A stretch of DNA of 64,000 bases from an uncultured delta proteobacterium (GTDB lineage Bacteria; Myxococcota_A; Polyangia; Polyangiales; Polyangiaceae): the NCBI GenBank assembly GCA_963696385.1, contig CAVOKF010000006.1, positions 1-64,000 of the forward strand, written 5' to 3'. The position numbers were made by a program, and so were the translations under genes. Positions 1 through 64,000 of the stretch are shown piece by piece. The notes under the pieces were generated by a model that was given only the letters and a program-made list of their open reading frames with translations, did not search any database and was not told the origin of the DNA. Each line of letters opens with the position of its first letter. Position 1 is the stretch's first letter.

Positions 1-430
1 ACCGGGCAGGGAGCGGGGACTGGTTGAACCACCGCCGCAGCATCGGTAGCCGTAGGGTCGAGGATGACGGCGGCCACGAGGGCCAAACTCGCCGCCACCG
101 AGTCGCAGTCTGTGCCCTGCACCTCGCGGCGCAGATCCTCCCCGTCGAGCGGCCCGTCGAGTGGATGGAACGTCAGTTGGCCGAAGACCTGCCCGTCGTC
201 GGCCCGAAGTTCGACTCGCATGGACGGGGCACGTTCGTCCGCTTGGGGCTCTCGAATGCGCACGCCGCGCGCCTCCAGACGGCCGAGGAAGGCCTTCGAC
301 CCGGGCAATTGGGCGCTGCCTTGACGGTGAGACGGACGGGATTACTAGGTCGATCGCCGGACGCCCCGGCCGCCGCGACCGGCGCGTAGACGAGGAGGAT
401 TGCGAGCACTGCGATGGGTCGAGCGGACAT
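1..430 (-). pseudogene. Secreted hypothetical protein, frameshifted near 302, running off the window edge
   Basis: Signal-peptide-like N-terminus (MSARPIAVLAILLVYAPVAAAG). One extra G at ccggg (~301-305) restores an open frame (...SKAFLGRLEARGVRIRE...REVQGTDCDSVAASLALVAAVILDP) to position 1. Confidence 0.55.
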
Positions 431-501
431 GGTGGCGCAAGAACGAATGATTCCGCGGAGAGGCTTGATCGATCACGGATTGGAACTTCTCCCTCCCTTC
501 G

Positions 502-985
<484 letters not shown>

Positions 986-1033
986 TCACGTTAGCAGGCG
1001 CTACGGCGGCCGCCGGGCCGCCCGCCGAACGGG

Positions 1034-1099
1034 TTATATGTGACCGCCGCGGTTTCCGCGGCTCTTCGTTGATCGATACGCTTTCGACCGGCTACTCGC
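1034..1099 (-). repeat. R repeat, left half only
   Basis: Minus strand reads GCGAGTAGCCGGTCGAAAGCGTATCGATCAACGAAGAGCCGCGGAAACCGCGGCGGTCACAT, close to the copies at 46575 and 43690. Confidence 0.85.
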
Positions 1100-1492
1100 C
1101 GACGTCGTCTCGATCGCCGAGCCCGTCGACGCTTGGCTCATCCGGTCCTTCAGCCCTTGGTAATTCAAACGCGTCGCCCGCGACGTCGCCCACACCCCTT
1201 CGCGGCGAGCCACCTCGATCGCCGCGTTCCATAGCTCCTGCGGCACCCTCGACCGCTTGCCTCCGCATCCGGCTCGCCACCGCTCCATCCGCCCGCGCAG
1301 ACTTTCTAGAGCGCCCGTTGCCCCGATACTCGTTCGGTTCATCAGGTCTTCCTCCTGACCGCGACGCTGCCCGAGTCACGCGTCGACTTCACGCATTGTT
1401 GCCGAATGCCACCGCCGCCCGCCGCGACCTGCCCCTCTCGCACGCCCCCCCGCCAGACCCCCCTCGTACTCCCCGCCCCGCAGCCGTGCCGC
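1100..1492 (-). mobile_element. Fragment of the IS66-like element (tnpA-like 5' part), cut by R
   Basis: Near-identical to 52318-52711. ORF 1034..1342 matches 52147..52560 up to the R junction. Confidence 0.85.
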
Positions 1493-1911
1493 TAAAGGCG
1501 GCCGTGCCTTCCCATAAGTGCCTTCTGCTGCTCGCGGATGGATCTGGCCGAAGTGGCCCATGCCGCGGCTCCGCACTTTTGAGCAAGCAACGTGCGTTTG
1601 ACGACGGAGCTACTCCGCCAAATCGAGCGCAATGGCGAGGAGGGACGCGTGATGCTGGTGGCCAGCCTGGCGGGCATCACGCCGCTCGGCATGCCGCAGC
1701 AGCTTGGGTAGCTCACGCGCCGGGAGCTTCATTCCACGCGTCCACCGCACGAGCATCAGCTGGTACGGGTCGGCAGTGCTGCAGGGCGAACGGATCTGAC
1801 TCACGGCTCCTTCTAGATTCCCCATCTCCAGAGAATTACTCAGCTCCGAGGCCGGGCCACGCCCTCCTTGACCGCACCCCCCGGCAGAGCGCACAGTTTT
1901 GCTACGGCGAT

Positions 1912-2718
1912 ATGGAACCCTATGTCATCAAGCAAGGCGACCATCTTGCTCTTCTTGCTTACAAGTTCGGTTTCGATGCCGATGCCGTCTGGAACGACCC
2001 CGCCAACGACGCCCTTCGCAAGGTTCGGCCCAAACCGAACATTTTGCTGCCCGGTGACCAACTGTACATCCCCGACCGGGTCGACAAGAAGCCGGTGACA
2101 CTCGTCACGGGAGAGCTGAATACCTTCGTCTCTCCCGATCCACCGACGGTGACAATAACCCACCAGTTCGTCGGCAACGACGTCTCTGCTTACGCAACGA
2201 AGGCGTACTTGGTCCGGGAGATCGAGCAGCTGACCGGGCTCCAGACCGATGCCGACGGCGTGGTGAAGTTCGAGGCTCCCGTGACGCTCGACACCGCTAC
2301 TGTCGTCTTCACCGATACGGGCGAGTCGTGGGCGCTGGCTATTGGAAATCTGGACCCGATCGACACACCCGTCGGCGTCTTCGAGCGACTCCAAAATCTC
2401 GGCCACATCGATAGCACCGCCCAATACGATTTTTGGTGCTTGGCAAACAACCTCGACGTGATGCGCAGCGGTCTTCGCTCACTCAAGGGAGCCCAACCCG
2501 GCAGCAACCAGGCTGCTCCAGAGCCGGCGCCATCCGAGAGCGGTCCCCCGTCCTCGGCTCCGCCGAGTGGCTCGGGCTCGGCGTCCTCTTCGGGTCCACC
2601 GCTCTTGACCCAGGCCGGCAGCCTGGATCTGATGAACAGCGACATCTGTGGCCTGGCTGACGATGGCTCCCTCGACGCCGAGACCGCTGGTCTGCTGCTT
2701 CAGGTCTACGGTCACTGA
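1912..2718 (+). CDS. LysM-like / peptidoglycan-binding domain protein
   Basis: MEPYVIKQGDHLALLAYKFGFDADAVWNDPAN...NILLPGDQLYIP is LysM-like, followed by GNLDPIDTPVGVFERLQNLG. ATG 1912 is preferred over the ORF-track start. Confidence 0.75.
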   Translation: MEPYVIKQGDHLALLAYKFGFDADAVWNDPANDALRKVRPKPNILLPGDQLYIPDRVDKKPVTLVTGELNTFVSPDPPTVTITHQFVGNDVSAYATKAYLVREIEQLTGLQTDADGVVKFEAPVTLDTATVVFTDTGESWALAIGNLDPIDTPVGVFERLQNLGHIDSTAQYDFWCLANNLDVMRSGLRSLKGAQPGSNQAAPEPAPSESGPPSSAPPSGSGSASSSGPPLLTQAGSLDLMNSDICGLADDGSLDAETAGLLLQVYGH

Positions 2719-2790
2719 TGTTGAAAACCGATCCTTTGTGCGAAGCGATGCCTCACGGCTGAACCGATGAGCACCTGCTGAGTAGAGCGC

Positions 2791-3462
2791 GTGAGTACAG
2801 CAATGGCTGGACCTAACGATCCCCGCAAGGCAGGCGCGTCCCCTGCTCCGGCCCCATCCGGTTCGGGCTCCTCCGTTCCTGCCGGTACCCCTGCTCCCAC
2901 GATCGTACCGGTTGCGCCTGGCGAGAACGGTCATAGCGTGGCTCTGGCCGGTCCTGGCATCATCTACGCCAACCTGCGGGCACGGCCTGTCGACGGCGTT
3001 CCCCTCGCTTACCACCTTTATATCGAGTAAGTAAACACGAGCACGAACGAGCGGCTCATCTTCGAGGCGATGCCCGACTACACGAAGGGAGTCTTCGTGG
3101 ACGGACGCGAACAGCTTTACGGGTACCTGCACGGTATGGCCCCACGTCCCTGGGGGGTGCCTCGGGCAGATCCCGAAGCGACTGAATCCTTGCCGAGCGC
3201 ACATGAAGCCGAGGACAATGCCTACTCGCGCATGACCGGCGTGAATGGCCGCACGAAGTATCTCCTGGAATTTTGGCGGCGAATCTACAACACGCGCCAT
3301 ATTGTGTACGACGCGACCGGCAACAATAGCAACGTCTGGGCGGTCACCGTGGCGACGGGGAGCGGCCTCGAATGGCCGGATGGATTGCCCGTTTGGCGCG
3401 GCGAGTTGCCGGGGATTCCTTGGGCGCATACTTTCCGTGCAAATGACGAGGGTATGTTGTAG
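2791..3462 (+). pseudogene. Hypothetical protein (possible effector/toxin) split by one in-frame TAA
   Basis: ORFs 2791..3030 and 3070..3462 share a frame: YHLYIE*VNTSTNERLIFEAMP. Confidence 0.6.
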
Positions 3463-3537
3463 TGAGGGCGGATCTCCTCGGCGGCGCCGCCGGCCGCGAG
3501 GCGACGTCGTGGATTCGCATGCCGGGAGCTTTTTGAT

Positions 3538-3846
3538 ATGGTCACCGACATCTTTTGGGTGCGTATTTTGAAAGGTCGTTTCGCTTTATTTGTCGCAGTG
3601 GTGGCGTGCCTCGTCGCTTTCATTGGGATTCGTTGCGCTGTTCGCATTCAGATCGACAGAGCGTTGTATCGGACGTATCCAATGCGCGACCCTGTCGAGC
3701 AAGCCGCTCGCGCGCACTTCACTCAAGCGAAGGAAATCAGGGAGGCGGAGGCGTCGCTCGGATTGCTGGCGGCTGTCGTCGCCATTCCTGTTGGCGTCCT
3801 GCTTGCGCGGCGCGAGTTGCGACGGTCTCGGAATGACGCGCCCTGA
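3538..3846 (+). CDS. Small two-TM membrane protein
   Basis: Two hydrophobic segments, directly downstream of 2791..3462. Confidence 0.55.
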   Translation: MVTDIFWVRILKGRFALFVAVVACLVAFIGIRCAVRIQIDRALYRTYPMRDPVEQAARAHFTQAKEIREAEASLGLLAAVVAIPVGVLLARRELRRSRNDAP

Positions 3847-4036
3847 ATGACCGAAAGCCCTCACCGAGGATGCGCGGGACACATGGTGTTTCGCGAGTTC
3901 GCTTTCGATGAGGCTGTTCGACCTGTCGTCGTGCGTCATTCCCGACACGGCGACGCCCCCTACGAGCGTCATTCCGATCATTCGGTAACCCGCCACTTGC
4001 GACGGATGAAATCGCGCCCAGGTATCTCGCGTGTGG

Positions 4037-4147
4037 GCGAGTAGTAAGCCCAAAGTGCGTCGGTCGACGAAGAGCCACGGAAGAGGGCGCGGAAACATAT
4101 CGCGTCTTAGGGGCGTTCGTTATCGCTGAATCGGCGAACCGATTTGG
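4037..4147 (+). repeat. R repeat, intact 111-bp reference copy
   Basis: Matches the sequence obtained by removing the intron and the IS110 from 18170-24197. Terminal hairpin AATCGG-CGAA-CCGATT. Confidence 0.95.
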
Positions 4148-4275
4148 TACGTCGAGGAGGTGCAAGACCACATCTACAGGTTTCGGCGGGCCATGCACCC
4201 GCCGAACACGCAGATCCACGAGTGGCACCCGGGGATCGACGCGGTCGAGTGCAACCCGCGGAAGGACTGTGCGTC

Positions 4276-4641
4276 GTGCTGACGTGGAACGACGTGCACG
4301 ACGAGCTCGCGCGGCGGCCGCCGCGAACGGTGTTCCCGCTGGCTCGTGGGGCGCTGCCCGACCCGCGGGCGCTGGGAGCTCGCGAGAGCATCGGGCTACC
4401 GCGCGGCCAACGGGGTGATCTGCGCTTTCCTCCCGACGCCGCGTGCCGAGGGCTGCACGTGCAGGCCTTCCCCGACCGCTGGGAAGCGCACCTCGACCAG
4501 GTGCACCCGGAGTGCGACTTGCTCGGTCACCTGCGACGCGACGCCCCCACGGCGCTCGTCGCGCTCGTGACGGGGGCGACGGTGGCTTTCATCGCCGCGG
4601 CGACGCGTTACCGCGCCGCGCGGCCCGTATGGACGAGGTGA
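4276..4641 (+). CDS. Hypothetical protein with C-terminal TM helix
   Basis: GTG at 4276 (MLTWNDVHDEL...), GC3-rich codons, ends 4 nt before the next gene. Confidence 0.6.
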   Translation: MLTWNDVHDELARRPPRTVFPLARGALPDPRALGARESIGLPRGQRGDLRFPPDAACRGLHVQAFPDRWEAHLDQVHPECDLLGHLRRDAPTALVALVTGATVAFIAAATRYRAARPVWTR

Positions 4642-4645
4642 CCTC

Positions 4646-5365
4646 ATGCCCGTAGCGAAGGCGCTCGACAAGAAGTGGCTCTTTCGCGAGCTCGAGCGCG
4701 ACCGAAAGAAGAAGGCGCGTGAGAAGATCGCGAACCTCGCCGAGCAGCTCCGCGAAGCACGCCGGCGCCGAAAGCTGGCGCTCCGCGAGGCGAAGGAACG
4801 ATGCCGCGCCGAGCGCATCGCGGCGCGCGAGCGTGCCCGCGCGATGCGGCTGCGCGTGCTCGAGGAGCTGCGCGAGGCGATGCGCGCGGAGCGCCTGGGC
4901 GCGCGCCAGGCGTGCACGGCGCGCCTGGGCGAGGCTCGAGGGATCAAGGACTCCATCTTGCGGGCGCGCGCCGAGCTCGAGGCGGAGAAGAAGTACGAGG
5001 CGGACCTGCGCCGCATCGAGCGCGCGAACCGCCAGCGCCGGAAGGAGGCGCCGCGCGTGACGCGTATCGAGCGCCAGGCGGAGAGCGACGACGAGGTCCG
5101 CTCGAACATTCCCCCCGAGCTCGTCGCGCTGTTCGAGCGCGTGAAGCGCGGGATCAAGGCGTCGCCCCGCATGTCGCGGACAGAGGCGTTCCTGCACTAC
5201 GCCGAGGAGAACCCTGACGACGTGCTCGCGGCTACGGAGGACAAGACGGATGCCCTCATCCGCGAGCTCGAGGCCCAGCAGAGGGAGGCGCGCCGTTCGC
5301 TGCACCGACCTCCGCCTCGTCCGCCGCGGTACACCCCCGAACAGCTTGCCGAGGTGCCGTTTTGA
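4646..5365 (+). CDS. Arg/Glu-rich coiled-coil hypothetical protein
   Basis: GAGGTG RBS, strong codon bias, ends in EVPF. Confidence 0.75.
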   Translation: MPVAKALDKKWLFRELERDRKKKAREKIANLAEQLREARRRRKLALREAKERCRAERIAARERARAMRLRVLEELREAMRAERLGARQACTARLGEARGIKDSILRARAELEAEKKYEADLRRIERANRQRRKEAPRVTRIERQAESDDEVRSNIPPELVALFERVKRGIKASPRMSRTEAFLHYAEENPDDVLAATEDKTDALIRELEAQQREARRSLHRPPPRPPRYTPEQLAEVPF

Positions 5366-5388
5366 CCCGCTATGGTACATTCTCGGGC

Positions 5389-5577
5389 ATGAACGGGCAC
5401 GGCACCAACGGGAGCAACGGCGCTACGCGCAGGCGCGCGAAGGCGCCGAAGCGCCCCAAGGGCGGGGTGACCAAGGCTCAGCAGGTGGCCCGCCGCAAGT
5501 TCATCGCGGAGAGCCCGGTGAAGCCGTCGCGCGAGGGGATGGAAGCGATCCACCGCGAGCTCGTCGGCAGCGAATGA
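5389..5577 (+). CDS. Putative antitoxin
   Basis: Small basic ORF overlapping the PIN gene by ATGA. Paralog at 25606. Confidence 0.65.
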   Translation: MNGHGTNGSNGATRRRAKAPKRPKGGVTKAQQVARRKFIAESPVKPSREGMEAIHRELVGSE

Positions 5578-5951
5578 AGGCCAGCGGGATCACCGCTGAC
5601 ACCGGCTTTCTCATCGGTCTGGAGCGGCAGAAGCAGCGGGCGATGGACCTGCTCGGCTACGCGAGTGCGAGGAAGCTTCGGATCAGCGTGCCTGTCGCAG
5701 CCGTGGCCGAGTGGTGGCGTGGAGACTCTCGTCAGGCTCGGATCCTCCGCCTCGTCGCAGCCGAGGACATGACGGAGGCGCTCGCGAAGAGCGCGGGCGA
5801 GGCACTTGCCGCAGTCCCCGGCGCGACCGTGGTCGACGCGATCGTGATGGCGTCGGCCGCGGCTCGCGGGGGGGTGGTCTACACCTCGGATTTCGACGAC
5901 CTGTCGCGCCTGCGCGCCCACTTCCGGGCCGTGCGCGTTCTGACCGTCTAG
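5574..5951 (+). CDS. PIN-domain (VapC-like) toxin
   Basis: ITADTGFLI, VAEWW, VVDAIVMASA, VYTSDFDDL: acidic PIN motifs. Confidence 0.85.
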   Translation: MKASGITADTGFLIGLERQKQRAMDLLGYASARKLRISVPVAAVAEWWRGDSRQARILRLVAAEDMTEALAKSAGEALAAVPGATVVDAIVMASAAARGGVVYTSDFDDLSRLRAHFRAVRVLTV

Positions 5952-5996
5952 TCCAGCTCCCAGGATCCACCGCCGGGCCGATTGCGTCCGCGCTCA

Positions 5997-7007
5997 TCAT
6001 GCGGGAGCGTCGGCTGCCTGCTGGTCGCTGACCAGTCGCAGAAGCTGCTTGGCTTGCGCGACGAGGTGGTCGTAGGTCATCACGGTGATGTTGTGCATCC
6101 TTGCGTTGAGTCCGCGGAGCGCCCGTGTTTGCTCCGGGCGCCATTTGTGCGATCGACCGATCACGATGGTCGCGCGTGGGTGGTACGCAACGAGTAACGG
6201 ATGCGCCTCGAGCGAGCGGCTCATCGTGTCCTGCAGGGCGTCCATGTACTTGTGGGCCTGACCAATGGCGCGAGACGCATCCGAGCTGAAGTAATACGAC
6301 CCGTGCGACCGGTCCGCGCGCAGCACGGTGGCGTCGGGCCGTTTGAGCTCGACGACGTCCCGAAAGCCCGCGAGGTCGGTAAGCAAGAGATCGACAATGT
6401 TCCGGGCGTCCAGGCGTCGGACCTCATCCCGCATGACGTACGCGTGGCCGAACGCCCACGGATGGCGCTCGCACCACTCTTGGTAGACGTCTTCGCGGGC
6501 TTCCCCGGTCTCGAGCGCGCCCGTGAGCTCGTCGGCCGCCGCGTGGAGGTCGGCAGTGCGAAGTGCGCCACGAAGAGCTGTGGAGAGATGCCCCCGAAGG
6601 CGCGGATCTCGAAGCTGCGTCACAACAGCCGGGTCCGCCAGGAGCTGAGCCAGGACGGCAACAAACTCCGCGCGCTCGTTGAGCGAGAGGGCGGAGAAGG
6701 CGGCCTGCAGAGGCTCGATCGTCATGGGCAACGCGGAGCGGTTCGGCAGCTCGGAGAAGAACTGCTCAAGCTCCCGCAGCGTCGCTGGGCGCATCGCAAA
6801 GTGCCGCGCTACCGCGGCGCGTGAGCCGTGCTTGGCCAGCACCGCGCCGAAATCTCGCATCGTGCGCTCGCGGCCAGCGACCAGCGCCCAAGCGCGCAAC
6901 AGCTGGTTCCTGGTTTTGCCGGAGATCAGGCTCCCCGGCCTGTGCCGTGAGGAGAGCTCGTCGATCGCTTGCTCGAGGTCCCAGTCTGGGTCGAAGGGGT
7001 CGTCCAT
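5997..7007 (-). CDS. Shedu (SduA/DUF4263)-like PD-(D/E)xK nuclease with extra N-terminal domain
   Basis: EDVYQEWCERHPWAFG, IVDLLL, VVELKRP, YFSSDASRAIGQAHKY (QxxxY), IVIGRS, VMTYDHL. Confidence 0.85.
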   Translation of the reverse strand: MDDPFDPDWDLEQAIDELSSRHRPGSLISGKTRNQLLRAWALVAGRERTMRDFGAVLAKHGSRAAVARHFAMRPATLRELEQFFSELPNRSALPMTIEPLQAAFSALSLNERAEFVAVLAQLLADPAVVTQLRDPRLRGHLSTALRGALRTADLHAAADELTGALETGEAREDVYQEWCERHPWAFGHAYVMRDEVRRLDARNIVDLLLTDLAGFRDVVELKRPDATVLRADRSHGSYYFSSDASRAIGQAHKYMDALQDTMSRSLEAHPLLVAYHPRATIVIGRSHKWRPEQTRALRGLNARMHNITVMTYDHLVAQAKQLLRLVSDQQAADAPA

Positions 7008-7120
7008 GGAACCAGCGGGCGGCTGCTCTCGCCGTGGGGCAGCCGCAGGCCTTCTACCGTCGCGGCGAGCCGATGTGAAGGCACGTTGACGGGGCGGCGT
7101 AGATCGCGCTTGATAGGTCC

Positions 7121-8050
7121 GTGACAGCGCTTGCCGAGGAGATTGAAGGAGGGCGTCGCCGTCGCCAGGCGACCGACGGCAAGCTACCGAAGCCTCACCC
7201 GTTCCTGAAGTGGGTCGGCGGGAAGGGGAGGCTCCTCGAGCAGTTCGGAAGCCTGCTGCCGCCGACGTTCGACAGGTACTTCGAGCCGTTCTTCGGCGGT
7301 GGCGCTCTGTTCTTCTCGCTCGCCCCGCGGAGCGCGGTCCTCTCGGACGTCAACGCGGAGCTGGTGGACTGCTATCGCGCGGTTCGCGACGAGGTCGACG
7401 ACGTCATCGCGGCTCTTGGCGCGCATCGCTACGAGAAGGCCCATTTCTACGAGGTGCGAGCACTCGACCCGCGGTCGCTGACGTTGTCCGAGCGCGCGGC
7501 GCGGACGATCTTCCTCAATCGATCCGGCTTCAACGGGCTCTATCGCGTGAACCGGCAGGGGCGCTTCAACGTCCCCTTTGGCCGCTACACGAACCCCACG
7601 CTCTGCGACGCGTCCAACCTGCGGGCCTGCTCGCGCGCCCTCGAAGGCGTCGAGCTACGCTGCGGCGACTTCGCGGCTGCCGTCGTCACTGCGAAGCGCG
7701 GGGACTTCGTCTACTTCGACCCGCCGTACGTCCCGGTTTCGACGACAGCGAACTTCACGCACTACGCGGCCGGGCGGTTCGACTGGGCCGAGCAAGAACG
7801 GCTAGCGAAGCTCTTCGCGGATCTTTCGCGTCGGGGGGTGCTGGTGATGCTTTCGAACGCTGACACGGCCGAGGTTCGCGATCTCTTCGACGGCTTCCGC
7901 CTCGATCGGGTTGCAGCGTCGAGGAGCGTCAACTCGAACCCGGAGAAGCGGGGGAAGGTTGGCGAGGTCGTCGTCCGCAATTTTGGTCCGGGAGCTCGGC
8001 CGACGAACGGCGCGATCGTGCCACGCCGCAGACGCCAACCCGCTCGGTGA
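7121..8050 (+). CDS. DNA adenine methyltransferase (Dam/D12 class)
   Basis: LKWVGGK, YFEPFFGGGA, LNRSGFNGLYRVN, FNVPFG, FVYFDPPY. Confidence 0.95.
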   Translation: MTALAEEIEGGRRRRQATDGKLPKPHPFLKWVGGKGRLLEQFGSLLPPTFDRYFEPFFGGGALFFSLAPRSAVLSDVNAELVDCYRAVRDEVDDVIAALGAHRYEKAHFYEVRALDPRSLTLSERAARTIFLNRSGFNGLYRVNRQGRFNVPFGRYTNPTLCDASNLRACSRALEGVELRCGDFAAAVVTAKRGDFVYFDPPYVPVSTTANFTHYAAGRFDWAEQERLAKLFADLSRRGVLVMLSNADTAEVRDLFDGFRLDRVAASRSVNSNPEKRGKVGEVVVRNFGPGARPTNGAIVPRRRRQPAR

Positions 8051-8056
8051 CGGGCG

Positions 8057-9757
8057 CTAGGTACCGATCTGCACGCGCCACCGCGTGTAGTGAAACGGGG
8101 CTAGCTCCTTCTGCCACGCGGTCAGCGTCTGAGCTCGCCTGCTCGCCGTGACCGTGCTCATTGTAGGTACCGCCCCCCGGATGAAAGCGTCAGCTGACTC
8201 GGGGTCGAGCTCGACGAGATTCGAGACGCCGGCCCAAGTGATCCATGCGGCGCCGCAGTCGCTCTCCTCGAACAACACGGCGACGGACATCCGTCGCTGA
8301 TCCTCGCCTAGTCGAGCCACCTGTTCGCCAGCGCCAGTCAGCGTGTTGTGCTCCGACAGCAGACGGAGGATGCGGCCGGCATGCTTGTAGTAGTTGACCT
8401 GGCGCGCTGACACGTCGAGAGCTTCTGGCGTGACCGCAGCCCCGTCTCGGAGAAGATCGAGAAGGCGAAACACTCGCGTCAGATCGTCTGCCTGCGGGAT
8501 CTGACCTGTGTCCAGCCTCGTCGAGGCGAAGGCCCGCACCGGCGGCAGCACGCTCTTCGCCTCGGCAAATGTCACGGTGATGGGCGCCCGTCGAAGCGGC
8601 TCGTCGCCTTGCGCGTCCACCATGATCACTTCGAGCGTCGCCTTGTACTGCGTGAGGGTCTCTAGGAGGACGCGGTACTTCTGCGCGTCGATCGCAGAAA
8701 CGGTCAGACGACCTTCTAGCGTCGCGCTGTCTGCGCCCAGGAGCTCCCGCAGCAGCTCGAACGCGCGCTGCGAGTCTGGCGCCTCGTCGATCGAGGCGTT
8801 GATGACGTACGAGCCTGCTCGTCCCTCAAGGGGGCGCATGACGGGGCTCAAGTCGAAGGCCTCGCATGCAGACTCGAACAGAGCCCGCCAAGAGTCGATG
8901 ACGGGTGAGACCACGCCAAACGAGGGCCTCGGCGTCGGATCGGACACCCGGATCGCTTGGACAGGTGCCCCCACCTCGCACGAAGCCACGAGAGCTCGAC
9001 CCTCTACCTCGCGGCGCCGCAGGAATTGCTGTGCGTCGAGTAGCGCCTGCTCATCGGGAGCTGCGCGGACCGCATCCGCGACAGGCTTTCCGAGCGCCTC
9101 CAGCGCGCCGAGGGTGGCCCTCCAGAAGGGGAGGTCGTCGAGCCCCTTTCCCCTGGCACGGGCAACGATCTCCGTGCGGTCGGCCGATGCCTGGGGGTCG
9201 TCCGACTGACCGGGCAGTGGTGCGCCCGAAAGCTTGTTGATGATGTCCGTCAGAACGCGGCGCGGGAACGAAGCAACCAGATCTGTCTCGGTGGCGGCGA
9301 CCAGAGCGTCGATCGTCGCGTCATGCACGACGGCCGGCTGACCCAGGGTGCGGCGGACAAACCGGGGGAGGTCCATCAGAAGGACCCCGGGAAAGCTTTC
9401 ATCGCTCCGGAGCCAAGCACTCACGGCGGTAAGAAGGTTGACCTCGGTCGAGGTGTCGCCGAACACGGCAGCGGACATCAGGTCGAGCGTCACGATCTCG
9501 GCGAATGGCGGACGTTGCTCGAGCCGCTGGGTGAGCAAGAACGACAGCGTCCGCGCTGCAAGCGTGTGTCGCAGTGGCCGCAGGAGTGCCCAAAGCCGAA
9601 TGAGGCCGAGCGCCTCGTCGGACTCGAACGCGCGTACGGCGAGCTCGATGGCCTTTGCCTCGGCGACGAGATCGACTCCGGCCGCTCCGTCACCGAGCGA
9701 GGTGAACGCTCGCGCCGCAGCACGCAGGGCTCTGGATTGCTCGTCGGTCGGACTCAT
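8057..9757 (-). CDS. 566-aa hypothetical protein with C-terminal winged-helix-like domain
   Basis: Long ORF coupled to the upstream gene. C-terminus IPQADDL...RQVNYYKHAGRILRLL...RRAQTLTAW is paralogous to 10089..10649. Confidence 0.85.
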   Translation of the reverse strand: MSPTDEQSRALRAAARAFTSLGDGAAGVDLVAEAKAIELAVRAFESDEALGLIRLWALLRPLRHTLAARTLSFLLTQRLEQRPPFAEIVTLDLMSAAVFGDTSTEVNLLTAVSAWLRSDESFPGVLLMDLPRFVRRTLGQPAVVHDATIDALVAATETDLVASFPRRVLTDIINKLSGAPLPGQSDDPQASADRTEIVARARGKGLDDLPFWRATLGALEALGKPVADAVRAAPDEQALLDAQQFLRRREVEGRALVASCEVGAPVQAIRVSDPTPRPSFGVVSPVIDSWRALFESACEAFDLSPVMRPLEGRAGSYVINASIDEAPDSQRAFELLRELLGADSATLEGRLTVSAIDAQKYRVLLETLTQYKATLEVIMVDAQGDEPLRRAPITVTFAEAKSVLPPVRAFASTRLDTGQIPQADDLTRVFRLLDLLRDGAAVTPEALDVSARQVNYYKHAGRILRLLSEHNTLTGAGEQVARLGEDQRRMSVAVLFEESDCGAAWITWAGVSNLVELDPESADAFIRGAVPTMSTVTASRRAQTLTAWQKELAPFHYTRWRVQIGT

Positions 9758-10092
9758 ACAAACGCCAGTCCCGTGATTACCTCGATGTCGACGCGTGCGG
9801 TCTTGTTCCGCGGTGGAAGATTCCGGTTGCGGAAGGACCGACGCACGGGAGCGTTGGCTCCGCCAACCTGGTGCGCGTTCGTAACATACCGTCGCGCATC
9901 AGCGAACGCCTGAGCTCTGAGGCCCTGTTGGGCCGGCGTGCACCCAGCCTCGAGCGCGTTGAGGTCGGCTTGCGCGTCCGCGGCAAGGCGGGGTGTTGGC
10001 TGCGCCCACGGTCGCGAAAGCTCGGGCGCTATGTCGACGCCCTGCACCTGCAACCGCCCCCGGTGGACCGGCTGCGCTCCTGCGGCGTTCAC
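9754..10092 (-). CDS. 112-aa hypothetical protein
   Basis: 4-nt start/stop overlaps with both neighbours. Confidence 0.75.
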   Translation of the reverse strand: MNAAGAQPVHRGRLQVQGVDIAPELSRPWAQPTPRLAADAQADLNALEAGCTPAQQGLRAQAFADARRYVTNAHQVGGANAPVRRSFRNRNLPPRNKTARVDIEVITGLAFV

Positions 10093-10649
10093 GCTGCGCC
10101 GCTCTTCGCAGGCCGCGCCGCGCGAGCCTTCGCGTCGAGGCGACGCCCGCGAGGTTTGGGCTTGCGCACCGTGGGCTGCTCGACGGCCGCGGCGGCCGGC
10201 GCCGGTGTCGTTCGGAGGTGCTCACACCAACGCCGTAGCGTTCGGCCCCGACGCTTGACCATCCCGGGTGGGAGATTGCTCCGCTGCTGCAGGAAGGTCT
10301 CTGCGGAAGAGGGGTCGACCTGGTCGATTGTGGATGCTCTGGACCAGGCAAGCCAAGCTTGCCCGCAAGCACTCTGTTCGAACTGACCGCGAAGCACAGC
10401 GGCGCGCCTTCCGGCCGAGAGCGCGAGGACCCGGCGACCCGTGGGCGTGATCTCGCCGCCCGTGGAAACCAAGCCGAGCATGCGCGCTGCGTGCTTGACG
10501 TAGTTCACGTGACGATGAGAGAGGTCGAACGTGTCCTCCGAGAGCTCACCGCGGCTGCTCAAGACCGAGACTGCTTCGAGGACACGCTCGATGGAGTCGA
10601 ACTGCGGGATCAGCTTCGAGTCGACTCTCGGGTCACCGTTGGTACGCAT
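10089..10649 (-). CDS. Stand-alone winged-helix-like domain protein
   Basis: IPQFDSIERV...RHVNYVKHAARMLGLV...FEQSACGQAW...RRGRTLRRW. GGAG RBS upstream. Confidence 0.8.
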   Translation of the reverse strand: MRTNGDPRVDSKLIPQFDSIERVLEAVSVLSSRGELSEDTFDLSHRHVNYVKHAARMLGLVSTGGEITPTGRRVLALSAGRRAAVLRGQFEQSACGQAWLAWSRASTIDQVDPSSAETFLQQRSNLPPGMVKRRGRTLRRWCEHLRTTPAPAAAAVEQPTVRKPKPRGRRLDAKARAARPAKSGAA

Positions 10650-11177
10650 GCGCGTCTCCTAGTCGTTTGCGCGAGCAGGCCCGGGAAACGTCCTTGCTCA
10701 GTTTGTACGGTACTCCAGGCCGCTTCTACGGTCGAGAACGCCCGGATGTTCGCCGGCACCTCGGGCAGGGACGCGTGCCTACGACGTCTCGACGCTGAGG
10801 GCCTCGTAGAGACTGCCGAGCTTGCTCGCGGGGAACGCCTCTCGTCCGGCCTCCAACCTCGCACGCGCGCCCTCGACGCCCAGCTTGCGCACACCTGGTC
10901 CTGCGAGACGGACCGCGCCCTGGTGCCGACGTCCGTCGCGGCGGGCCGATGTACGGAGCGGAATCGCGGCGGCATCGAGCCGCGAGCATCTACTCCAATG
11001 AGTAAAAGCTCGCCCCCGGCCCCGGGCTGCGCGTGCAGGACGCCGCGTCTACGACGCCGAGAGAGGTCAGATGCCTGAAAGCGCGATGCGCATGGCGATG
11101 GCGAGGAGAGCCTCCGCATGCAGCGCCGCGAGCGCGCCGTCGACGAACTCGGGTTTGCTGCTGACGCGGCTTCCGCT

Positions 11178-11612
11178 TCATGGCTCGGTGAGGAGCGTAT
11201 ACAGCCCGCCTAGCTTGCCTGCAGGGAACGGCTCCTTCCCGGCCTTGAACCTCGACACCTGCGCGCGCTCGACGCCGAGCTTGCGCGCGAGCTCGGCGCC
11301 GAGGCCGCGGCGCTCGGCGGTTTTCCGCCGGAGCAGTGCGCGCACCTGGTCCTGAGAGACGTCGGCCGACGCGCGCGTCGGGAGGGGTCTTGCCGGCGGG
11401 GCGACTGGCGCGGCGGCCTCGACGCCGGCGACGTCGACGGCGGCGGCCTTCGCGGCGGCCCGAATGAGCTTGCGCATGACGCTCGAGAGCGAGACCTCGA
11501 CGCCGAGGTCCTCGAGCTCCTGGCGCTCGCGCTCGACGAGCCCCTCGAGCAGAGCGCGATCGCGCGCGCTGAGACGCAGGGTGACGAGCACCGACGGTCC
11601 GTCGCCCATCAC
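11178..11612 (-). CDS. DNA-binding regulator (RHH-like N-terminus, XRE-like HTH C-terminus)
   Basis: VTLRLSARDRALLE...SLSSVMRKLI and AELARKLGVERAQVSRFKAG. Overlaps the recombinase stop codon. Confidence 0.75.
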   Translation of the reverse strand: MMGDGPSVLVTLRLSARDRALLEGLVERERQELEDLGVEVSLSSVMRKLIRAAAKAAAVDVAGVEAAAPVAPPARPLPTRASADVSQDQVRALLRRKTAERRGLGAELARKLGVERAQVSRFKAGKEPFPAGKLGGLYTLLTEP

Positions 11613-12574
11613 ACCAGCCCCTTCGCCGGGTTGTTCACGAAGACCGTCGCGTGCTGGATGTACCCCCGCGCGACCCGCTCGGACTTGTGGCCGGTCTGCC
11701 GCATGATCGCCTCGAGCGGCCGACCCTTCTCAGCCGCGGTGGTCATGAAGCCGGAGCGCAGCGAGTGCCCCCCGTAGCGCGAGGGATTGAGGCCCGCAGC
11801 GAGCGCCGCGCGCTGGACGACGCGCGCGACCGACCGATCCGAGAGGGCCGTCTTCGCGACGTGTCCGTGTCGGTCAACGGCGCGGAAGATCGGCCCTTCG
11901 GTGATCCCGGCGGCGTCGAGCCATGCGCGGAGCGCGCGCACGGCGCACAGCGCGGGGGAGGACGCATACGGGACGCCCTTGTCGAAGCCCTTGCCCTCCT
12001 GGTCCCCCTTGGAGCGTCGAACGTGGACCAGGAGGCCCTCCGCCTGGAGCTCGACGTCGGCGACGTTCAGCGCGACGAGCTCGGAGCGGCGGCACGCGCT
12101 CGACCACCCAAGCGTCAGGAGAGCGCGGTCTCGCAGCCCGACGAGGTCCTCGTCGAGCGTCGCGACGAGTGCCGCGAGCTCGTCGTCGCTCACCGGCGCC
12201 TTCTTCGTCGACGACGTCCCGATCTTCCGGCGGATGCCGGCCATCGTCTCGCGCACGGCAGGTTCGCCGCGTGGCCAGACAAACCCGCGCGAGCGGTGCT
12301 CGTGTGCGATCGCCGCGAGGGTCTTCTCGATCGTGGAGACCGCGGCGCCGGCGTCGGCGAGCGCGGCGAGGTACACGGCCACCGTCGCCGGCGGCGCCGG
12401 GCACGCGGACAGGCCGCGCGAGGTGCACCACCCGTCGAAGCCGGCGAAGCTCGAGCGGTACGCGCGCCGGGTGCTCTTCGCCTTGCCCTCGGCGACGTAG
12501 CGCCGGGCGCTCTCAACAAGCTGCTCGATGGACTCAACATCCGTGGGCGTTCGGCGGGCGAGGGGGGCGGGCAT
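11609..12574 (-). CDS. Tyrosine recombinase, Cre-like
   Basis: RDRALL...RRSEL, RRSKGDQ, HSLRSG, QTGH...GY: complete R-K-H-R-H-Y set. Confidence 0.95.
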   Translation of the reverse strand: MPAPLARRTPTDVESIEQLVESARRYVAEGKAKSTRRAYRSSFAGFDGWCTSRGLSACPAPPATVAVYLAALADAGAAVSTIEKTLAAIAHEHRSRGFVWPRGEPAVRETMAGIRRKIGTSSTKKAPVSDDELAALVATLDEDLVGLRDRALLTLGWSSACRRSELVALNVADVELQAEGLLVHVRRSKGDQEGKGFDKGVPYASSPALCAVRALRAWLDAAGITEGPIFRAVDRHGHVAKTALSDRSVARVVQRAALAAGLNPSRYGGHSLRSGFMTTAAEKGRPLEAIMRQTGHKSERVARGYIQHATVFVNNPAKGLV

Positions 12575-12780
12575 GGGGTCCTTAGGGGCCGGCGGGTCAC
12601 GTCCGAGAAAGGGTGCTTCTCGGACACGAGGTCCTGCGACCGCCGATGGCCGTTGGCACCCTCGCAGATGTTGAGTGTATTACAGTCGCTATCTTCGCGC
12701 CATCGCCGGCGGCCGGCAGCGGCGACCCAGGCGTTCACGCTCGGCCGTCGCCCCGTGCACCCTGCCGAGAGGCGATCGCT

Positions 12781-13713
12781 CTAGACGACTTCGTCGGGAG
12801 CCAGAGTGCACGGAGCCGGCGCCTCGTGAGGATCGATCTGAAGGGTCGCGTGGTCGATGTCGAAGCGCTCGTGAAGTTCGTGGCAAACCCCAGCGAGGAA
12901 CGTCGGCTCGCACGAGTTTCCCGGCATGACCAAGTGCGCCGTCAGCGCGGTCTCCGTCGTGCTCATCGCCCAGATGTGCAGGTCGTGGACCTCGATCACG
13001 CGCGGCAGCGAGCACAGGAACGCCTTCACCTCCTCCGGCGCGATGTTCTCCGGTACGGCGTCGAGCATGAGGTTCATTGACTTACGCATCAGCGACCACG
13101 TTCCCGCGAGGATCGTGAGCGCGAGGACGATGCTCACTGCGGAATCGAGCCAGAGCCACCCCGTGCCCATGATGATCCCGCCGGCGACGGCGACGCCGAG
13201 GGCCAGCGCAGCGTCTGATGCCAGGTGCAGGAAGGCGCTCCGGAGGTTCAAGTCGTGCGCGCGATCCCTCATGAACAGCAGCGCGGACGCGGCGTTCACG
13301 CCGGCGCCAATGAGGGCGACGACGATCATCGTAAGGCCCTGGGCGGGCTGGGGCGCAAGGAGGCGACGGAACGACTCCCACGTGAGCCCGCCGGTGACGA
13401 AGAGCAGGATGAGAGCATTCGCCACCGACGCCACGATCGTCGAGCGGCGATACCCGAACGTCCGGCGCGTCGATGGTTTCAGCGTCGCGAGGGCCGTCGC
13501 GCCCCATGAGAGCCCAAGGCCGAGCACGTCACCAAGGTTGTGCCCGGCGTCCGCGATCAGCGCCATGGAGTGCGCGATGGCCCCAAAGACGACTTCGACA
13601 ATAACGAAGGCTAGGTTCAGGGCGATGCCGATGAGGAACGCCCGACCGACGCTCCGCGCGTCGACATGGTGGTCGTGGTCGTGATGCTCGTGGGGATGTC
13701 GGTTCGATCCCAT
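12781..13713 (-). CDS. czcD: Cation diffusion facilitator (CzcD/ZitB-like) metal efflux
   Basis: His-rich N-terminus, ALIADAGHNLGD, NLRSAFLHLASD, VHDLHIW, HATLQ. Confidence 0.92.
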   Translation of the reverse strand: MGSNRHPHEHHDHDHHVDARSVGRAFLIGIALNLAFVIVEVVFGAIAHSMALIADAGHNLGDVLGLGLSWGATALATLKPSTRRTFGYRRSTIVASVANALILLFVTGGLTWESFRRLLAPQPAQGLTMIVVALIGAGVNAASALLFMRDRAHDLNLRSAFLHLASDAALALGVAVAGGIIMGTGWLWLDSAVSIVLALTILAGTWSLMRKSMNLMLDAVPENIAPEEVKAFLCSLPRVIEVHDLHIWAMSTTETALTAHLVMPGNSCEPTFLAGVCHELHERFDIDHATLQIDPHEAPAPCTLAPDEVV

Positions 13714-13724
13714 GGGGGCTTCCC

Positions 13725-14657
13725 TCAGTCCCGCGCGTGCGGGGGTAGGACGACGGGAGCCTCCGGCGCTCGGTCGAACGAGTAGATCACGCCGAGGCCC
13801 GCGCGCCAGTGGTCCACCTGGTAGTCGGCCCGGTAGTCCTCCGCGACCGGGAGCGACACGTACATGAAGAACCGCGTGCGCGCCGCTGGCATCCAGACGA
13901 CGGTCGGGCTGGCGAAGACCTCCCAGCCACCGCTGACGAGGTTCGCGCCGTTGATCACGTCGGGGTCGTGAACTTCGGCGGCCAGTCCCATCTGCAAGCT
14001 GAGCATGTGGGCCTGCTCGTCCACCGGGGTGTACGCGAACCCCAGGCCGGCGAGCCAGTTATCGCCCTTCTTGGATCCTGTGTCGTCGGTCGCGTTGAGC
14101 CGGTAGTAGCCGAGGCCTACCGCGGCGAAGTGGCTCCACTCGAAGCCGCTCATCGCGGCGAAGATGTAGTTCATGGGGCCGTGAAACGGGGCGTAGTCCT
14201 TCTCGCCCGTCGGAGGCTCGAACGCGACGCTGAGGAGGGCGAAGTTGCCGTCTTTTCCCGTCGCTCGCTGAAGCCCGGTGAAGTCGAAGCGGTACGAGGT
14301 GCTCACGAGCAGGTTCTCGCGGGCAACGCACCCACCGCACGAGCTGAGGGGGCCCGTCTGTTCGCCCTGCGGCGTGCGCGCGTTCTCGTAGGTGAACGTC
14401 TGGACGAGCGCCAGCGACCAGGGAACCGATCGGAACGGCGTAACCCCGGCGCTGAGGATGTAGGCCGTCTCCTGGTCGTAGGTGCTGCCGTTGCCGAAGA
14501 CGTGCTCGTGAGCCTGCAAGCTCACGAACCCCTCGGACTCGACCGCGAGCGACGACTGGGGGCCGAACAGAGCTTCGTGATGCGCCGACGCTTGTCTAGA
14601 CGACAGAAGACCCAACAGCGCGGCTGCACTCGCCGCGTACTTTCTTCGCTTGCACAT
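13725..14657 (-). CDS. Exported, probably outer-membrane beta-barrel protein of the metal operon
   Basis: Signal peptide ending ASA-HH, alternating beta-strand pattern, in operon with the CDF gene. Confidence 0.7.
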   Translation of the reverse strand: MCKRRKYAASAAALLGLLSSRQASAHHEALFGPQSSLAVESEGFVSLQAHEHVFGNGSTYDQETAYILSAGVTPFRSVPWSLALVQTFTYENARTPQGEQTGPLSSCGGCVARENLLVSTSYRFDFTGLQRATGKDGNFALLSVAFEPPTGEKDYAPFHGPMNYIFAAMSGFEWSHFAAVGLGYYRLNATDDTGSKKGDNWLAGLGFAYTPVDEQAHMLSLQMGLAAEVHDPDVINGANLVSGGWEVFASPTVVWMPAARTRFFMYVSLPVAEDYRADYQVDHWRAGLGVIYSFDRAPEAPVVLPPHARD

Positions 14658-14780
14658 GAACGTTACTCCACGAACAGCCGCGCCCCTTCGCTCGAAGGAG
14701 CGGGCGAGCCGATGCCTGTGGGGGCGCAGCTCGCCAGCGCGCGAAGCCGGCCAACGTGCGCACCCGGTTGTGAACGACGT

Positions 14781-15176
14781 TCAGGCTCGGGGCGGTCGGT
14801 AGACGGACGGCAATGGCGGTCCCGGAGGACCCTCGTCGTCGCCGTCGCACCCGAGCCGAAGCGAAGCCTCTCGGGGCGGCACGAAGTCCGTTGCAGCGGC
14901 CGACCGCGAAAGCGAGGCCCCGCTCTGGTGCGCGTGATGGCAGTTCGGACAGCCGGGAGGGCATTCGTGGCCTGCCGCGTCGTCGTCGTCCGAGTCGTCG
15001 TGGTGGTGCTCCCCGACGCTCACGACCTGCACCAGGTCGCGGACGAAATGCACGACGCCCGAGAGCTGGACGGAGACGAGCACCGTGAGGACCTGGAGCA
15101 CGCCGAGGAGCGAGCAGAGCACGCGGCGCGGCTGATGGCCGACCAGGATCCAGCGGGAGCTGCGCTCGCGGTTCAT
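14781..15176 (-). CDS. Small His/Cys-rich exported protein (DUF2946-like)
   Basis: TM helix, HHHDD, HECPPGCPNCHHAH, C-terminal RPPRA. Confidence 0.65.
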   Translation of the reverse strand: MNRERSSRWILVGHQPRRVLCSLLGVLQVLTVLVSVQLSGVVHFVRDLVQVVSVGEHHHDDSDDDDAAGHECPPGCPNCHHAHQSGASLSRSAAATDFVPPREASLRLGCDGDDEGPPGPPLPSVYRPPRA

Positions 15177-15364
15177 AGGCTTACTTCACGTACGCACGAA
15201 CGATGTCGACGAGCTCGTCGGCTGCGCGCGCGCGCTTCGACGAGAGCTTCTCCTCGGGGTCGAGGACATGGAACCGGATGTGGTCTGAAGTGGACCCCAA
15301 ATTTCGGACCACCCCTTAAGGTAGTAAAGACGGGCCTGCTCCCCGATGACGAGGAGCAGGATCA

Positions 15365-15658
15365 ATGAAAAATACACGCACGAAGCACACGGCAGAATTC
15401 AAGGCGAAGGTTGCGCTTGCGGCGATTCGGGAGGAGGCCACGGTCCCGGAGCTGGCGCGTCGATACGGGATTCACCCGACGCAGATCTTCAAGTGGAAGA
15501 AGACGTTCGTGGAAAACGCAGCACGCGTATTCCAATCCGAGGGGGCCAGGAGCGATGGTGGCGAGGAGCGCGAGCGCGAGGCGGAGCTACTCAAGAAGAT
15601 TGGCGAGCTCACGGTTGAACGCGATTTTTTATCGCGCGGGCTCGGGCGGCTGCGGTGA
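15365..15658 (+). CDS. IS3 OrfA
   Basis: [28 protein letters not shown]. Confidence 0.92.
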
Positions 15659-16497
15659 AGGACCGACGCGCGATGGTGGCCCCGGACAGCAAGGTTTCGG
15701 TCCGCCGACAATGCGAGCTTTTGCGCGTATCGCGCTCGGGCCTGTACTACGTGCCCGAGCCAACCGAGCCCGAGGAGCTTGCGCTGATGCGACGGATCGA
15801 CGAGCTCCATCTGCGGTTTCCGTTTTACGGGAGCCGCAAGCTCGCAATCGCGTTGCGAGGCGAAGGCCACGAAGTGAATCGAAAACATATCCAGCGACTG
15901 ATGCGGGTCATGGGGCTGGAGGCCATGGCTCCTCGGGCGCGCACGAGTCGGCCGAGTCAAGAGCACGCGATCTATCCTTACCTCCTTCGCGGCCTCGAGA
16001 TCAGCCGCATCAATCAGGTGTGGGCAAGCGACATCACGTACGTGCCGCTGGCGCACGGCTTCGTGTACCTCGTCGCGATCCTGGACTGGTACTCGCGGCG
16101 GGTTCTCGCCTGGCGCCTGTCGAACACGCTCGATCCCGGCTTCTGCGTGGACGCCCTGGAGCAGGCACTTGCCCACTTCGGTGCGCCCGAGATCTTCAAT
16201 ACCGACCAAGGCGCGCAATTCACGTCCGACGCATTTACGAAGGTGCTTCGGCGACGCGGCATTCGCATAAGCATGGACGGCAAGGGCCGCTGCATCGACA
16301 ACGTGTTCGTCGAGCGGCTTTGGCGATCGGTCAAATACGAGGAGGTGTACCTGCATGCCTACGAAGACGTGCGCGAGGCGCGCGCCGGGATCGGTCGCTA
16401 CATGACGTTCTACAACGAAAGCCGCCCGCACCAAGCGCTCGGCTACCAAACACCCAGGGCATTCTTCGACGCACTGTGGTCGGGCAAGGCTGCGTGA
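15655..16497 (+). CDS. IS3 OrfB DDE transposase
   Basis: [33 protein letters not shown]. Confidence 0.95.
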
Positions 16498-16910
16498 ATT
16501 CTTTCCACCGTCGTCCACAGGGTCGCTCACAACTTGCCAGTCTCCCCCCCGCCCCCCCCCTCAATTGCCACCAGACACGTGGAAGTCTATGTGGACGACC
16601 GATACGAAATTCACGACGAGAACAACTACGACTTGACTTTAGATATCCCACGAGCGAGAGAAAGAACGAGAGCAGGCCCTACCTTAACTGCCGACCAGTT
16701 TGGTCCGAACGAAGGGGTCCACCTCAGTCCTCGACCATCTCGGCGACCAGGCTGTTCAACGCTCCGCGAGCCGCGGTCACTGTCGTCAGAACGTCGTAGC
16801 AACCCTTCTCCTCGACGATCGCGCGCTCGATGGCCTCGATCTGGCCTCGAATGCGACGCACGCGAGCGATCAACTTCTCCCTGTCTCGTGCCGTGTGCAT
16901 GCCGTCGGAA

Positions 16911-16931
16911 GGATACCCCCATAGGGTATCC
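16911..16931. promoter_or_regulatory. RcnR/CsoR-type operator
   Basis: Perfect IR GGATACCC-ccata-GGGTATCC (TAC / C-G tract / GTA) 10 nt upstream of the repressor ATG. Confidence 0.8.
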
Positions 16932-17096
16932 TGTCCAGCGCGCTCGTTTCGGTCGTTCAGGGTCTAACCGCCGCGTGCAGTGGTCCTCGCATCCGCGCGC
17001 GATCGACGCGGCCGCAGTTGCACTCGGTACGACCGCCCCGCAAGGCGCTCCACGCGAGCCTTGACGAAGCCGACGAGATCGCCGAGAAGACCCGTA

Positions 17097-17209
17097 CGCA
17101 AGGGGAGTAGTTCACACCGCCCAGGCGGTACGGGGAGATCGACATGCTGACGCCCTCGGGCGTCCGGTCCCCCACCTCGGCCTCCCGAGGGGAACGAGAC
17201 CTTCGACCA
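17097..17209 (+). ncRNA. yybP-ykoY (Mn2+) riboswitch
   Basis: AAGGGGAGTAG ... CGAGACCTT ends enclosing three hairpins, in the 5' UTR of 17276..18103. Confidence 0.7.
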
Positions 17210-17275
17210 GGACAGTCCTGGCCGAGGTCTCGTGCGCTCCCGCCCACGACGTCCCGGCCCGGAGAAAGGCCGGAG

Positions 17276-18103
17276 ATGTTCAAGGAAGCGGTTCGGTTCA
17301 CGTTGGGCGCCCTGACGGTCGCGTCGATCGTCTCGGCATCGAGGCTTGCGCTTGCCGAGCCTGGGGACGATCCTCGATGCAAGGGCACGCACAGCCTCGC
17401 GTCGCCTCTTCCCGACGTCTGCCTTGGCCTCATCGACACCGACCGGCCACATCAGACGGATACGCCTCACGTCGTGCCCGCCGGGCATCTACAGGTCGAG
17501 TCGGCGCTCGCCGAGGTGCAACTCGGCGGCACCGTGGGCGAGCGAGGCGGCGATCGCAGCGGGCATGTCGTGCTGTTCGACGACAACTACAAGGTCGGAC
17601 TGGTCTCCAACGTCGACGTCCAGCTCCTCGTCGCGCACGCCGCCTACGATCCCGCCGCGGGCGCGCTGCTGCCACCGGGCCCGTTCGAGCTTCGCGCGAA
17701 GTTCAACATCGTGGATGAGCGGGGCTGGATTCCCGCCATCACACTCGTCCCATGGATCTTCCTGCCCGTGGCACCGTCGGAGGTCTTCCGCGCGGGACCG
17801 TACGTCTTCTGGGGATGGGAGCTCGGCGAGCACTTCGAGCTCGAAATGAACGCAGGGGTGCTGTTCGGGGCGAGCCCAAAGCCTCCGGCCGCCATCGTGC
17901 TGGCGTCCGCTCTCACGTTCAAGCCCATCGAGAGCTTCGGTGTCTTCGTCGACATCTACACGACAGGTCCCGATGCTGCCCTCGGTACCGGCGTGCTTTG
18001 GGCCTTCACGAGAGACGCGCAGGTCGACCTCGGAACGTACATCGGGGTCCACGGCGACGAGCCGGTTGCGACGCCGTTCGTCGGGTTCTCGGTCCGCCGC
18101 TAA
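17276..18103 (+). CDS. Putative outer-membrane transporter (MetA-pathway/SphA-like barrel)
   Basis: Signal peptide, IDTDRPHQTDTPHVVPAGHLQVE, C-terminal FVGFSVRR. ATG 17276 has a GGAG RBS. Confidence 0.75.
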   Translation: MFKEAVRFTLGALTVASIVSASRLALAEPGDDPRCKGTHSLASPLPDVCLGLIDTDRPHQTDTPHVVPAGHLQVESALAEVQLGGTVGERGGDRSGHVVLFDDNYKVGLVSNVDVQLLVAHAAYDPAAGALLPPGPFELRAKFNIVDERGWIPAITLVPWIFLPVAPSEVFRAGPYVFWGWELGEHFELEMNAGVLFGASPKPPAAIVLASALTFKPIESFGVFVDIYTTGPDAALGTGVLWAFTRDAQVDLGTYIGVHGDEPVATPFVGFSVRR

Positions 18104-18824
18104 CGAGCGGGGCTCGGAATGCCTACGCGTGTTCTTCGATCGCGGCGATGTGGCGCTCGCTCTTGCTCCGCGAGTAGTAAGCCCAGTGCGACCAGGCAAG
18201 GCTGGTCTGAAAGGAATGAGATGCGATGAGCTCATAAAATTCAGAGAGTCGTCCAGCGGGTGCGAACCCCGCCCGGCGAAGGGCCGAGCCCGTCCAGCCG
18301 GAAGCGAGGCTTGCGCCGGCCGCCGCAAGGCGTTCGGCGATGCGTAGTCACGCAAGTGAGTGGGCCGTGGGGAATGCAGCCACGAAAACTACATCAGTCC
18401 GGATGCCGAGCGCTTTGGGCAGCGCGAAGGCGACGGCGGCTGCTGCGCAGCAGGGCGAGCAGGAGCCGCATCCGGCGGGGTCTACGACCACGGCACGCCA
18501 CAAGAGGACGAACCAGACACCTGGGAGGCCCTCGCTTTTCCTCGGTGAAATCCCGGAGCCACGGAGAGCCGGTCACCCGTCTCCGACGCGCTGAGCGCAC
18601 GCGGATGCGCGCACGGCCGGCCGAGCGCCTCCCCGTGAGGGGCTCCGCGCAGAACAAGCATTCGCGCCGAGGTAGGCCGCTGGCGAGGGGAGACCGGAGC
18701 CACGGCCGAAGGGAGCGGGGGAGTCGGAGGGCCGCATACGAGCGTGGACGTCGGGGAACGGATTGGCACCCGGACCCGGCCGAGCAAAGGCGGCCCGTGC
18801 TGAGTTGAACTTCAGGAGGGAACC

Positions 18825-20144
18825 ATGCCCGACGCATCGACGTTGGAAGATATGTCACCGAAACTATTGAAGGTAGTGGAGCGAGCGAAAAGGGAGCCCG
18901 AAGGACGGTTCCACTCGCTGGCACATCTTATCGATGTGCACGCCTTGATGCGAGCCGACAAGCGCATGCGCAACGATGCGGCGGTCGGCGTGGATGGGGT
19001 CACGAAGGAGCAGTACGGGCAGGCCCTGGAAGAAAATCTCCGAAGCCTGCACGAGCGGTTGGTGGCGAAGCAGTATCGCCATCAGCCAATCCGGCGTGTT
19101 CACATCCCAAAGGAAAGGGGCAAGACACGGCCGATTGGGATTTCTGCGTACGAGGACAAGTTGGTCCAGGACGCCCTACGCGAAGTGCTGGAGGCGATAT
19201 ACGAGCAGGACTTTTTGGAATGCTCGTACGGCTTCCGGCCCGGTCGCGGTGCCCATGACGCCATTCGAGCCCTCGACCGTATTGCGCATCAGGGTAAGGT
19301 GAGCTGGATTTTGGAGGCCGACGTCGTGTCCTTCTTCGACAGCTTGGATCGCACCCAGCTGAAGGAGATGCTCCAAATTCGGGTGGCCGATGGGTCGCTG
19401 ATGCGGCTGATTGGCAAGTGCTTGCACGTTGGGGTGCTCGACGGCTCGGAATACGCCGAGCCGGACACGGGCGCAGCGCAAGGGTCCGTGCTCTCGCCGA
19501 TACTCGGCAACGTCTATCTCCACTACGTAATGGACCTGTGGTTCGAGCGCGATGTCAAGCCGCGTCTGCGCGGGGAAGCTCACCTCGTGCGTTATGTGGA
19601 CGACTTCGTGATGACATTCGAACATCAGGACGACGCGGAGCGGGTGATGGACGTTCTGGGAAAGCGGATGGGGCGTTTCGGGCTGACCCTGCACCCGGAC
19701 AAGACCCGCCTCTTGCCCTTCCGGCGTCCGCCGGCGGAGCAAGTTGGCGGCAAGGGTCCGGCCACCTTCGACTTTCTGGGATTCACGCTGTACTGGCAGC
19801 GCTCCCGAAGCGGTCGATGGGGAATGACGTGCAAGACACGGAGTGCGCGCCTACGACGGTCGATTCAAGCCGTCGCGGACTGGTGTCGTCGCCATCGACA
19901 CCTTCCGGTCAAGGAGCAGCACGCCGCGCTCACGAGGCGCATCCAAGGTCACTTCAACTATTTCGGCATCAGCGGCAACTTTCGCAGTCTGCTTCTGTTT
20001 GCCGAAGAGACGAAGCGAGTTTGGTATAAGTGGCTCCGCCGTCGGAGCCAACAAGCGCACCTCACCTGGGAAAAGTATGACGAGCTTCTGCAGCGTCTTC
20101 CTCTCCCGCGTCCCCGCATCAAGGTCCGAATCTGGGGGACGTAA
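18825..20144 (+). CDS. ltrA: Group II intron RT/maturase (YVDD, no endonuclease domain)
   Basis: AVGVDG, RPIGI, SYGFRPGR, QGSVLSP, RYVDD, FDFLGF, domain X. Confidence 0.95.
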   Translation: MPDASTLEDMSPKLLKVVERAKREPEGRFHSLAHLIDVHALMRADKRMRNDAAVGVDGVTKEQYGQALEENLRSLHERLVAKQYRHQPIRRVHIPKERGKTRPIGISAYEDKLVQDALREVLEAIYEQDFLECSYGFRPGRGAHDAIRALDRIAHQGKVSWILEADVVSFFDSLDRTQLKEMLQIRVADGSLMRLIGKCLHVGVLDGSEYAEPDTGAAQGSVLSPILGNVYLHYVMDLWFERDVKPRLRGEAHLVRYVDDFVMTFEHQDDAERVMDVLGKRMGRFGLTLHPDKTRLLPFRRPPAEQVGGKGPATFDFLGFTLYWQRSRSGRWGMTCKTRSARLRRSIQAVADWCRRHRHLPVKEQHAALTRRIQGHFNYFGISGNFRSLLLFAEETKRVWYKWLRRRSQQAHLTWEKYDELLQRLPLPRPRIKVRIWGT

Positions 20145-20198
20145 CCCACGAGCCAGCTCAGCGGAAGAGCCGGATGGTGGCAATCTCCTTGTCCGGTT

Positions 20199-22200
20199 GT
20201 GCGTCCAGCTAAGGCTGGCGCGTTTTGTGGGAGCCAGTCCCACCGAGGCTAAGAACCAGAGGCCTCGTAGCTTGAGTGGTAGGAAGGAGAGAAATCGATG
20301 ACCTAAAGCCCACTGACAAAGCCATCGCAAGGATGGTGAGCGAGTCCCCGGGCCGTAACGAAAGTGAACGCAGAGGTGGCCCCGAAAAGGAGAAACCCCG
20401 GAGGCCGAGCCCTCAACCGGAGGGCGAAGGCAGCACGGCACACCACAAACTGGTTGACGTGGTGGACCGCTCCGGCGGGGTGGTAGCGACGGCACGGAGA
20501 CAAGAACGCGCTGGAAACTGGAGAAGCCCTCCTCGCCCCGACGAGAAATCGACGGAAAAAGGTAGGTCGTATAACCGGCAACCCCGGGAAGTCGGCCGAA
20601 GGCGAAAGGGTGGCGGAGGGGCCGGTAGTAGCGTCGAAGCGGGGTAATGCCCGTGGAGCGAAGCGGCCCTGCTGTTGGTAATTCCTCTTACGAAACGGAA
20701 GGCAGGGGCGATATGATAAAGGCGCCTATTAGTCTGCAGGACCTGAGACGGAGGATATACGCGAAGGCGAAGGCTGAACCAACCTGGCGTTTCTGGGGAC
20801 TGTACGTCCACGTCTGCAAGACGGAAACGATTGAGGCCGCCTACGAGATGGTTAAGCAGAACGATGGAGCGCCGGGTATCGACGGCGTCACCTTCGAGGC
20901 CATCGAGGCAAGCGGCGTCGAGAAGTTCCTCGGGCAGATACGGGACGAACTAGTCTCGCATCAGTATCGACCCATGCGGAACCGTCGGAAAGCGATACCG
21001 AAGGATGGGGGCAAAACTCGCGTCCTCTCGATACCTGCAATCCGCGACCGTGTGGTCCAGGGGGCACTCAAGCTCATTCTGGAACCCATTTTCGAAGCTG
21101 ACTTCCAACCGGGGTCCTACGGCTACCGCCCGAAGCGGTCGCAGCATGGCGCGGTCCGCCGGGTAGCGGAGGCCGTCGTCAGGAATAAGACCCGGATCCT
21201 CGACATCGATTTGCGAGCCTATTTCGACAACGTTCGGCATCATGTGTTGCTCGAAAAAGTCGCAAAGCGCGTGAACGACGATGCGGTCATGACTCTCCTG
21301 TCGATGATTCTCAAAGCATCCGGTAAGAGGGGAGTTCCCCAAGGCGGGGTAATTTCACCCGTGCTCAGCAACCTGTACCTCAATGAGGTCGATAGGATGC
21401 TCGAGCGCGCCAAACAGGTCACGGCCGAAGGCAAGTACGCATATGTCGAATATGCGCGCTTTGCTGACGATCTTGTGGTCCTCGTGGACGCCTACCGACG
21501 CCATGCCTGGTTGCTGCAGGCGGTCAACCGTAGACTCCGGGAAGAATTCAGCAAACTTCACGTGGAAATCAACGAAGACAAGAGTCGACTCGTGGACCTC
21601 TCGAAAGACGAGAGCTTCGGATTTCTCGGCTTTGACTTTCGTCGCATCCGCAGTCTCCGCGGTGAATGGCGTCCGCATTTGACGCCGCAACGCAAGAAAC
21701 GGACGGCGCTGCTGCGCAAGCTCAAGGACGTGTTCCGACGTTTTCAGTCCCAGCCGGTGGAGCGGGTGGTGCAGATTATCAATCCGATTCTACGCGGATG
21801 GGTGCAATACTTTCGAGTGGGTCACTCGAGCCGATGCTTCGGCTTCGTCAAGGACTGGGTGGAGAAGAAGGTGAGGCGACATCTGATGCGTGCCCGGAAC
21901 CTGCCCGGTTTCGGCTGGAAGAGGTGGAGTAGGTCATGGCTCTACGGAACGCTCGGGCTCTTCAATGGGTACCGAGTGGCTCCGCGGCAGGACATGCCGA
22001 AAGCGCTCCCAGCACGATAGGTCCCATAAACCTTGGCGCGAAGCTGGCAGGACAGCGGAGTGCGGGAAATCCGCCTGCTCCGTTGGACGAGGCGGGGACT
22101 GGAAACGGAGCGATGGAGAGGCAAGTGAGGCACCGTCAACCGAAAGGGACGGAAACAGATTGGCCCCCCTGCACGCCACCGCGCCAGTCCTCGACCCTAC
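20199..22200 (+). mobile_element. Group II intron B nested in domain V of intron A
   Basis: 5' GTGCGTCCAG. Domain V AGCGGAGTGCGGGAAATCCGCCTGCTCCGTT. 3' end CTCGACCCTAC. Confidence 0.95.
20713..22020 (+). CDS. ltrA: Group II intron RT/maturase (FADD)
   Basis: APGIDG, IPAIRDRVVQ, SYGYRP, GVPQGGVISP, RFADD, FLGF, INPILRGWVQYF. Confidence 0.95.
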   Translation: MIKAPISLQDLRRRIYAKAKAEPTWRFWGLYVHVCKTETIEAAYEMVKQNDGAPGIDGVTFEAIEASGVEKFLGQIRDELVSHQYRPMRNRRKAIPKDGGKTRVLSIPAIRDRVVQGALKLILEPIFEADFQPGSYGYRPKRSQHGAVRRVAEAVVRNKTRILDIDLRAYFDNVRHHVLLEKVAKRVNDDAVMTLLSMILKASGKRGVPQGGVISPVLSNLYLNEVDRMLERAKQVTAEGKYAYVEYARFADDLVVLVDAYRRHAWLLQAVNRRLREEFSKLHVEINEDKSRLVDLSKDESFGFLGFDFRRIRSLRGEWRPHLTPQRKKRTALLRKLKDVFRRFQSQPVERVVQIINPILRGWVQYFRVGHSSRCFGFVKDWVEKKVRRHLMRARNLPGFGWKRWSRSWLYGTLGLFNGYRVAPRQDMPKALPAR

Positions 22201-22549
22201 CCGGCGAGGGCCCCGGGGCCAGTAAGCGCCCGGGGCTACTCGACAAGTGCGTCGGTCGACGAAGAGCCACGGAAGAGGGCGCGGAAACATATCGCGTCTT
22301 AGGGGCGTTCGTTATCGCTGAATCGGCGAAAGATTAGATGAACCGGTGGCGGCGCGTCCTGGACCGCCCGGCACGCCGCCCGGCACGGGTGCCGCAGCCT
22401 CGAGATCGATCGCGGGGCGTCTCGAGAGCAGCCCCCGTGCCGGTCGTCGGTCATCGAAAATAGCGACCGACCTCCCGCTGGATTATCCATCCGACACCCC
22501 CGCGTGCTCAAAGGCACAAAGCGAAGTGGGGGCCGAAGGGAGATCGATC

Positions 22550-23701
22550 ATGCGGAGCATAGGATTGGATCTTGGAGCGCGCCACATTGCGTATTGCGAG
22601 ATACGGAACGGAGAGGTCATCGATCGGACCTCTGTGAAGAGGCTGGACCAACTCAAGTCGCGAATCGGCCCCGACTGTCCACCTGCGCGGATTGCGTTTG
22701 ATGCGTCGCGTGAAGGATGGCACGTGCACGATACCCTCACGTCGTGGGGGCACGATGCGAAGATGATCGATACGACGCGGGTGCGTGCGATGGGCGTCGC
22801 GCATCACAAGCGCAAAAACGATGCTCTCGATGCTGAGGCGGCCGCACGTGCCGTAGACCAAGGACGGATCCCCGAGGCGCACATTCTGTCTCCCGCCCGC
22901 CGAGCCCTGCGCGCGCAGTTGAGCGTGCGCGGCGCGCTGGTCGAAACACGTGCGCAGTATGTGACGACGATACGCGGGCTCGGGCGCGCGGCAGGCGTGC
23001 TCCTTCCCACATGCACAACCGAGAACTTTGTGAACAAGGTTCGCGAGAGCTCGCTCGACGACGCGACGAGCACGCTCATCGCGCCGCTCCTTGCCGTGCT
23101 CGTCGGAGTCGAAGAAGAGCTCACCAAGGTCGAACGGACGCTTTCGGAAATGGCGATGCGTGAGCCCATCACGAAACTTCTCGCCACCGCTCCTGGCGTC
23201 GGCCTTATCGTGGCGTCCACCTTCGTTTCGGTGATCGACGAGGCGAAGCGCTTTCGCAATGCGCAGGCAGTCGGAGCGTACCTTGGTTTGGTGCCGTCGG
23301 AGTTGACGACAGGCGGACCTGAAAAGCGGCGCCTGGGCTCGATCACCAAGCAGGGCAACACGTATGCGAGAAAAATGCTCGTCCAAGCGGCGTGGCTCAT
23401 CCTCAGGTCACGCGACATGGACGACCCGATTCGCCAGTGGGGCGACCGCATCGCCAAGACGCGAGGCAAGAGAATCGCCGTCATCGCCATCGCACGAAAA
23501 CTCGCCGGCGTCCTCTGGGCGATGTGGCGCGACGGCACCGCTTACGATCCGGTGGGACAGGCCAAGGCGAGCGCAAAGGGCACTCGCAGAGAGGCTCGTT
23601 CGAAAAACGCGAATGCGGAGGCGCTCGAACGATCCGCCAAGAAACTCCAACGGCGGGCTCCTCGCCGCAACAAGATTTCGGAGGACGTCGCCATGACATG
23701 A
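22550..23701 (+). CDS. IS110 DEDD recombinase/transposase
   Basis: IGLDLG, KNDALDA, PGVG, AYLGLVPS, ITKQGN, AIARKL. GAAGGGAG RBS. Confidence 0.95.
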   Translation: MRSIGLDLGARHIAYCEIRNGEVIDRTSVKRLDQLKSRIGPDCPPARIAFDASREGWHVHDTLTSWGHDAKMIDTTRVRAMGVAHHKRKNDALDAEAAARAVDQGRIPEAHILSPARRALRAQLSVRGALVETRAQYVTTIRGLGRAAGVLLPTCTTENFVNKVRESSLDDATSTLIAPLLAVLVGVEEELTKVERTLSEMAMREPITKLLATAPGVGLIVASTFVSVIDEAKRFRNAQAVGAYLGLVPSELTTGGPEKRRLGSITKQGNTYARKMLVQAAWLILRSRDMDDPIRQWGDRIAKTRGKRIAVIAIARKLAGVLWAMWRDGTAYDPVGQAKASAKGTRREARSKNANAEALERSAKKLQRRAPRRNKISEDVAMT

Positions 23702-23739
23702 ATCGTCACGACTGTCTCCGATGCGCCTTGAGCGCGTAG

Positions 23740-24020
23740 CCTAAGAGCACCCCATCTGGAGGAACGTTGAACGCGACAAATTGGTAGAAGCTCTTACGAT
23801 CTCCGCTCCGGTGGAGACGTGACTGTACTTCGTGCGAAAAATTGCGTCTCGTTCCACCGCTTCGAATCCAAATCTACGTCTCGGGCCTTGGACGCGAACT
23901 TCGCTGCCCGATGAACGTGAAGAGTCAATCGAGAGGTAGCTCGCCAAGCCGCGCGTTCGGAGCGCTCCCCTTACTGTCACCGTGCTCCGGCGCCCTCAAG
24001 CGCCGAGAAGGGAAACGTCC
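23740..24020 (+). ncRNA. Candidate bridge/seek RNA
   Basis: Two stems with internal loops (TAAGAGC/GCTCTTA; GAGACGT/ACGTCTC) conserved in the orphan copy. Position is typical of IS1111. Boundaries are approximate. Confidence 0.6.
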
Positions 24021-24189
24021 ATTGAATTCTAAGAACCCAGCTCACTCCGAAACGAAAAAAAACTCTTTGCGCGAAACCCCTTGCCCACGCCACCGGTTCA
24101 GAGTCATTGAATTCTAAGAACCCAGCTCACTCCGAAACGAAAAAAAACTCTTTGCGCGAAACCCCTTGCCCACGCCACCGGTTCAGAGT
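24020..24189 (+). repeat. 85-bp tandem duplication of the IS right end
   Basis: 24020-24104 = 24105-24189, each containing the right IR. Confidence 0.95.
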
Positions 24190-24330
24190 CCGATTTGCGC
24201 CTTTCCTTGGGCCATGTCGAGCCCCCCTCGTGCACGATGCGGTTGCCGGCTGGCGGCGGCCGAAGCCGCTCCGGTTGCCGGAACGGCCCATTTGTGGCAT
24301 AATTCCTGCGGAATTTCGAGGAGTTTGACG

Positions 24331-24618
24331 ATGGCGAAGCCCCTGACCCCTGCTGACCTGCCTGATGACGTCGCGCAACTCGCGCAAGCACAGATCGCAG
24401 CCGGTCGGTTCGCGTCGGTCGAGGAATTCCTTCGCGCGACCGCCGCGGCGTTCCGCCTCACGGACCGAGTCCCGGCGGTCGATGACGAAGCCGCGTTCGT
24501 CGCGGCCGTCCATGAAGGACTCGCAGACCTCGCGGCGGGGAACGTCCGGTCTCACGAGGACGTCGTCGCCGACACCGAGCGGCTGTTGGCCACGTACGAA
24601 GACCGACGCCCTCAGTAA
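24331..24618 (+). CDS. ParD-like antitoxin
   Basis: AQIAAGRFASVEEFLR, AVHEGLADLAAGNV. TAATG coupling to the toxin. Confidence 0.8.
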   Translation: MAKPLTPADLPDDVAQLAQAQIAAGRFASVEEFLRATAAAFRLTDRVPAVDDEAAFVAAVHEGLADLAAGNVRSHEDVVADTERLLATYEDRRPQ

Positions 24619-24902
24619 TGCGGCTCGCTTGGACGCGACGCGCGGAGCGCGACCGTAAGCGGATCGTCGCTTACGTCGCCGAGCGCAATCCCGCCGCCGC
24701 GCGCCGCATCGTCGCCGCGATCGACGCGCAGCTCGAAGCGGTGCTGGATTTCCCGAACCTTGGGACGCAGGGGCGTGTGCCAGGCACGCGCGAGTTCGTG
24801 GTCCTGCGGCTACCGTACATCGTCGTCTACACCGTGATGGAGGACATCGTTTACGTCGTCCATGTCTGGGATGGGCGGCGCGACCTCCTACCGAAGCCGT
24901 AG
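24618..24902 (+). CDS. RelE/ParE-family toxin
   Basis: LAWTRRAERD, FPNLG..GRVPGTRE, PYIVVY, VWDGRRD. Confidence 0.9.
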   Translation: MRLAWTRRAERDRKRIVAYVAERNPAAARRIVAAIDAQLEAVLDFPNLGTQGRVPGTREFVVLRLPYIVVYTVMEDIVYVVHVWDGRRDLLPKP

Positions 24903-24909
24903 GGCGGGA

Positions 24910-25283
24910 TCAATCGTCGCGAAACCACGACGACAGCCACTTCACCGCCCGTCGGCCATGCTCCTCCGTGCCGCCTCGAACGCGCTTCGACGCGACATCG
25001 ATCCCCACAACCGTCTCTTGCATCCCGAGCGCGCTACAGAAGAGCATGCATGCGTTGAAAAACGCCAGCACGGCACCGCCGCCGTCCTTCAAGTTCCCGA
25101 GCTGCCAGCTTCCGGCGTATGAGACGACGAGAGAGGCCACGAAAGCCGTCCTGGGTCCACTATGCCGGTGAGCTTCCGAAACGTATTGGTCAGGACTGCG
25201 ACGAGAAGCGACGCGCCGGCGTAAGTGCCGAGAAACTCCCATGTAACGAATTTCGGTGTTTGAGTCGAGGCCGGGTCGGCCAT
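24910..25283 (-). pseudogene. Small membrane protein, frameshifted near 25150
   Basis: N-half in ORF 25089..25463 (MADP..., AGGGAGG RBS), C-half in ORF 24910..25242. Confidence 0.55.
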
Positions 25284-25285
25284 GT

Positions 25286-25510
25286 CTATCCCTCCCTTTC
25301 GTATGAACTCACGCTGACAGGGCCATTCTTCTTGCCGCTCATTCGTCGGCCCTGCCCGATGCCAGCGGCCAGGCACAGTCTCAAGTAGTCGAGCAGTGGC
25401 TTGGCCTCGACCGCGACGCTGGTCATAAAGTCGCGATCGCCGCCGACGACCATGCCCAGCCAATTGTTTCCGGCCCTATCGAACACCCACGATCCGGAAT
25501 CGCCCGGCGT
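25286..25510 (-). pseudogene. C-terminal fragment of a trypsin-like serine protease
   Basis: PGDSGSWVF...LGMVVGG motif. The 5' part is replaced by the duplicated TA block. Confidence 0.6.
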
Positions 25511-25605
25511 CGCTCGCTGCGGCGTCCGCCGCCTCGTACGCCGCGGTACACCCCCGAGCGATCTGGCGAGGTGCCGTTTTGACCTGCCGTGGTACATTCT
25601 CGGGC

Positions 25606-25794
25606 ATGAACTCGCGCGGCACCAACGGGAGCAACGGCACTACGCGCAAGCGCGCGACGGCGCCGAAGCGCCCCAAGGGCGGCGTGACGAAGGCTCAGCA
25701 GGCGGCCCGCCGCAAGTTCCTGGCCGATAGCCCGGTGAAGCCGACCCGCGAGGGAATGGAAGCCATCCACCGCGAGCTCGTCGGCAGCGAATGA
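25606..25794 (+). CDS. Putative antitoxin (paralog of 5389..5577)
   Basis: Close similarity to the first copy, ATGA overlap with the toxin. Confidence 0.65.
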   Translation: MNSRGTNGSNGTTRKRATAPKRPKGGVTKAQQAARRKFLADSPVKPTREGMEAIHRELVGSE

Positions 25795-26168
25795 AGCTGA
25801 GCGGGATCACCGCTGACACCGGCTTCCTCATCGGTCTGGAGCGGCGGAAGCAGCGGGCGATCGATCTGCTCGGCTACGCGATCGCGAGAAAGCTTCGGAT
25901 CAGCGTGCCTGTAGCAGCCCTCGCCGAGTGGTGGCGCGGAGGTTCTCGCGAGTCTCGGATCCTGCGGCTCGTTGCAGCCGAGGACATGACGGAGGCGCTC
26001 GCAAAGAGCGCGGGTGAGGCGCTCGCCGCAGTCCCTGGCGCGACCGTGGTCGACGCGATCGTGATGGCGTCCGCCGCCGCTCGCGGCGGGGTCGTCTACA
26101 CCTCGGACTTCGACGATCTCTCGCGGCTGCGCGACCACTTCCGCGCCGTGCGCGTTTTCACCGTCTAA
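25791..26168 (+). CDS. PIN-domain (VapC-like) toxin (paralog of 5574..5951)
   Basis: Same PIN motifs. Confidence 0.85.
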   Translation: MKLSGITADTGFLIGLERRKQRAIDLLGYAIARKLRISVPVAALAEWWRGGSRESRILRLVAAEDMTEALAKSAGEALAAVPGATVVDAIVMASAAARGGVVYTSDFDDLSRLRDHFRAVRVFTV

Positions 26169-26402
26169 CGTTGGGCGCGGGCACGCGGGGCGGATGCCTG
26201 GGTGGGCGGCTTAGAGAGGCGATCTCTGAGCCAGATTGGCGAGACTTCGGCCTTGCCGCGCCGTGCAGCGAGGCGTTTGATGGCGGCATGGCGACCCTCG
26301 CGAAAGAATTCGTGCTGTTCCTCAAGGCGATCAAGGCGAACGACGGGACGGCCGTAACCAAGCACGGGACCAACGTCATGGGGCTCTACGCGAAGGGCAT
26401 CC

Positions 26403-27065
26403 TTGGCGGCTGGGGAGCTCGAGCAAACGGCGTGCTCCCGGCACGTGAAAGTATCGGAGCGGGTGTGCCCTTTTTGCGGAGAGACCGCCGCGCGGCCGTC
26501 GACGGGCGATCCGTTCCGACGCATGGCCGCGGCGGCTGCCGTCGCCGCGGGGCTCACGGCGTGTTCCAGTTCCGGCACGTCCAGTTCCGGCACGCCCTTT
26601 TACGGCGCCCCGGGCCCGGAGTCCGACGCGACGGGCGGCGCCGTCGCGTCGGAGTCCGGAACGCTCGGAGGCGAAGATGCGTCTTCGGTGGTCTTGTTCT
26701 ATGGGTTCGGCAACCCTGCCCCGGTGCAAGACGACGCCACGACCGGCGCGTCCGATGCGCACGAGGACGGGCCGCCGGAGCGGGAAGATGCGCCGTCGGT
26801 GGTCGCGTTCTACGGGATCGCCAATCCCGTCCCCGTCCAGGGCGACGCCACGACCGGCGCGTCCGATGCGCACGAGGATGGCCCGTCGGAGCGGGAAGAT
26901 GCGCCGTCGGTGGTCGCGTTCTACGGGATCGGCAATCCCGTCCCCGTCCAGGGCGACGCCACGACCGGCGCGTCCGATGCGCACGAGGATGGTCCGTCGG
27001 AGCGGGAAGATGCGCCGTCGGTGGTCGCGTTCTACGGGATCGCCAACCCCAAACCGCACGGGTGA
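26403..27065 (+). CDS. Cys-motif lipoprotein-like protein with repeated FYG motifs; 5' end uncertain
   Basis: CSRHVKVSERVCPFCG, lipobox LTAC, five FYG motifs. Confidence 0.65.
   Translation: MAAGELEQTACSRHVKVSERVCPFCGETAARPSTGDPFRRMAAAAAVAAGLTACSSSGTSSSGTPFYGAPGPESDATGGAVASESGTLGGEDASSVVLFYGFGNPAPVQDDATTGASDAHEDGPPEREDAPSVVAFYGIANPVPVQGDATTGASDAHEDGPSEREDAPSVVAFYGIGNPVPVQGDATTGASDAHEDGPSEREDAPSVVAFYGIANPKPHG
26733..27050 (+). repeat. 111-bp (37-aa) coding tandem repeat, about 3 copies
   Basis: Unit DATTGASDAHEDGP(P/S)EREDAPSVVAFYGI(A/G)NPVPVQG. Confidence 0.9.
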
Positions 27066-27138
27066 GCGCCTGGGTCAGCTCCGGTTCACCTTCTGACGGT
27101 GATCGGCTCTCGAGAGCGACGAGTCCGCTTGCGCCCTC

Positions 27139-28059
27139 TCACACCGCGGTCAGCTTGCTCGACGCCAGCACGAGGTGCAGCTCGCGGATCACGCCGCACC
27201 GGTCCACGTCGCATCGCACGATGAGCTTCGGCGCGAAGCCTTCCCGCACGTGGTCGTATTCCAAGAGCAACGCCGGTAGCCCGTTTACGAGCCGCGACGC
27301 GAAGCGCGCGTCTCCGCCGAGTTTCTTCTGTACTCCCAAGAAGAACCGCACGACACGATCCGCGCCGATCACCGGCCGCAACGCCGCGCGATACTCGCCG
27401 CCGCCGTCGCTCAGGAGGCGCACGTCGTCCGTGAGGCACGCCGCGGCGGCGCTCACGTCGTTCGCGAGCAAGGCCCCGAAGAATCGTTGAAGCGCGCCCA
27501 TCGTCTGCGCCCCGAGCGACGCGCGGTCCGCCGGGCAATCGCGATCGTACGCGGCCATCGCACGCCGCGCGCGGTGGTGCACGACCTTCACGTTCGCTTG
27601 CGTCAAGGACAGCGCGTCCGCGGTCTCTTCCACCGAGTAGTCGAGCATGTCGCGGAGGAGGAGCACCGCCCGCTGCGACGGCGTGAGTGCCTCGAGCGCC
27701 ACGAGGAACCCGAAGGACGCCGACTCGCGCAGCTCGTAGCGCGCGTCTGGGGGGACCTCGCCGGCGGGGACGTCGGCCACGTCCTCGCCCGTCGGCGATG
27801 GCAGCCAGGGCCCTACGTACTTGCGCACCTTGCGCCGACGGAGCGCGTCGCGCGCGAGGTTCATCGCCACGCTGACGAGCCACGGGCGCCACGGGGCGTC
27901 CGGTCGCGCAGGAGTATGCGCCAGGGCGCGTGCGAACGTCTCCTGCACGATGTCCTCGGCGTCCGCGGTCGACCCCGTCATTCGATAGGCCACGCCCCAC
28001 AGCAGCCGCTCGTGCTGCCGGTAGCTCCCTTCGAGCGACTCGGTTCGGGGCGCGGTCAT
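27139..28059 (-). CDS. ECF sigma factor with SnoaL-like C-terminus (SigJ/ECF41-like)
   Basis: AYRMTGSTADAEDIVQE, YVGPWLPSP, LLSDGGG. Confidence 0.9.
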   Translation of the reverse strand: MTAPRTESLEGSYRQHERLLWGVAYRMTGSTADAEDIVQETFARALAHTPARPDAPWRPWLVSVAMNLARDALRRRKVRKYVGPWLPSPTGEDVADVPAGEVPPDARYELRESASFGFLVALEALTPSQRAVLLLRDMLDYSVEETADALSLTQANVKVVHHRARRAMAAYDRDCPADRASLGAQTMGALQRFFGALLANDVSAAAACLTDDVRLLSDGGGEYRAALRPVIGADRVVRFFLGVQKKLGGDARFASRLVNGLPALLLEYDHVREGFAPKLIVRCDVDRCGVIRELHLVLASSKLTAV

Positions 28060-28098
28060 CTACTCGGCTTCATGCTCACCCTCATGCGCTTCACGGCG

Positions 28099-29391
28099 TC
28101 AGGCGACCTGGGCCACCTCCAAGGTAGCCGCGATCTCGTCCGCCGCGCGCTCGGCGCTCGCCAGCGATGCGTCGAGCAGCATCCCTTCGCCGCCCACCCA
28201 GTCGCCCACCACGAAGACGTCCGGCGCGTCCGGGACGCGCGGGGGCGGGCGCCCCGCGAGGCCCCCGTCGCGCGCGGTCACGATCGCGTTCGTCGCGATC
28301 ATCGCCGGGAGCCAGCGCCGCTCGACGACGACGGCCCGCCAGCCCGGTTGAAGAAGGTCGAGAAGCTCCTCGAGCTCCGCCTCGTCGCGCGCGGCGTCGC
28401 CCTTGGTGCCCGTGGGGAGGTACTTCATCGTGCTCACGAGGGCACCCCCTGGCGGCGCCACGCGCGCCGTGCGCGAGTGCACCGAGAAGTACGTCGGGCG
28501 GTCCACGCCGAGCGCGAATGTCGCGCGGTCGTTCGGCAGCTTCGACAGCGCCACATCGAGGCACGCCGCGCGCGCCGGCAAGCACCGCTCGGCCCATGCT
28601 CCGAGCGCGCTCGACGCGACGATCGACCGCGCCGACGCCGGCCCCGTCGCGAGCACCAGCGCCCGGCACGTCACCGCATCGCCGTTCTCGAGCGACACGC
28701 GCCATCCGTCGCCCTCGCGCTGCGCTGTCGCGACCCGCGCCTCGGTGCGCACCACGGCCCCAGCCGCGCGCGCCTCCCTCTCGATGCCAGCGACGAGCGT
28801 CGCCCAGCCGCCGTCCACGTACACGACGCCCGGCTTCTGCGCGATCCGCAGCTGCGCGAGCGTGGCCCCGGCGCTCACCGCGCCGGGCGCATTCGCGTAC
28901 GTGGCAACCCGCACGAAGGCTTCGAGCGTCGCGCGCATCGCCGGGTCGGGCACCTCCGCCCGGGCGAAGTCGCTCCACGTCACGCCGGCCAGCTTCGCTG
29001 CATCGAGTGATCCGAGCCGCGCGAAGAACGACGCACCCTGGAGCTTCGCGGCCCACGGCACCACCGACGTCGTGATCAGCGATCCCACCGTCCTTGGCAG
29101 CGTGTGCGCCTTTCCGTCCAGCACGGCTAGCCCCGACACCGGCGGCTGCTGGCCCAGCGGCTTCACGCCAAGCGTCGCGAAAACGCGCGCGGACGCGCCG
29201 CCTGCGTACAGGGCGTGCGGCCCTTGGTTGAACGCGAAGCCGGCCTTTTGCTGGGTCGCAGCGCGGCCGCGCGTCTTCTCTCCGCGCTCGAGCAGGGTCA
29301 CGCGCCGCCCCTGCCGCCCGACGAGGGCTGCCGCCGCCAGCCCACCGAGCCCGCCCCCCACCACAGCCACGTCGCAGGTCACGCCGTCCAT
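28099..29391 (-). CDS. FAD-dependent oxidoreductase (phytoene dehydrogenase-like)
   Basis: ATG 29391. VVGGGLGGL, FNQGPHALY, VVGDWVG. Confidence 0.88.
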   Translation of the reverse strand: MDGVTCDVAVVGGGLGGLAAAALVGRQGRRVTLLERGEKTRGRAATQQKAGFAFNQGPHALYAGGASARVFATLGVKPLGQQPPVSGLAVLDGKAHTLPRTVGSLITTSVVPWAAKLQGASFFARLGSLDAAKLAGVTWSDFARAEVPDPAMRATLEAFVRVATYANAPGAVSAGATLAQLRIAQKPGVVYVDGGWATLVAGIEREARAAGAVVRTEARVATAQREGDGWRVSLENGDAVTCRALVLATGPASARSIVASSALGAWAERCLPARAACLDVALSKLPNDRATFALGVDRPTYFSVHSRTARVAPPGGALVSTMKYLPTGTKGDAARDEAELEELLDLLQPGWRAVVVERRWLPAMIATNAIVTARDGGLAGRPPPRVPDAPDVFVVGDWVGGEGMLLDASLASAERAADEIAATLEVAQVA

Positions 29392-30132
29392 TTCGGCCTC
29401 CTCGACCAGCAACACGCGCGAGGTCGTCCAAAGGTTACAGGCCCGATCGCGCCGCCGCCGCTCCCCATCCCGGCCAACATCCCTCCGAAGATCGGGGGGC
29501 GATGGGGGTGCCGCTTGGTCCTGGGCGACCGCACGCTCCCCCTTGCGACCGGAGCCACGCGGGTCATTATGGGCGAGAAAGGTCAACGCAAGGGGCGATC
29601 CAATCGCGGGACGTGTCGTGTGTGCGGCACGCGCTGTGCGTTCCAGGGCAAGCGATGAGGGGGTTCTTGCATCGTGGATGGAGAGCTTCGGCATCTGTCG
29701 CCGTAGGACTCGGCACCGGTATCGTCGGGGAGCCTCTCCGACACGAAACGGAGACCGCCGGTCGCGCAGAGCTAGTTCGCGGTGTGGGGCGCCGAGCACT
29801 GTGAACATCTCCGATCCGGAGGGCCGGGGAGCCGGCAAATCGTGCGCGCACCTGCATCGATCCGTACGAGTTCCCCGACGCGGCTTGGAATACCCGGTTG
29901 TGTACGTCACGGCGCGCGATGCTGTGCCTCTTTTCACGGCGCGCGATGCTGTGCTTCTTTGCGAAGCGGTCGGCAGGCGCATCGGCGACGCGCACGAGTG
30001 GGAAGGCGCCTGGGCCGGAGCCGTTCGGGAGCCCGACCGCGAATACGCGTGGGGACAGTCCCGGGCGGAAATGCTCCCGCGCTTCGTGATCGTGCATGAA
30101 CTCGCACCCTTGCGGGCGGCCGGCTTCGACCG

Positions 30133-31080
30133 ATGACGGCGGCACTGATCCTTGTCGGCGCCGCGATCGGCTCGATCATCGTGCTGCCGGTGGCCCACTG
30201 GGCCGTCTGGTTGCTCGTACCGCCGCTGTCGCCCCGTTCGCTCGCCAAGACCGGGCACTTCGTCGCCGTTCGCGGCATGGATGCCTACTACGAACGGCAC
30301 GGCTCCGGTTCACCGCTCGTGCTCATTGCTCCCGGTGGCAGCCACACGAGCACCTGGCGGTTCAACGTCGGCGCCCTGAGCCTCTCACACGAGGTCTGGA
30401 CGCTCGACCTGCCCGGCTCCGGCTACTCCGACAAGCTCGCCACCTTTGCGTACACGCACAGGAGCTACGCGGAGTTCGTGCGGGACTTCATGACGGCCGT
30501 GGGGATCCCGAAGGCGGTGGTCGCCGGGCAGTCGCTCGGTGGTACCGTCGCGCTCGAGTTCGCGCTCGACTTCCCCGAGCGAACCGCAGGCCTCGTACTC
30601 ATCGACGCCGGCGGCTATCCCCATCGCGGGACGCCAGGAGTGCCCCGTTCGATGGGCTATCGGACGATGAACGCGATCCTGATGTCGTTCTCGTCGTACC
30701 CGAAGGTCGTCCAATCCTTCTTCTCGTATCTCTATCGCGATCCGACGCCCTTCGCGCGCGACTCGGCACACGTTGCCGAGATCTGCGCCATCAACCGGAC
30801 ACCGAACGCCCGAAAGGCTTGGTACTGGATGCAGCGGGCGCTGCACTTCGATTTTGCCCTCCCAGACGTGAGCCGCATCAAGTCGGTGGCGGTCCCGACG
30901 CTGATCCTCTGGGGACGCGACGACCGCGTCGTGGATGTCCGGACCGCAACCCGATTCCAGCAAGACATCGCGGGGTCGCAGCTCGTCGTCATCGACCACG
31001 CCGGCCACTCGGTTCACGAGGAAAAGCCCGAGGAGGTGAACCGGGCGATTGCCTCGTTTCTGCACGCCATCCGGTGGTGA
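30133..31080 (+). CDS. Alpha/beta hydrolase
   Basis: DLPGSGYS, GQSLGG, WGRDD, AGHSVHEEKP. Confidence 0.9.
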   Translation: MTAALILVGAAIGSIIVLPVAHWAVWLLVPPLSPRSLAKTGHFVAVRGMDAYYERHGSGSPLVLIAPGGSHTSTWRFNVGALSLSHEVWTLDLPGSGYSDKLATFAYTHRSYAEFVRDFMTAVGIPKAVVAGQSLGGTVALEFALDFPERTAGLVLIDAGGYPHRGTPGVPRSMGYRTMNAILMSFSSYPKVVQSFFSYLYRDPTPFARDSAHVAEICAINRTPNARKAWYWMQRALHFDFALPDVSRIKSVAVPTLILWGRDDRVVDVRTATRFQQDIAGSQLVVIDHAGHSVHEEKPEEVNRAIASFLHAIRW

Positions 31081-31305
31081 GCCTGCGCCAGGCTGGGCTT
31101 TGCGGTGCGCTGTCCGATGCGATTCCGAGAAATGTTCCGCCGAACCAAGGTGCGGTCGCCGGCGAGCCACGCCTTGTCCGCCCCGATCGATGCTCGGCTC
31201 GGCAAGGCGGTTGGAAGCGCACGCGTTGCGCAAGCTCCCTCGCGAAAGGGGGGACTTCGTCATGGCATCCAGCGACCCTGAGCACACGGAGCACAGCGGC
31301 TACCG

Positions 31306-31684
31306 ATGAATCCTGCCACCGTAGCTGGGCGCGGCGCGGCGCGGCGGTTGCGGTCCCGATCGTCTTGGGCCTGGGGCCCATCGCGGCGAGCTTCACGGCG
31401 TGCCCGCTGCCCGCGCCGCCGGCGTACGAGGGATCCCTTCCGCCCGCGGCGCCGCCGTCCTCGATGCGCGTTTACGCCATCCCGACGGGCGTGACCAAGC
31501 GAAGCGCCGGCTTTGGCTACCGGGGAGGATCCCTATTCGACGCGCGCGACTTCGCGATGACCGCGGTGCTCGTGCGACACCCGAAGGGCGACCTCTTGAT
31601 CGACACGGGGCTCGGACGCGACATCGACGCGCGGGTCGGCGCGATGCCGTGGTGGTTTCGCGCGGTCACCCGCTACGTGCGCGG
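31306..31684 (+). pseudogene. MBL-fold hydrolase, 3'-truncated by R
   Basis: AVLVRHPKGDLLIDTG. The frame breaks exactly at GCGAGTAG. Start uncertain. Confidence 0.7.
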
Positions 31685-31789
31685 GCGAGTAGTTAGCCCA
31701 GTGCGACGGTCGACGAAGAGCCCGCGGAGGCGGGCGCGGAAACATATCGCGTCTTAGGGGCGTTCGTTATCGCTGAATCGGCGATTTGG
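31685..31789 (+). repeat. R repeat, 105-bp variant
   Basis: Aligns to 4037-4147 with small deletions at both insertion points. Confidence 0.95.
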
Positions 31790-32055
31790 CGCGCTACCAC
31801 GCCGTGGGCGAGGAAGGCGTGCAACTGCGCGCGATCGCGGACGTTCTCGGGAAGGGACTGCGAATGCCCGTTCGCTCGGTCACGCCCGACGACGCGCCCA
31901 GCTACTTCGGGTGGATGGCCGCGCTCGCAGGCGAAGACATCCGCTCGGCGAGCGAGCAGACGCGCGCTGGGCTGGCAACCGATCGCACCGGGATTGATCG
32001 CCGACCTCGAGAAGCTCGAGTGGGTGTGAAACGATCCACGCGGAGGCTCCGATGA
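31790..32055 (+). pseudogene. C-terminal fragment of an SDR/NAD-dependent epimerase
   Basis: RYHAVGEEGVQLRAIADVLG...YFGWMA. Begins at the R right tip. Confidence 0.7.
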
Positions 32056-32756
32056 GGACCATGTTGATCTACGGGGCCACGGGCAAGGCCGGACGCCTCG
32101 CGATGGATGGCGCGCTTGAGCGGGGCTGGGCCGTCACGGCGTTCGTGCGCAATCCCGACAAGGTACCGGAGGCGCTGCGTGCGAAGGTGACGGTGATCAA
32201 GGGAGATCTCTGCGACGCGGCAGCCGTGTCGGCGGCCGTTCGCTCGTCGCGGCCCGACGCGATCGTGGACGCATCGAGCGCGCTCCCGTTCGGTCACGCC
32301 AAGGGCCAGCCGGCCAACAACGCGGACCGTTCGATCTTCACGAAGGCAACGGTGGAGGCGCTCGAGGCCGAGGGGCGGTTGGCCGATTGCGTGATGGTCA
32401 TCGTCGGCGGCCAGCTCCTGCCCGAGCCTGGGGGCACGATCGAAAGGTGGTCGCTGGCGGCGCTGGCGTGGGTGATTCGGAACACCGCCGCGAGGAAGGC
32501 CTGGGCCGAGGCCGAGGCTTGGGTCCGTTGGTGCTTCGAAGGAGCGCCGACCACGTTCCGATTCATCTACGCACGCCTCGGCCAGATGGTGGAGCAGCCG
32601 TCCCGCGGCGCGCTACGTGCGGAGCCGACTCGGAACAATATCCAGCACGGAAGCGTGTCCTACTGCGACGTCGCGGACGTACTGGTGCGGCTGGCATCTG
32701 ACCAGGAACGCATCTGGGAGCGTAAGGCGGTCTTCTTCAATTACGCCACGACGTGA
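32052..32756 (+). CDS. NAD(P)H-binding oxidoreductase (BVR-B-like)
   Basis: IYGATGKAG, VTAFVRNPDK. Confidence 0.85.
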   Translation: MRTMLIYGATGKAGRLAMDGALERGWAVTAFVRNPDKVPEALRAKVTVIKGDLCDAAAVSAAVRSSRPDAIVDASSALPFGHAKGQPANNADRSIFTKATVEALEAEGRLADCVMVIVGGQLLPEPGGTIERWSLAALAWVIRNTAARKAWAEAEAWVRWCFEGAPTTFRFIYARLGQMVEQPSRGALRAEPTRNNIQHGSVSYCDVADVLVRLASDQERIWERKAVFFNYATT

Positions 32757-33063
32757 CGAAGTCATCGGTCGTCCGCTCGGCCACCGTTCCGAGCCGTGCC
32801 ACCCGAGACGTTCGGGCTTCTTGGAACCTCTTCGCACTCGACCAGCCGTCGTCCAGCCTCGGTGCGCCAAGGTCGACCTGCTCCACGCCTACGGCGACCC
32901 TCTCGTCGGCGAGGCCTCCTAGTTTAGGAGAGAATTTGTCCAGCCAGCAAACAGGTCGACCCATTTGAGACGCGAAGCGGGCCAGTTCACAACCCGATTT
33001 TGCGGTGACCTGCGGGCCTTCTTGGTCGCTGCGCCCCTAGCCGCCTGCGGACCCGTCGCAGCC

Positions 33064-35532
33064 TCAATTTGCCATGTACCGAGCGTACGGTCGCTCGGGC
33101 GTGGGCGGAGTCACGCCTGCCACCCAGGCGGGACTGCCCTGCGTTACGATGGTGACGCTCGCGCCCATGAGTCCGGGAGACGTCGCGTTGATGACCGTCG
33201 TGCCCGCGTAATAACTGCGAAACTCGATGGCCGCCTGCCCGTCGAGAATCTGAATGTCCGATTGCGGGCTGCTCGACGGCGGAGTGAACGTGATGCTGGG
33301 CCCCGTCGGAAACTCGCCCGGGCCCGATTCGACGGTTAGGGTGACGCTCACGTTGTTGCTGATGGGGGCTCCGGTGGAATCCAGAACCGTAACGACCAAC
33401 TGCGCGTCGTCCGTGCCGTCGGCGGCGGCGAGCGCGGACTTGTCGGCCGTGAGCTGCAACGCGGCCGGCGTACCGTTGACCGGCCACGTCGGCGGCGGAA
33501 TGTTCGCATAGGCGTTGCGATACCAGTACCAGGCGCGCTTCGGCAGTCGAAAGTAATCGATGATTCCGGTCTCCGAATTGACGGTGCCATAGGGCGTTCC
33601 GTAGTCGAACGCGGCCCACCGCGCCTGCCCGCTGCGCCACGCGAATTCTGTCGGAAAGCCGTTCGTCAACTGCGAACTTAGGTTACCCCAGCCGGGATCG
33701 TACGCTCCCGGTCGAGTCGCGACGACGCTGCCGTATTCCGTTACGAGGTTGGCGATGCCCGGGTTTTGAAACATGGCAATCACGGCGCCGTCGCCGTTGT
33801 ATCCGGCGATGTCTCCGAGCAAGTCGATACGCGTCGTGGCGCCCTCCGGCCGCTGGGCGCCTCCGATGCCGGCAGGTCGTGTCGGATCGAGCTGGTGTGC
33901 CAGCGCGACCTCTTTCGACAGCAACGCTCTCATGAGCGGGATGGTCGCCGAAGCCGTCGCAAAGACTTCGTTGCACATGCTCCACGCGACGATGCTCGGA
34001 TGGTTTCGATGAACGCGGATCATGTCGGTGAGGCTATTGAGCACGCTCGTTTCGAAGGGTGCCTGATCGGCGGTGTTGTTGGGGTAGGCACCGGCCGTCA
34101 TCCAGGTCCCCTCCCCCGTTCCAGCCCCCGCACCCCAGAAATTGTTCTCCGACCAGAACAAAACGCCGAGCTCGTCGCAGGCGTCTCCGAACGCAGGGTC
34201 TTTCGGGTAGTGCGAGCCTCGGATGAAGTTGAATCCCGCGCTTTTGACCATCGTCACGTCGCGGACCAGACCGGCATTCGTCACGCCGTCCACCCACCCG
34301 GCGTGGTCCTGATGCACGTCCGCGCCGTGAATGTAGTAGTGCGAACCGTTCAGCGTGAAGCCGGTGCTGGCGCTCCAGCTGAACCATCGAAAGCCGAAAT
34401 TCGTGGTGTAATTGTCTACGGGCGTCGCCCCGTCCGAGACGGTGCTGACGGCCTGGTAGAGCGTCGGGTGGTCGGGATGCCAGAGCGCCGGATTGGCGAT
34501 CGTCGGTGTGGTCTGACTGAACGTGACGGTCGTGTTGGCCGCAACCATTTGGGTCGAGGTCACGCTCGTCACCATCGTTCCGGTCGCGTCGACGACGTCG
34601 GTCTGGACGGTGCAGCTTTTGGCGACCGAGTTGGCGTTTTGGACTTCGGTCTGGATATTGACCGTGGCCGACGTCGCCGACACGGTCGGCGTTGTCACGA
34701 ACGTGCCGTACCAGGTCACGTGCAGCGGATCGGTCACGACGAGGTGGACGTCACGGTAGAGGCCCCCACTGAATTCGTGGTCCCCCGCCCGCGGCGCCAG
34801 TTCGGCATTCCAGTTGTTGTTCAACCTCACGGCGACCACGTTGTCGCCCACCATCGCGGCGCTAGTGATGTCGTAGGAAAACCCGGTGTACCCGCCGAGA
34901 TGTTCGCCAATGAGCTGGCCGTTGACGTAAATTTCCGCGTCTTGAAACGCTCCCTCGAACTCGAGAGATAGGCTCTTGCCCGACCACTCCACCGGCATGG
35001 TGAAGTGCTTCCGATACCACCCGTAGCCAACGTAGAACTGCGTCCACATGAAGTAGGGCAGACTGAACGAGTGCGGCAAGTTGACGGGGTTCCAGGCGGT
35101 ATCGTCATACGTGCTCGCCTGTGCGCCCGCGTAGTCGCCGAGCTGAAACGTCCAGCTCTGATTGAGGTTTATGGTCTGTCGAAGGGTCGACGCCGTGGAG
35201 GCCGCGTCCGAACCCCCCGCGGTGGCGTCCGCACCCGCCGCGCTGTCGGCCGCCGCTCCGTCGGTGGCGGCCGCACCCGCCGCGCCGTCGGCTGCCACGG
35301 CTGCGTCGGTGGCGTCCGCACTCGCATCGAGACCACCCGCGCCGCTGGAACCGCCATCATGGTTCTGGGCACCGCCTTCGCCTCCTCCGGGACCGACCCC
35401 GTCGCCGTTGCCGGAATCGGCCGGTCCGGACAAGGCACCCGACCTGGCCATGGAGCTTGAGCCGCAGGCGGACGAGAACGCCCCGTTCAAGAGGGCAAGC
35501 ACCGTAAGAGCAACAACTTTCGCCTTATTCAA
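33064..35532 (-). CDS. GH2 glycoside hydrolase (beta-galactosidase-like), probable lipoprotein
   Basis: GYGWYRKHF, GGLYRDV, FGFRW, FIRGSHYP, RNHPSIVAWSMCNE, TEYG. Confidence 0.92.
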   Translation of the reverse strand: MNKAKVVALTVLALLNGAFSSACGSSSMARSGALSGPADSGNGDGVGPGGGEGGAQNHDGGSSGAGGLDASADATDAAVAADGAAGAAATDGAAADSAAGADATAGGSDAASTASTLRQTINLNQSWTFQLGDYAGAQASTYDDTAWNPVNLPHSFSLPYFMWTQFYVGYGWYRKHFTMPVEWSGKSLSLEFEGAFQDAEIYVNGQLIGEHLGGYTGFSYDITSAAMVGDNVVAVRLNNNWNAELAPRAGDHEFSGGLYRDVHLVVTDPLHVTWYGTFVTTPTVSATSATVNIQTEVQNANSVAKSCTVQTDVVDATGTMVTSVTSTQMVAANTTVTFSQTTPTIANPALWHPDHPTLYQAVSTVSDGATPVDNYTTNFGFRWFSWSASTGFTLNGSHYYIHGADVHQDHAGWVDGVTNAGLVRDVTMVKSAGFNFIRGSHYPKDPAFGDACDELGVLFWSENNFWGAGAGTGEGTWMTAGAYPNNTADQAPFETSVLNSLTDMIRVHRNHPSIVAWSMCNEVFATASATIPLMRALLSKEVALAHQLDPTRPAGIGGAQRPEGATTRIDLLGDIAGYNGDGAVIAMFQNPGIANLVTEYGSVVATRPGAYDPGWGNLSSQLTNGFPTEFAWRSGQARWAAFDYGTPYGTVNSETGIIDYFRLPKRAWYWYRNAYANIPPPTWPVNGTPAALQLTADKSALAAADGTDDAQLVVTVLDSTGAPISNNVSVTLTVESGPGEFPTGPSITFTPPSSSPQSDIQILDGQAAIEFRSYYAGTTVINATSPGLMGASVTIVTQGSPAWVAGVTPPTPERPYARYMAN

Positions 35533-35906
35533 TTCGCCTCTTCGGCTCCACGCGATCGCGCGGAGGGGTGCTCATCGTTGGCCATGACCCAAGTTTGTCG
35601 GCGCCTTCGGTTAGTGGCCGAGGGGCGACCGCCTCGTGAAACGAAGTGCGCGAGACCGAACGACGACTCAGGCGCCTCGAGCGCACGCCTGCGAGACGAC
35701 CTCCCAGGCGAAAGAGAGCAATTGCCGCCTGATTGGATAGTTATGCGGCGAGCGGATCTATGAGCGAGCAGTGAGGAGGTCGCGGAAACGGGTTCGCGCG
35801 ACGAGGCGGCGCCGGCGTTAGGCTTCTCGCGAGAGAGCGCCACGCCGGAATGTCCCGCGCTCCTCGCCGTCACCCCCGAGCCCGGTGTGCCCCGCTGAGA
35901 GCTTGT

Positions 35907-37439
35907 TCACGCCACGCCACGCCACCGCCTCCGCCACACGGCAAACGCTACGCCCATCACGAGTGCCCCGAACGCGCCGTTCGCGCCACCGCCTTCGCTC
36001 GTTCGGCACGCACAGCCCCTCGCATTCGAGCTCGCGCTGGGAGGTGTGACCCCCCCGTCGTCGCTCGAGAGGGCGCCTCCCGCGCCATCTGCGCCACCCT
36101 GCGGTCCGCCACCCTGTGAGCCTCCGCCCTGAGCGTCGGCCGTTGCAAGCGCGCCGACTTCGTCGGACAAAGCAGCGTCGACGATGGGGCCACCCGCGGC
36201 CGTGGCATCCACGCGCTCGGACGCGTCGGCAAGCCCGCTGGAGCCGGTCGAAGCGCCTGCGTCGGCGGCGCTCGATTCCGCTTGGGAGGCGTGCGAGCTC
36301 CCGCCGCCCGAGTCGGTGCCGTTGCCCGAGTAATAGCTTGCGTCGATGCTGCCGCCGTCGTCCGGCTCGAGAGGGCAACCTGCGCTTCCGGGGCCTGGGT
36401 CGTCGCGATCGAGGGACACTCCGTCGAACGGAACGACGATGACCTTGCTGCCATGGTTGTCGTTCGCGAGATCCAGCGTCTTGTCCACGTCGACGACCGC
36501 CAGACTGAAGGCGACGACGTGGCCCCCTTGCAAGAACACACCGGGTCTCTCCGCCTTGTACCAGTTGTTGACCGTTCCGTCCGTGTAGCGCACGAAATCG
36601 GTGGTCGGATCGTAGGCCAATCCCTTGTTGGTCCAGTTGTGAATGCCATCGGGCGACGTGAAATGATACGCCTTGCGGGCGTTGTACATGTTCGCGACCA
36701 GGTGGTACTGCCCGCCGCTGCACCAGACCACCGGGTCTTCGTAACCCTCGGATTGAAGATCCGGAATGGTCGTCTGGATCACATACGGGCCGAGGATGTT
36801 CTCGCTGCTCACCATCACCTGAAAGTTCCTTGAGATGATGAGGAAGCTGCCCTGAGCGCTCTGCCAGATCGTTTGGTTCTCCGTGGTCTGCGTCGCGATG
36901 GGGAACCCGTTGGCCGTGATGGAGATGACACCCTGCGACGTCCACGGACCATCGAGCGAGGTCGCCCTATAGATGTTGCCGGGGCTATCCATGAGGGCAA
37001 AGCTCCCATCGTTGAGAACGATGCCCGTCACGTTCTGTTCCTTGCCGGTGAAAGGACTACTGGTGCTTGGGATGTACGATCCGATGACCGTGTCGTTGCT
37101 GATGCCTTCGACGAGGACGGACTGAGGCCAGTCGGCAAAGCCTTTGTCCTGAGGCCAGCGCCCGGCATAAATGTGGAATTTCCCGTCCGTATTTTCCAAG
37201 ATCTTCCCGTCCCAGTACTGCCACGTCATGTTGGTCGAGTCTTCGAGGCCGTTGCAGACGTCCCGCGGAAGAACGGAAGCCGCGCCCCATGTGTTCGAGG
37301 TCAGCGGACAGATGATCGGCGTCGGCAAAAAGTAATCGATCAGCGTTTTCGTCCCGGCGTCCGGCGCTGCCTGCGCGCGGGCCGGCGACCCGGCTGCCGT
37401 GAGGAGTGCAACGAGGGCCGATTGGATCGAGCGAACCAC
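35907..37439 (-). CDS. Secreted beta-propeller glycoside hydrolase (GH43-like) with MYXO-CTERM-like tail
   Basis: Signal peptide, WDGKI, YEDPVVW, KAERP; C-terminal GCAC + TM + RRR. Confidence 0.75.
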   Translation of the reverse strand: MVRSIQSALVALLTAAGSPARAQAAPDAGTKTLIDYFLPTPIICPLTSNTWGAASVLPRDVCNGLEDSTNMTWQYWDGKILENTDGKFHIYAGRWPQDKGFADWPQSVLVEGISNDTVIGSYIPSTSSPFTGKEQNVTGIVLNDGSFALMDSPGNIYRATSLDGPWTSQGVISITANGFPIATQTTENQTIWQSAQGSFLIISRNFQVMVSSENILGPYVIQTTIPDLQSEGYEDPVVWCSGGQYHLVANMYNARKAYHFTSPDGIHNWTNKGLAYDPTTDFVRYTDGTVNNWYKAERPGVFLQGGHVVAFSLAVVDVDKTLDLANDNHGSKVIVVPFDGVSLDRDDPGPGSAGCPLEPDDGGSIDASYYSGNGTDSGGGSSHASQAESSAADAGASTGSSGLADASERVDATAAGGPIVDAALSDEVGALATADAQGGGSQGGGPQGGADGAGGALSSDDGGVTPPSASSNARGCACRTSEGGGANGAFGALVMGVAFAVWRRRWRGVA

Positions 37440-37864
37440 GGTTCGCGTTTTTACGCCCGGCGTCGCGCGATGGCGTCGGTCAGCGCGCCGCGTCGGGTGG
37501 CCGCCAGGCGGGAAAGGCTGAGCCGCGCGGTCGTTGGCAACGCCGCGCGCGCGGGGGAGAGCTTCGGAAGGATGCATCCTGCTCGCTAAGTGGCCGGCGA
37601 TCGAACGTTTCGTGATCAAAACGGCGGGCGCGTGCGTTCTCCCCGAGCCGCCGCAGGACGGGAAGTAGTCCCGTGCCAGCCGACACAGTGTTGTTGCCGC
37701 CGACACGGTGCCCCGAGGTGTGCCTCGCATCGCCAGCTCGCACGCTGCGGTAGTCTTTTCAGCCGAACGGCTTCCTGTCAGCTACTGATGGCGTGAATGT
37801 TCGCGGCTCGCGAACCATCCTTCTCGGAGCCATCTGTCTATGGATCTTTTGAAAACGCGGCCTA

Positions 37865-38946
37865 GTACCTCGAATCCATTGACGCGACCGGGTTTGCTTT
37901 CCATGGCGACGAGGGCGTGCTCCATGGTGGGCCATGAAAAAGCGCTACGTAGTGAATCTGACGGTGGACGAGCGGGCGGCGCTGACGCAGCTCGTGAAGC
38001 GTGAGCGCGTCTCGGGCCTGAAAAGGCTTCGCGCAAGCATTTTGCTGAAAGCCGACGAAGGGCTGACCGATCAGGAAATCGCGGACGACTTGGAGGCCGG
38101 GCTCGTCACGGTGGAGCGCGTGCGCAAGCGCTGCTGCGAGCGCGGCGTCGAAGCGTGCCTGGAGCGCAAGCCCCAAGACACCCCGTCGCGGCCGCGAAAG
38201 CTCGACGGGGCCTCGGAGGCGCGGCTGGTTCAGATCGCTTGCAGTGAGCCGCCCGCAGGGCGGGCACGGTGGACCATCTCGCTTCTCGCGGACCGACTCG
38301 TCGAGCTGAAGGTGTTCGACTCCGTCAGCCCGAGCACGGTCCATCGACCCTATGATCCGGACCGGCCGCAGGTCTGTCTCGACGAGACCAGCAAGCAGTT
38401 GCTCGAGCACACCCGCCAGCCCGTTCCTGCGAGCCCCGGCACACCGGCCCGCGTCGATGACGAATACAAGCGGTGCGGCACAGCCAACATCTTCGCTGCC
38501 GTGGAACCGTTGACCGGGCAATCCGTCGTCGAAGTGACCGAGCGACGCACGGCCGTCGACATGGCGCATTTCTTAGCCCGCCTGTCCGACGAGACCTACG
38601 CAACCGCGACCGTCATCGTCTTGGTCATGGACAACCTCAACATCCACGATCTTTCGTGCCTGTACGAAGCATTCGCGCCCAAAGAGGCTCGTCGTCTGGT
38701 CGAGAGGTTCGAGGTTCACCACACCCCCAAGCACGGCAGTTGGCTCAACGTCGCCGAAATCTTCCTCTCGACCCTATCGATACAGTGTCTCGACCAGCGC
38801 GTCGGCAGCATCGGCGCGCTCCACACGATCGTCTCCGCGTGGCAGGCTTCGCGACCCGACCGCAAGGTCAACTGGCGCTTCACCACGGCGGACGCACGCA
38901 TCAAGCTGCGCCGCCTCTACCCTTCCATTCCGTAGAACCGGGGTAC
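37865..38946 (+). mobile_element. IS630-family element
   Basis: Both ends in CTAG context (TA duplication), IR GTACC(T/C)CG. Confidence 0.92.
37934..38935 (+). CDS. IS630 transposase, probably internally deleted
   Basis: HTH, CLDETSKQL, VMDNLNIH, TPKHGSWLNVAE, KLRRLYP. Confidence 0.9.
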   Translation: MKKRYVVNLTVDERAALTQLVKRERVSGLKRLRASILLKADEGLTDQEIADDLEAGLVTVERVRKRCCERGVEACLERKPQDTPSRPRKLDGASEARLVQIACSEPPAGRARWTISLLADRLVELKVFDSVSPSTVHRPYDPDRPQVCLDETSKQLLEHTRQPVPASPGTPARVDDEYKRCGTANIFAAVEPLTGQSVVEVTERRTAVDMAHFLARLSDETYATATVIVLVMDNLNIHDLSCLYEAFAPKEARRLVERFEVHHTPKHGSWLNVAEIFLSTLSIQCLDQRVGSIGALHTIVSAWQASRPDRKVNWRFTTADARIKLRRLYPSIP

Positions 38947-39024
38947 TAGCTCATTTCGGGGCCCTATTCCGCAGCCCGCGCGCTCGCTGTCTCCGCTTCC
39001 CAGCCCGGGTCGCCCACGCAAGAC

Positions 39025-39040
39025 GCGAGTAGTAAGCCCA
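39025..39040 (+). repeat. R left tip serving as 5' exon of the second intron A copy
   Basis: GCGAGTAGTAAGCCCA, identical to 18170-18185, with unrelated sequence further upstream. Confidence 0.9.
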
Positions 39041-40460
39041 GTGCGACCAGGCAAGGCTGGTCTGAAAGGAATGAGATGCGATGAGCTCATAAAATTCAGA
39101 GAGTCGTCCAGCGGGTGCGAACCCCGCCCGGCGAAGGGCCGAGCCCGTCCAGCCGGAAGCGAGGCTTGCGCCGGCCGCCGCAAGGCGTTCGGCGATGCGT
39201 AGTCACGCAAGTGAGTGGGCCGTGGGGAATGCAGCCACGAAAACTACATCAGTCCGGATGCCGAGCGCTTTGGGCGGCGCGAAGGCGACGGCGGCTGCTG
39301 CGCAGCAGGGCGAGCAGGAGCCGCATCCGGCGGGGTCTACGACCACGGCACGCCACAAGAGGACGAACCAGACACCTGGGAGGCCCTCGCTTTTCCTCGG
39401 TGAAATCCCGGAGCCACGGAGAGCCGGTCACCCGTCTCCGACGCGCCGAGCGCACGCGGATGCGCGCACGGCCGGCCGAGCGCCTCCCCGTGAGGGGCTC
39501 CGCGCAGAACAAGCATTCGCGCCGAGGTAGGCCGCTGGCGAGGGGAGACCGGAGCCACGGCCGAAGGGAGCGGGGGAGTCGGAGGGCCGCATACGAGCGT
39601 GGACGTCGGGGAACGGATTGGCACCCGGACCCGGCCGAGCAAAGGCGGCCCGTGCTGAGTTGAACTTCAGGAGGGAACCATGCCCGACGCATCGACGTTG
39701 GAAGACATGTCACCGAAACTATTGAAGGTAGTGGAGCGAGCGAAAAGGGAGCCCGAAGGACGGTTCCACTCGCTGGCACATCTTATCGATGTGCCCGCCT
39801 TGATGCGAGCCGACAAGCGCATGCGCAACGATGCGGCGGTCGGCGTGGATGGGGTCACGAAGGAGCAGTACGGGCAGGCCCTGGAAGAAAATCTCCGAAG
39901 CCTGCACGAGCGGTTGGTGGCGAAGCAGTATCGCCATCAGCCAATCCGGCGTGTTCACATCCCAAAGGAAAGGGGCAAGACACGGCCGATTGGGATTTCT
40001 GCGTACGAGGACAAGTTGGTCCAGGACGCCCTACGCGAAGTGCTGGAGGCGATATACGAGCAGGACTTTTTGGAATGCTCGTACGGCTTCCGGCCCGGTC
40101 GCGGTGCCCATGACGCCATTCGAGCCCTCGACCGTATTGCGCATCAGGGTAAGGTGAGCTGGATTTTGGAGGCCGACGTCGTGTCCTTCTTCGACAGCTT
40201 GGATCGCACCCAGCTGAAGGAGATGCTCCAAATTCGGGTGGCCGATGGGTCGCTGATGCGGCTGATTGGCAAGTGCTTGCACGTTGGGGTGCTCGACGGC
40301 TCGGAATACGCCGAGCCGGACACGGGCGCAGCGCAAGGGTCCGTGCTCTCGCCGATACTCGGCAACGTCTATCTCCACTACGTATTGGACCTGTGGTTCG
40401 AGCGCGATGTCAAGCCGCGTCTGCGCGGGGAAGCTCACCTCGTGCGTTATGCGGACGACT
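39041..40460 (+). mobile_element. Second copy of group II intron A, truncated just after YADD (RT fragment from 39680)
   Basis: Near-identical to 18186-19605; lacks domain X, V and VI. Confidence 0.95.
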
Positions 40461-40477
40461 GTGCGCCACGACGGCGC

Positions 40478-40827
40478 TGAAGCACGCGTGCTACGTTCTC
40501 TGCGATCGAGTCCGTTGCGACGAAACTCATCTCGGTCGCGAAACCACTCTTGCGCGCGAGCTCCGCCTGCTCGATCGCGGCCGTAGTTCGGAGCGTCGTC
40601 TCCACCGCGAACGACTCCCGCCGCTCGATGTGATCGAAGACGAAGCGCTCGCACTCCATCGCGACGGCGCGACGCACCTCGCGCGGGATCGCGCGGTAGC
40701 TCCCGAGGATCTGCGCGCAGCGGTCGTCGATGTTGAACGCGTCGACGCCGAACGCCGACACGGGGAAGTACCGGGTCTTGCCGCTGCCCGGAGGACCGGC
40801 CACCACGATCATGCGCGGACGCGCCAT
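40478..40827 (-). pseudogene. Zeta-toxin-like P-loop protein, 3'-truncated
   Basis: VVAGPPGSGKT, SFAVETTL, ENVARVLQR, then breaks into intron sequence. Confidence 0.75.
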
Positions 40828-40833
40828 CGCCGC

Positions 40834-41082
40834 TTAGCCGGTCTCGACCGTCGTGCCTGATTCGGGGAGCATGTCGGGCGGAAGCTCGCGCGAGACGAGA
40901 TCGCCGTTCGGGTCGATGATGCCAAGCTGCTCGAGGCGGACGCGCTCGGCGGCAATGCGCGCGGCGGCGAGCGCCATCACGCGCCGATCCCACTCCTCCT
41001 CGTCCTCGGCGCGATCGAGATCGAGGTCGTCGAAGGGGGCGCTCGGGATCGGGGCGACCGGCTCACTCGCGCGCGCGTGCAT
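40834..41082 (-). CDS. Small acidic partner of the zeta-like gene (possible antitoxin)
   Basis: Directly upstream on the same strand. Confidence 0.55.
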   Translation of the reverse strand: MHARASEPVAPIPSAPFDDLDLDRAEDEEEWDRRVMALAAARIAAERVRLEQLGIIDPNGDLVSRELPPDMLPESGTTVETG

Positions 41083-42302
41083 GACGAAAGGATGCCCGAT
41101 CGGGGGCGGATCGGCCAGAAATGCCGTCGGGCGACGCGCGGGCCGCGCGCGTCAGCATGTCAAGTCGCACATGTACCCGCTTCGCAGCCTGCATCATCAC
41201 GATCGCAGAGCTGATGAAGACCTTGCATTTTCGCGCCGATTCGTGCGTCGCCATCACCGCCGTCACTATTGAGCGAATCGGAGTACCACTTGGCTTGACC
41301 GGAATCGGTGAGCACGACGGGGGTGGGCTGCGGGTCCACGGCCACATAGCCTGCCCGCAATACTCGATGCCGTCCGCGTCAACCCGTTCCTCGGACATCG
41401 CTGACCGATGGGATACCTCTGATGGCCAATCGCTCGACGAGAGCGGGATCCAATTCAACTCCCACCGTCTACGGGGGGCGGCCCGTTCTCGCACCCGGCA
41501 TCCGTCCACGGGCAGCGAGCAGCCTTGCACTCTCGGTAACGAAGCAAATGCAACCACCGTTGCACGGATTCAATGACTCCCGCGCTGCCGCGTCGCCTGC
41601 GTCGCCCTTCATTGCGGCGTCGCCTCGTGACGCGTCGGTCGCTCCGTTGGCGCCCGAGTCCGCGCCGGCGTCGACGAACGACAACGAGCTCGAGCCGGTG
41701 GACCTCGACGAGCTCGCGGAACCGCTCGCCGCTCCGTGACGATCTCGCGCAGCACCATGTACGCCGCGTCCTGGAGTGCCCGAATGAGGAAGTGCATGGC
41801 CTTGATCGACGCAACGAACGCCTGACCCGGCCGCCAAGCAGCGTTCGCGGCCCGGTCGTCTCCTCTGTCGTGCCTTGCTCGGCCAGCCGCGTCGAAGCGA
41901 GGTTTATCGCGCCCTGGGCCGAGTGACCGACGTGTTGGAAATGACGGACGCCGGGTGCGAATGCCGCCACGTCGATGATGCAGGTATCGAGGCGTCGTCG
42001 AAGACTTCCCAGGCGTCACCGCCCCGTCTGCGCGTCGGTGATCATCGACGGTGGCTCCCCTCGGAAGCCGGAAGAGGTGGCGCATGTGCTCCTCGTTCCA
42101 CAGCGCGGCGAGCGACGAGAACGCATGCGCCCACGCGGCTTCAAGGTCCTGCTCCAGGGGGCCAGGGCTGAACGTGTCCGGGATCACCCTTCGAGCGTAG
42201 CGCGCGGGAGCCGTGCGCCCTCGCCCTCGATCCCTCGGCGGACGGTGCATGACCTGACGCCCGCCCCCTGGTACCGTGCGGCACCGCGGAGGAGACGATC
42301 AA

Positions 42303-43141
42303 GATGGCCGCGAAGCGCGTGGCGATGATCAGGGGCGTCGGCAAGTCGACGCTGACGGTGAACCTCGCCTTCGAGTTGGCCGGCGTTGTGGGTCGCGACA
42401 AACAACGTGCTCGTCGTTGACCTGGACCCGCAGTTCAACGCCAGCCAGTACATGCTCGGCTCGGCGCGCTACAAGAGCGACGTCGTCGCCACGAATCGGC
42501 CCACTGTCTGGGACATCTTCGAGCAGCGGACGCGAACGCCAGCTAAGACGATACCGGCGCCGCCGAAGCCGGCCGACGCGATCGTCAACGTGCAAAGCTG
42601 GTCGACGAACAAGCTCGATCTTCTTCCGTCCCGGCTCGAACCCGCGTGGTCCCTAAAGCAACCCGGCGGAAAAGAGCAGCTATTGAAGGACTTCTTGGAC
42701 CAGGTGGCCGACGACTACCACCTGATCCCAATCGACTGCGCCCCAACCGAATCGGTGCTGACGTCGGCCGCGTACTTCGCCGCAGATCAGGTCGTCGTCC
42801 CCGTGAAGCCCGAGTTCCTGTCGACCATCGGTCTTCCGCTGCTCGCGACCTCGATGAAGGATCACAACGCGCTCCCCGGGGCGCCGCAGGTTGCCGTGAC
42901 GGCGATCGTGTTCGACCACGCTTCCGATTACCACCCGGAAGAGGCTCTCGCGAAGCAGGAGGTGCACGGGGTCGCGAAGACGCACGGCTGGCCGGTCCTT
43001 CCGAGCGAGGTACCTTACTCGCGCTCCTTCCCCAAGGGTGCGCGAGAGGGGAAGCCGTTGCGGACGACCTCCTACGCGCGAAAGGCTCAGAAGGCGAAGT
43101 TGACGGCGGTGACTGAACGACTTTGCGAAGGCCGTCGGTGT
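42303..43141 (+). pseudogene. ParA/Soj-family ATPase, degraded
   Basis: GVGKST with a damaged Walker A, frameshift near 42385, VDLDPQFNAS, IDCAP. The stop is lost so it reads into the next gene. Confidence 0.8.
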
Positions 43142-43612
43142 ATGAACGACCGGGGCCTCGACCTTCTGAACGACCTCGTGCGCCTGCTGAAGCGCTACGG
43201 TCCGGACGAGTTCAAGCGCCTCTCGACGATGCTCTCGGACCCGTCCCTGGTCGAATCGCTCCGAGCTGTGCTCGACAGGGTTCCAGCGGTCCCGCCGAAG
43301 CGCCCGGAGCGGGCCGAGAAGGAGAGCGCCGACAGCGTGCCTGATCCCAACCTCGACGTGTTGAGGTCACGTCTAAGCGACCCCGCGGCCTACCCGCACG
43401 TTCGAGACCTCATGGACGAGGCGCGCAGACTTGGCGTCCACATTCCGCCGGCCGGCTTCAAGAGTCGGAAGGACGCGGTGGGGGCCGTCGTGCGCCACTT
43501 TCAATCGGTGCTGCCGACGGAGCTGGCGGCGGCTGTCGAACGCCTCCACGTCGGGGACCGCCGGGGCTCGCTCCAGGAGTGGTCCTCTATCATCATGGAT
43601 CGGAAGCGCTGA
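43142..43612 (+). CDS. Hypothetical protein downstream of parA
   Basis: MNDRGLDLLNDLVRLLKRYG..., GC3-rich codons. Confidence 0.6.
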   Translation: MNDRGLDLLNDLVRLLKRYGPDEFKRLSTMLSDPSLVESLRAVLDRVPAVPPKRPERAEKESADSVPDPNLDVLRSRLSDPAAYPHVRDLMDEARRLGVHIPPAGFKSRKDAVGAVVRHFQSVLPTELAAAVERLHVGDRRGSLQEWSSIIMDRKR

Positions 43613-43689
43613 CCCGCGCGGCGACTTCCCGGGGAGCACCTGTTCGCGGCACGCCTTGGGCTTGCCGGAGGCGACACCCGGGGCGACGA

Positions 43690-43799
43690 GCGAATAGTCG
43701 CTCCAAAGCGTATCGGCCAACGAAGAGACCGGGAAACCGCCGCAGTCACATGAATTCCTTTGGGGCGTTCGTTCTCACTGAAACAGCGGACCGATTTGG
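43690..43799 (+). repeat. R repeat, GCGAATAG subtype
   Basis: GCGAATAG...GAAGAG...CACAT...GGGGCGTTCGTT...CCGATTTGG, followed by a PIN-like fragment (YADVFVTSDGRL). Confidence 0.9.
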
Positions 43800-43949
43800 C
43801 ATACGCCGACGTCTTTGTGACCTCCGACGGTCGGCTGAGAGCGTTCGCGAAGAAAGTGTCACCACCGGTGCGCAGACGTCAAAACGGGTCGTGTTCGACG
43901 TCGGCCTCGCTGAGGATGAGGCGAACGTCGCGTCGGTAGCGTCGCAGGG

Positions 43950-44506
43950 CGAGTTGGAGTCGGGCGGCGTGGCGCAGGACGGCGCGCGCGCGCCGCCGGA
44001 CGCGGGGTCGCGCACGAGCGGGTGTTCGAGGATCAGGGCGCGTTCGAGGGCGCGCAGGGCGGCGTCGGCGACATCGAGGACGATGATTTCGGGAGCGAAT
44101 AGAAGCCTACGAAACTCCTCGACGGTCATCGTTTTCGTGCCGCAGCGGCGGGTTTGGGTTTGGGGGATTGGGCGAAGACCTCGAGGAAGAGTTTTTCGTC
44201 GAGTCGAGGTAGCTCGCGATCGGCGGCGATGGCGAGCAGCTCGTCGGCGAGATTCATGAGAACGCGGTAATTGCCGGCGGCGTGGTCGGCGAGGGTGACG
44301 CGCAGCTCACTGGTCATGAGGTTCTGGTTGCCCGCCGCGGTGAGGAGATGGTCGAGGCAGGCCAGGAGCTCGTCGCGGGAGGCGTAATCGAGGGCTCGCC
44401 GTCGGATTCGCGAGCCGAGCGGCAGGAGCTCGGGCGAGCGGAGTCGTTCGGGCAACCGGGCATCGCCGGCGAAGATGACGCGGAGCAGTTTTTGGCAGCA
44501 GCTCAC
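43950..44506 (-). pseudogene. ExeA/AAA transposon-helper ATPase C-terminal fragment plus coupled small ORF fragment
   Basis: IFAGDARLPERLRSPELLPLGSRIR...AAGNYRVLMNLADELL. ATGA overlap at 44126-44129. Confidence 0.65.
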
Positions 44507-44555
44507 GAGGATCGATCTGGCAGCTCGCCCCTCAATCTTCTTGATCCTCGAACCC

Positions 44556-44705
44556 TCAACCTACGTGACGCCGCTCAATGCGGTCCTGTTTGCGCAGGCA
44601 CTCGGTGATGCCGTTGAGCGAGTCGCCCACCACGCCGTAGATGCGACTGACGCCTGCCGTCGCGAGCCTATCCACCACGAGCTTCGCTACGTTCGAATGT
44701 GCCAT
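44556..44705 (-). pseudogene. poxB: Pyruvate oxidase/dehydrogenase N-terminal fragment
   Basis: AGVSRIYGVVGDSLNGITE. Confidence 0.8.
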
Positions 44706-44785
44706 GCGCGTCACCCTCTTCGCTATGATTCGAGGTTCCGGATCGACCTCGACCGACGAGCTATCGGACCCCAAAGCGGAGGCCA

Positions 44786-45304
44786 ATGGTGAATGCGACC
44801 GACGCAACCACTTCGAAGCTGGCGTGGTGGGCTGCCATCCTCCACGGGGTGAGCGCGGCCTTCGTCGCGGTATTCTGCTACTCGACGGCCCGCCTGGTTC
44901 CTTCGTTGCCGGAGCCGTACTGGGCCCCCATGGCGGCTGTGATCGTGCTCTACCCCGACCGTGAGGCGACCAGGAAGGCCGCCGGCCAGCGCTTCCTCGG
45001 GACCGCGATCGGCAGCCTCATCGGTTGGGGCGGCGCGGCCTGGTGGGACGGGAACATCCTGCGCTATGGGCTCGCCATCCTGGTCGCCGTGGGGTTGTGT
45101 TACTTGCTGCGGCTGGAGGCGGCTGCACGTCTCTGCGCGGTCGCAGTGACGGTCATCACGCTGATTCCCCGCTCCGAGTCGGCCCACCTGATCGCGTTTC
45201 ACCGCTTCGTCGAGGTCACCTACGGTGTGGCCTGTGCGCTGGTCTACACCGTGTCGATGGATCGGGCTCGACGGTGTCGGCGAGGCGGGCGTGGCTTGAC
45301 GTGA
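44786..45304 (+). CDS. FUSC/aromatic-acid-exporter family membrane protein
   Basis: YWAPMAAVIV, QRFLGTAIG, RFVEVTYG. Confidence 0.8.
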   Translation: MVNATDATTSKLAWWAAILHGVSAAFVAVFCYSTARLVPSLPEPYWAPMAAVIVLYPDREATRKAAGQRFLGTAIGSLIGWGGAAWWDGNILRYGLAILVAVGLCYLLRLEAAARLCAVAVTVITLIPRSESAHLIAFHRFVEVTYGVACALVYTVSMDRARRCRRGGRGLT

Positions 45305-45640
45305 GCCGTCGCAGCGCGTCCGTCACCGGCGCGGACGGCAAGCGACGTCATGCGTCCTCCTGTGCGACCAATCCAAAGCGAGCCAGCGGACTTGCGGGGC
45401 TCGAAACGCGTCTCGTCGTCGGCCGACGCGCTTTCGTTGCCCACTCGTTCGGGGCGGCATTGTCGATGAGATGGACCGTGGTACGAATGGAGCCCCCGGG
45501 CGCACCTCGCCGCGTGACTGCATGACATCCGGAGAGAAAGACCCGATTGACGAGGGCGCCGGCAATCCTCCTCGCAGAGAAGGTTCCATCCCGATGCGCC
45601 CCCCGCGTGCGGACTCGACCACGCCGTTCAGAGGCATGCT

Positions 45641-46501
45641 GTGCTGCACGCTGAGGGACCGTCGAGGTTGTGGGCGAGCCTTTTTTTTCTCGGAACGCTG
45701 CCTGGCTGCGCAACGGCCACGCTGCGCGGTGGCTACTGCGCACCCCCGTCGCGGGCTGCTCTTTCCCTGGCTCCCGACCCGCCACCGGCAGACAGCGCGC
45801 CGCGCGAGCAGCATGTGGCCGCCCTCGTGGGTCTAAGCGGCATGACCTCCGAAGTCACCCCGTCGGACCGCGCCCGAGTGCAGATTGTCGAGAGGGTCGA
45901 GCTCGCGAGCCTTGCGATTGGGGCCGCTTCAGCGGAGCTCGACTGCGAGAGTGAGAGGGCCGAGCAGGCCGCCGACTACCTGGCGCGCGCGCAAGCGAGC
46001 AGCGTGCAAGGCCTGACCATCGGTTCAATCGCTGCAGCGACCCTCACGGGCATCGCGGGAGTATTTCTTTCTACCCGCGGTGCGCCTGCTCTGGCGCAGG
46101 ACACGCTGGCCGCTTCCGGAGGCACCGTGACCGCCGGTCTCGGTCTCGCTTCGTTCTTCGTTCTGCGGAGAACGAGCTACGAGCACGAGCGCAACCTCCT
46201 CGCCGACGTTTGGGTGGGCCCTGCGAGGTCCGAGACGTATCCCCCGGTCATCTGGACGTACCTGACGCGCTCCGCGTTCTCGAACAGCCAGCGTGCACCC
46301 ATTCGCGATGGGATCGTCGGGCGCTGGAAGCAATTTCGACAGGTCGAAGATTCAGCGACCGCCGCGATGCTCTTCGGTCGTGGAGGTTCGTACGACGTCG
46401 ACTCGCTGCGCTTGCGCGCCGCGATGCTCGACGAGGTCAGGGCCGAGGTCGAGCTGGCCCGCCAGGATCTGGCTGCGCTCGCCGCGAAGCTTCTGCAGTG
46501 A
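45641..46501 (+). CDS. Hypothetical lipoprotein
   Basis: LPGC lipobox-like motif, long ORF with two hydrophobic segments. Confidence 0.65.
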   Translation: MLHAEGPSRLWASLFFLGTLPGCATATLRGGYCAPPSRAALSLAPDPPPADSAPREQHVAALVGLSGMTSEVTPSDRARVQIVERVELASLAIGAASAELDCESERAEQAADYLARAQASSVQGLTIGSIAAATLTGIAGVFLSTRGAPALAQDTLAASGGTVTAGLGLASFFVLRRTSYEHERNLLADVWVGPARSETYPPVIWTYLTRSAFSNSQRAPIRDGIVGRWKQFRQVEDSATAAMLFGRGGSYDVDSLRLRAAMLDEVRAEVELARQDLAALAAKLLQ

Positions 46502-46574
46502 CCGCCCTTCGGAAGGTCTCACCCGCGGCCGGCGGCGCCGTGGTTTCGGCTTCGGTCGGCGCAAACGCATCGAG

Positions 46575-46685
46575 GCGAGTAGCCAGTCGAAAGGGTATCG
46601 GTCAACGAAGAGCCGCGGAAGCGACCGCGGAAACATATCGCGTCTTAGGTGCGTCCGTTGTCGTTGAAACGGCGAACCGATTTGG
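46575..46685 (+). repeat. R repeat, full length 111 bp
   Basis: GCGAGTAG...GGAAACATATCGCGTCTTAGG...GGCGAACCGATTTGG. Confidence 0.92.
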
Positions 46686-46720
46686 CACCCTCCGTCGCCG
46701 GCGGTAACACCTTCCTCCCG

Positions 46721-47401
46721 TTACTCGAACCGACAATCCCTCATGATTACGTTCATCATGAGGCCGTCGACTCGCCCGACGATCTTGACCCGATCTCCTT
46801 TCGAAAAGCTTGCGGCCCGGGTGACTTGATCATCCGCAAGCAAGCACTGGACAACCGGGATCTGAAATTCGCTGCCGTTACCAATGGTCACATAGGGACT
46901 GTCCGTGATGTCCTTTTTGACCTCGCCGACGATCCCCGAGGTCCGAATCCAATGTTGCTTATAGCGAACGTCCGCGCGCACTTCGTTGTCCGAATACTCG
47001 CCGAGCAGCGTGGAAAGCGGCACGGCGTACGTGTTGGCGGTGGGTGCTTGGTTTGGGTTCACCATAGCGTGAAGGATCGATTGTCCCCGCGAACCGTCGC
47101 TCGTCGACGAAGCGACGTGGTCAGACGATGCGCCGCGCACGACCGCCATTAACAGCAAACCGAACAGCACGGTGGCCAACACCTTCGTGGATGCCTTCGT
47201 CCTTCGATCGGTCCAGAGAAGAAGCAGACCGATTGGATAGACAAGCAACAGCGCCAGCCCGACGACAACAGTGCTATGGTACCAGCGCGGCCGCGACTGC
47301 GGATGAACGAAATGGCCGGCAATCGGAAGCCCGCAGCCGCCGCACGCGACGGCAGCATCGGATACCGATCGGCCGCAGTCCGGGCAGGAGATGAGTGCCA
47401 T
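46721..47401 (-). CDS. Zinc-ribbon + TM + tRNA_anti-like OB-fold protein
   Basis: MALISCPDCG...CGGCG; EYSDNEVRADVRYK; KGDRVKIVG. Confidence 0.8.
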   Translation of the reverse strand: MALISCPDCGRSVSDAAVACGGCGLPIAGHFVHPQSRPRWYHSTVVVGLALLLVYPIGLLLLWTDRRTKASTKVLATVLFGLLLMAVVRGASSDHVASSTSDGSRGQSILHAMVNPNQAPTANTYAVPLSTLLGEYSDNEVRADVRYKQHWIRTSGIVGEVKKDITDSPYVTIGNGSEFQIPVVQCLLADDQVTRAASFSKGDRVKIVGRVDGLMMNVIMRDCRFE

Positions 47402-48183
47402 GCGGGCAGCTACCAGCGCCAATTGCGCGCCGCGGCTGTCGCGATCTGGACGGCGATTGCCAAGAGTCCCCTCACCGCATAATCCTATACTGGAACGAGT
47501 GCCTGAGTCACGCTGGATACGGACCGACATCGCGACCGCCGGCGGGGCGTGGTCGCACGGGCGGTCGCGCTCGGGTTCCGCCCGCAGCGCGAGCACCTTC
47601 AAGCCGATCTCGTCGACCGGGGCATCATTCTCAATCGCGAAGTGCAGCTTCGACCGAGCCTTGCTCCGAAGCGGGGGGGAGCGCACCGACGTTCACTTCG
47701 AGGAAGTCCTGCATGGTCGAACAAGTGGATCGGCGAAGCGACCCGAACGACCATTGATACTGGCGCCGGGCGCCTCTGGTTTGGTTCTCGTAGACCCGGT
47801 CGGTGCCCTCGCGGCAACGGGACCAGCTCGGCGCTGGCTTCACGAGCACAACGGCGGGCAGGACCTAATTTTGGGGATCGCGGCTCCGGGGTTGTTTCCA
47901 GTGGCTCTTTCGACGCCGCCACGTCAACTCGCCCACGTGCCTCGGCCGCCCCAGTTCTCGCCCGAGATGCAGGCTGTGGTTTTCGCCCTGCGCGATGCCA
48001 AGCTTCTCGCCGAGGTCGTTCCGCGTTCTTGCGTCCTCTCCCGCACGGCCGTACCTTGACGGTAGGCGCACGTGGAACTCGACCTGAATATCCAGCTCGC
48101 TTCCGGATGGCGAGCCACCTCGGCCCTGGTTCTGCCGCAGTCGTTCCTTGCGGTGGTGACGTTTGAGAGCGCCAAGGGCGTAG

Positions 48184-48440
48184 GCGAATAGTCGATGCAA
48201 AGCGCAGCGGCCGAGGAAGAGACCGGGAAACCGCCGCAGTCACATAAATAATAGGCGATTTTGCGACTGCGCCCGTGACGCGTGCGATGAGCGTCGAGGC
48301 GTATCGGCGCAGTTGCTCAATCGTCCACTTGGACGGAGCCGCAGCGACGGAGCCGAAAAAATTCGCTGTCGGTATTCCCGTCGGCGATCGCGAACGCGCG
48401 CCGACGCTCAAGGACCTTGCTTTGAGCGTCTCCAATGCCC
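48184..48440 (+). repeat. Long R variant (left half + ~195-bp extension)
   Basis: Homologous to 58271-58617 in reverse. Confidence 0.88.
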
Positions 48441-48510
48441 ACCCCTCGCTGGCGTGAGGGGCAGGTCAGACGAGCGTCGGCGAGTGCGCATGGCCAGCAG
48501 CACGAGCCTA

Positions 48511-48700
48511 GTACCTCGATTCCGCGGAATGGAAGGGTCGTTTTCCGCGATATTCCCGACGGGATCGGGTGGTCTCACCCCTCCGTTTCATGGAATCGGG
48601 GTACTAGTACCTCGATTCCGCGGAATGGAAGGGTCGTTTTCCGCGATATTCCCGACGGGATCGGGTGGTCTCACCCCTCCGTTTCATGGAATCGGGGTAC
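48511..48700 (+). mobile_element. Two tandem 94-bp IS630-related MITEs
   Basis: CTAG at 48508, 48604 and 48700 (96-bp period). IR GTACCTCGATTCC / GGAATCGGGGTAC. Confidence 0.92.
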
Positions 48701-48810
48701 TAGCCCCAAGCGTGTCGGTTGAAAACAGAGCTCGCTGGTTGCGCCGATGCCGAGCTGCCGCGCAGCGGCTTCGTCCAAGATTCCTTTGGGGCGTTCGTTC
48801 TCACTGAAAC
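48701..48810 (+). repeat. Divergent R copy ending at the IS1634 breakpoint
   Basis: TAGCCCCAAGCGTGTCGG...ATTCCTTTGGGGCGTTCGTTCTCACTGAAAC. The right part matches 43754-43784. Confidence 0.7.
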
Positions 48811-49998
48811 CCGCGAGCCACAATTCTCTGCACCGCGTCGAGTTCTTTGCGTGTCGCGTCGAGAAGGCTCTGGCGCTTGTGTGCGCGCAATCGGCAATCG
48901 TGCGAGATCGTGGTTCTTGCATGCGATCAACCGCTCACCGGCAAGTTTTGGGTCCCGCACGGAAAACAGATTGCGTTCGTCGAAGAGTCCGAGTTGCAGA
49001 ACGCCCGAGTGCACGAGGGATCGAATGCGACCGCTCTTGAGCGCGGTAACCCAGGTCATCCCACCGGTTTTGCGAAGCGACGAAATCTGTTTCTCCGTGA
49101 TCATCCCGCGGTCACCCACAATCACGAATCCGCCAATCCCGAAGTCGGATCGAACACGCTCCACCTGGTCGAGGAGCGTCGTCGAATCGGATGCGTTTCC
49201 CTCGTAAACCTGGACCGCAATGGGACAGCCCCGTTCATCGGTGAGAAGGCCATAGTTGACCTGCAGCTTGCCCTTCTTGTCATCGCGGTTGTATCCGAGC
49301 TTGGCAAGCGGACATTGGCGTCCTTCAAAATAGCTCGATGACAGATCGTAGAGCACCAACCCTTGCTGGCGCAGGTGACGCGTCGCCAACTTCTTCTCGA
49401 TCGCGTCCTGCCGGTCGAAGAGCCAATCCATGGCGTCATACAGGTCATCTTCGGTCGCATCCGCGATCCCGAGGTCTTCGGGCAGGGTCGTGGTCTTCCA
49501 GGCCCTCGTCGTCGCGAGCTTGCTCTGGGCATCGGTGATGCGCGCCACCAACAGGGCCATCACCAGATCGCGCTGGCGGCTTGGTTGTCGGTCGATGAGG
49601 ACCTCGAGCCCCAACTTGCGAATGACTTGCCGAACGGCGTCGACCGCACCGTGGCTTTGGTCGCGGACCTTTCGGATCGGCCCGTCCGGGCCAAACAAGG
49701 GCTCCCCGCGGAGCGCTCGCCGCATCCCCTCCACCTGCTTTTCCGTCAACGACGACAGGTTCGCCAGCGTGCGCGACTTGACCCGTCCGCCCTCTCGATA
49801 CGACTCGCGCAGCAGGATCGCCGGTGGAGAGCCGCGGTTCGGAACGGTTGCGATGTACATGCCTCCGCATCATGCACATCGAATCGATAATGGAAAGCTA
49901 TTTCTATCTGTTTACATGCCTACATTTCGGGTCAATTTTGCCGATTCCACAGCAAGATCGCGAACTTCGGCGATTTTGGTTCAGGAACTTCAGATTAG
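48811..49998 (-). mobile_element. IS1634-family element, 3'-truncated; transposase (from 49860) frameshifted
   Basis: LLRESYREGGRVKSRTLANLS, LYDLSSSYFEG, VGDRGMI. 7-bp duplication GCAATCG at 48887-48900. Confidence 0.9.
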
Positions 49999-50119
49999 CA
50001 CGCCGCACTCGGGGCTCGTTGTTCACGCGAGCTGGAGCTCGAGTTGGTCCGACGGCTCGGCCGTGGTGGCTACTTTGGCGATCGGCTGGTTCCCAGGGCT
50101 CGGCTATCTCTAGCGGAGC

Positions 50120-50441
50120 ATGTTTGCCGTCATGACCATGCTCGCCGCCGCCGTCGTCGACTTGCTTCGGTCGCGACGGTCTTTGTTCGCTGAGGTCGCC
50201 TTGCTGCGCCACCAAGTCGCCATTCTGCAGCGGTCGGTCGCCAGGCCGAGGGTGACCCGACTCGACCGGATCGTGTTGGTCGCGCTCGCTGCCTTGACGC
50301 CGACGTGGAGGAATGCGCTGCGCATCGTCCAGCCCGAGACGCTTCTTCGCTGGCATCGCGCCGGCTTCAGGGCCCTGTAGCGCTGGCGGAGCCGACCGCG
50401 CTCCGCAAAGCGCCTCCCCGCCGAGACCGGCGCGTTGATTC
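50120..50441 (+). pseudogene. rve integrase-core transposase 5' fragment
   Basis: AEVALLRHQ...IVQPETLLRWHR. TAG at a likely Trp codon, then cut by the next element. Confidence 0.8.
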
Positions 50442-50590
50442 GTGTCCTTGCGGGGAGCGTGCGTAGGAGGGCGATTCCTGAAGCGGGATCCCTGTCTCTG
50501 GGGGGCGGAGAGGGCGACGGGGTAAGGCTGCCGGGGGGGACGAAAGTTTAGGGTTGCGTTCTATCGCGTTGCGCGGTACGTGTCGCGCTC

Positions 50591-51466
50591 GTGGAAGCGG
50601 TACTTCGGCATAGGGGACGCGCAGTCGACACGGACGATGTCGCGTTTGTGCGAGAGCTGATCGCGCAAAACCCGGGAGCGAGTCGTCGGGCGCTGTCGTT
50701 CAAGATTTGCCAGGCATGGGGGTGGGCTCAGCCCAATGGGACGTGGTGCGACGCGATTTGCCGTGGGCTGATGCTGCGACTGCACCGGGAAGGCCATGTG
50801 GAGCTGCCTGCGGCGCGATGGCGAAGCAAGCAGCCCCGTCGCCACGCGGTGGTGCAGCACATTGAGGTCCGCGTCGCCCCGCTGGTGGCGCGTCTTGCGG
50901 ATCTCGGGCCACTGGACATCCGCCAGGTTCGCCGCACGCCGGAGGAGACGCTGGTCAAGTCTCTCGTCGAGCAGCATCACTACCTGGGCTACGCGCATCC
51001 GGTCGGCGAGCACCTTAAGTACCTCGTGTCCGCCGGAGGGCAACCGATCGCGTGTTTCTGTTGGTCGTCGGCGGCGCGCCATCTGGGGCCACGCGATCGA
51101 TACATCGGTTGGTCCAAGGAGCAGCGAAAGGCCCGGATTCGCTTGGTCGCCTACCAGAGCCGATTTCTCATCCTGCCGTGGGTCGAGGTGCCGCACCTGG
51201 CGTCGCATCTGCTCGGCGCGATCTCGCGCAGGCTGTCGGACGATTGGCAGCAGGTCTACGGGCATCCGATTTACTTTACGGAGACATTTGTCGATCCGAC
51301 CCGTTTTCGCGGCACGTGTTACCGCGCCGCCAACTGGACGGTTCTCGGGATGACCGCCGGCCTCGGCAAGGACGCTCGCGGCTCGATTCCCAATCGTTCC
51401 CTCAAACAGCTGTTCGGATATCCGCTGGTCGGCGACTTCCGAAAACGCCTGCTCGGTGGGTACTGA
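50591..51466 (+). CDS. DUF4338 (DruA-like) protein
   Basis: HHYLGY, GEHLKYLV, RDRYIGW, RFLILPWV, HLASHLL, ETFVD, GTCYRAANW. Confidence 0.9.
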   Translation: MEAVLRHRGRAVDTDDVAFVRELIAQNPGASRRALSFKICQAWGWAQPNGTWCDAICRGLMLRLHREGHVELPAARWRSKQPRRHAVVQHIEVRVAPLVARLADLGPLDIRQVRRTPEETLVKSLVEQHHYLGYAHPVGEHLKYLVSAGGQPIACFCWSSAARHLGPRDRYIGWSKEQRKARIRLVAYQSRFLILPWVEVPHLASHLLGAISRRLSDDWQQVYGHPIYFTETFVDPTRFRGTCYRAANWTVLGMTAGLGKDARGSIPNRSLKQLFGYPLVGDFRKRLLGGY

Positions 51467-51476
51467 CGTGGATCGC

Positions 51477-52110
51477 ATGCCCGTCCGTGACGTCGACCTG
51501 AACGACCTGCCGCCGATGCTGGAGCGCATCCGGGCGGTCGTCTGTGACGACGACTACCACCTCATCGAAGCGCTTGCGACGACCGTGATCGAGACGACCC
51601 GCGAGCTGCGCAAGACCCAGGCCACGCTGACGCGGGTGCGGCGCCTCTTCGGACTCACGGGCAATGAGAAGACCGCTCACATCAAGGCCGACGTGGCCAA
51701 CCCTGCGTCGCAGACGGCCCATCCGGCGGTCGAGCCGCAAGACGCGCCCGCGAGCGATCCCAGCGCCGCCCCCGCGGCCGCGGAGAGTGCGCCGGAGCCA
51801 TCGGCGCCCCCCACGAAAGAAAAGCGCAAGGGTCACGGACGCGTGCCCGCCTCCGCCTATCGCGCGGCGCAGCACGTCACCGTGGATCACGAGTCGCTGC
51901 GGCGGGGAGACTCGTGCCCGCTCTGCACACAAGGCCGTGTCTACGAGCTGGCCGCCCCCGCGACCCTCGTTCGGATCGTCGGGCGGGCTCCGCTGGGGGC
52001 CGCCTGCTTTCACTGCAAGCAGCTTCGCTGCGGCGCCTGCGGCCACGTGTTCACCGCTCGTCCGCCGCCCGAGGCCCAGGGAGAAAAGTGCGACGAGTCC
52101 GCCAGCAGCA
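51477..52110 (+). pseudogene. IS66 TnpC-like transposase 5' fragment
   Basis: RRLFG...EK, KRKGHGR, CPLC...CGACG zinc finger; no DDE part. Confidence 0.8.
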
Positions 52111-52146
52111 CCGCAACCAGAATCCGCATCTGCGGCGTGAGCTGGA

Positions 52147-52560
52147 TCATCGCTCGCGTCTCCAGAAGGCGTGCGCCAATCCGACCACGTCCAACCCGCT
52201 CGCGCCCGTCACCTCCACGCGCAGCCGCTCTCCGCCTCGACCCTCGAGCTCGATCACCGTCCGGCTCGCCCCGTCCGCCGTCCTCGCCGCCGGCATCGCC
52301 ACTTCGATGAACGACGGCGACGTCGTCTCGATCGCCGAGCCCGTCGACGCTTGGCTCATCCGGTCCTTCAGCCCTTGGTAATTCAAACGCGTCGCCCGCG
52401 ACGTCGCCCACACCCCTTCGCGGCGAGCCACCTCGATCGCCGCGTTCCATAGCTCCTGCGGCACCCTCGACCGCTTGCCTCCGCATCCGGCTCGCCACCG
52501 CTCCATCCGCCCGCGCAGACTTTCTAGAGCGCCCGTTGCCCCGATACTCGTTCGATTCAT
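52147..52560 (-). CDS. IS66 TnpA-like accessory protein
   Basis: RVPQELWNAA, FIEV. Overlaps a tnpB-like start (MIQLTPQMRILVAV). Confidence 0.75.
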   Translation of the reverse strand: MNRTSIGATGALESLRGRMERWRAGCGGKRSRVPQELWNAAIEVARREGVWATSRATRLNYQGLKDRMSQASTGSAIETTSPSFIEVAMPAARTADGASRTVIELEGRGGERLRVEVTGASGLDVVGLAHAFWRRER

Positions 52561-52856
52561 CAGGTCTTCCTCCTGACCGCGACGCTGCCCGAGTCACGCG
52601 TCGACTTCACGCACTGTTGCCGAATGCCACCGCCGCCCGCCGCGACCCGCCCCTCTCGCACGCCCCCCGCCAGACCCCCCCCTCCTACTCCCCGCCCCGC
52701 AGCCGTGCCGCAAGGACACGTTCCTTTGACCCGCGGCGGTACAAAACGCGATCAGCTACGCATCGCCATGGGCCGAGCGAGCTATCTTTCCAGAGTTGCG
52801 CTCTCGTTCAAACTGGCCGAATCGCGGTGGGGTAAACACCAGGGCGAAGACGGACT

Positions 52857-53660
52857 CTACGATCGCTCCTGCATTCCCTGCGCCCCAGCAGGGCCGGGAG
52901 GCGAGGGCTCCTCATCAACGATTCCGAGCAGTCTGGCGGCCCTCTTCTTTGCGTCCTCGAGACGGACGAGCAGCGAAGCGCTTTCGTTCGGTGGCAGATA
53001 GTGCCGCACGATGGCCTCGCCCAGATCCAGAAACTCTCCGTCCGCCTCGTCATTGCGGCGCGCCTGCTTCAGCCTGTGCATCCGGGCCAGCAAGGGATGT
53101 TGTCGCGACCAACTCGACGCGAGGAAGAGCATTAAGACGACCCATGTCACGGCGACTCCCGCGAACGACAGCACGACCGCAAAATACCAGCGAACCGACC
53201 GGGCCGTGAGGGCGGTGACAATCGCTCCGGTCGCCATGGCGAGCACGAGGGGCAGGCACCCCAACGGTTCGTGACGCTTGCAGACTTGGCCCACGGCTAA
53301 GTCGAGCTGATTGCAGGCGGCCTCGATGTCGGCCAGGGCGCGGGCGACCTCCCTTAGGCCGGCAAGGTCCGTCCTGCCCCGCGTCCCGGCCATCGGAAGG
53401 CGCGAAGCGGGTCTGAACCTGCGGATTTGAGCCCCGGCCCAGTGTTCCGCCCGAACCTCGACGGCAGGGATGAACCGACCGCAGCTGCGGCACACGAAGT
53501 CGTCGGTTCGCTTGCGGTACCGAAGCGACCTCCGTCCACACGAGAGGCAGGCGGGCGATCTGGCCACGACGCCCCCCGACGTAGCACGGCTATGCGGAGA
53601 CGCGAGAGTCACCCCGTTTCTGCTCTGTCCGCTACGCGATCCGCGCCCAAAGCCGCTCAT
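52857..53660 (-). CDS. Hypothetical membrane protein with CxxC pairs; start uncertain
   Basis: CLSCG...CRSCG, two TM segments. Confidence 0.45.
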   Translation of the reverse strand: MSGFGRGSRSGQSRNGVTLASPHSRATSGGVVARSPACLSCGRRSLRYRKRTDDFVCRSCGRFIPAVEVRAEHWAGAQIRRFRPASRLPMAGTRGRTDLAGLREVARALADIEAACNQLDLAVGQVCKRHEPLGCLPLVLAMATGAIVTALTARSVRWYFAVVLSFAGVAVTWVVLMLFLASSWSRQHPLLARMHRLKQARRNDEADGEFLDLGEAIVRHYLPPNESASLLVRLEDAKKRAARLLGIVDEEPSPPGPAGAQGMQERS

Positions 53661-53868
53661 GCACGAAGTAGCCGATGGTCGTGTAGACGTTGCTGACGAT
53701 CATGAAGCCGAGCGCAACATCGACCTTGTGCGTGAAGATATAGATGGCGAGAAAGTCGAGGCAGACGGTGACGACGCGGTACGCGAAATGAAGTGTCCTC
53801 GCCCTCTCATGACGCTTCGGATATGGCCCGACGGATCCCTTGGCACGGTTGAGGCGGACCCTGATCAA
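53632..53868 (-). pseudogene. DUF2061-like membrane protein remnant
   Basis: AYRV...IGYFVHERLWARI followed by a stop. Confidence 0.6.
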
Positions 53869-53950
53869 GCGTCCCGATCGGCGCTGACGAAGTCGAAGGA
53901 GAGTCCGCGTCGTTGCTGACGCCGGTTTGTGTCATTGTGCTTGCTCTGAA

Positions 53951-54658
53951 GTGCAACGGATAACGTCCACGCACACCAGCCGGGACTTCGAGACCGAGCT
54001 TCGCGAGCTGCGATCCCACCTGCTGGCGATGGGCGCTCGGTGTGAACGAATCGTCGGGCTGGCGTTCGAGGCTTTCCGGCGAGGAGATCCCGAGCCTTCA
54101 GGGACCTTGGAGTGTCTCGACGCCCAGATCGATCGCGATGAGGTTGAGATTCATGCGCTCATCTTGCGGATCCTCGCGCTGAGGCAGCCCGTCGCCGGCG
54201 ATCTGCGCTTCCTGGCGACCGCGCTGCGGCTCATCACGGATCTCGAGCGCATCGGCGACGAGGCGGTCAACATCGGCGAGCGCACCGTGAAGCGGGACGG
54301 CGGTGCGCACCAGCTCGTCGACGGCGAACTCACCTCGATGGCGACCGCCGCGCTGAACATGCTGCATGACGCGCTCGACGCGTTCGTACAGTGGGACGAC
54401 GAGGTCGCCGACCCCGTCCTCGGCTGCGACGATGGAGTCGACCAGGGTTGTGCGACCATCATGTCTGCGATGATCGCGCATATGTCCGAGCACCCGGGCG
54501 AGGTGCTGGCCGGACTGCGCGTGATACGGGTGGCCAAGTACCTGGAGCGCATTGCCGACGATGCGACCAACGTCGCGGAGGAGGTCATTTTCATGGTTCG
54601 AGCGGACGATGTGCGTCACGGGCAGTGGCAATCCTTGGCGGGACCGAGACATCGATGA
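53951..54658 (+). CDS. phoU: Phosphate signalling protein PhoU
   Basis: LALRQPVAGDLR, DLERIGDEAVNI, KYLERIADDATNVAE. Start uncertain. Confidence 0.88.
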   Translation: MQRITSTHTSRDFETELRELRSHLLAMGARCERIVGLAFEAFRRGDPEPSGTLECLDAQIDRDEVEIHALILRILALRQPVAGDLRFLATALRLITDLERIGDEAVNIGERTVKRDGGAHQLVDGELTSMATAALNMLHDALDAFVQWDDEVADPVLGCDDGVDQGCATIMSAMIAHMSEHPGEVLAGLRVIRVAKYLERIADDATNVAEEVIFMVRADDVRHGQWQSLAGPRHR

Positions 54659-55344
54659 TCGGAAACGTCGAGCTGATCGAACGCATCGCCTTGGGCGCCG
54701 CGCTCGGCGGAGTCATCGGCTACGAGCGTGACCGGCATCGTCGGCCCGTGGGCCTGCGCACGCATCTCATTGTCGCGATGGCCGCGGCTACATTTACGGT
54801 CCTGTCGGCACAGTTCGTGTACTGGCAGCACTACGGCAAGGACGACCTCGTCGAAGTCGACACGGAGCGCATTGCGGCGTCCGTGGTTTCGGCGGTCGGA
54901 TTCCTCGCGGGTGGCGCCATCCTGCGCACGGGGATCACGGTGCAAGGCCTCACCACGGCGGCAGGTCTCTGGCTGGTCACCGCCATCGGCATGTGCGCGG
55001 GCGCGGGCATGTTTGTCGTGAGTATCGCCGTCACTGCGATGGGCATTGTGGCGCTTACGGTCCTTCGGCGGTTCGAAGACAAGGACGATCACTTGATGCG
55101 AAGGCGTGTGTCGGTGGTCCTGGGAGAGGACCAGCCGGGCATCGGTCGCGTCGTATCCGTGCTCACGGAGTTGGGTGCGACGGTCTCTGAAGTCGAATAC
55201 GAGCGTCGGCTCGACGACGGAAAAAAGCGCATCGTCGCGACGTTCGACGTGCAGTTTGCCGATACGCTGGGGGTGGCCAGAATCATCGAGGGGGTCGAAT
55301 CGGTCTCCGGCGTTCGGCGCGTGCGCGTCGCGCACCCTCTGTAA
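54655..55344 (+). CDS. MgtC/SapB-family membrane protein
   Basis: IGYER, GLRTH, GFLAGGAI, GLTTAAGLW. Confidence 0.92.
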   Translation: MIGNVELIERIALGAALGGVIGYERDRHRRPVGLRTHLIVAMAAATFTVLSAQFVYWQHYGKDDLVEVDTERIAASVVSAVGFLAGGAILRTGITVQGLTTAAGLWLVTAIGMCAGAGMFVVSIAVTAMGIVALTVLRRFEDKDDHLMRRRVSVVLGEDQPGIGRVVSVLTELGATVSEVEYERRLDDGKKRIVATFDVQFADTLGVARIIEGVESVSGVRRVRVAHPL

Positions 55345-55529
55345 GGTGCACCTCTTGTTCGGTTCGCAGATCGGGAATCTTCGTGGCGCCGGAGCTCGCA
55401 TCGTAAACCCACGCCCGCCCTGACATCGAGTGCACCTATCTCCGCTCACAGCTCGACCGCTTGGCCAAACCCGATCTCAGCCAAGGGCTATCGATTGACG
55501 CTCGCCGTGGGGGCTGGCAGCGTTTCGCG

Positions 55530-55934
55530 ATGAGCAAACGGCTGACCAAGGGCGCTCATCTGCTCGATGCGCCGACCATTAGGCGAGTCGTGAAGTCAGG
55601 TTAGATGGGGATCTACCACCTGGGGTATTTTCAGCCTGGCGATGGCTTGGACATAAGGGTTCTCCGTGTTGGACGCTCAGACGGAGACCTTCAAGCGCGC
55701 CTGCTCCAGCACGCGCAGAGCCAGCTCGGCGCGTGGGACGCGCGTGGATGCAGCTACTTCTTCTTCGACTACGTCGATAGCGTCCAGAAAGCGTTCATCG
55801 GAGAGTGCGAGCTCTACCACAGCAACGGGAACCCACCGCGCAACAACGACCCCAAGCAGCACCCGCTCCAACCGCAGGGCGTAGCAAGGAAAGTGCTGTG
55901 CCCAGAACGAAATCGTCCGCACTCGAAGCCATAG
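55530..55934 (+). pseudogene. Small GIY-YIG-like protein with in-frame TAG at 55602
   Basis: MSKRL...KSG*MGIYHLG...VGRS...RLLQH...ECELYH. Confidence 0.5.
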
Positions 55935-56169
55935 AAGCATGATAAAAGGGTCGCGGGGGCCCGCCGTGCCAACTATTTTTCGGGATCCGCGTTCTCGCTC
56001 AAACTGATCAAAGGTGAACCGAGCACCGGCGCACGGACCTTGTGAGGGTGAACCGGGCGTCCGATTCGATTCGTCGCCGGGCCGCGGGCAGGCGAGGTAC
56101 GGTGGCCATGCCCGCTGGGTCTGTGGCTGCCCCCCCGGCCCGGTCTGGCGGGCATTATTCGCATTCTGG

Positions 56170-56401
56170 TGGCCGGCCGCTGAAGCGTCAGCTCGCTCTC
56201 CTCGATCTGCTCGCGCGGACCTCGCGAGCGGGAGCCCAATCCGTCATCGCCACGCACTCGCCCATCCTGCTCGCGTGCCCTGGGGCACGGATTTTCAGCT
56301 TCGATCAGATCCCGATCTCCCGGGTCGGTTACGGGGACCTCGAGCACGTCGTCATTACCCGGGACTTCCTCAACGACCCCGGACGGTTCATCAGGAGATA
56401 G
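56170..56401 (+). pseudogene. ABC/AAA ATPase C-terminal fragment
   Basis: RQLALL...IATHSPILLACPGARI. Confidence 0.65.
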
Positions 56402-56748
56402 CCAGGACTTCGCCGTCAGGTGCGCGGGCGCCGCCGCCCCTGCGAACGCCCTTTCGGTGACGGACTGGATCGTGAGCGCTGACGTGTCCGGGGTCGAAGA
56501 CGTAGCCAATCGGCCAATTCGTGGCGAGGAATTTTCAGCCCTCGGGCTCGCGCGAGACCTTGCAGCTCTATTCCCATGAACATGAAGGCGAGCAGCAGCG
56601 CCTGAACCCCGAGCGGCTTCCCTCGTCCGTCCGTAATTCACAAGCGCAACGATAGCCGCCAGCCTCGAGTTGCTCAGGAAAGCGAAACCGAGCCTCGACG
56701 CGGACGCTGGAGCCGTCGAGGGTCGCTGAGAAGCGCCTCGTCAGACTA

Positions 56749-56842
56749 GTACCCCGATTCCATGAAACGGAGGGGTGAGACCACCCGATCCCGTCGGGAA
56801 TATCGCGGAAAACGACCCTTCCATTCCGCGGAATCGAGGTAC
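56749..56842 (-). mobile_element. 94-bp MITE
   Basis: Reverse complement of 48511-48604, CTAG at both ends. Confidence 0.92.
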
Positions 56843-56849
56843 TAGTAGT

Positions 56850-57150
56850 CGACATAGCAATCGGCCCTAAGTTTCGTATACTATACCGACGCCGCTAGGG
56901 GGACCGTGTCAAGCGTCCCCACGAATGGCTCGGCGGCCCCCACCATGATTGCATCCGCATCGGCTCCGCTTGGGCTCGTGGCCGACGGGAACTACGTCTA
57001 TTGGATCAATGGCTCGGGCACGAGCATCATGAAGGTGCCACTCGCTGGCGGTGCCGTGACGACACTCGCAACCGGCCAGAGCGCCACCGCAATCGCTCAG
57101 GATGGGTCGTCGCTGTATTGGACCAACGCCTCCGCGATCATGCGGATTCC
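56850..57150 (+). pseudogene. Fragment of a secreted beta-propeller repeat protein
   Basis: ADGNYVYWIN...KVPLAGGAVTTLA...DGSSLYWTN. Confidence 0.6.
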
Positions 57151-57154
57151 GAGG

Positions 57155-58176
57155 ACCGGAACCTGCTGGCCGATGCCCTGGTGAGGCCGAGCCGGGTTGA
57201 AGTAGCTCAGGGCATACTCGGCGAGGACATACCGCAGGTGCCGCTCCGACAGGATGATCACGTGGTCGAGGCACTCGCGGCGGACGCTACCCAAGAAGCG
57301 TTCGCACACCGCATTCATCAGGGGCGCCCGGACCGCGGTGTGCAGGACGCGCGTCCCGACGCCCGCGGCGACGCGGTCGAAGACGGCTCCGAACTTGTCG
57401 TCGCGATCGCGGATGATGAACTGCGGCGCGTGCCCGAAGGGCGTCGCGTTGCGAATCTGCTGCGCAGTCCACGCTTGCGTGGGAGCGCGCGTCACCGACA
57501 CCTGCACGACGCGCTTGGCGTTCACGTCCACGATGAAGAAGGCGTAGATGGGACGGAACCAGATGTCGTAGGTCTGCAGGAAGTCGCACGCCCAAACGGT
57601 GTGGTTTCGCAGGAAGGTCCGCCAGCGTTGTCCGGGGCGAGGCGCGACGGGCCCCGCGCCGCCTCGCATATACCGTTGAACTGTGCGCTTCGCGATGCGG
57701 ACGCCGAGCTTCAAGGGCTCGCCTCGAATCCGCTCGGCTCCCCAGGGCCGGTTGTCGGTCGCCATGCGGTGGATGAGGGCGACAACCTCCGGCGCGACGC
57801 GCCGTTCGCGTGGACCGTGCTGGCGGGATGCCCGCCGCCAGAACACTCGGAATCCTTCCCGGTGCCATCGCAGGACCGTCTCGGGCTTGACCAGGAGCAT
57901 GGCCTGGCGCCACCCGCGATAGAGGCTCGCGAGCAGCACGAGCAGGCCTCGCTCGTGGACGCGAAAGGCCGGGCGTTTGACGGCGCGCGAGGCGACGATG
58001 AGCTGCTGCCGAAGGAGCGCGTTCTCGGCGATGAGCTCGGCGCGGGAGCGGGTCAGGTCGGCGATGAATCCGCTCGCGACGCCCGAAGGACGGCACGCGT
58101 GGCGGAGCGCCCTCATCGCCCGGGCTGCCAGATCGGCGAGCGTGGCCGCAAGCCGGGAGACGGGGACGCGGAGCAC
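57155..58176 (-). CDS. rve integrase-core (DDE) transposase, probably 3'-truncated
   Basis: WGAERIRGE, ACDF, IRDRDDKF, NAVCERFLGSVRRECLD, RPHQG. Confidence 0.88.
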
Positions 58177-58270
58177 GGCGCGATCCGAGCCGATCCGAGG
58201 GCGATCATCAAGGCTTGTTCGCCACCGACTCCTGAGCGATCGTGCGGCGGAGGAGGGAAGTAGCCAACAC

Positions 58271-58617
58271 GGGGCGTTGGACACGCTCAAAGCAAGGTCC
58301 TTGAGCGTCGGCGCGCGTTCGCGATCGCCGACGGGAATACCGACAGCGATTTTTTCGGCTCCGTGAAACCGGCATGCCATCGGTGTATTCCGAGCACGGG
58401 CGCGTGAGCCAAGTTCCCCGCTTTTAAAGAGCAGATCGCGTGCCGAAGCGTTGTCGCTGCGGCTCCGTCCAAGTGGACGATTGAGCAACTGCGCCGATAC
58501 GCCTCGACGCTCATCGCACGCGTCACGGGCGCAGTCGCACAATCGCCTATTATTTATGTGACTGCGGCGGTTTCCCGGTCTCTTCGTTGGCCGATACGCT
58601 TTGGAGCGACTATTCGC
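58271..58617 (-). repeat. Long R variant with ~88 extra bp
   Basis: Left 62 nt match 43690; the extension matches 48246-48440. Confidence 0.88.
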
Positions 58618-58903
58618 TTTCGATCGAACGGATGCGGTTTCACACCCATTACTTTTATCACGATTGCGTCCATGGCAACCCATGTGTCGGTCGGTCGGGG
58701 GGCTCGCGCTACATCGTTCAAGCGTCATGAGGGGACGATCGCGCAAGCCGAGGAGTTTTCGAACTGCGTCAGGAAGGGGGAGTCAGGCGCCCGACGTGTG
58801 CCAACCGCGACATTTCAATCGTGGGATTTGCACGTAAGGTCAGTTCCCGTCTTGCGAGAGCCACAATGGGCGCGCCTGGTCCGCGGCTTGCTGGTCGTCG
58901 GTT

Positions 58904-59674
58904 GTGCTTTCACGCCAAGCGCTCATCGCCTCCGTGCTGCTTGTCGCGCTCACCGCGTCCTGCGGCAGCTCCCCGGCCGGGCCTGACATGATGGACGCGG
59001 GCCCTGGTGACGCGACCAGCAGCGCAGCCGACGACGCCCACGGCGGAACCACAGAGGGCGGTGATACGAGCGTGGGCTCGACAGAATCCGACGGCGAATC
59101 GGGGACCGACGGTGCGCCGTACGACGCCTCACCGGCCGACGCGGAAAAGGGAGACGCTCGGGCACCGGCCGACGGCGGAGAAGACGCACCGCCGAACGCC
59201 GTCGTGGACGGCGGAGTGGCGTGCGGTCCCAAGCGGTGCGATCCCGGCCTCGACTGCTGCGATCCAAGCTGCGGCCTCTGCGCATTGAGCACCGTCTGCG
59301 CGGAGATGGGGGTCTGCGCTCCCCCGGCGGACGCGCAGCCGCCGAACACGTGCGGATCGCAGACCTGCTCGCAGCGGCAGGTATGTGTCTATTCGGTTCT
59401 CGGCGGTACCCCGGCCCAGTGCACGCCACTCAACGACGCGGACTCGTGTGCGTCTGGAACCTCGTATACGCCGACGTGTCCGAACCTGAACGACCGTCCG
59501 GGCTGTATCGGGCCTTCGCCATCGCCGCAGCCTCTGGGGTGCATCGACATTCCGGCGTCCTGCGGCACGGTCCTTCAATGCGCGTGTTTTCCACCCGGCG
59601 TGTGCGCCGACGCGGGTGGCACCGCGACATGCGCCATCGTCAACTCCCTATCACTCACGTGCGCCACCGAGTGA
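58904..59674 (+). CDS. Cys-rich lipoprotein
   Basis: TASC lipobox, DAG/DGG linkers, many Cys. Confidence 0.8.
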   Translation: MLSRQALIASVLLVALTASCGSSPAGPDMMDAGPGDATSSAADDAHGGTTEGGDTSVGSTESDGESGTDGAPYDASPADAEKGDARAPADGGEDAPPNAVVDGGVACGPKRCDPGLDCCDPSCGLCALSTVCAEMGVCAPPADAQPPNTCGSQTCSQRQVCVYSVLGGTPAQCTPLNDADSCASGTSYTPTCPNLNDRPGCIGPSPSPQPLGCIDIPASCGTVLQCACFPPGVCADAGGTATCAIVNSLSLTCATE

Positions 59675-59871
59675 ACGGAAGGAACCGCGGGGTCGAGCTC
59701 GTGGAGCTGGCGCGGCACCGCTCGCGCGCTGGTTCGGTGGCGCGCATGCCGGTCGTTGGTGGCTGGTCCTCCAAGTCTTGCCGATTCGCAAGGCAAGCTG
59801 ACTGCAAACTTTGGCATCAACTGGGGCCCCGCGCGCCACCGTGCGCTCACGTGCGGCGTGCGCTAGCGCTA

Positions 59872-59965
59872 GTACCCCGATTCCATGAAACGGAGGGGTG
59901 AGACCACCCGATCCCGTCGGGAATATCGCGGAAAACGACCCTTCCATTCCGCGGAATCGAGGTAC
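59872..59965 (-). mobile_element. 94-bp MITE
   Basis: Same as 56749-56842, CTAG at both ends. Confidence 0.92.
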
Positions 59966-60043
59966 TAGCCCCGATCTGACATTCGTAGCGAAAAGGTTGT
60001 GAGACAGGAAATCGCCTGTTTGTTCGTGTTTGTCTCGCGTTGT

Positions 60044-60150
60044 AAGCACGTCGGTCGACGAAGAGCCCGCGGAGGCGGGCGCGGAAACATATCGCGTCTT
60101 ATATCGCGTCTTAGGAGCGTCCGTTGCCACTGAAAGTACCGTCCAATTGG
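60044..60150 (+). repeat. R repeat lacking its left tip, with an internal 12-bp duplication
   Basis: AAGCACGTCGGTCGACGAAGAGCCCGCGGAGG...(TATCGCGTCTTA)x2...CCAATTGG. Confidence 0.85.
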
Positions 60151-60301
60151 AGCTGCCGCGCTCGGCGCTATTTGCATCAAGCGACACGGTGGCCGATCCG
60201 CTGGCGCTCGGGAAGTGGCTGAAGATCAAGGCCTAGGTTGATCCCGGGCCAGCCAGGGCTCGGGTGGGCCGCGCCGCGCGCAGGACTGGAGGTCCGCAGG
60301 G

Positions 60302-62179
60302 TCACCCGTTGCGCCGCCGCTCAAGTGCCGAAATGTCGCGCACGGCACCGCACGAGGCGCTCGTCGTCATTAGCGCGTACGCCTTGAGCGCGGTCGATAC
60401 GTGGCGATCGCGGTTGGGTCGCCACGCGTCCAGACCGCGGGCGTCCATGCGTCCACGTCGAGCCTCAAGGTCGGATGGGCCAAGGAGAAGTTCGATGCGT
60501 CGAGACGGGATGTCGATTCGAATGCGATCGCCATCTTCGATCAAGGCGATCGCCCCGCCTTCCGCGGCTTCGGGCGACACGTGTCCGATGCTGAGACCCG
60601 AGGTCCCGCCGCTGAAGCGGCCGTCCGTGATGAGGGCGCAGACTTGCCCGAGGCCTTTGCCCTTGAGAAATGAGGTGGGATAGAGCATTTCCTGCATGCC
60701 CGGTCCGCCGCGCGGGCCCTCGTAGGCGATGACGACGACGTCGCCGGGGGCGATTCGATCGGCCAGGATGGCTTCGCACGCAGCCTCTTGCGAATGGAAG
60801 ACCCGCGCGCGGCCGTCGAAGCAGAGGCAAGACGGGTCGACGCCCGCGGTCTTTACGATGCATCCATCTTCGGCGATGTTGCCCTGCAGGACGGCAAGGC
60901 CGCCGTCGCGCGCGTAGGCGTGTTCGGAGTCGCGGATGCAGCCCTTTGCGGGGTCGTCGTCGGTCGATTCGAAGTAGGTGTCTTGGGAGAACGCGTCGCG
61001 TGTACGGACCCCGGCGGGCGCCGCGAGCGCCCGTTGGCGCGCGCGAGTCGCGGCCGTGGGCCGCCGAATGTCGTTTGCGTCGATTGCCTCGCCGATCGTG
61101 GTGGCGTGGACGGTGAGCGCGCTGCGGTGGATGAGACTCATGCGATCGAGTTCACCGAGGATGGTGAAGATACCGCCCGCGCGATGCACGTCCTCCACAT
61201 GGTAGTTGGAGGACGGGGCGACCTTGCACAGGTTCGGGACCTTTCGCGAGAGTCGATCGATGTCGGCCATGCCGAAGGCAACGCCCGCCTCATGAGCCAT
61301 GGCGAGCACGTGCAGTACCGTGTTCGTGGATCCGCCCATGGCAATGTCCAGAGCCATCGCGTTCTCGAACGCCTCGAACGTCGCGATGCTGCGAGGAAGC
61401 ACGGAGCGGTCGCCGCCGACGTAGTATCGCTGGGTCATTTCGACGAGCTGGCGCGACGCGTTGTCGAACAGCTCGCGACGCATGATGTGGGTGGCCAGGA
61501 GCGTACCGTTTCCGGGCAGCGCGAGTCCGATGGCCTCGTTCAAGCAGTTCATGCTGTTGGCGGTGAACATGCCCGAGCAGGATCCGCAGGTCGGGCAAGC
61601 CGCGGCTTCGATACGGGCGAGCTCCTCGTTGGCCACGCGCGCGTCACTCGAGGCGATCATCGAGTCGATGAGGTCGAGCTTGCGCGCGATGGGCTGTCCG
61701 TCGCGGCCTCGCGTTCCGACCAGGCGGCCGGCTTCCATGGGCCCCCCGGAAACGAAGATGGTGGGAATGTTCAGGCGCAGGGCCGCCAGGAGCATCCCCG
61801 GCGTAATCTTGTCGCAGTTCGAGATGCAGAAGAGCGCGTCGGCGCAGTGCGCGTTGACCATCGTCTCGACCGAGTCGGCGATGAGCTCGCGGCTCGGCAG
61901 CGAGTAGAGCATCCCGCCGTGCCCCATGGCGATGCCGTCGTCCACGGCAATCGTGTTGAACTCGACGCCCCAGCCTCCCGCCGCATCGATGCTCTTTTTC
62001 ACCTGCTGGCCGACGTTGTGCAAATGGACGTGCCCCGGAACGAATTGCGTGAAGCTGTTGGCGATGGCGACGATCGGCTTTTCGAAGTCGCCGTCGGTCA
62101 TACCCGTGGCGCGCCAGAGGGCGCGCGCGCCGGCCATGTTGCGGCCCGAGGTGGCTGTACGACTGCGGTAAAGAGGCAT
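60302..62179 (-). CDS. ilvD: Dihydroxy-acid dehydratase
   Basis: [57 protein letters not shown]. Confidence 0.97.
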
Positions 62180-62247
62180 GGCGGCAGGCACCGTAGTGGA
62201 GGATTTGGTGACGTTCTAGGCGAGCGGTCCGAAGCTGAGTCGTATCG

Positions 62248-63174
62248 TCAAAAGGAGTCTGGATGGGCGCCCGCACGCTCGATCTCGGCGAGGCATGCGA
62301 GCGTCTCGAGCGCGTCGAGGGTGTCCTTCAGTGTCGGGATCGCTCCTAGCGCGCGGGAAAAGCCGCCGTCGTCGGTCTGGCAACCGGAAATGTAGCGGCG
62401 AATGCGGTCGCAATCGGTCGGCCGACGGCCGAATCGCTGAAACAGACGCGTGCCCGCACGCTGCACCTCGATGCTGGTCGACGTGGCCTCGGGCGTCACG
62501 TTGAAGCCCCACGGTTCGCCCTCGCACCGCGATGCGTAGACGCAAACCTCGCTAGCGATGCCGACGCCGAGCGCGTCGGCCAGTTCGACCGCGATGGCCG
62601 TGTCGACGAGGTTGGGCCCCGGAGAGCCGAATCCGCCGCCGGTGCACGGCAGTGCGCACAGCCATCTCGCGAGCGCATCGCGGATCGCGAGGTCAAGAGC
62701 GCCGCCCCACGTCTGCAGCACTTCGACCGACCGCCAGATGTCGAGCAATGTCGCGGCAGTGGGGGACGCGGTCGAGAGAGCTGGCGCGCGCGAATCTGGC
62801 TCGCTGGCCGGCGGGCCGAGGTCTCTGGCGATGCGGTCGAGAAAACGGTCGGGGCCCCGGCGCGGCGGGGCACCCACAAGGCGGAGGGCGGAGAGCGTAG
62901 CCCAGCCAATGACGAGGGTTGAGTAGTCGCCGGAGCCGTGTTGCTGCGCCTGAAGCCAGGTCGCGCATCGCTCGCGATCAGGAACGTCGGCGCCGAGCCA
63001 TCGAAGAGCGGCGATCGCAAAATAGGTGTCCGGAGCGTTCGGTTCTTCCACGCCCCATGCCCTGTAGAAACAAAACCCTCCGTCGGGCGTCTGTCGACCC
63101 AGCGTGTATCGACAGGCGCGGTCTGCCATTGCCGTGTCCCAGGGGCGAACGACCGCGACCCCCTTTGTGTTCAT
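62248..63174 (-). CDS. Prenyltransferase/squalene-oxidase repeat protein
   Basis: RQTPDGGF, GGGFG, CQTDDGGF repeats. Confidence 0.8.
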   Translation of the reverse strand: MNTKGVAVVRPWDTAMADRACRYTLGRQTPDGGFCFYRAWGVEEPNAPDTYFAIAALRWLGADVPDRERCATWLQAQQHGSGDYSTLVIGWATLSALRLVGAPPRRGPDRFLDRIARDLGPPASEPDSRAPALSTASPTAATLLDIWRSVEVLQTWGGALDLAIRDALARWLCALPCTGGGFGSPGPNLVDTAIAVELADALGVGIASEVCVYASRCEGEPWGFNVTPEATSTSIEVQRAGTRLFQRFGRRPTDCDRIRRYISGCQTDDGGFSRALGAIPTLKDTLDALETLACLAEIERAGAHPDSF

Positions 63175-63992
63175 GGGGCCTCCCTTCGGGCTCGTGCGAG
63201 ACGCCAGGCGAGCGCTCGAGCGCGCCAGGTTCCCGCTGCACGAAGTGCCGGGACGGCTCGAAGGCCGAGTGCGGTGATGGAGTCTTTCACCACCTGCCGC
63301 ACGCGGCGATCGCGGTCGGCAAACATTGCCGAGAGCTGTGCGGCGCCCGCCTCGCCGTACGCGGCCAGGGCTGTCGCGACCCGCTGTCGAACTTGCGGAT
63401 GCGGATCGTCCCGGAACGCTGTGATCGCGGCTACCGCCGTCGCGTCGTGAAGTCGCTCGAGAGTGGAGGCCGCAAGGAGCCGTGCGGGCGCGTCGTTGTC
63501 CTTGGCGATCGCAGCGAGAGCGTCGATGACAACGGCTCCGCCGATGCGTCCGAGCGCGTCAATCGATCGCCGCCGCCGACGGCGATCGTTCGGGTCGGCC
63601 TTGGGGTCGATGGCGAGGGCGTGCTGGAGGGCTGGGATCGCCGGGCCGCCGACCTTGGCGAGAGCCTCCTCCGCATTGTCGGCCTGCCACCACGCTCTTG
63701 ACCCGAGCGCGTTGACGAGGACGGCGATGGCTCGTTCATCCAGGCGCCCGCGGCCACAGAGCGCGAGGGCGGCGGCTTGCTGCACGTCCGAAGAGCGGTC
63801 GTCGAGCGCCCGGTGCAGCACGTGCTTGTCGTTTTCAAGCTCTGCGAGCAGTGTAACGGCGGCCGCCCGACCCCACGCGCGATCGGCCCGCTCGTTCTCG
63901 GTCCCTCCCGACACGGCAGCGCGATCGAGGTGGGGACATACGAGATCGCTGGCAAAGCGGCGAAGAGCGTCGGACGCCGTTCGGCCGGTCAC
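63171..63992 (-). CDS. HEAT/PBS-lyase repeat protein
   Basis: ALDDRSSDVQQAAALAL, DDPHPQVRQRVATAL repeats. Confidence 0.85.
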   Translation of the reverse strand: MTGRTASDALRRFASDLVCPHLDRAAVSGGTENERADRAWGRAAAVTLLAELENDKHVLHRALDDRSSDVQQAAALALCGRGRLDERAIAVLVNALGSRAWWQADNAEEALAKVGGPAIPALQHALAIDPKADPNDRRRRRRSIDALGRIGGAVVIDALAAIAKDNDAPARLLAASTLERLHDATAVAAITAFRDDPHPQVRQRVATALAAYGEAGAAQLSAMFADRDRRVRQVVKDSITALGLRAVPALRAAGTWRARALAWRLARARREAP

Positions 63993-64000
63993 GTCCGAGT

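Follow-up and report, generated by a model that had tools for sequence, protein, structure and literature searches.

Several described anti-phage and toxin systems provide a frame for the locus analysed here. PD-T4-10 is a validated abortive toxin–antitoxin defence whose large second gene is toxic and whose small first gene neutralises it (PMC9519451, Vassallo et al. 2022). In PANGU, a YejK-like nucleoid protein is the sensor and activates its effector (bioRxiv 10.64898/2026.04.06.716658). BECR-Tox2 / Menshen is a precedent for a single toxin family that serves polymorphic toxin loci as well as anti-phage defence (bioRxiv 10.64898/2026.08.28.747851). Polymorphic toxin–immunity systems (Rhs, eCIS-core/DUF4157), Shedu, type II restriction–modification and a Dam-linked type II REase-like protein with the order DUF6996-DUF6997-DUF7226 were also compared.

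The window examined is a stretch of 64,000 nucleotides from an uncultured delta proteobacterium. Within a mixed gene cluster in it, two overlapping genes encoding proteins of 112 and 566 aa form a real, apparently undescribed two-gene core, with a solo winged-helix gene and a methylase as optional companions. Found in two phyla, the pair likely forms an undescribed suicide-type anti-phage system. No PADLOC model matched the operon that contains it, and the operon recurs elsewhere, so the sequence-only reading of this operon as a candidate undescribed defence module holds up. No description of the 112+566 unit was found in the literature covered (subscription papers and preprint supplements lay outside that coverage), nor was any literature on DUF7226 or DUF6996/DUF6997/PF23871.

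An ORF check of the window confirmed that all seven genes of that earlier reading are open and in place, with the order and coupling it described. A Shedu (SduA) nuclease gene (5997–7007, minus strand) diverges across 113 nt from a Dam-family (D12) adenine methyltransferase gene (7121–8050, plus strand), which converges, with a gap of 6 nt, on a minus-strand operon comprising an accessory gene of 186 aa (10089–10649), the 112-aa gene (9754–10092) and the 566-aa gene (8057–9757). Also on the minus strand lie a tyrosine recombinase gene (11609–12574) and, coupled to it, the gene of a 144-aa HTH-type protein with a weak YdaS-like match (11178–11612); the 186/112, 112/566 and recombinase/HTH junctions each overlap by 4 nt. 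A 33-codon remnant (10794–10889, minus strand; tblastn and translation) is 61 per cent identical to the C-terminus of the 144-aa protein. The seven ORFs have a GC3 of 0.73–0.91, and GC content is uniform across the block. To call the surroundings otherwise decayed was an overstatement: the immediate flanks are open ORFs (a 239-aa gene and a PIN-like gene at 4646–5951, a cation-efflux gene at 12781–13713), though IS and intron sequences abound in the window. Searches found no tRNA, flanking att-like repeat or sigma-70 promoter.

The 112-aa protein, a predicted toxin, is very probably a stand-alone polymorphic-toxin tip domain. The domain is the C-terminal tip in 31 of 31 long carriers, with 10 eCIS_core and 6 RHS matches among 43 sequences scanned; it is widespread (793 clusters). 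The window ORF consists of the domain alone, the N-terminal trafficking domain being absent. Conserved residues are H10-R-G-R-x-Q-x-Q-G, S26, W29, R59, R100-x-D102-x-E104 and G108-x-A-F, and the protein is basic (pI 11.3); the high pI and the conserved H, R, Q and R-x-D-x-E residues make an enzymatic action on nucleic acid probable. Scans of 100 family members found no consistent match in Pfam, where every listed family matched one member, or in PADLOC, and the PD-T4-10_A model matched 0 of the 100; NCBIfam did not match the window protein. PDB sequence searches (A1, A2, A8) returned nothing below E 0.3, and Atlas, queried with the homologue P0012, gave only unnamed clusters, below 0.9. The structural model had no Foldseek match (PDB, viral), none VIA-wide and no BECR match, which does not in itself prove a new fold, and the supplementary toxin tables of bioRxiv 10.1101/2021.10.19.465003 and of the BECR preprint may list the domain. 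In a weakly resolved toxin-domain tree, which places stand-alone copies in more than one position and which supports no claim as to how many captures took place or in which direction, the stand-alone copies at L009, L014, L015 and L066 form one long-branch clade. The HRGR motif is altered in at least three of these four, and some stand-alone copies may therefore be inactive.

The 566-aa protein is built of a HEAT/ARM-like region (residues 1–205), an alpha/beta middle domain (about 255–410) and a DUF7226-like winged helix (about 411–560). Residues 1–207 of its model form a HEAT/ARM-like solenoid whose sole structural matches are generic HEAT/ARM repeats. A profile of residues 1–205 (12 homologues), run over the 2,941 ORFs of the loci collected, had as its only non-member matches the genes directly 3' of carriers L051 (E 3e-8) and L049 (E 2e-7), the next best ORF standing at 0.016, and HHalign of the domain against these downstream genes gave 93.6 per cent, E 2e-7, over 146 columns. 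The L049 carrier has an eCIS core and that of L051 has no Pfam match; carriers L052, L054–L057 and L065 are followed by unrelated small genes, the usual pattern for immunity genes. Because it is homologous to genes directly behind toxin carriers, the N-domain is likely an immunity domain, a function read from gene position, and there is good reason to expect that it neutralises the 112-aa toxin. Neither this homology nor the identity of the 112-aa protein as a toxin tip had been noticed in the sequence-only reading.

The remaining some 300 residues form a two-domain chassis that also occurs in other company. Residues 255–560 are 40 per cent identical, over 92 per cent, to a DUF6575-DUF7226 protein (P0169), and in Atlas DUF6575/DUF7226 clusters rank first for the chassis part of homologue P0018 (0.94, 0.91, 0.90). 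DUF7226 matches the C-terminal domain in 12 of 12 chassis members, the window protein scoring E 1.7e-5 and 25.2 bits, just below the cut-off of 27; in the model this domain is a helix-helix-helix-hairpin, consistent with a winged helix, and the chassis may well bind DNA. It follows at least four different N-domains, each alternative one paired with another small upstream gene, PD-T4-10A/B-like pairs included. At L006, L013 and L020, DUF6575-type chassis proteins match PD-T4-10_B at the N-terminus only and are preceded by PD-T4-10A-like genes; two further N-domain types occur in P0171–P0173 and at L068. The window protein itself has no DUF6575 or PD-T4-10_B match (Pfam, PADLOC), and DUF6575 matched one of 12 chassis alignment members, at E 0.27.

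The 112+566 pair was found at seven myxobacterial loci (the window, L009, L011, L012, L014, L015 and L066), the titled related loci being Myxococcota, which makes a myxobacterial host likely, and the toxin gene lies directly upstream of 7/7 full-length myxobacterial 566-type genes for which upstream DNA is present. Other defence genes lie near several: type I restriction–modification at L009, an Eco57I/MmeI-type gene with SNF2 at L014 and an Mrr_N-kinase at L066. A search of 391 cyanobacterial genomes (the phylum of L013) with a DUF6575-chassis alignment lacking both toxin and HEAT domains recovered five chassis proteins of about 560 aa, and again the toxin gene was directly upstream in all five. 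The cyanobacterial N-domain resembles the myxobacterial one weakly (HHalign 1.9 per cent, P 0.026). These five loci lie among housekeeping genes, and no methylase or defence gene was seen within about 4–6 kb of them. The unit is rare and its distribution patchy: none of 30 same-genus genomes had it, and two samples of 400 genomes yielded the toxin domain, whatever its context, in 4 genomes each.

The Dam-family gene scores 192.6 bits against a D12 (PF02086) cut-off of 22, exceeds the TIGR00571 cut-off and carries DPPY at position 200. A methylase adjoins 6 of the 12 toxin+chassis loci (6/7 myxobacterial, 0/5 cyanobacterial); among the first 16 chassis loci, 11 have one next door, 4 of them Dam and 7 from one N6/N4 family. 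These counts come from two methylase queries and include kin that are not independent and several contigs that end near the gene. The N6/N4 methylases are 58–69 per cent identical, adjoin three different partner types, and may be convergent with them, divergent from them or in tandem. A mild control, ten DUF6575 loci without the chassis, gave no methylase match within 1.5 kb. The link between methylase and operon proposed earlier thus stands as adjacency, not as an obligatory part; the methylase is a frequent companion. The winged-helix description of the three-gene operon also stands in part, for the 186-aa protein and the 566-aa C-terminus but not for the 112-aa protein, which is unrelated to both. 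The 186-aa protein, a solo DUF7226-like winged helix with a basic tail (DUF7226 E 0.024), is 33 per cent identical to residues 407–552 of the 566-aa protein, with a pI of 10.6 versus 5.9 for the fused copy. Such a gene occurs at 3 of 12 loci, with homologues at the same position in L011 and L012, where the full layout of 186-112-566 facing a convergent Dam gene is repeated.

What is established for the core is which domains it has, that its genes are coupled and that it recurs in two phyla. For its function, we give about an even chance to a toxin–antitoxin-type abortive-infection system in which the 112-aa protein is the toxin and the 566-aa protein both inhibitor and infection sensor; an anti-phage role of the two-gene core is rather probable. 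The HEAT-like immunity domain would bind the 112-aa protein and keep it inactive, while the middle and winged-helix domains would act as a DNA-binding sensor of infection. The trigger may be changed DNA, either unmethylated invader DNA or a methylated host chromosome that has been lost or degraded, and this change would release or activate the toxin so that the infected cell is stopped. As optional parts, the solo winged helix could partner in DNA binding or act as an autoregulator, and the methylase next door could mark self DNA, although methylation gating of toxin release is doubtful. Points that sit poorly with this account are that PD-T4-10 has the reverse polarity, that the cyanobacterial copies lack a methylase and lie outside defence islands, and that some stand-alone toxin copies have altered motifs.

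DNA-binding domains are common in type II antitoxins, and the pair might be a plain addiction or orphan toxin–immunity module whose winged helix only autoregulates and which has methylases nearby because such genes cluster. The cyanobacterial copies, two-gene insertions among housekeeping genes, and the similar HTH duplicated nearby also fit this idea, but it does not readily account for a 300-residue chassis kept behind at least four N-domains, for one N6/N4 methylase family beside three partner types in three orientations, or for the empty DUF6575 control, and we consider it unlikely. A little less likely still is a restriction-like enzyme in parts, an idea close to that of the sequence-only reading minus Shedu: the winged helices of the 566-aa protein (and the 186-aa protein) would read an unmethylated site, the former immunity domain would be an adaptor tethering the 112-aa protein as nuclease, and the methylase would protect the host. 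Indeed, the Dam-linked type II REase-like protein at L038 ends in DUF7226, L008 has DUF7226 joined to a methylase, and the myxobacterial loci usually adjoin a methylase; yet all five cyanobacterial loci lack one, two unrelated methylase families alternate beside chassis loci, and the genome shows no avoidance of GATC (O/E 1.00). The operon proteins matched no nuclease family, and none of the three matched REase_II, DUF6996 or DUF6997.

It might instead be expected from the polarity of PD-T4-10 (PMC9519451) that the large chassis protein is toxic and the small one neutralises it, and relatives of that pair carry the same chassis. This too seems improbable, slightly more so than restriction in parts, given that PD-T4-10_B matches these relatives over DUF6575 only (about residues 17–124 of 353), a domain the 566-aa protein lacks, that Rhs and eCIS proteins carry the small domain as their toxin tip, and that no invariant, catalytic-looking acidic or histidine set is evident in the middle domain. 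Very improbable is a single island of all seven genes, with Shedu for cutting, Dam for marking self and the recombinase for moving the entire block. In a related strain (about 93–96 per cent identical, run X7), contig pieces retain the Shedu–Dam junction and the operon, which points to short-range stability of the block, and the block's GC is uniform. Against this, Shedu and the recombinase–HTH pair each occur at 1 of 12 loci, the pair has other neighbours elsewhere in the genus, and neither att-like repeats nor, in the contig pieces, a skipped-form joint spanning the block was seen. Co-occurrence counts largely refute the island.

The family names given to these neighbours hold, the Shedu, Dam-type and recombinase genes all exceeding their Pfam cut-offs. 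The Shedu gene is an ordinary SduA member (SduA_C PF14082 62.5 bits versus 27; PADLOC SduA E 2e-89) with motifs I–IV intact (E172, D206, E220-x-K222, Q250), as defined in 10.1101/2023.08.10.552793. It had been proposed as part of the system, but no other chassis locus examined has a Shedu match (the L011 contig ends inside Dam), and 3 of 300 genomes of the order hold Shedu, as distant genes only. This predicted nuclease is likely a neighbouring defence gene independent of the operon. For the recombinase (PF00589, Phage_integrase 60.9 bits versus 27.1; R162, K189, H270-x-x-R273, H296, Y305), a homologue was present in 9 genomes out of 30 from the genus (E<=1e-40). The recombinase precedes the 144-aa HTH gene at L077, L078 and L081, where the operon is absent and the neighbours differ, and the DNA common to the window and the same-genus recombinase genomes spans only about 11166–12688; the proposal that the recombinase mobilises the island is not supported. 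Shedu and the recombinase–HTH pair stand apart from the operon, as its neighbours within a cluster of defence genes and mobile elements.

Set beside the described systems, the core resembles polymorphic toxins in the family of its C-terminal domain and in having a gene in the immunity position immediately downstream, stop and start overlapping, but here the toxin domain is free of any trafficking domain and not of the secreted type, and a chassis of 300 residues follows the immunity-type domain in one protein. With PD-T4-10 it has in common two overlapping ORFs, small then large; PD-T4-10B's DUF6575 relatives carry the same middle and DUF7226-like chassis behind PD-T4-10A-like genes, whereas the two window proteins have no match to PD-T4-10_A/B or DUF6575, and both the 112-aa protein and the N-domain belong to unrelated families. 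The DUF6996-DUF6997-DUF7226 protein likewise shares a C-terminal DUF7226-like domain and an adjacent D12 methylase, with DUF6996/DUF6997 replaced here by the HEAT-like domain and a separate toxin-tip gene. Of a type II system only a methyltransferase with intact motifs is present; the cognate REase is absent and the methylase is not always linked. The logic proposed for PANGU, a DNA-binding sensor with interchangeable effectors leading to abortive infection, would apply here as well, except that no YejK-like Pfam match was found in 12 chassis proteins and that one protein here combines sensor and predicted inhibitor. BECR-Tox2 / Menshen is apparently another family, with a KH motif, a PIN fusion, and ParB and ABC ATPase partners.

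There is reason to think that Rhs/eCIS weapons were the source of the pair, now carried on a chassis shared with PD-T4-10-like pairs, and a widespread toxin domain with no family or fold match thereby gains a candidate immunity family. This makes DUF7226-type winged-helix sensing and PD-T4-10-like triggering directly testable. A tentative extension is a class of modular, methylation-gated suicide defences, in which one DNA-reading winged-helix chassis, related to the recognition end of Dam-linked restriction-like proteins, would be joined to exchangeable immunity domains taken, along with their toxins, from weapons used between bacteria. There would be at least four types of pair, a PD-T4-10-like one among them, and wrongly methylated DNA would release a toxin whose fold has so far found no match. 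If methylation gates release, restriction-style reading of self and non-self and abortive infection would be joined in one protein. Among the listed sequencing runs holding the stretch there are no RNA runs, and those holding most of it are soil metagenomes.

The chassis, that is, the middle domain and C-terminal DUF7226-like winged-helix domain of the window's 566-aa protein, also occurs in relatives of the large protein of the two-gene abortive defence PD-T4-10. The PD-T4-10A-like small proteins of four loci (L006:1475-1891, L020:2751-3182, L058:5546-5983 and L059:5564-5971) all keep R34, S68 and H115, a pattern that we take to be reminiscent of ADP-ribosyltransferase/RES folds. If that resemblance holds, the small gene would be the catalytic partner. 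At L058, in a Rahnella plasmid prophage, the chassis-bearing PD-T4-10-like pair is flanked by antiterminator Q on one side and the lysis genes on the other.

The chassis also carries N-terminal domains of two other types, seen in proteins P0171-P0173 and at L068:9030-11449; at L068 an unknown 219-aa gene lies upstream and the N6/N4 methylase downstream. At L066 an Mrr_N-protein kinase fusion (541-1686) is convergent with the chassis gene, in the position where other loci have a methylase. The DUF7226-like domain is also found in other architectures: it is fused to an N6/N4 methylase at L008:1-1443, beside a convergent DpnI-family gene, and is N-terminal in ~560-630-aa proteins at L026, L028, L029 and L033. 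Those of L026 and L028 are AAA_21 ATPases by domain scan, and the former matches HEC-01A/AriA models.

Copies of the toxin domain (the family of the window's 112-aa protein), stand-alone or as carrier tips, are followed by a second, unnamed family at L055:3956-4860, L057:3959-4869, L065:10510-12560 and L056, the downstream genes being grouped as one family on likeness judged by eye. An FRG-domain gene precedes the copy at L055, and an ApeA-domain gene comes after the one at L065.

Besides the window Dam, the genome (G000) encodes a second Dam-family gene (C4:304474-305388; 50% identical), near which no chassis gene was found. Window positions 1-4146 have a 99.4% identical copy in the same assembly (C7:2156-6305), which reflects either recent duplication or assembly overlap; a BrnT toxin fragment at 689-973 is broken by a repeated element. 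A gene for a 239-aa charged helical protein and a PIN-like gene follow at 4646-5951. A second such region (24618-26168) holds a PIN copy (25791-26168) that is 92% identical to the first, with a ParE gene nearby, and other contigs hold further copies. Between the two regions lie a cation-efflux gene with two genes upstream (12781-15176), an IS3-type transposase pair (15365-16497), and two successive ORFs (18825-22020), the first for a reverse transcriptase and the next likewise RT-like.

Follow-up and report, generated by a model that had tools for sequence, protein, structure and literature searches.

Organization of the locus

The window analysed here is a 64,000-nucleotide stretch of a Polyangiaceae genome and contains copies of a repeated sequence, termed R, which has a unit length of about 111 nt. 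One copy of R is uninterrupted and a second has been interrupted at two positions. The locus carries three putatively RNA-guided elements, i.e. the group II introns A and B and an insertion sequence (IS) of the IS1111 type; an earlier note on this DNA had counted two. The features are as follows (bit scores are given with their cut-offs).

502-802, forward strand: diverged IS 3′ fragment, 90-94% identical, ends ...CAGAGT
803-810, forward strand: R right end CGATTTGG, after the IS fragment
4037-4147, forward strand: uninterrupted R copy, the reference empty site; the two halves of the filled copy align to it
18170-18185, forward strand: R positions 1-16, outer terminus of the putative right end; this segment is the intron A 5′ exon and has IBS2 GTAGT and IBS1 GCCCA
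18186-20198, forward strand: intron A 5′ segment with GTGCG 5′ end; RF02005 covariance model, 107.6 bits (cut-off 49)
18264-18490, forward strand: intron A D1-D4 match (RF02005)
18388-18392, forward strand: intron A EBS2 ACTAC
18416-18420, forward strand: intron A EBS1 TGGGC
18825-20144, forward strand: intron A RT ORF, 439 aa, YVDD, without En domain; RVT_1; TIGR04416 323 bits (cut-off 300)
20167-20198, forward strand: intron A domain 5, by alignment to relative A′
20199-22200, forward strand: intron B, 2002 nt, inside A, GTGCG...CCCTAC; RF02003 111.3 bits (cut-off 49)
20225-20363, forward strand: intron B D1-D4 match
20415-20420, forward strand: intron B EBS1 AACCGG, in hairpin 20409-20425
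20647-22020, forward strand: intron B RT/maturase ORF, 457 aa, FADD; TIGR04416 366 bits (cut-off 300)
22051-22145, forward strand: intron B D5-D6 match; RF00029 35.5 bits, under the cut-off of 40
22201-22244, forward strand: intron A 3′ tail, i.e. the last base of D5 and then domain 6, ends ...CTACTCGAC; by-eye alignment
22245-22330, forward strand: R positions 17-102, 100% identical to 4053-4138
22331-24104, forward strand: IS1111-type IS, 1774 nt; PF01548 34.3 bits (cut-off 29), PF02371 67.7 (21.3), NF033542 217.6 (140)
22339-22351 and 24088-24100: perfect 13-bp subterminal inverted repeat of the IS, TGAACCGGTGGCG
22550-23701, forward strand: IS tnp, 383 aa
23702-24104: IS 3′ non-coding region, 403 nt, vs 219 nt upstream (22331-22549)
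about 23839-23952: candidate seekRNA, a conserved patch
24105-24189, forward strand: 85-nt tandem repeat, an exact second copy of 24020-24104 at the IS 3′ end
24190-24198, forward strand: R positions 103-111 (CCGATTTGC)
39024-39040, forward strand: R-left at another intron A insertion, independent of the first; its upstream flank differs
39041-40477, forward strand: intron A 5′ fragment (A 1-1420, 99.6% identical), continued by 17 nt from the start of intron C and then by unrelated DNA

The empty site sets both junctions unambiguously, at GCCCA(4052)|AAGTG(4053) and GGCGAA(4138)|CCGATTT(4139). The filled copy consists of R 1-16, a 4059-nt insert at 18186-22244 (GTGCG...CTCGAC), R 17-102, the IS with its duplicate (22331-24189) and R 103-111. 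The insert is made up of two group II introns, with B nested in A. The coordinates in the earlier note are all correct, i.e. those of the empty site, both junctions and a TTTGGGC hairpin, and the second uses of the two positions (intron junction 39040|39041, IS end 802|803) are real. That note did not recognize the two introns of the insert, the 85-nt duplication in the IS, the composition of the 39041 copy (1420-nt fragment plus 17 nt of intron C) or the diverged IS fragment at 502-802.

Group II introns A, B and C

Intron A is located between R positions 16 and 17. Its ends, GTGCG...GAC, and those of intron B, GTGCG...TAC, fit the GUGYG...AY of mobile group II introns. The 3′ tail of A was aligned by eye to that of A′, which ends ...CTACCCGAC, and domain 6 of A displays a bulged adenosine, 7 nt from the end. 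Rfam fails to detect domain 5 of A at E<=1; the D5-D6 region of A′ scores 40.5. No HNH domain appears in the ORFs of A and B in a Pfam search, which shows RVT_1 in A and RVT_1 with GIIM in B. The sole copy of A with an intact RT ORF (YVDD) is the one split by B.

The 5′ junction of all four long copies of intron A in this genome is in R-left and reads ...CA|GTGCG. The sequences upstream of these copies are unrelated, and one of the four R copies is the variant GGCCGTTCA. A fragment of about 60 nt also adjoins an R-like left end, and the one junction found in another genome is in R-left (1/1). The relative A′ uses the opposite strand and another position of the same 111-nt R. Intron B is found at the 3′ edge of domain 5 of A and splits D5 at its last base pair, and intron C is found in the RT ORF of A. 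Intron B displays a presence/absence polymorphism. Contigs from one DNA run and one RNA-library run have a direct joint 20198->22201, which leaves out precisely the 2002 nt of B with its GT..AC ends and confirms the boundaries of this intron. The B-less form is also present in the DNA run, so the joint is no proof of splicing.

The TTTGGGC sequence occupies exactly positions 18414-18420 and is the loop of a hairpin that is paired in the RF02005 model. This D1 hairpin, with GAAGGC after it, is common to A, A′ and B, and its loops are UUUGGGCA (A), UUUUGAAA (A′) and CAACCGG (B). The 5′ exon facing the A′ loop is ..UUUCAA and that facing the B loop is ..CCGGUU. For intron C, a candidate loop AGUCGU, picked by complement search, faces a 5′ exon ..ACGACU. 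In a cross-matrix of Watson-Crick counts each loop best fits its own exon. A variant of intron A in two metatranscriptome assemblies has the loop UUUGGAUC and is located in an R variant ending GUCCA, which is a compensatory change. The complementarity had been described in the earlier note as extending across the junction. The UGGGC/GCCCA portion co-varies and is upheld, but the two U's facing the AA of the 3′ exon are also present in A′, whose 3′ exon starts with UG, and the claim thus has only partial support. EBS1 and EBS2 are predicted to pair with IBS1 and IBS2 of the 5′ exon, as in mobile group II introns, and these pairings support guidance of the introns by their RNA.

The endonuclease-less intron A would reverse-splice into the top strand of R between positions 16 and 17, where EBS1 UGGGC would pair with IBS1 GCCCA and EBS2 ACUAC with IBS2 GUAGU. 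Intron B would home into A at the 3′ edge of catalytic domain 5 by pairing of EBS1 AACCGG with CCGGUU. The two would form a twintron, in which folding of A would need prior removal of B.

RmInt1 in ISRm2011-2 is an example of an endonuclease-less intron living in other mobile DNA. Excerpts of PMC4424553 describe such homing introns in classes D, E and F. Intron A is like these in its GUGCG...AC ends, six-domain ribozyme, domain-4 RT/maturase ORF without En, and EBS1/EBS2 homing into the sequence of another mobile element. Unlike these, its target appears to be a non-coding transposon end and not a transposase gene, and the two related lineages A and A′ occupy one 111-nt element on opposite strands and at different positions. 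Among the twintrons of bacteria and archaea, the nested introns of Methanosarcina acetivorans home into other group II introns (PMC4424553, excerpts). The present introns share with these the site-specific homing into introns (B into the domain 5 edge of A, C into its RT ORF), the absence of coding exons around them, an outer intron that is a perpetual homing site and a large number of truncated copies. However, here there is an extra level beneath the stack, i.e. the putative transposon end R; next to the introns, the 111-nt unit also holds a DNA-level, putatively RNA-guided IS; and the host intron is split within its catalytic domain.

The IS1111-type insertion sequence

The IS is located between R positions 102 and 103, always in a single orientation and without target duplication. 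In this genome the left junctions are in R in 6 of 6 cases and read ..GCGAA|AGATTAG, and 12 of 12 right ends are in R, where the next letters are (C)CGATTTGG or differ from it by one base. The R variants and the outer flanks are not the same among these copies. No IS or intron A copy (4/4) is outside R, and the refuting condition set in the earlier note, most other copies outside R, did not materialize. Public metagenome contigs show three of three IS junctions in R; one of these (L049) is the same locus as C4:1019597. The terminal extensions are asymmetric, 8 and 4 nt vs the usual 7 (or 6) and 3, and the empty site fixes both. The transposase sequence GLVPSELTTG at residue 246 corresponds to the family motif GL-P----S(t)G.

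IS4321 targets the inverted repeats of the Tn21 family. Excerpts of PMC11187229 give attC as the target of the IS1111-family elements ISKpn4/ISPst6 and REP as that of ISPa11. The same excerpts define the family, which ISfinder places in its IS110 group, by a subterminal inverted repeat of 11-13 bp, a downstream non-coding region (NCR), the GL-P motif and a single target without duplication, and state a transposase length of 330-350 aa. The R-targeting IS agrees with the family in its transposase with a DEDD/RuvC-like N-terminal and a PF02371 C-terminal domain, its 13-bp subterminal inverted repeats, its long NCR downstream of tnp, its insertion in one orientation and at one defined position of a short repeated target without duplication, and its two short RNA segments, here in a predicted seekRNA, which match both target strands, top and bottom, and whose order is that of the family. 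It is unlike the family in its extensions (8 and 4 nt vs 7 and 3), its transposase length of 383 aa and its target, which appears to be an ISCR/IS91-like rolling-circle right end.

Relatives with a tnp gene identity of 66-68% show 75-83% conservation of the patch at 23839-23952, and the scaffold of this patch is invariant. Of its two variable segments, CCAAATC is the bottom strand of GATTTGG and GCGAAC is the top strand across the junction; they stand in the order reported for IS1111 elements (PMC11187229, excerpts). Both are in unpaired loops of a consensus fold that has 2 compensatory pairs. The matches between candidate seekRNA and target are only 6-7 nt and alone are not significant. RNA-library contigs over 23513-23970 give a weak hint of a seekRNA transcript. 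The IS would enter R at 102/103 guided by RNA of the 3′-NCR, the two variable loops matching the two strands of GGCGAA|CCGATTTGG; RNA guidance is probable for the IS. The proposal that R has its own dedicated RNA-guided parasites, which are specific for position and orientation, is supported, with the guidance of the IS being predicted. The elements may be active at present.

Identity of the R repeat

As stated in the earlier note, R is abundant. There are 103 nhmmer matches in the genome, each at most about 125 nt, i.e. roughly 0.1-0.2% of 6.94 Mb by arithmetic on these matches. Given so small a share of the genome, the placement of all IS and intron A junctions in R, at the same base for each element, exceeds chance. 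R adjoins all four Y2 transposase genes (Y2_Tnp, PF04986), where it is downstream of the gene and in reverse complement. For L015, the copy read, 67 nt separate the stop codon from R. Homology between copies ends at R position 1 or a few bases from it. The inner ..GCTTTG.. and outer ..CCTACxC.. motifs like those of R are also present downstream of several of six relatives' transposase genes in other genomes. R read on the transposase strand has the terminal letters CTCG(C).

R thus appears to be the module at the right end of a rolling-circle transposon resembling ISCR/IS91 elements, and not a host site or attC. Likeness to ISCR/IS91 elements (PMC13181058 and PMC13393415, excerpts) is seen in the Y2 HUH transposase, which is over the PF04986 cut-off and has ISCR clade Ia as its best NCBIfam match, in a structured end module that immediately follows the gene and in the association with arrays of captured accessory genes. 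The transposase is, however, below the NCBIfam equivalog cut-offs for ISCR (NF052416, 282.8 bits vs 925) and IS91 (NF033538, 97 bits vs 125), and 31 aligned copies of R show no consistent tetranucleotide in their flanks that would correspond to CTTG/GTTC of IS91. In addition, the approximately one hundred R copies, full or partial, are mostly solo with a sharp inner boundary. Simple one-ended rolling-circle transposition leaves this boundary unexplained, and it counts against the ISCR/IS91-like reading.

R might instead be a host-functional structured site, e.g. a REP-like element, a small RNA or a regulatory hairpin, with the parasites showing its upkeep by the host. Its abundance is consistent with this, as are a variable central hairpin-like segment between conserved arms in the alignment of copies and a top strand that folds somewhat better than shuffles (z = -1.64). 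However R has no Rfam match and almost no consensus structure by RNAalifold, its copies cluster near the ends of contigs, in accessory regions, it is the terminus of all four Y2 transposase units, and BLAST of 41 related genomes shows it only in G000 and G003, i.e. in one of the 24 other genomes of the genus. The genomes covered so far are in line with an absence of R from orthologous positions in transposase-free relatives. A host site is therefore improbable, and the functionality argued for in the earlier note is not supported in the sense of a host site, R itself being probably the terminal module of a mobile Y2 (HUH) element. The least probable of the alternatives is an attC-type site of a large integron or CALIN. 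R does form arrays of the same orientation with a 1-5 kb spacing and with accessory and toxin-antitoxin genes in between, and introns and ISs of both kinds are known from attC sites, i.e. the IIC-attC and IS1111-attC groups (PMC4424553 and PMC11187229, excerpts). Yet the genome, which is 96% complete, shows no integron integrase (best TIGR02249 match 68.5 bits vs a cut-off of 265), no RYYYAAC/GTTRRRY core pair is seen in R, intron A differs from class C introns in that both EBS1 and EBS2 act on a linear homing site, and R is attached to a rolling-circle transposase.

The repeated use of the same positions could also come from one ancestral insertion that was copied, either through segmental duplication or through gene conversion among copies of R. 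Some copying is evident: C6:105634 and C7:1434044 have 437 nt upstream in common, the first approximately 4 kb of the window has a twin at the start of C7, and the metagenome contig L049 repeats a known locus. As a general explanation copying is nevertheless highly improbable: five or more of the R copies with an IS are distinct in their R sequence as well as in the outer flanks on both sides, the four A-bearing copies differ as described above, the R homology open to gene conversion would be just 9 nt on the right side of the IS and 16 nt on the left side of intron A, and the EBS1 loops co-vary with the exon.

The reading of R as a rolling-circle transposon end that is targeted through RNA guides by intron A, itself the target of intron B, and by an IS1111-family IS is very probably correct. 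An ISCR/IS91-like element would have scattered about 100 full or partial R copies through accessory regions of this genome of a soil myxobacterium. The position of R downstream of the transposase gene would be the side of oriIS in IS91 and ISCR, and R may have an oriIS role. The single-strand exposure of R suggested in the earlier note is plausible, but for another reason, since IS91-type elements form single-stranded circles (PMC13181058, excerpts). In the excerpted sources of a literature search there is no report of an IS1111 element that targets an ISCR/IS91-like right-end module. R is multi-copy, dispensable and mobile, and would thus be a landing pad for several site-specific parasites that use RNA-DNA base pairing. 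With the transposon right end R, elements of known kinds would have a new class of target.

Site specificity of the insertions in R

The uninterrupted copy of R (a 111-nt repeat) at 4037–4147 aligns to either side of the block at 18170–24198 without positional ambiguity and fixes both junctions of the filled copy, as the earlier note proposed. The features of the block are as follows (a slash marks an insertion point).

R 16/17, GCCCA/AAGTG: junction of intron A, a group II intron
18186: intron A start (GTGCG); D1–D4 match RF02005 at 107.6 bits; domain 5 ends at 20198
18825–20144: reverse transcriptase (RT) open reading frame of intron A; TIGR04416, 323 bits against a cut-off of 300
20199: second GTGCG, start of intron B; RF02003 match at 20225–20363; CCCTAC end at 22200
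20647–22020: RT/maturase open reading frame of intron B, 366 bits
22051–22145: D5–D6 of intron B, a match under the gathering score
22201–22244: domain 6 and 3′ end of intron A, the final 44 nt; aligns to the 3′ end of intron A′, a relative of A (51% identical)
22331–24104: IS1111-type insertion sequence (IS) with a 383-aa DEDD transposase; PF01548, PF02371; NF033542 at 217.6 bits against 140
R 102/103, GGCGAA/CCGATTT: junction of the IS

Both positions are used a second time in the window, as also noted earlier. An intron 5′ junction is present at 39040/39041, and an IS 3′ end is at position 802, followed by CGATTTGG.

A junction census covered every IS and intron A copy in the whole genome, together with public metagenome contigs and species-representative genomes. 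In this genome the left junction is ..GCGAA/AGATTAG in six of six IS copies, and (C)CGATTTGG or a one-base variant is found directly 3′ of 12 of 12 IS right ends, fragments counted. The IS-bearing copies are unlike each other in R variant and outer flanks. All four long intron A copies are directly preceded by an R left part ending in CA, with mutually unrelated upstream flanks. One intron A copy is hosted by the R variant GGCCGTTCA, where pairing is kept via G-U, and a fifth piece, a fragment of about 60 nt, adjoins an R-like left end. The public metagenome contigs show the IS left junction in R in three of three cases, one of which is the same locus as C4:1019597 of this genome, and the sole exact match to the intron A 5′ end among the species-representative genomes comes after GCGAGTAGTAAACCCA.

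R covers approximately 0.1–0.2% of the genome (rough arithmetic from 103 hits). No IS or intron A copy outside of R was found in this genome, the public metagenome contigs or the species-representative genomes; therefore the majority of copies outside of R that would have spoken against the earlier note does not exist in this sample. The observation of an R-specific double insertion is real and well supported.

The window is an accessory island (5997–8050, 24618–24902, 40447–40827, 50591–51466). Its genes include Shedu SduA-like, Dam-type methyltransferase, ParE toxin, zeta-toxin fragment and DruA-like sequences, as well as a tyrosine recombinase (11609–12574) and transposases (IS3, IS630-type, IS4/5-type). 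A MITE-like repeat of 100 nt, whose terminal inverted repeats are CTAGTACCCCGATTCC...GGAATCGAGGTACTAG, is present in four copies, two in tandem (48508–48703, 56746–56845, 59869–59968 and, near 38930, a partial one). A tandem array of 444 nt with a period of 111 nt is at 26606–27049, with successive 222-nt windows 78–79% alike; the open reading frame that holds it (26403–27065) has no Pfam match.

The twintron and its guide loops

The 4059-nt insert is a twintron that contains two RT open reading frames, with intron B nested in intron A. PDB matches confirm group II RTs and nothing finer. Position 20198 is joined straight to 22201 in contigs from two sources, a peat DNA run (X7) and an RNA library (X15). 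The 2002 nt skipped have GT..AC ends, and this is independent proof of the intron B borders. The joined form is present in DNA, thus a B-less intron A exists in the population; splicing is not shown by it. A tandem A–B order, with intron A ending near 20360, is ruled out by the RF02003 match at 20225–20363, which is upstream of the intron B open reading frame. It is also contradicted by the GTGCG at 20199, the alignment of the intron A tail to A′ and the contig joint, which skips exactly 20199–22200.

Two loci on contigs of the same genome, C6:105634–105677 and C7:1434044–1434087, hold a solo 44-nt intron A tail that starts exactly at the intron B insertion point and has unrelated DNA next to it (..GACTTCCAG/CCGGCGAGG). 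They represent one duplicated arrangement.

The loop TTTGGGC reported in the earlier note is at exactly 18414–18420, and the hairpin containing it is paired by the Rfam model RF02005. This hairpin, placed by RF02005 before ..GAAGGC, displays the loop UUUGGGCA in intron A, where the 5′ exon ends in GCCCA, and the loop UUUUGAAA in A′, where the exon ends in UUUCAA. The matching hairpin of intron B has the loop CAACCGG (20414–20420); its exon is the end of intron A domain 5 and reads CCGGUU. A complement search in intron C, the third intron, gave a hairpin loop containing AGUCGU, complementary to the exon end ACGACU, as the candidate counterpart. When the four loops are set against the four exons, every loop has its own exon as the best partner by Watson-Crick count (diagonal 5, 6, 6, 6; off-diagonal ≤4).

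Candidates for EBS2 are found at equivalent single-stranded positions, i.e. in intron A ACUAC, opposite GUAGU at −12..−8, and in A′ CCGUC, opposite GACGG at −14..−10. In two metatranscriptome assemblies an intron A variant with the loop UUUGGAUC is joined to an R variant ending in GUCCA, a compensatory change. The complementarity of loop and target across the junction, as first proposed, stands in part. The portion facing the 5′ exon co-varies, but A′, with a 3′ exon that starts with UG, likewise has the two U's that face the 3′-exon AA in intron A, and pairing across the junction is thus unsupported by covariation.

The IS and its candidate seekRNA

The IS displays a perfect 13-bp subterminal inverted repeat, a GL-P----TG motif and a 403-nt non-coding region downstream of tnp, which encodes the transposase; target duplication is absent. 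The criteria used for the IS1111 family are those of PMC11187229, sections 4 and 6. Unlike in typical IS1111 elements, the terminal extensions are of 8 and 4 nt, not 7 and 3. The 3′ end of this copy, and of this copy only, is in an exact 85-nt tandem duplicate (24020–24189) with two successive ..GGTTCAGAGT termini.

Relatives of the IS in other genomes of the genus show 66–68% identity over tnp and 75–83% over positions 23839–23952; no R was found beside these relatives. The alignment with them shows an invariant scaffold, CCGATGAACGCGAAGAGTCAATCGAGAGGTAGCTCG, and two variable segments. In the window IS one of these, CCAAATC, is the bottom strand of GATTTGG, and the other, GCGAAC, is the top strand across the insertion point. 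The order of the two segments is identical to that reported for IS1111 seekRNAs, in which the complement of the top strand comes first (PMC11187229, section 9). Segment matches of 6–7 nt taken alone are at chance expectation. The non-coding region by itself folds no better than shuffled sequences (z = +1.33), and a comparative fold was used instead. In the consensus fold of four sequences there are two compensatory pairs, and each variable segment lies in a loop. From this comparison we infer that the IS is probably guided by an RNA, the candidate seekRNA, derived from its non-coding region.

IS-variant contigs from two metatranscriptome libraries of different studies cover 23513–23970, a stretch that takes in the candidate seekRNA region and the last part of tnp. 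Most of the tnp coding part has no contig from either library, while the introns and the non-coding region are covered. Contigs are no proof of transcription or of its absence, and coverage of the candidate seekRNA region by RNA libraries is a weak hint.

R as a probable transposon end and as a hub for insertions

The genome has no integron integrase (the best TIGR02249 score is 68.5 bits against a cut-off of 265), and a reading of R as an attC or integron site is rejected on this ground. A PF04986 search for Y2 transposase genes shows R in reverse complement downstream of four of four, and in the copy examined closely it starts 67 nt past the stop codon. Homology between the transposase-R units stops at R position 1 or a few bases from it. 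The transposase is nearest to ISCR clade Ia, at 282.8 bits, and to IS91, at 97 bits; each score is below its cut-off. Sixteen of the 24 other genomes in the genus have the transposase family (a tally that counts the unpublished G010), and R was detected by BLAST in only two of 41 genomes, this one and the related G003. Downstream of several of six relatives' transposase genes there are similar inner ..GCTTTG.. and outer ..CCTACxC.. motifs about 110–125 nt apart. In IS91/ISCR elements, oriIS is the end downstream of the gene, and IS91 transposition goes via single-stranded circles, as described in PMC13181058 and PMC13393415. Because of the missing integrase, the order of Y2 gene and R, the transposase affinities, the related end motifs, the patchy distribution of R and the oriIS side, the reading of R that fits best is the right-end module of an ISCR/IS91-like element.

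Two features are left unexplained by this reading, namely that solo R copies have a sharp inner boundary and that no recognisable flanking tetranucleotide is found next to R in the aligned copies. No defined R hairpin is claimed, as single-sequence and alignment folds are weak (z = −1.64 and −0.90) and the RNAalifold consensus is almost nil. The earlier note was correct in seeing dedicated, site-specific parasites, but its inference that R is functional does not make R a host site. The easily drawn conclusion that a site with such parasites must serve the host is not borne out; the site is itself a parasite, a transposon end.

R is a hub for further insertions. The opposite strand of R, close to the other end of the repeat, holds intron A′ (1950 nt), of which there are two full copies and fragments. 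Additional elements are as follows.

C6:108748–110223, C7:1397665, C8:878418, C4:1144851 and others: 1476-bp DDE IS with a 461-aa open reading frame
C7:1374673, 40461–40477 and the homing site at 19596–19606 (active-site codons of the intron A RT): intron C, 1878 nt, RF01999 type

The DDE IS has target duplications of 9–10 bp of the type TA..N..TTA. R holds about 10 of its approximately 20 junctions, at positions ~68–77 and in either orientation; this is enrichment without exclusivity, and the DDE IS therefore is not counted among the dedicated parasites. Another element of ~1.9 kb (C6:97156–99068) is in R at about 77–80; its terminal inverted repeats are GCTGAAGTTCC, and it has a TTAG duplication. 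At G003:C206:1–247 a fragment of the IS1111-type IS (positions 1187–1323) abuts R position 1, in the sole related genome with R. The arrangement suggests parasitism in the reverse direction, with the IS as the target of an R-ended element.

In the second full intron A copy (contig C7), intron B occupies the same site, the YADD codons of the RT open reading frame contain intron C, and there is also a 4.5-kb element. The latter (C7:1380057–1375565) is at ~530 of intron A, with 13-bp inverted repeats CTTCAGCGGCGCC and an 8–10-bp duplication of intron A positions ~529–538. The homing site of intron C is the YADD codons of the intron A RT gene (..GACGACT/T), and its 5′ end at 19605 is a loose end in all four sequencing runs examined. 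The window copy is the sole intron A copy without intron C and reads YVDD (GTG for GCG), 9 nt upstream of the intron C insertion point. YVDD may be an escape change in the homing site.

A joint model can be proposed, although as a whole it is unlikely. Sequence-specific hyperparasites would form a chain of four levels with R as its hub, leading from the host to the ISCR-like transposon end, then to the IS1111-type IS and introns A and A′, and finally to introns B and C, which in this chain would reside in intron A only. The single-stranded rolling-circle intermediate of the transposon would be the substrate for entry. Parasites that split the end 16 nt from its terminus would act as natural brakes on the ISCR-like gene-capture system, and YVDD in the C-free intron A copy would be an escape mutation.

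Each component is of a known kind. IS1111-type elements are known on structured repeats and En-minus homing introns from mobile DNA, and twintrons and homing into other introns are described in PMC4424553. No report of an ISCR/IS91 end as a target of IS1111-type elements or homing introns was found in the literature covered, which was incomplete.

The 6-kb block, which would otherwise be annotated as two stray reverse transcriptases and one transposase, is explained. Intron EBS1 variants matched to R variants, and a conserved IS scaffold whose putative guide loops vary, are examples of natural reprogramming. Group II intron retrohoming and IS1111 recombination, the latter presumably guided by a seekRNA, are unrelated processes that have independently specialised on one 111-nt rolling-circle transposon end.
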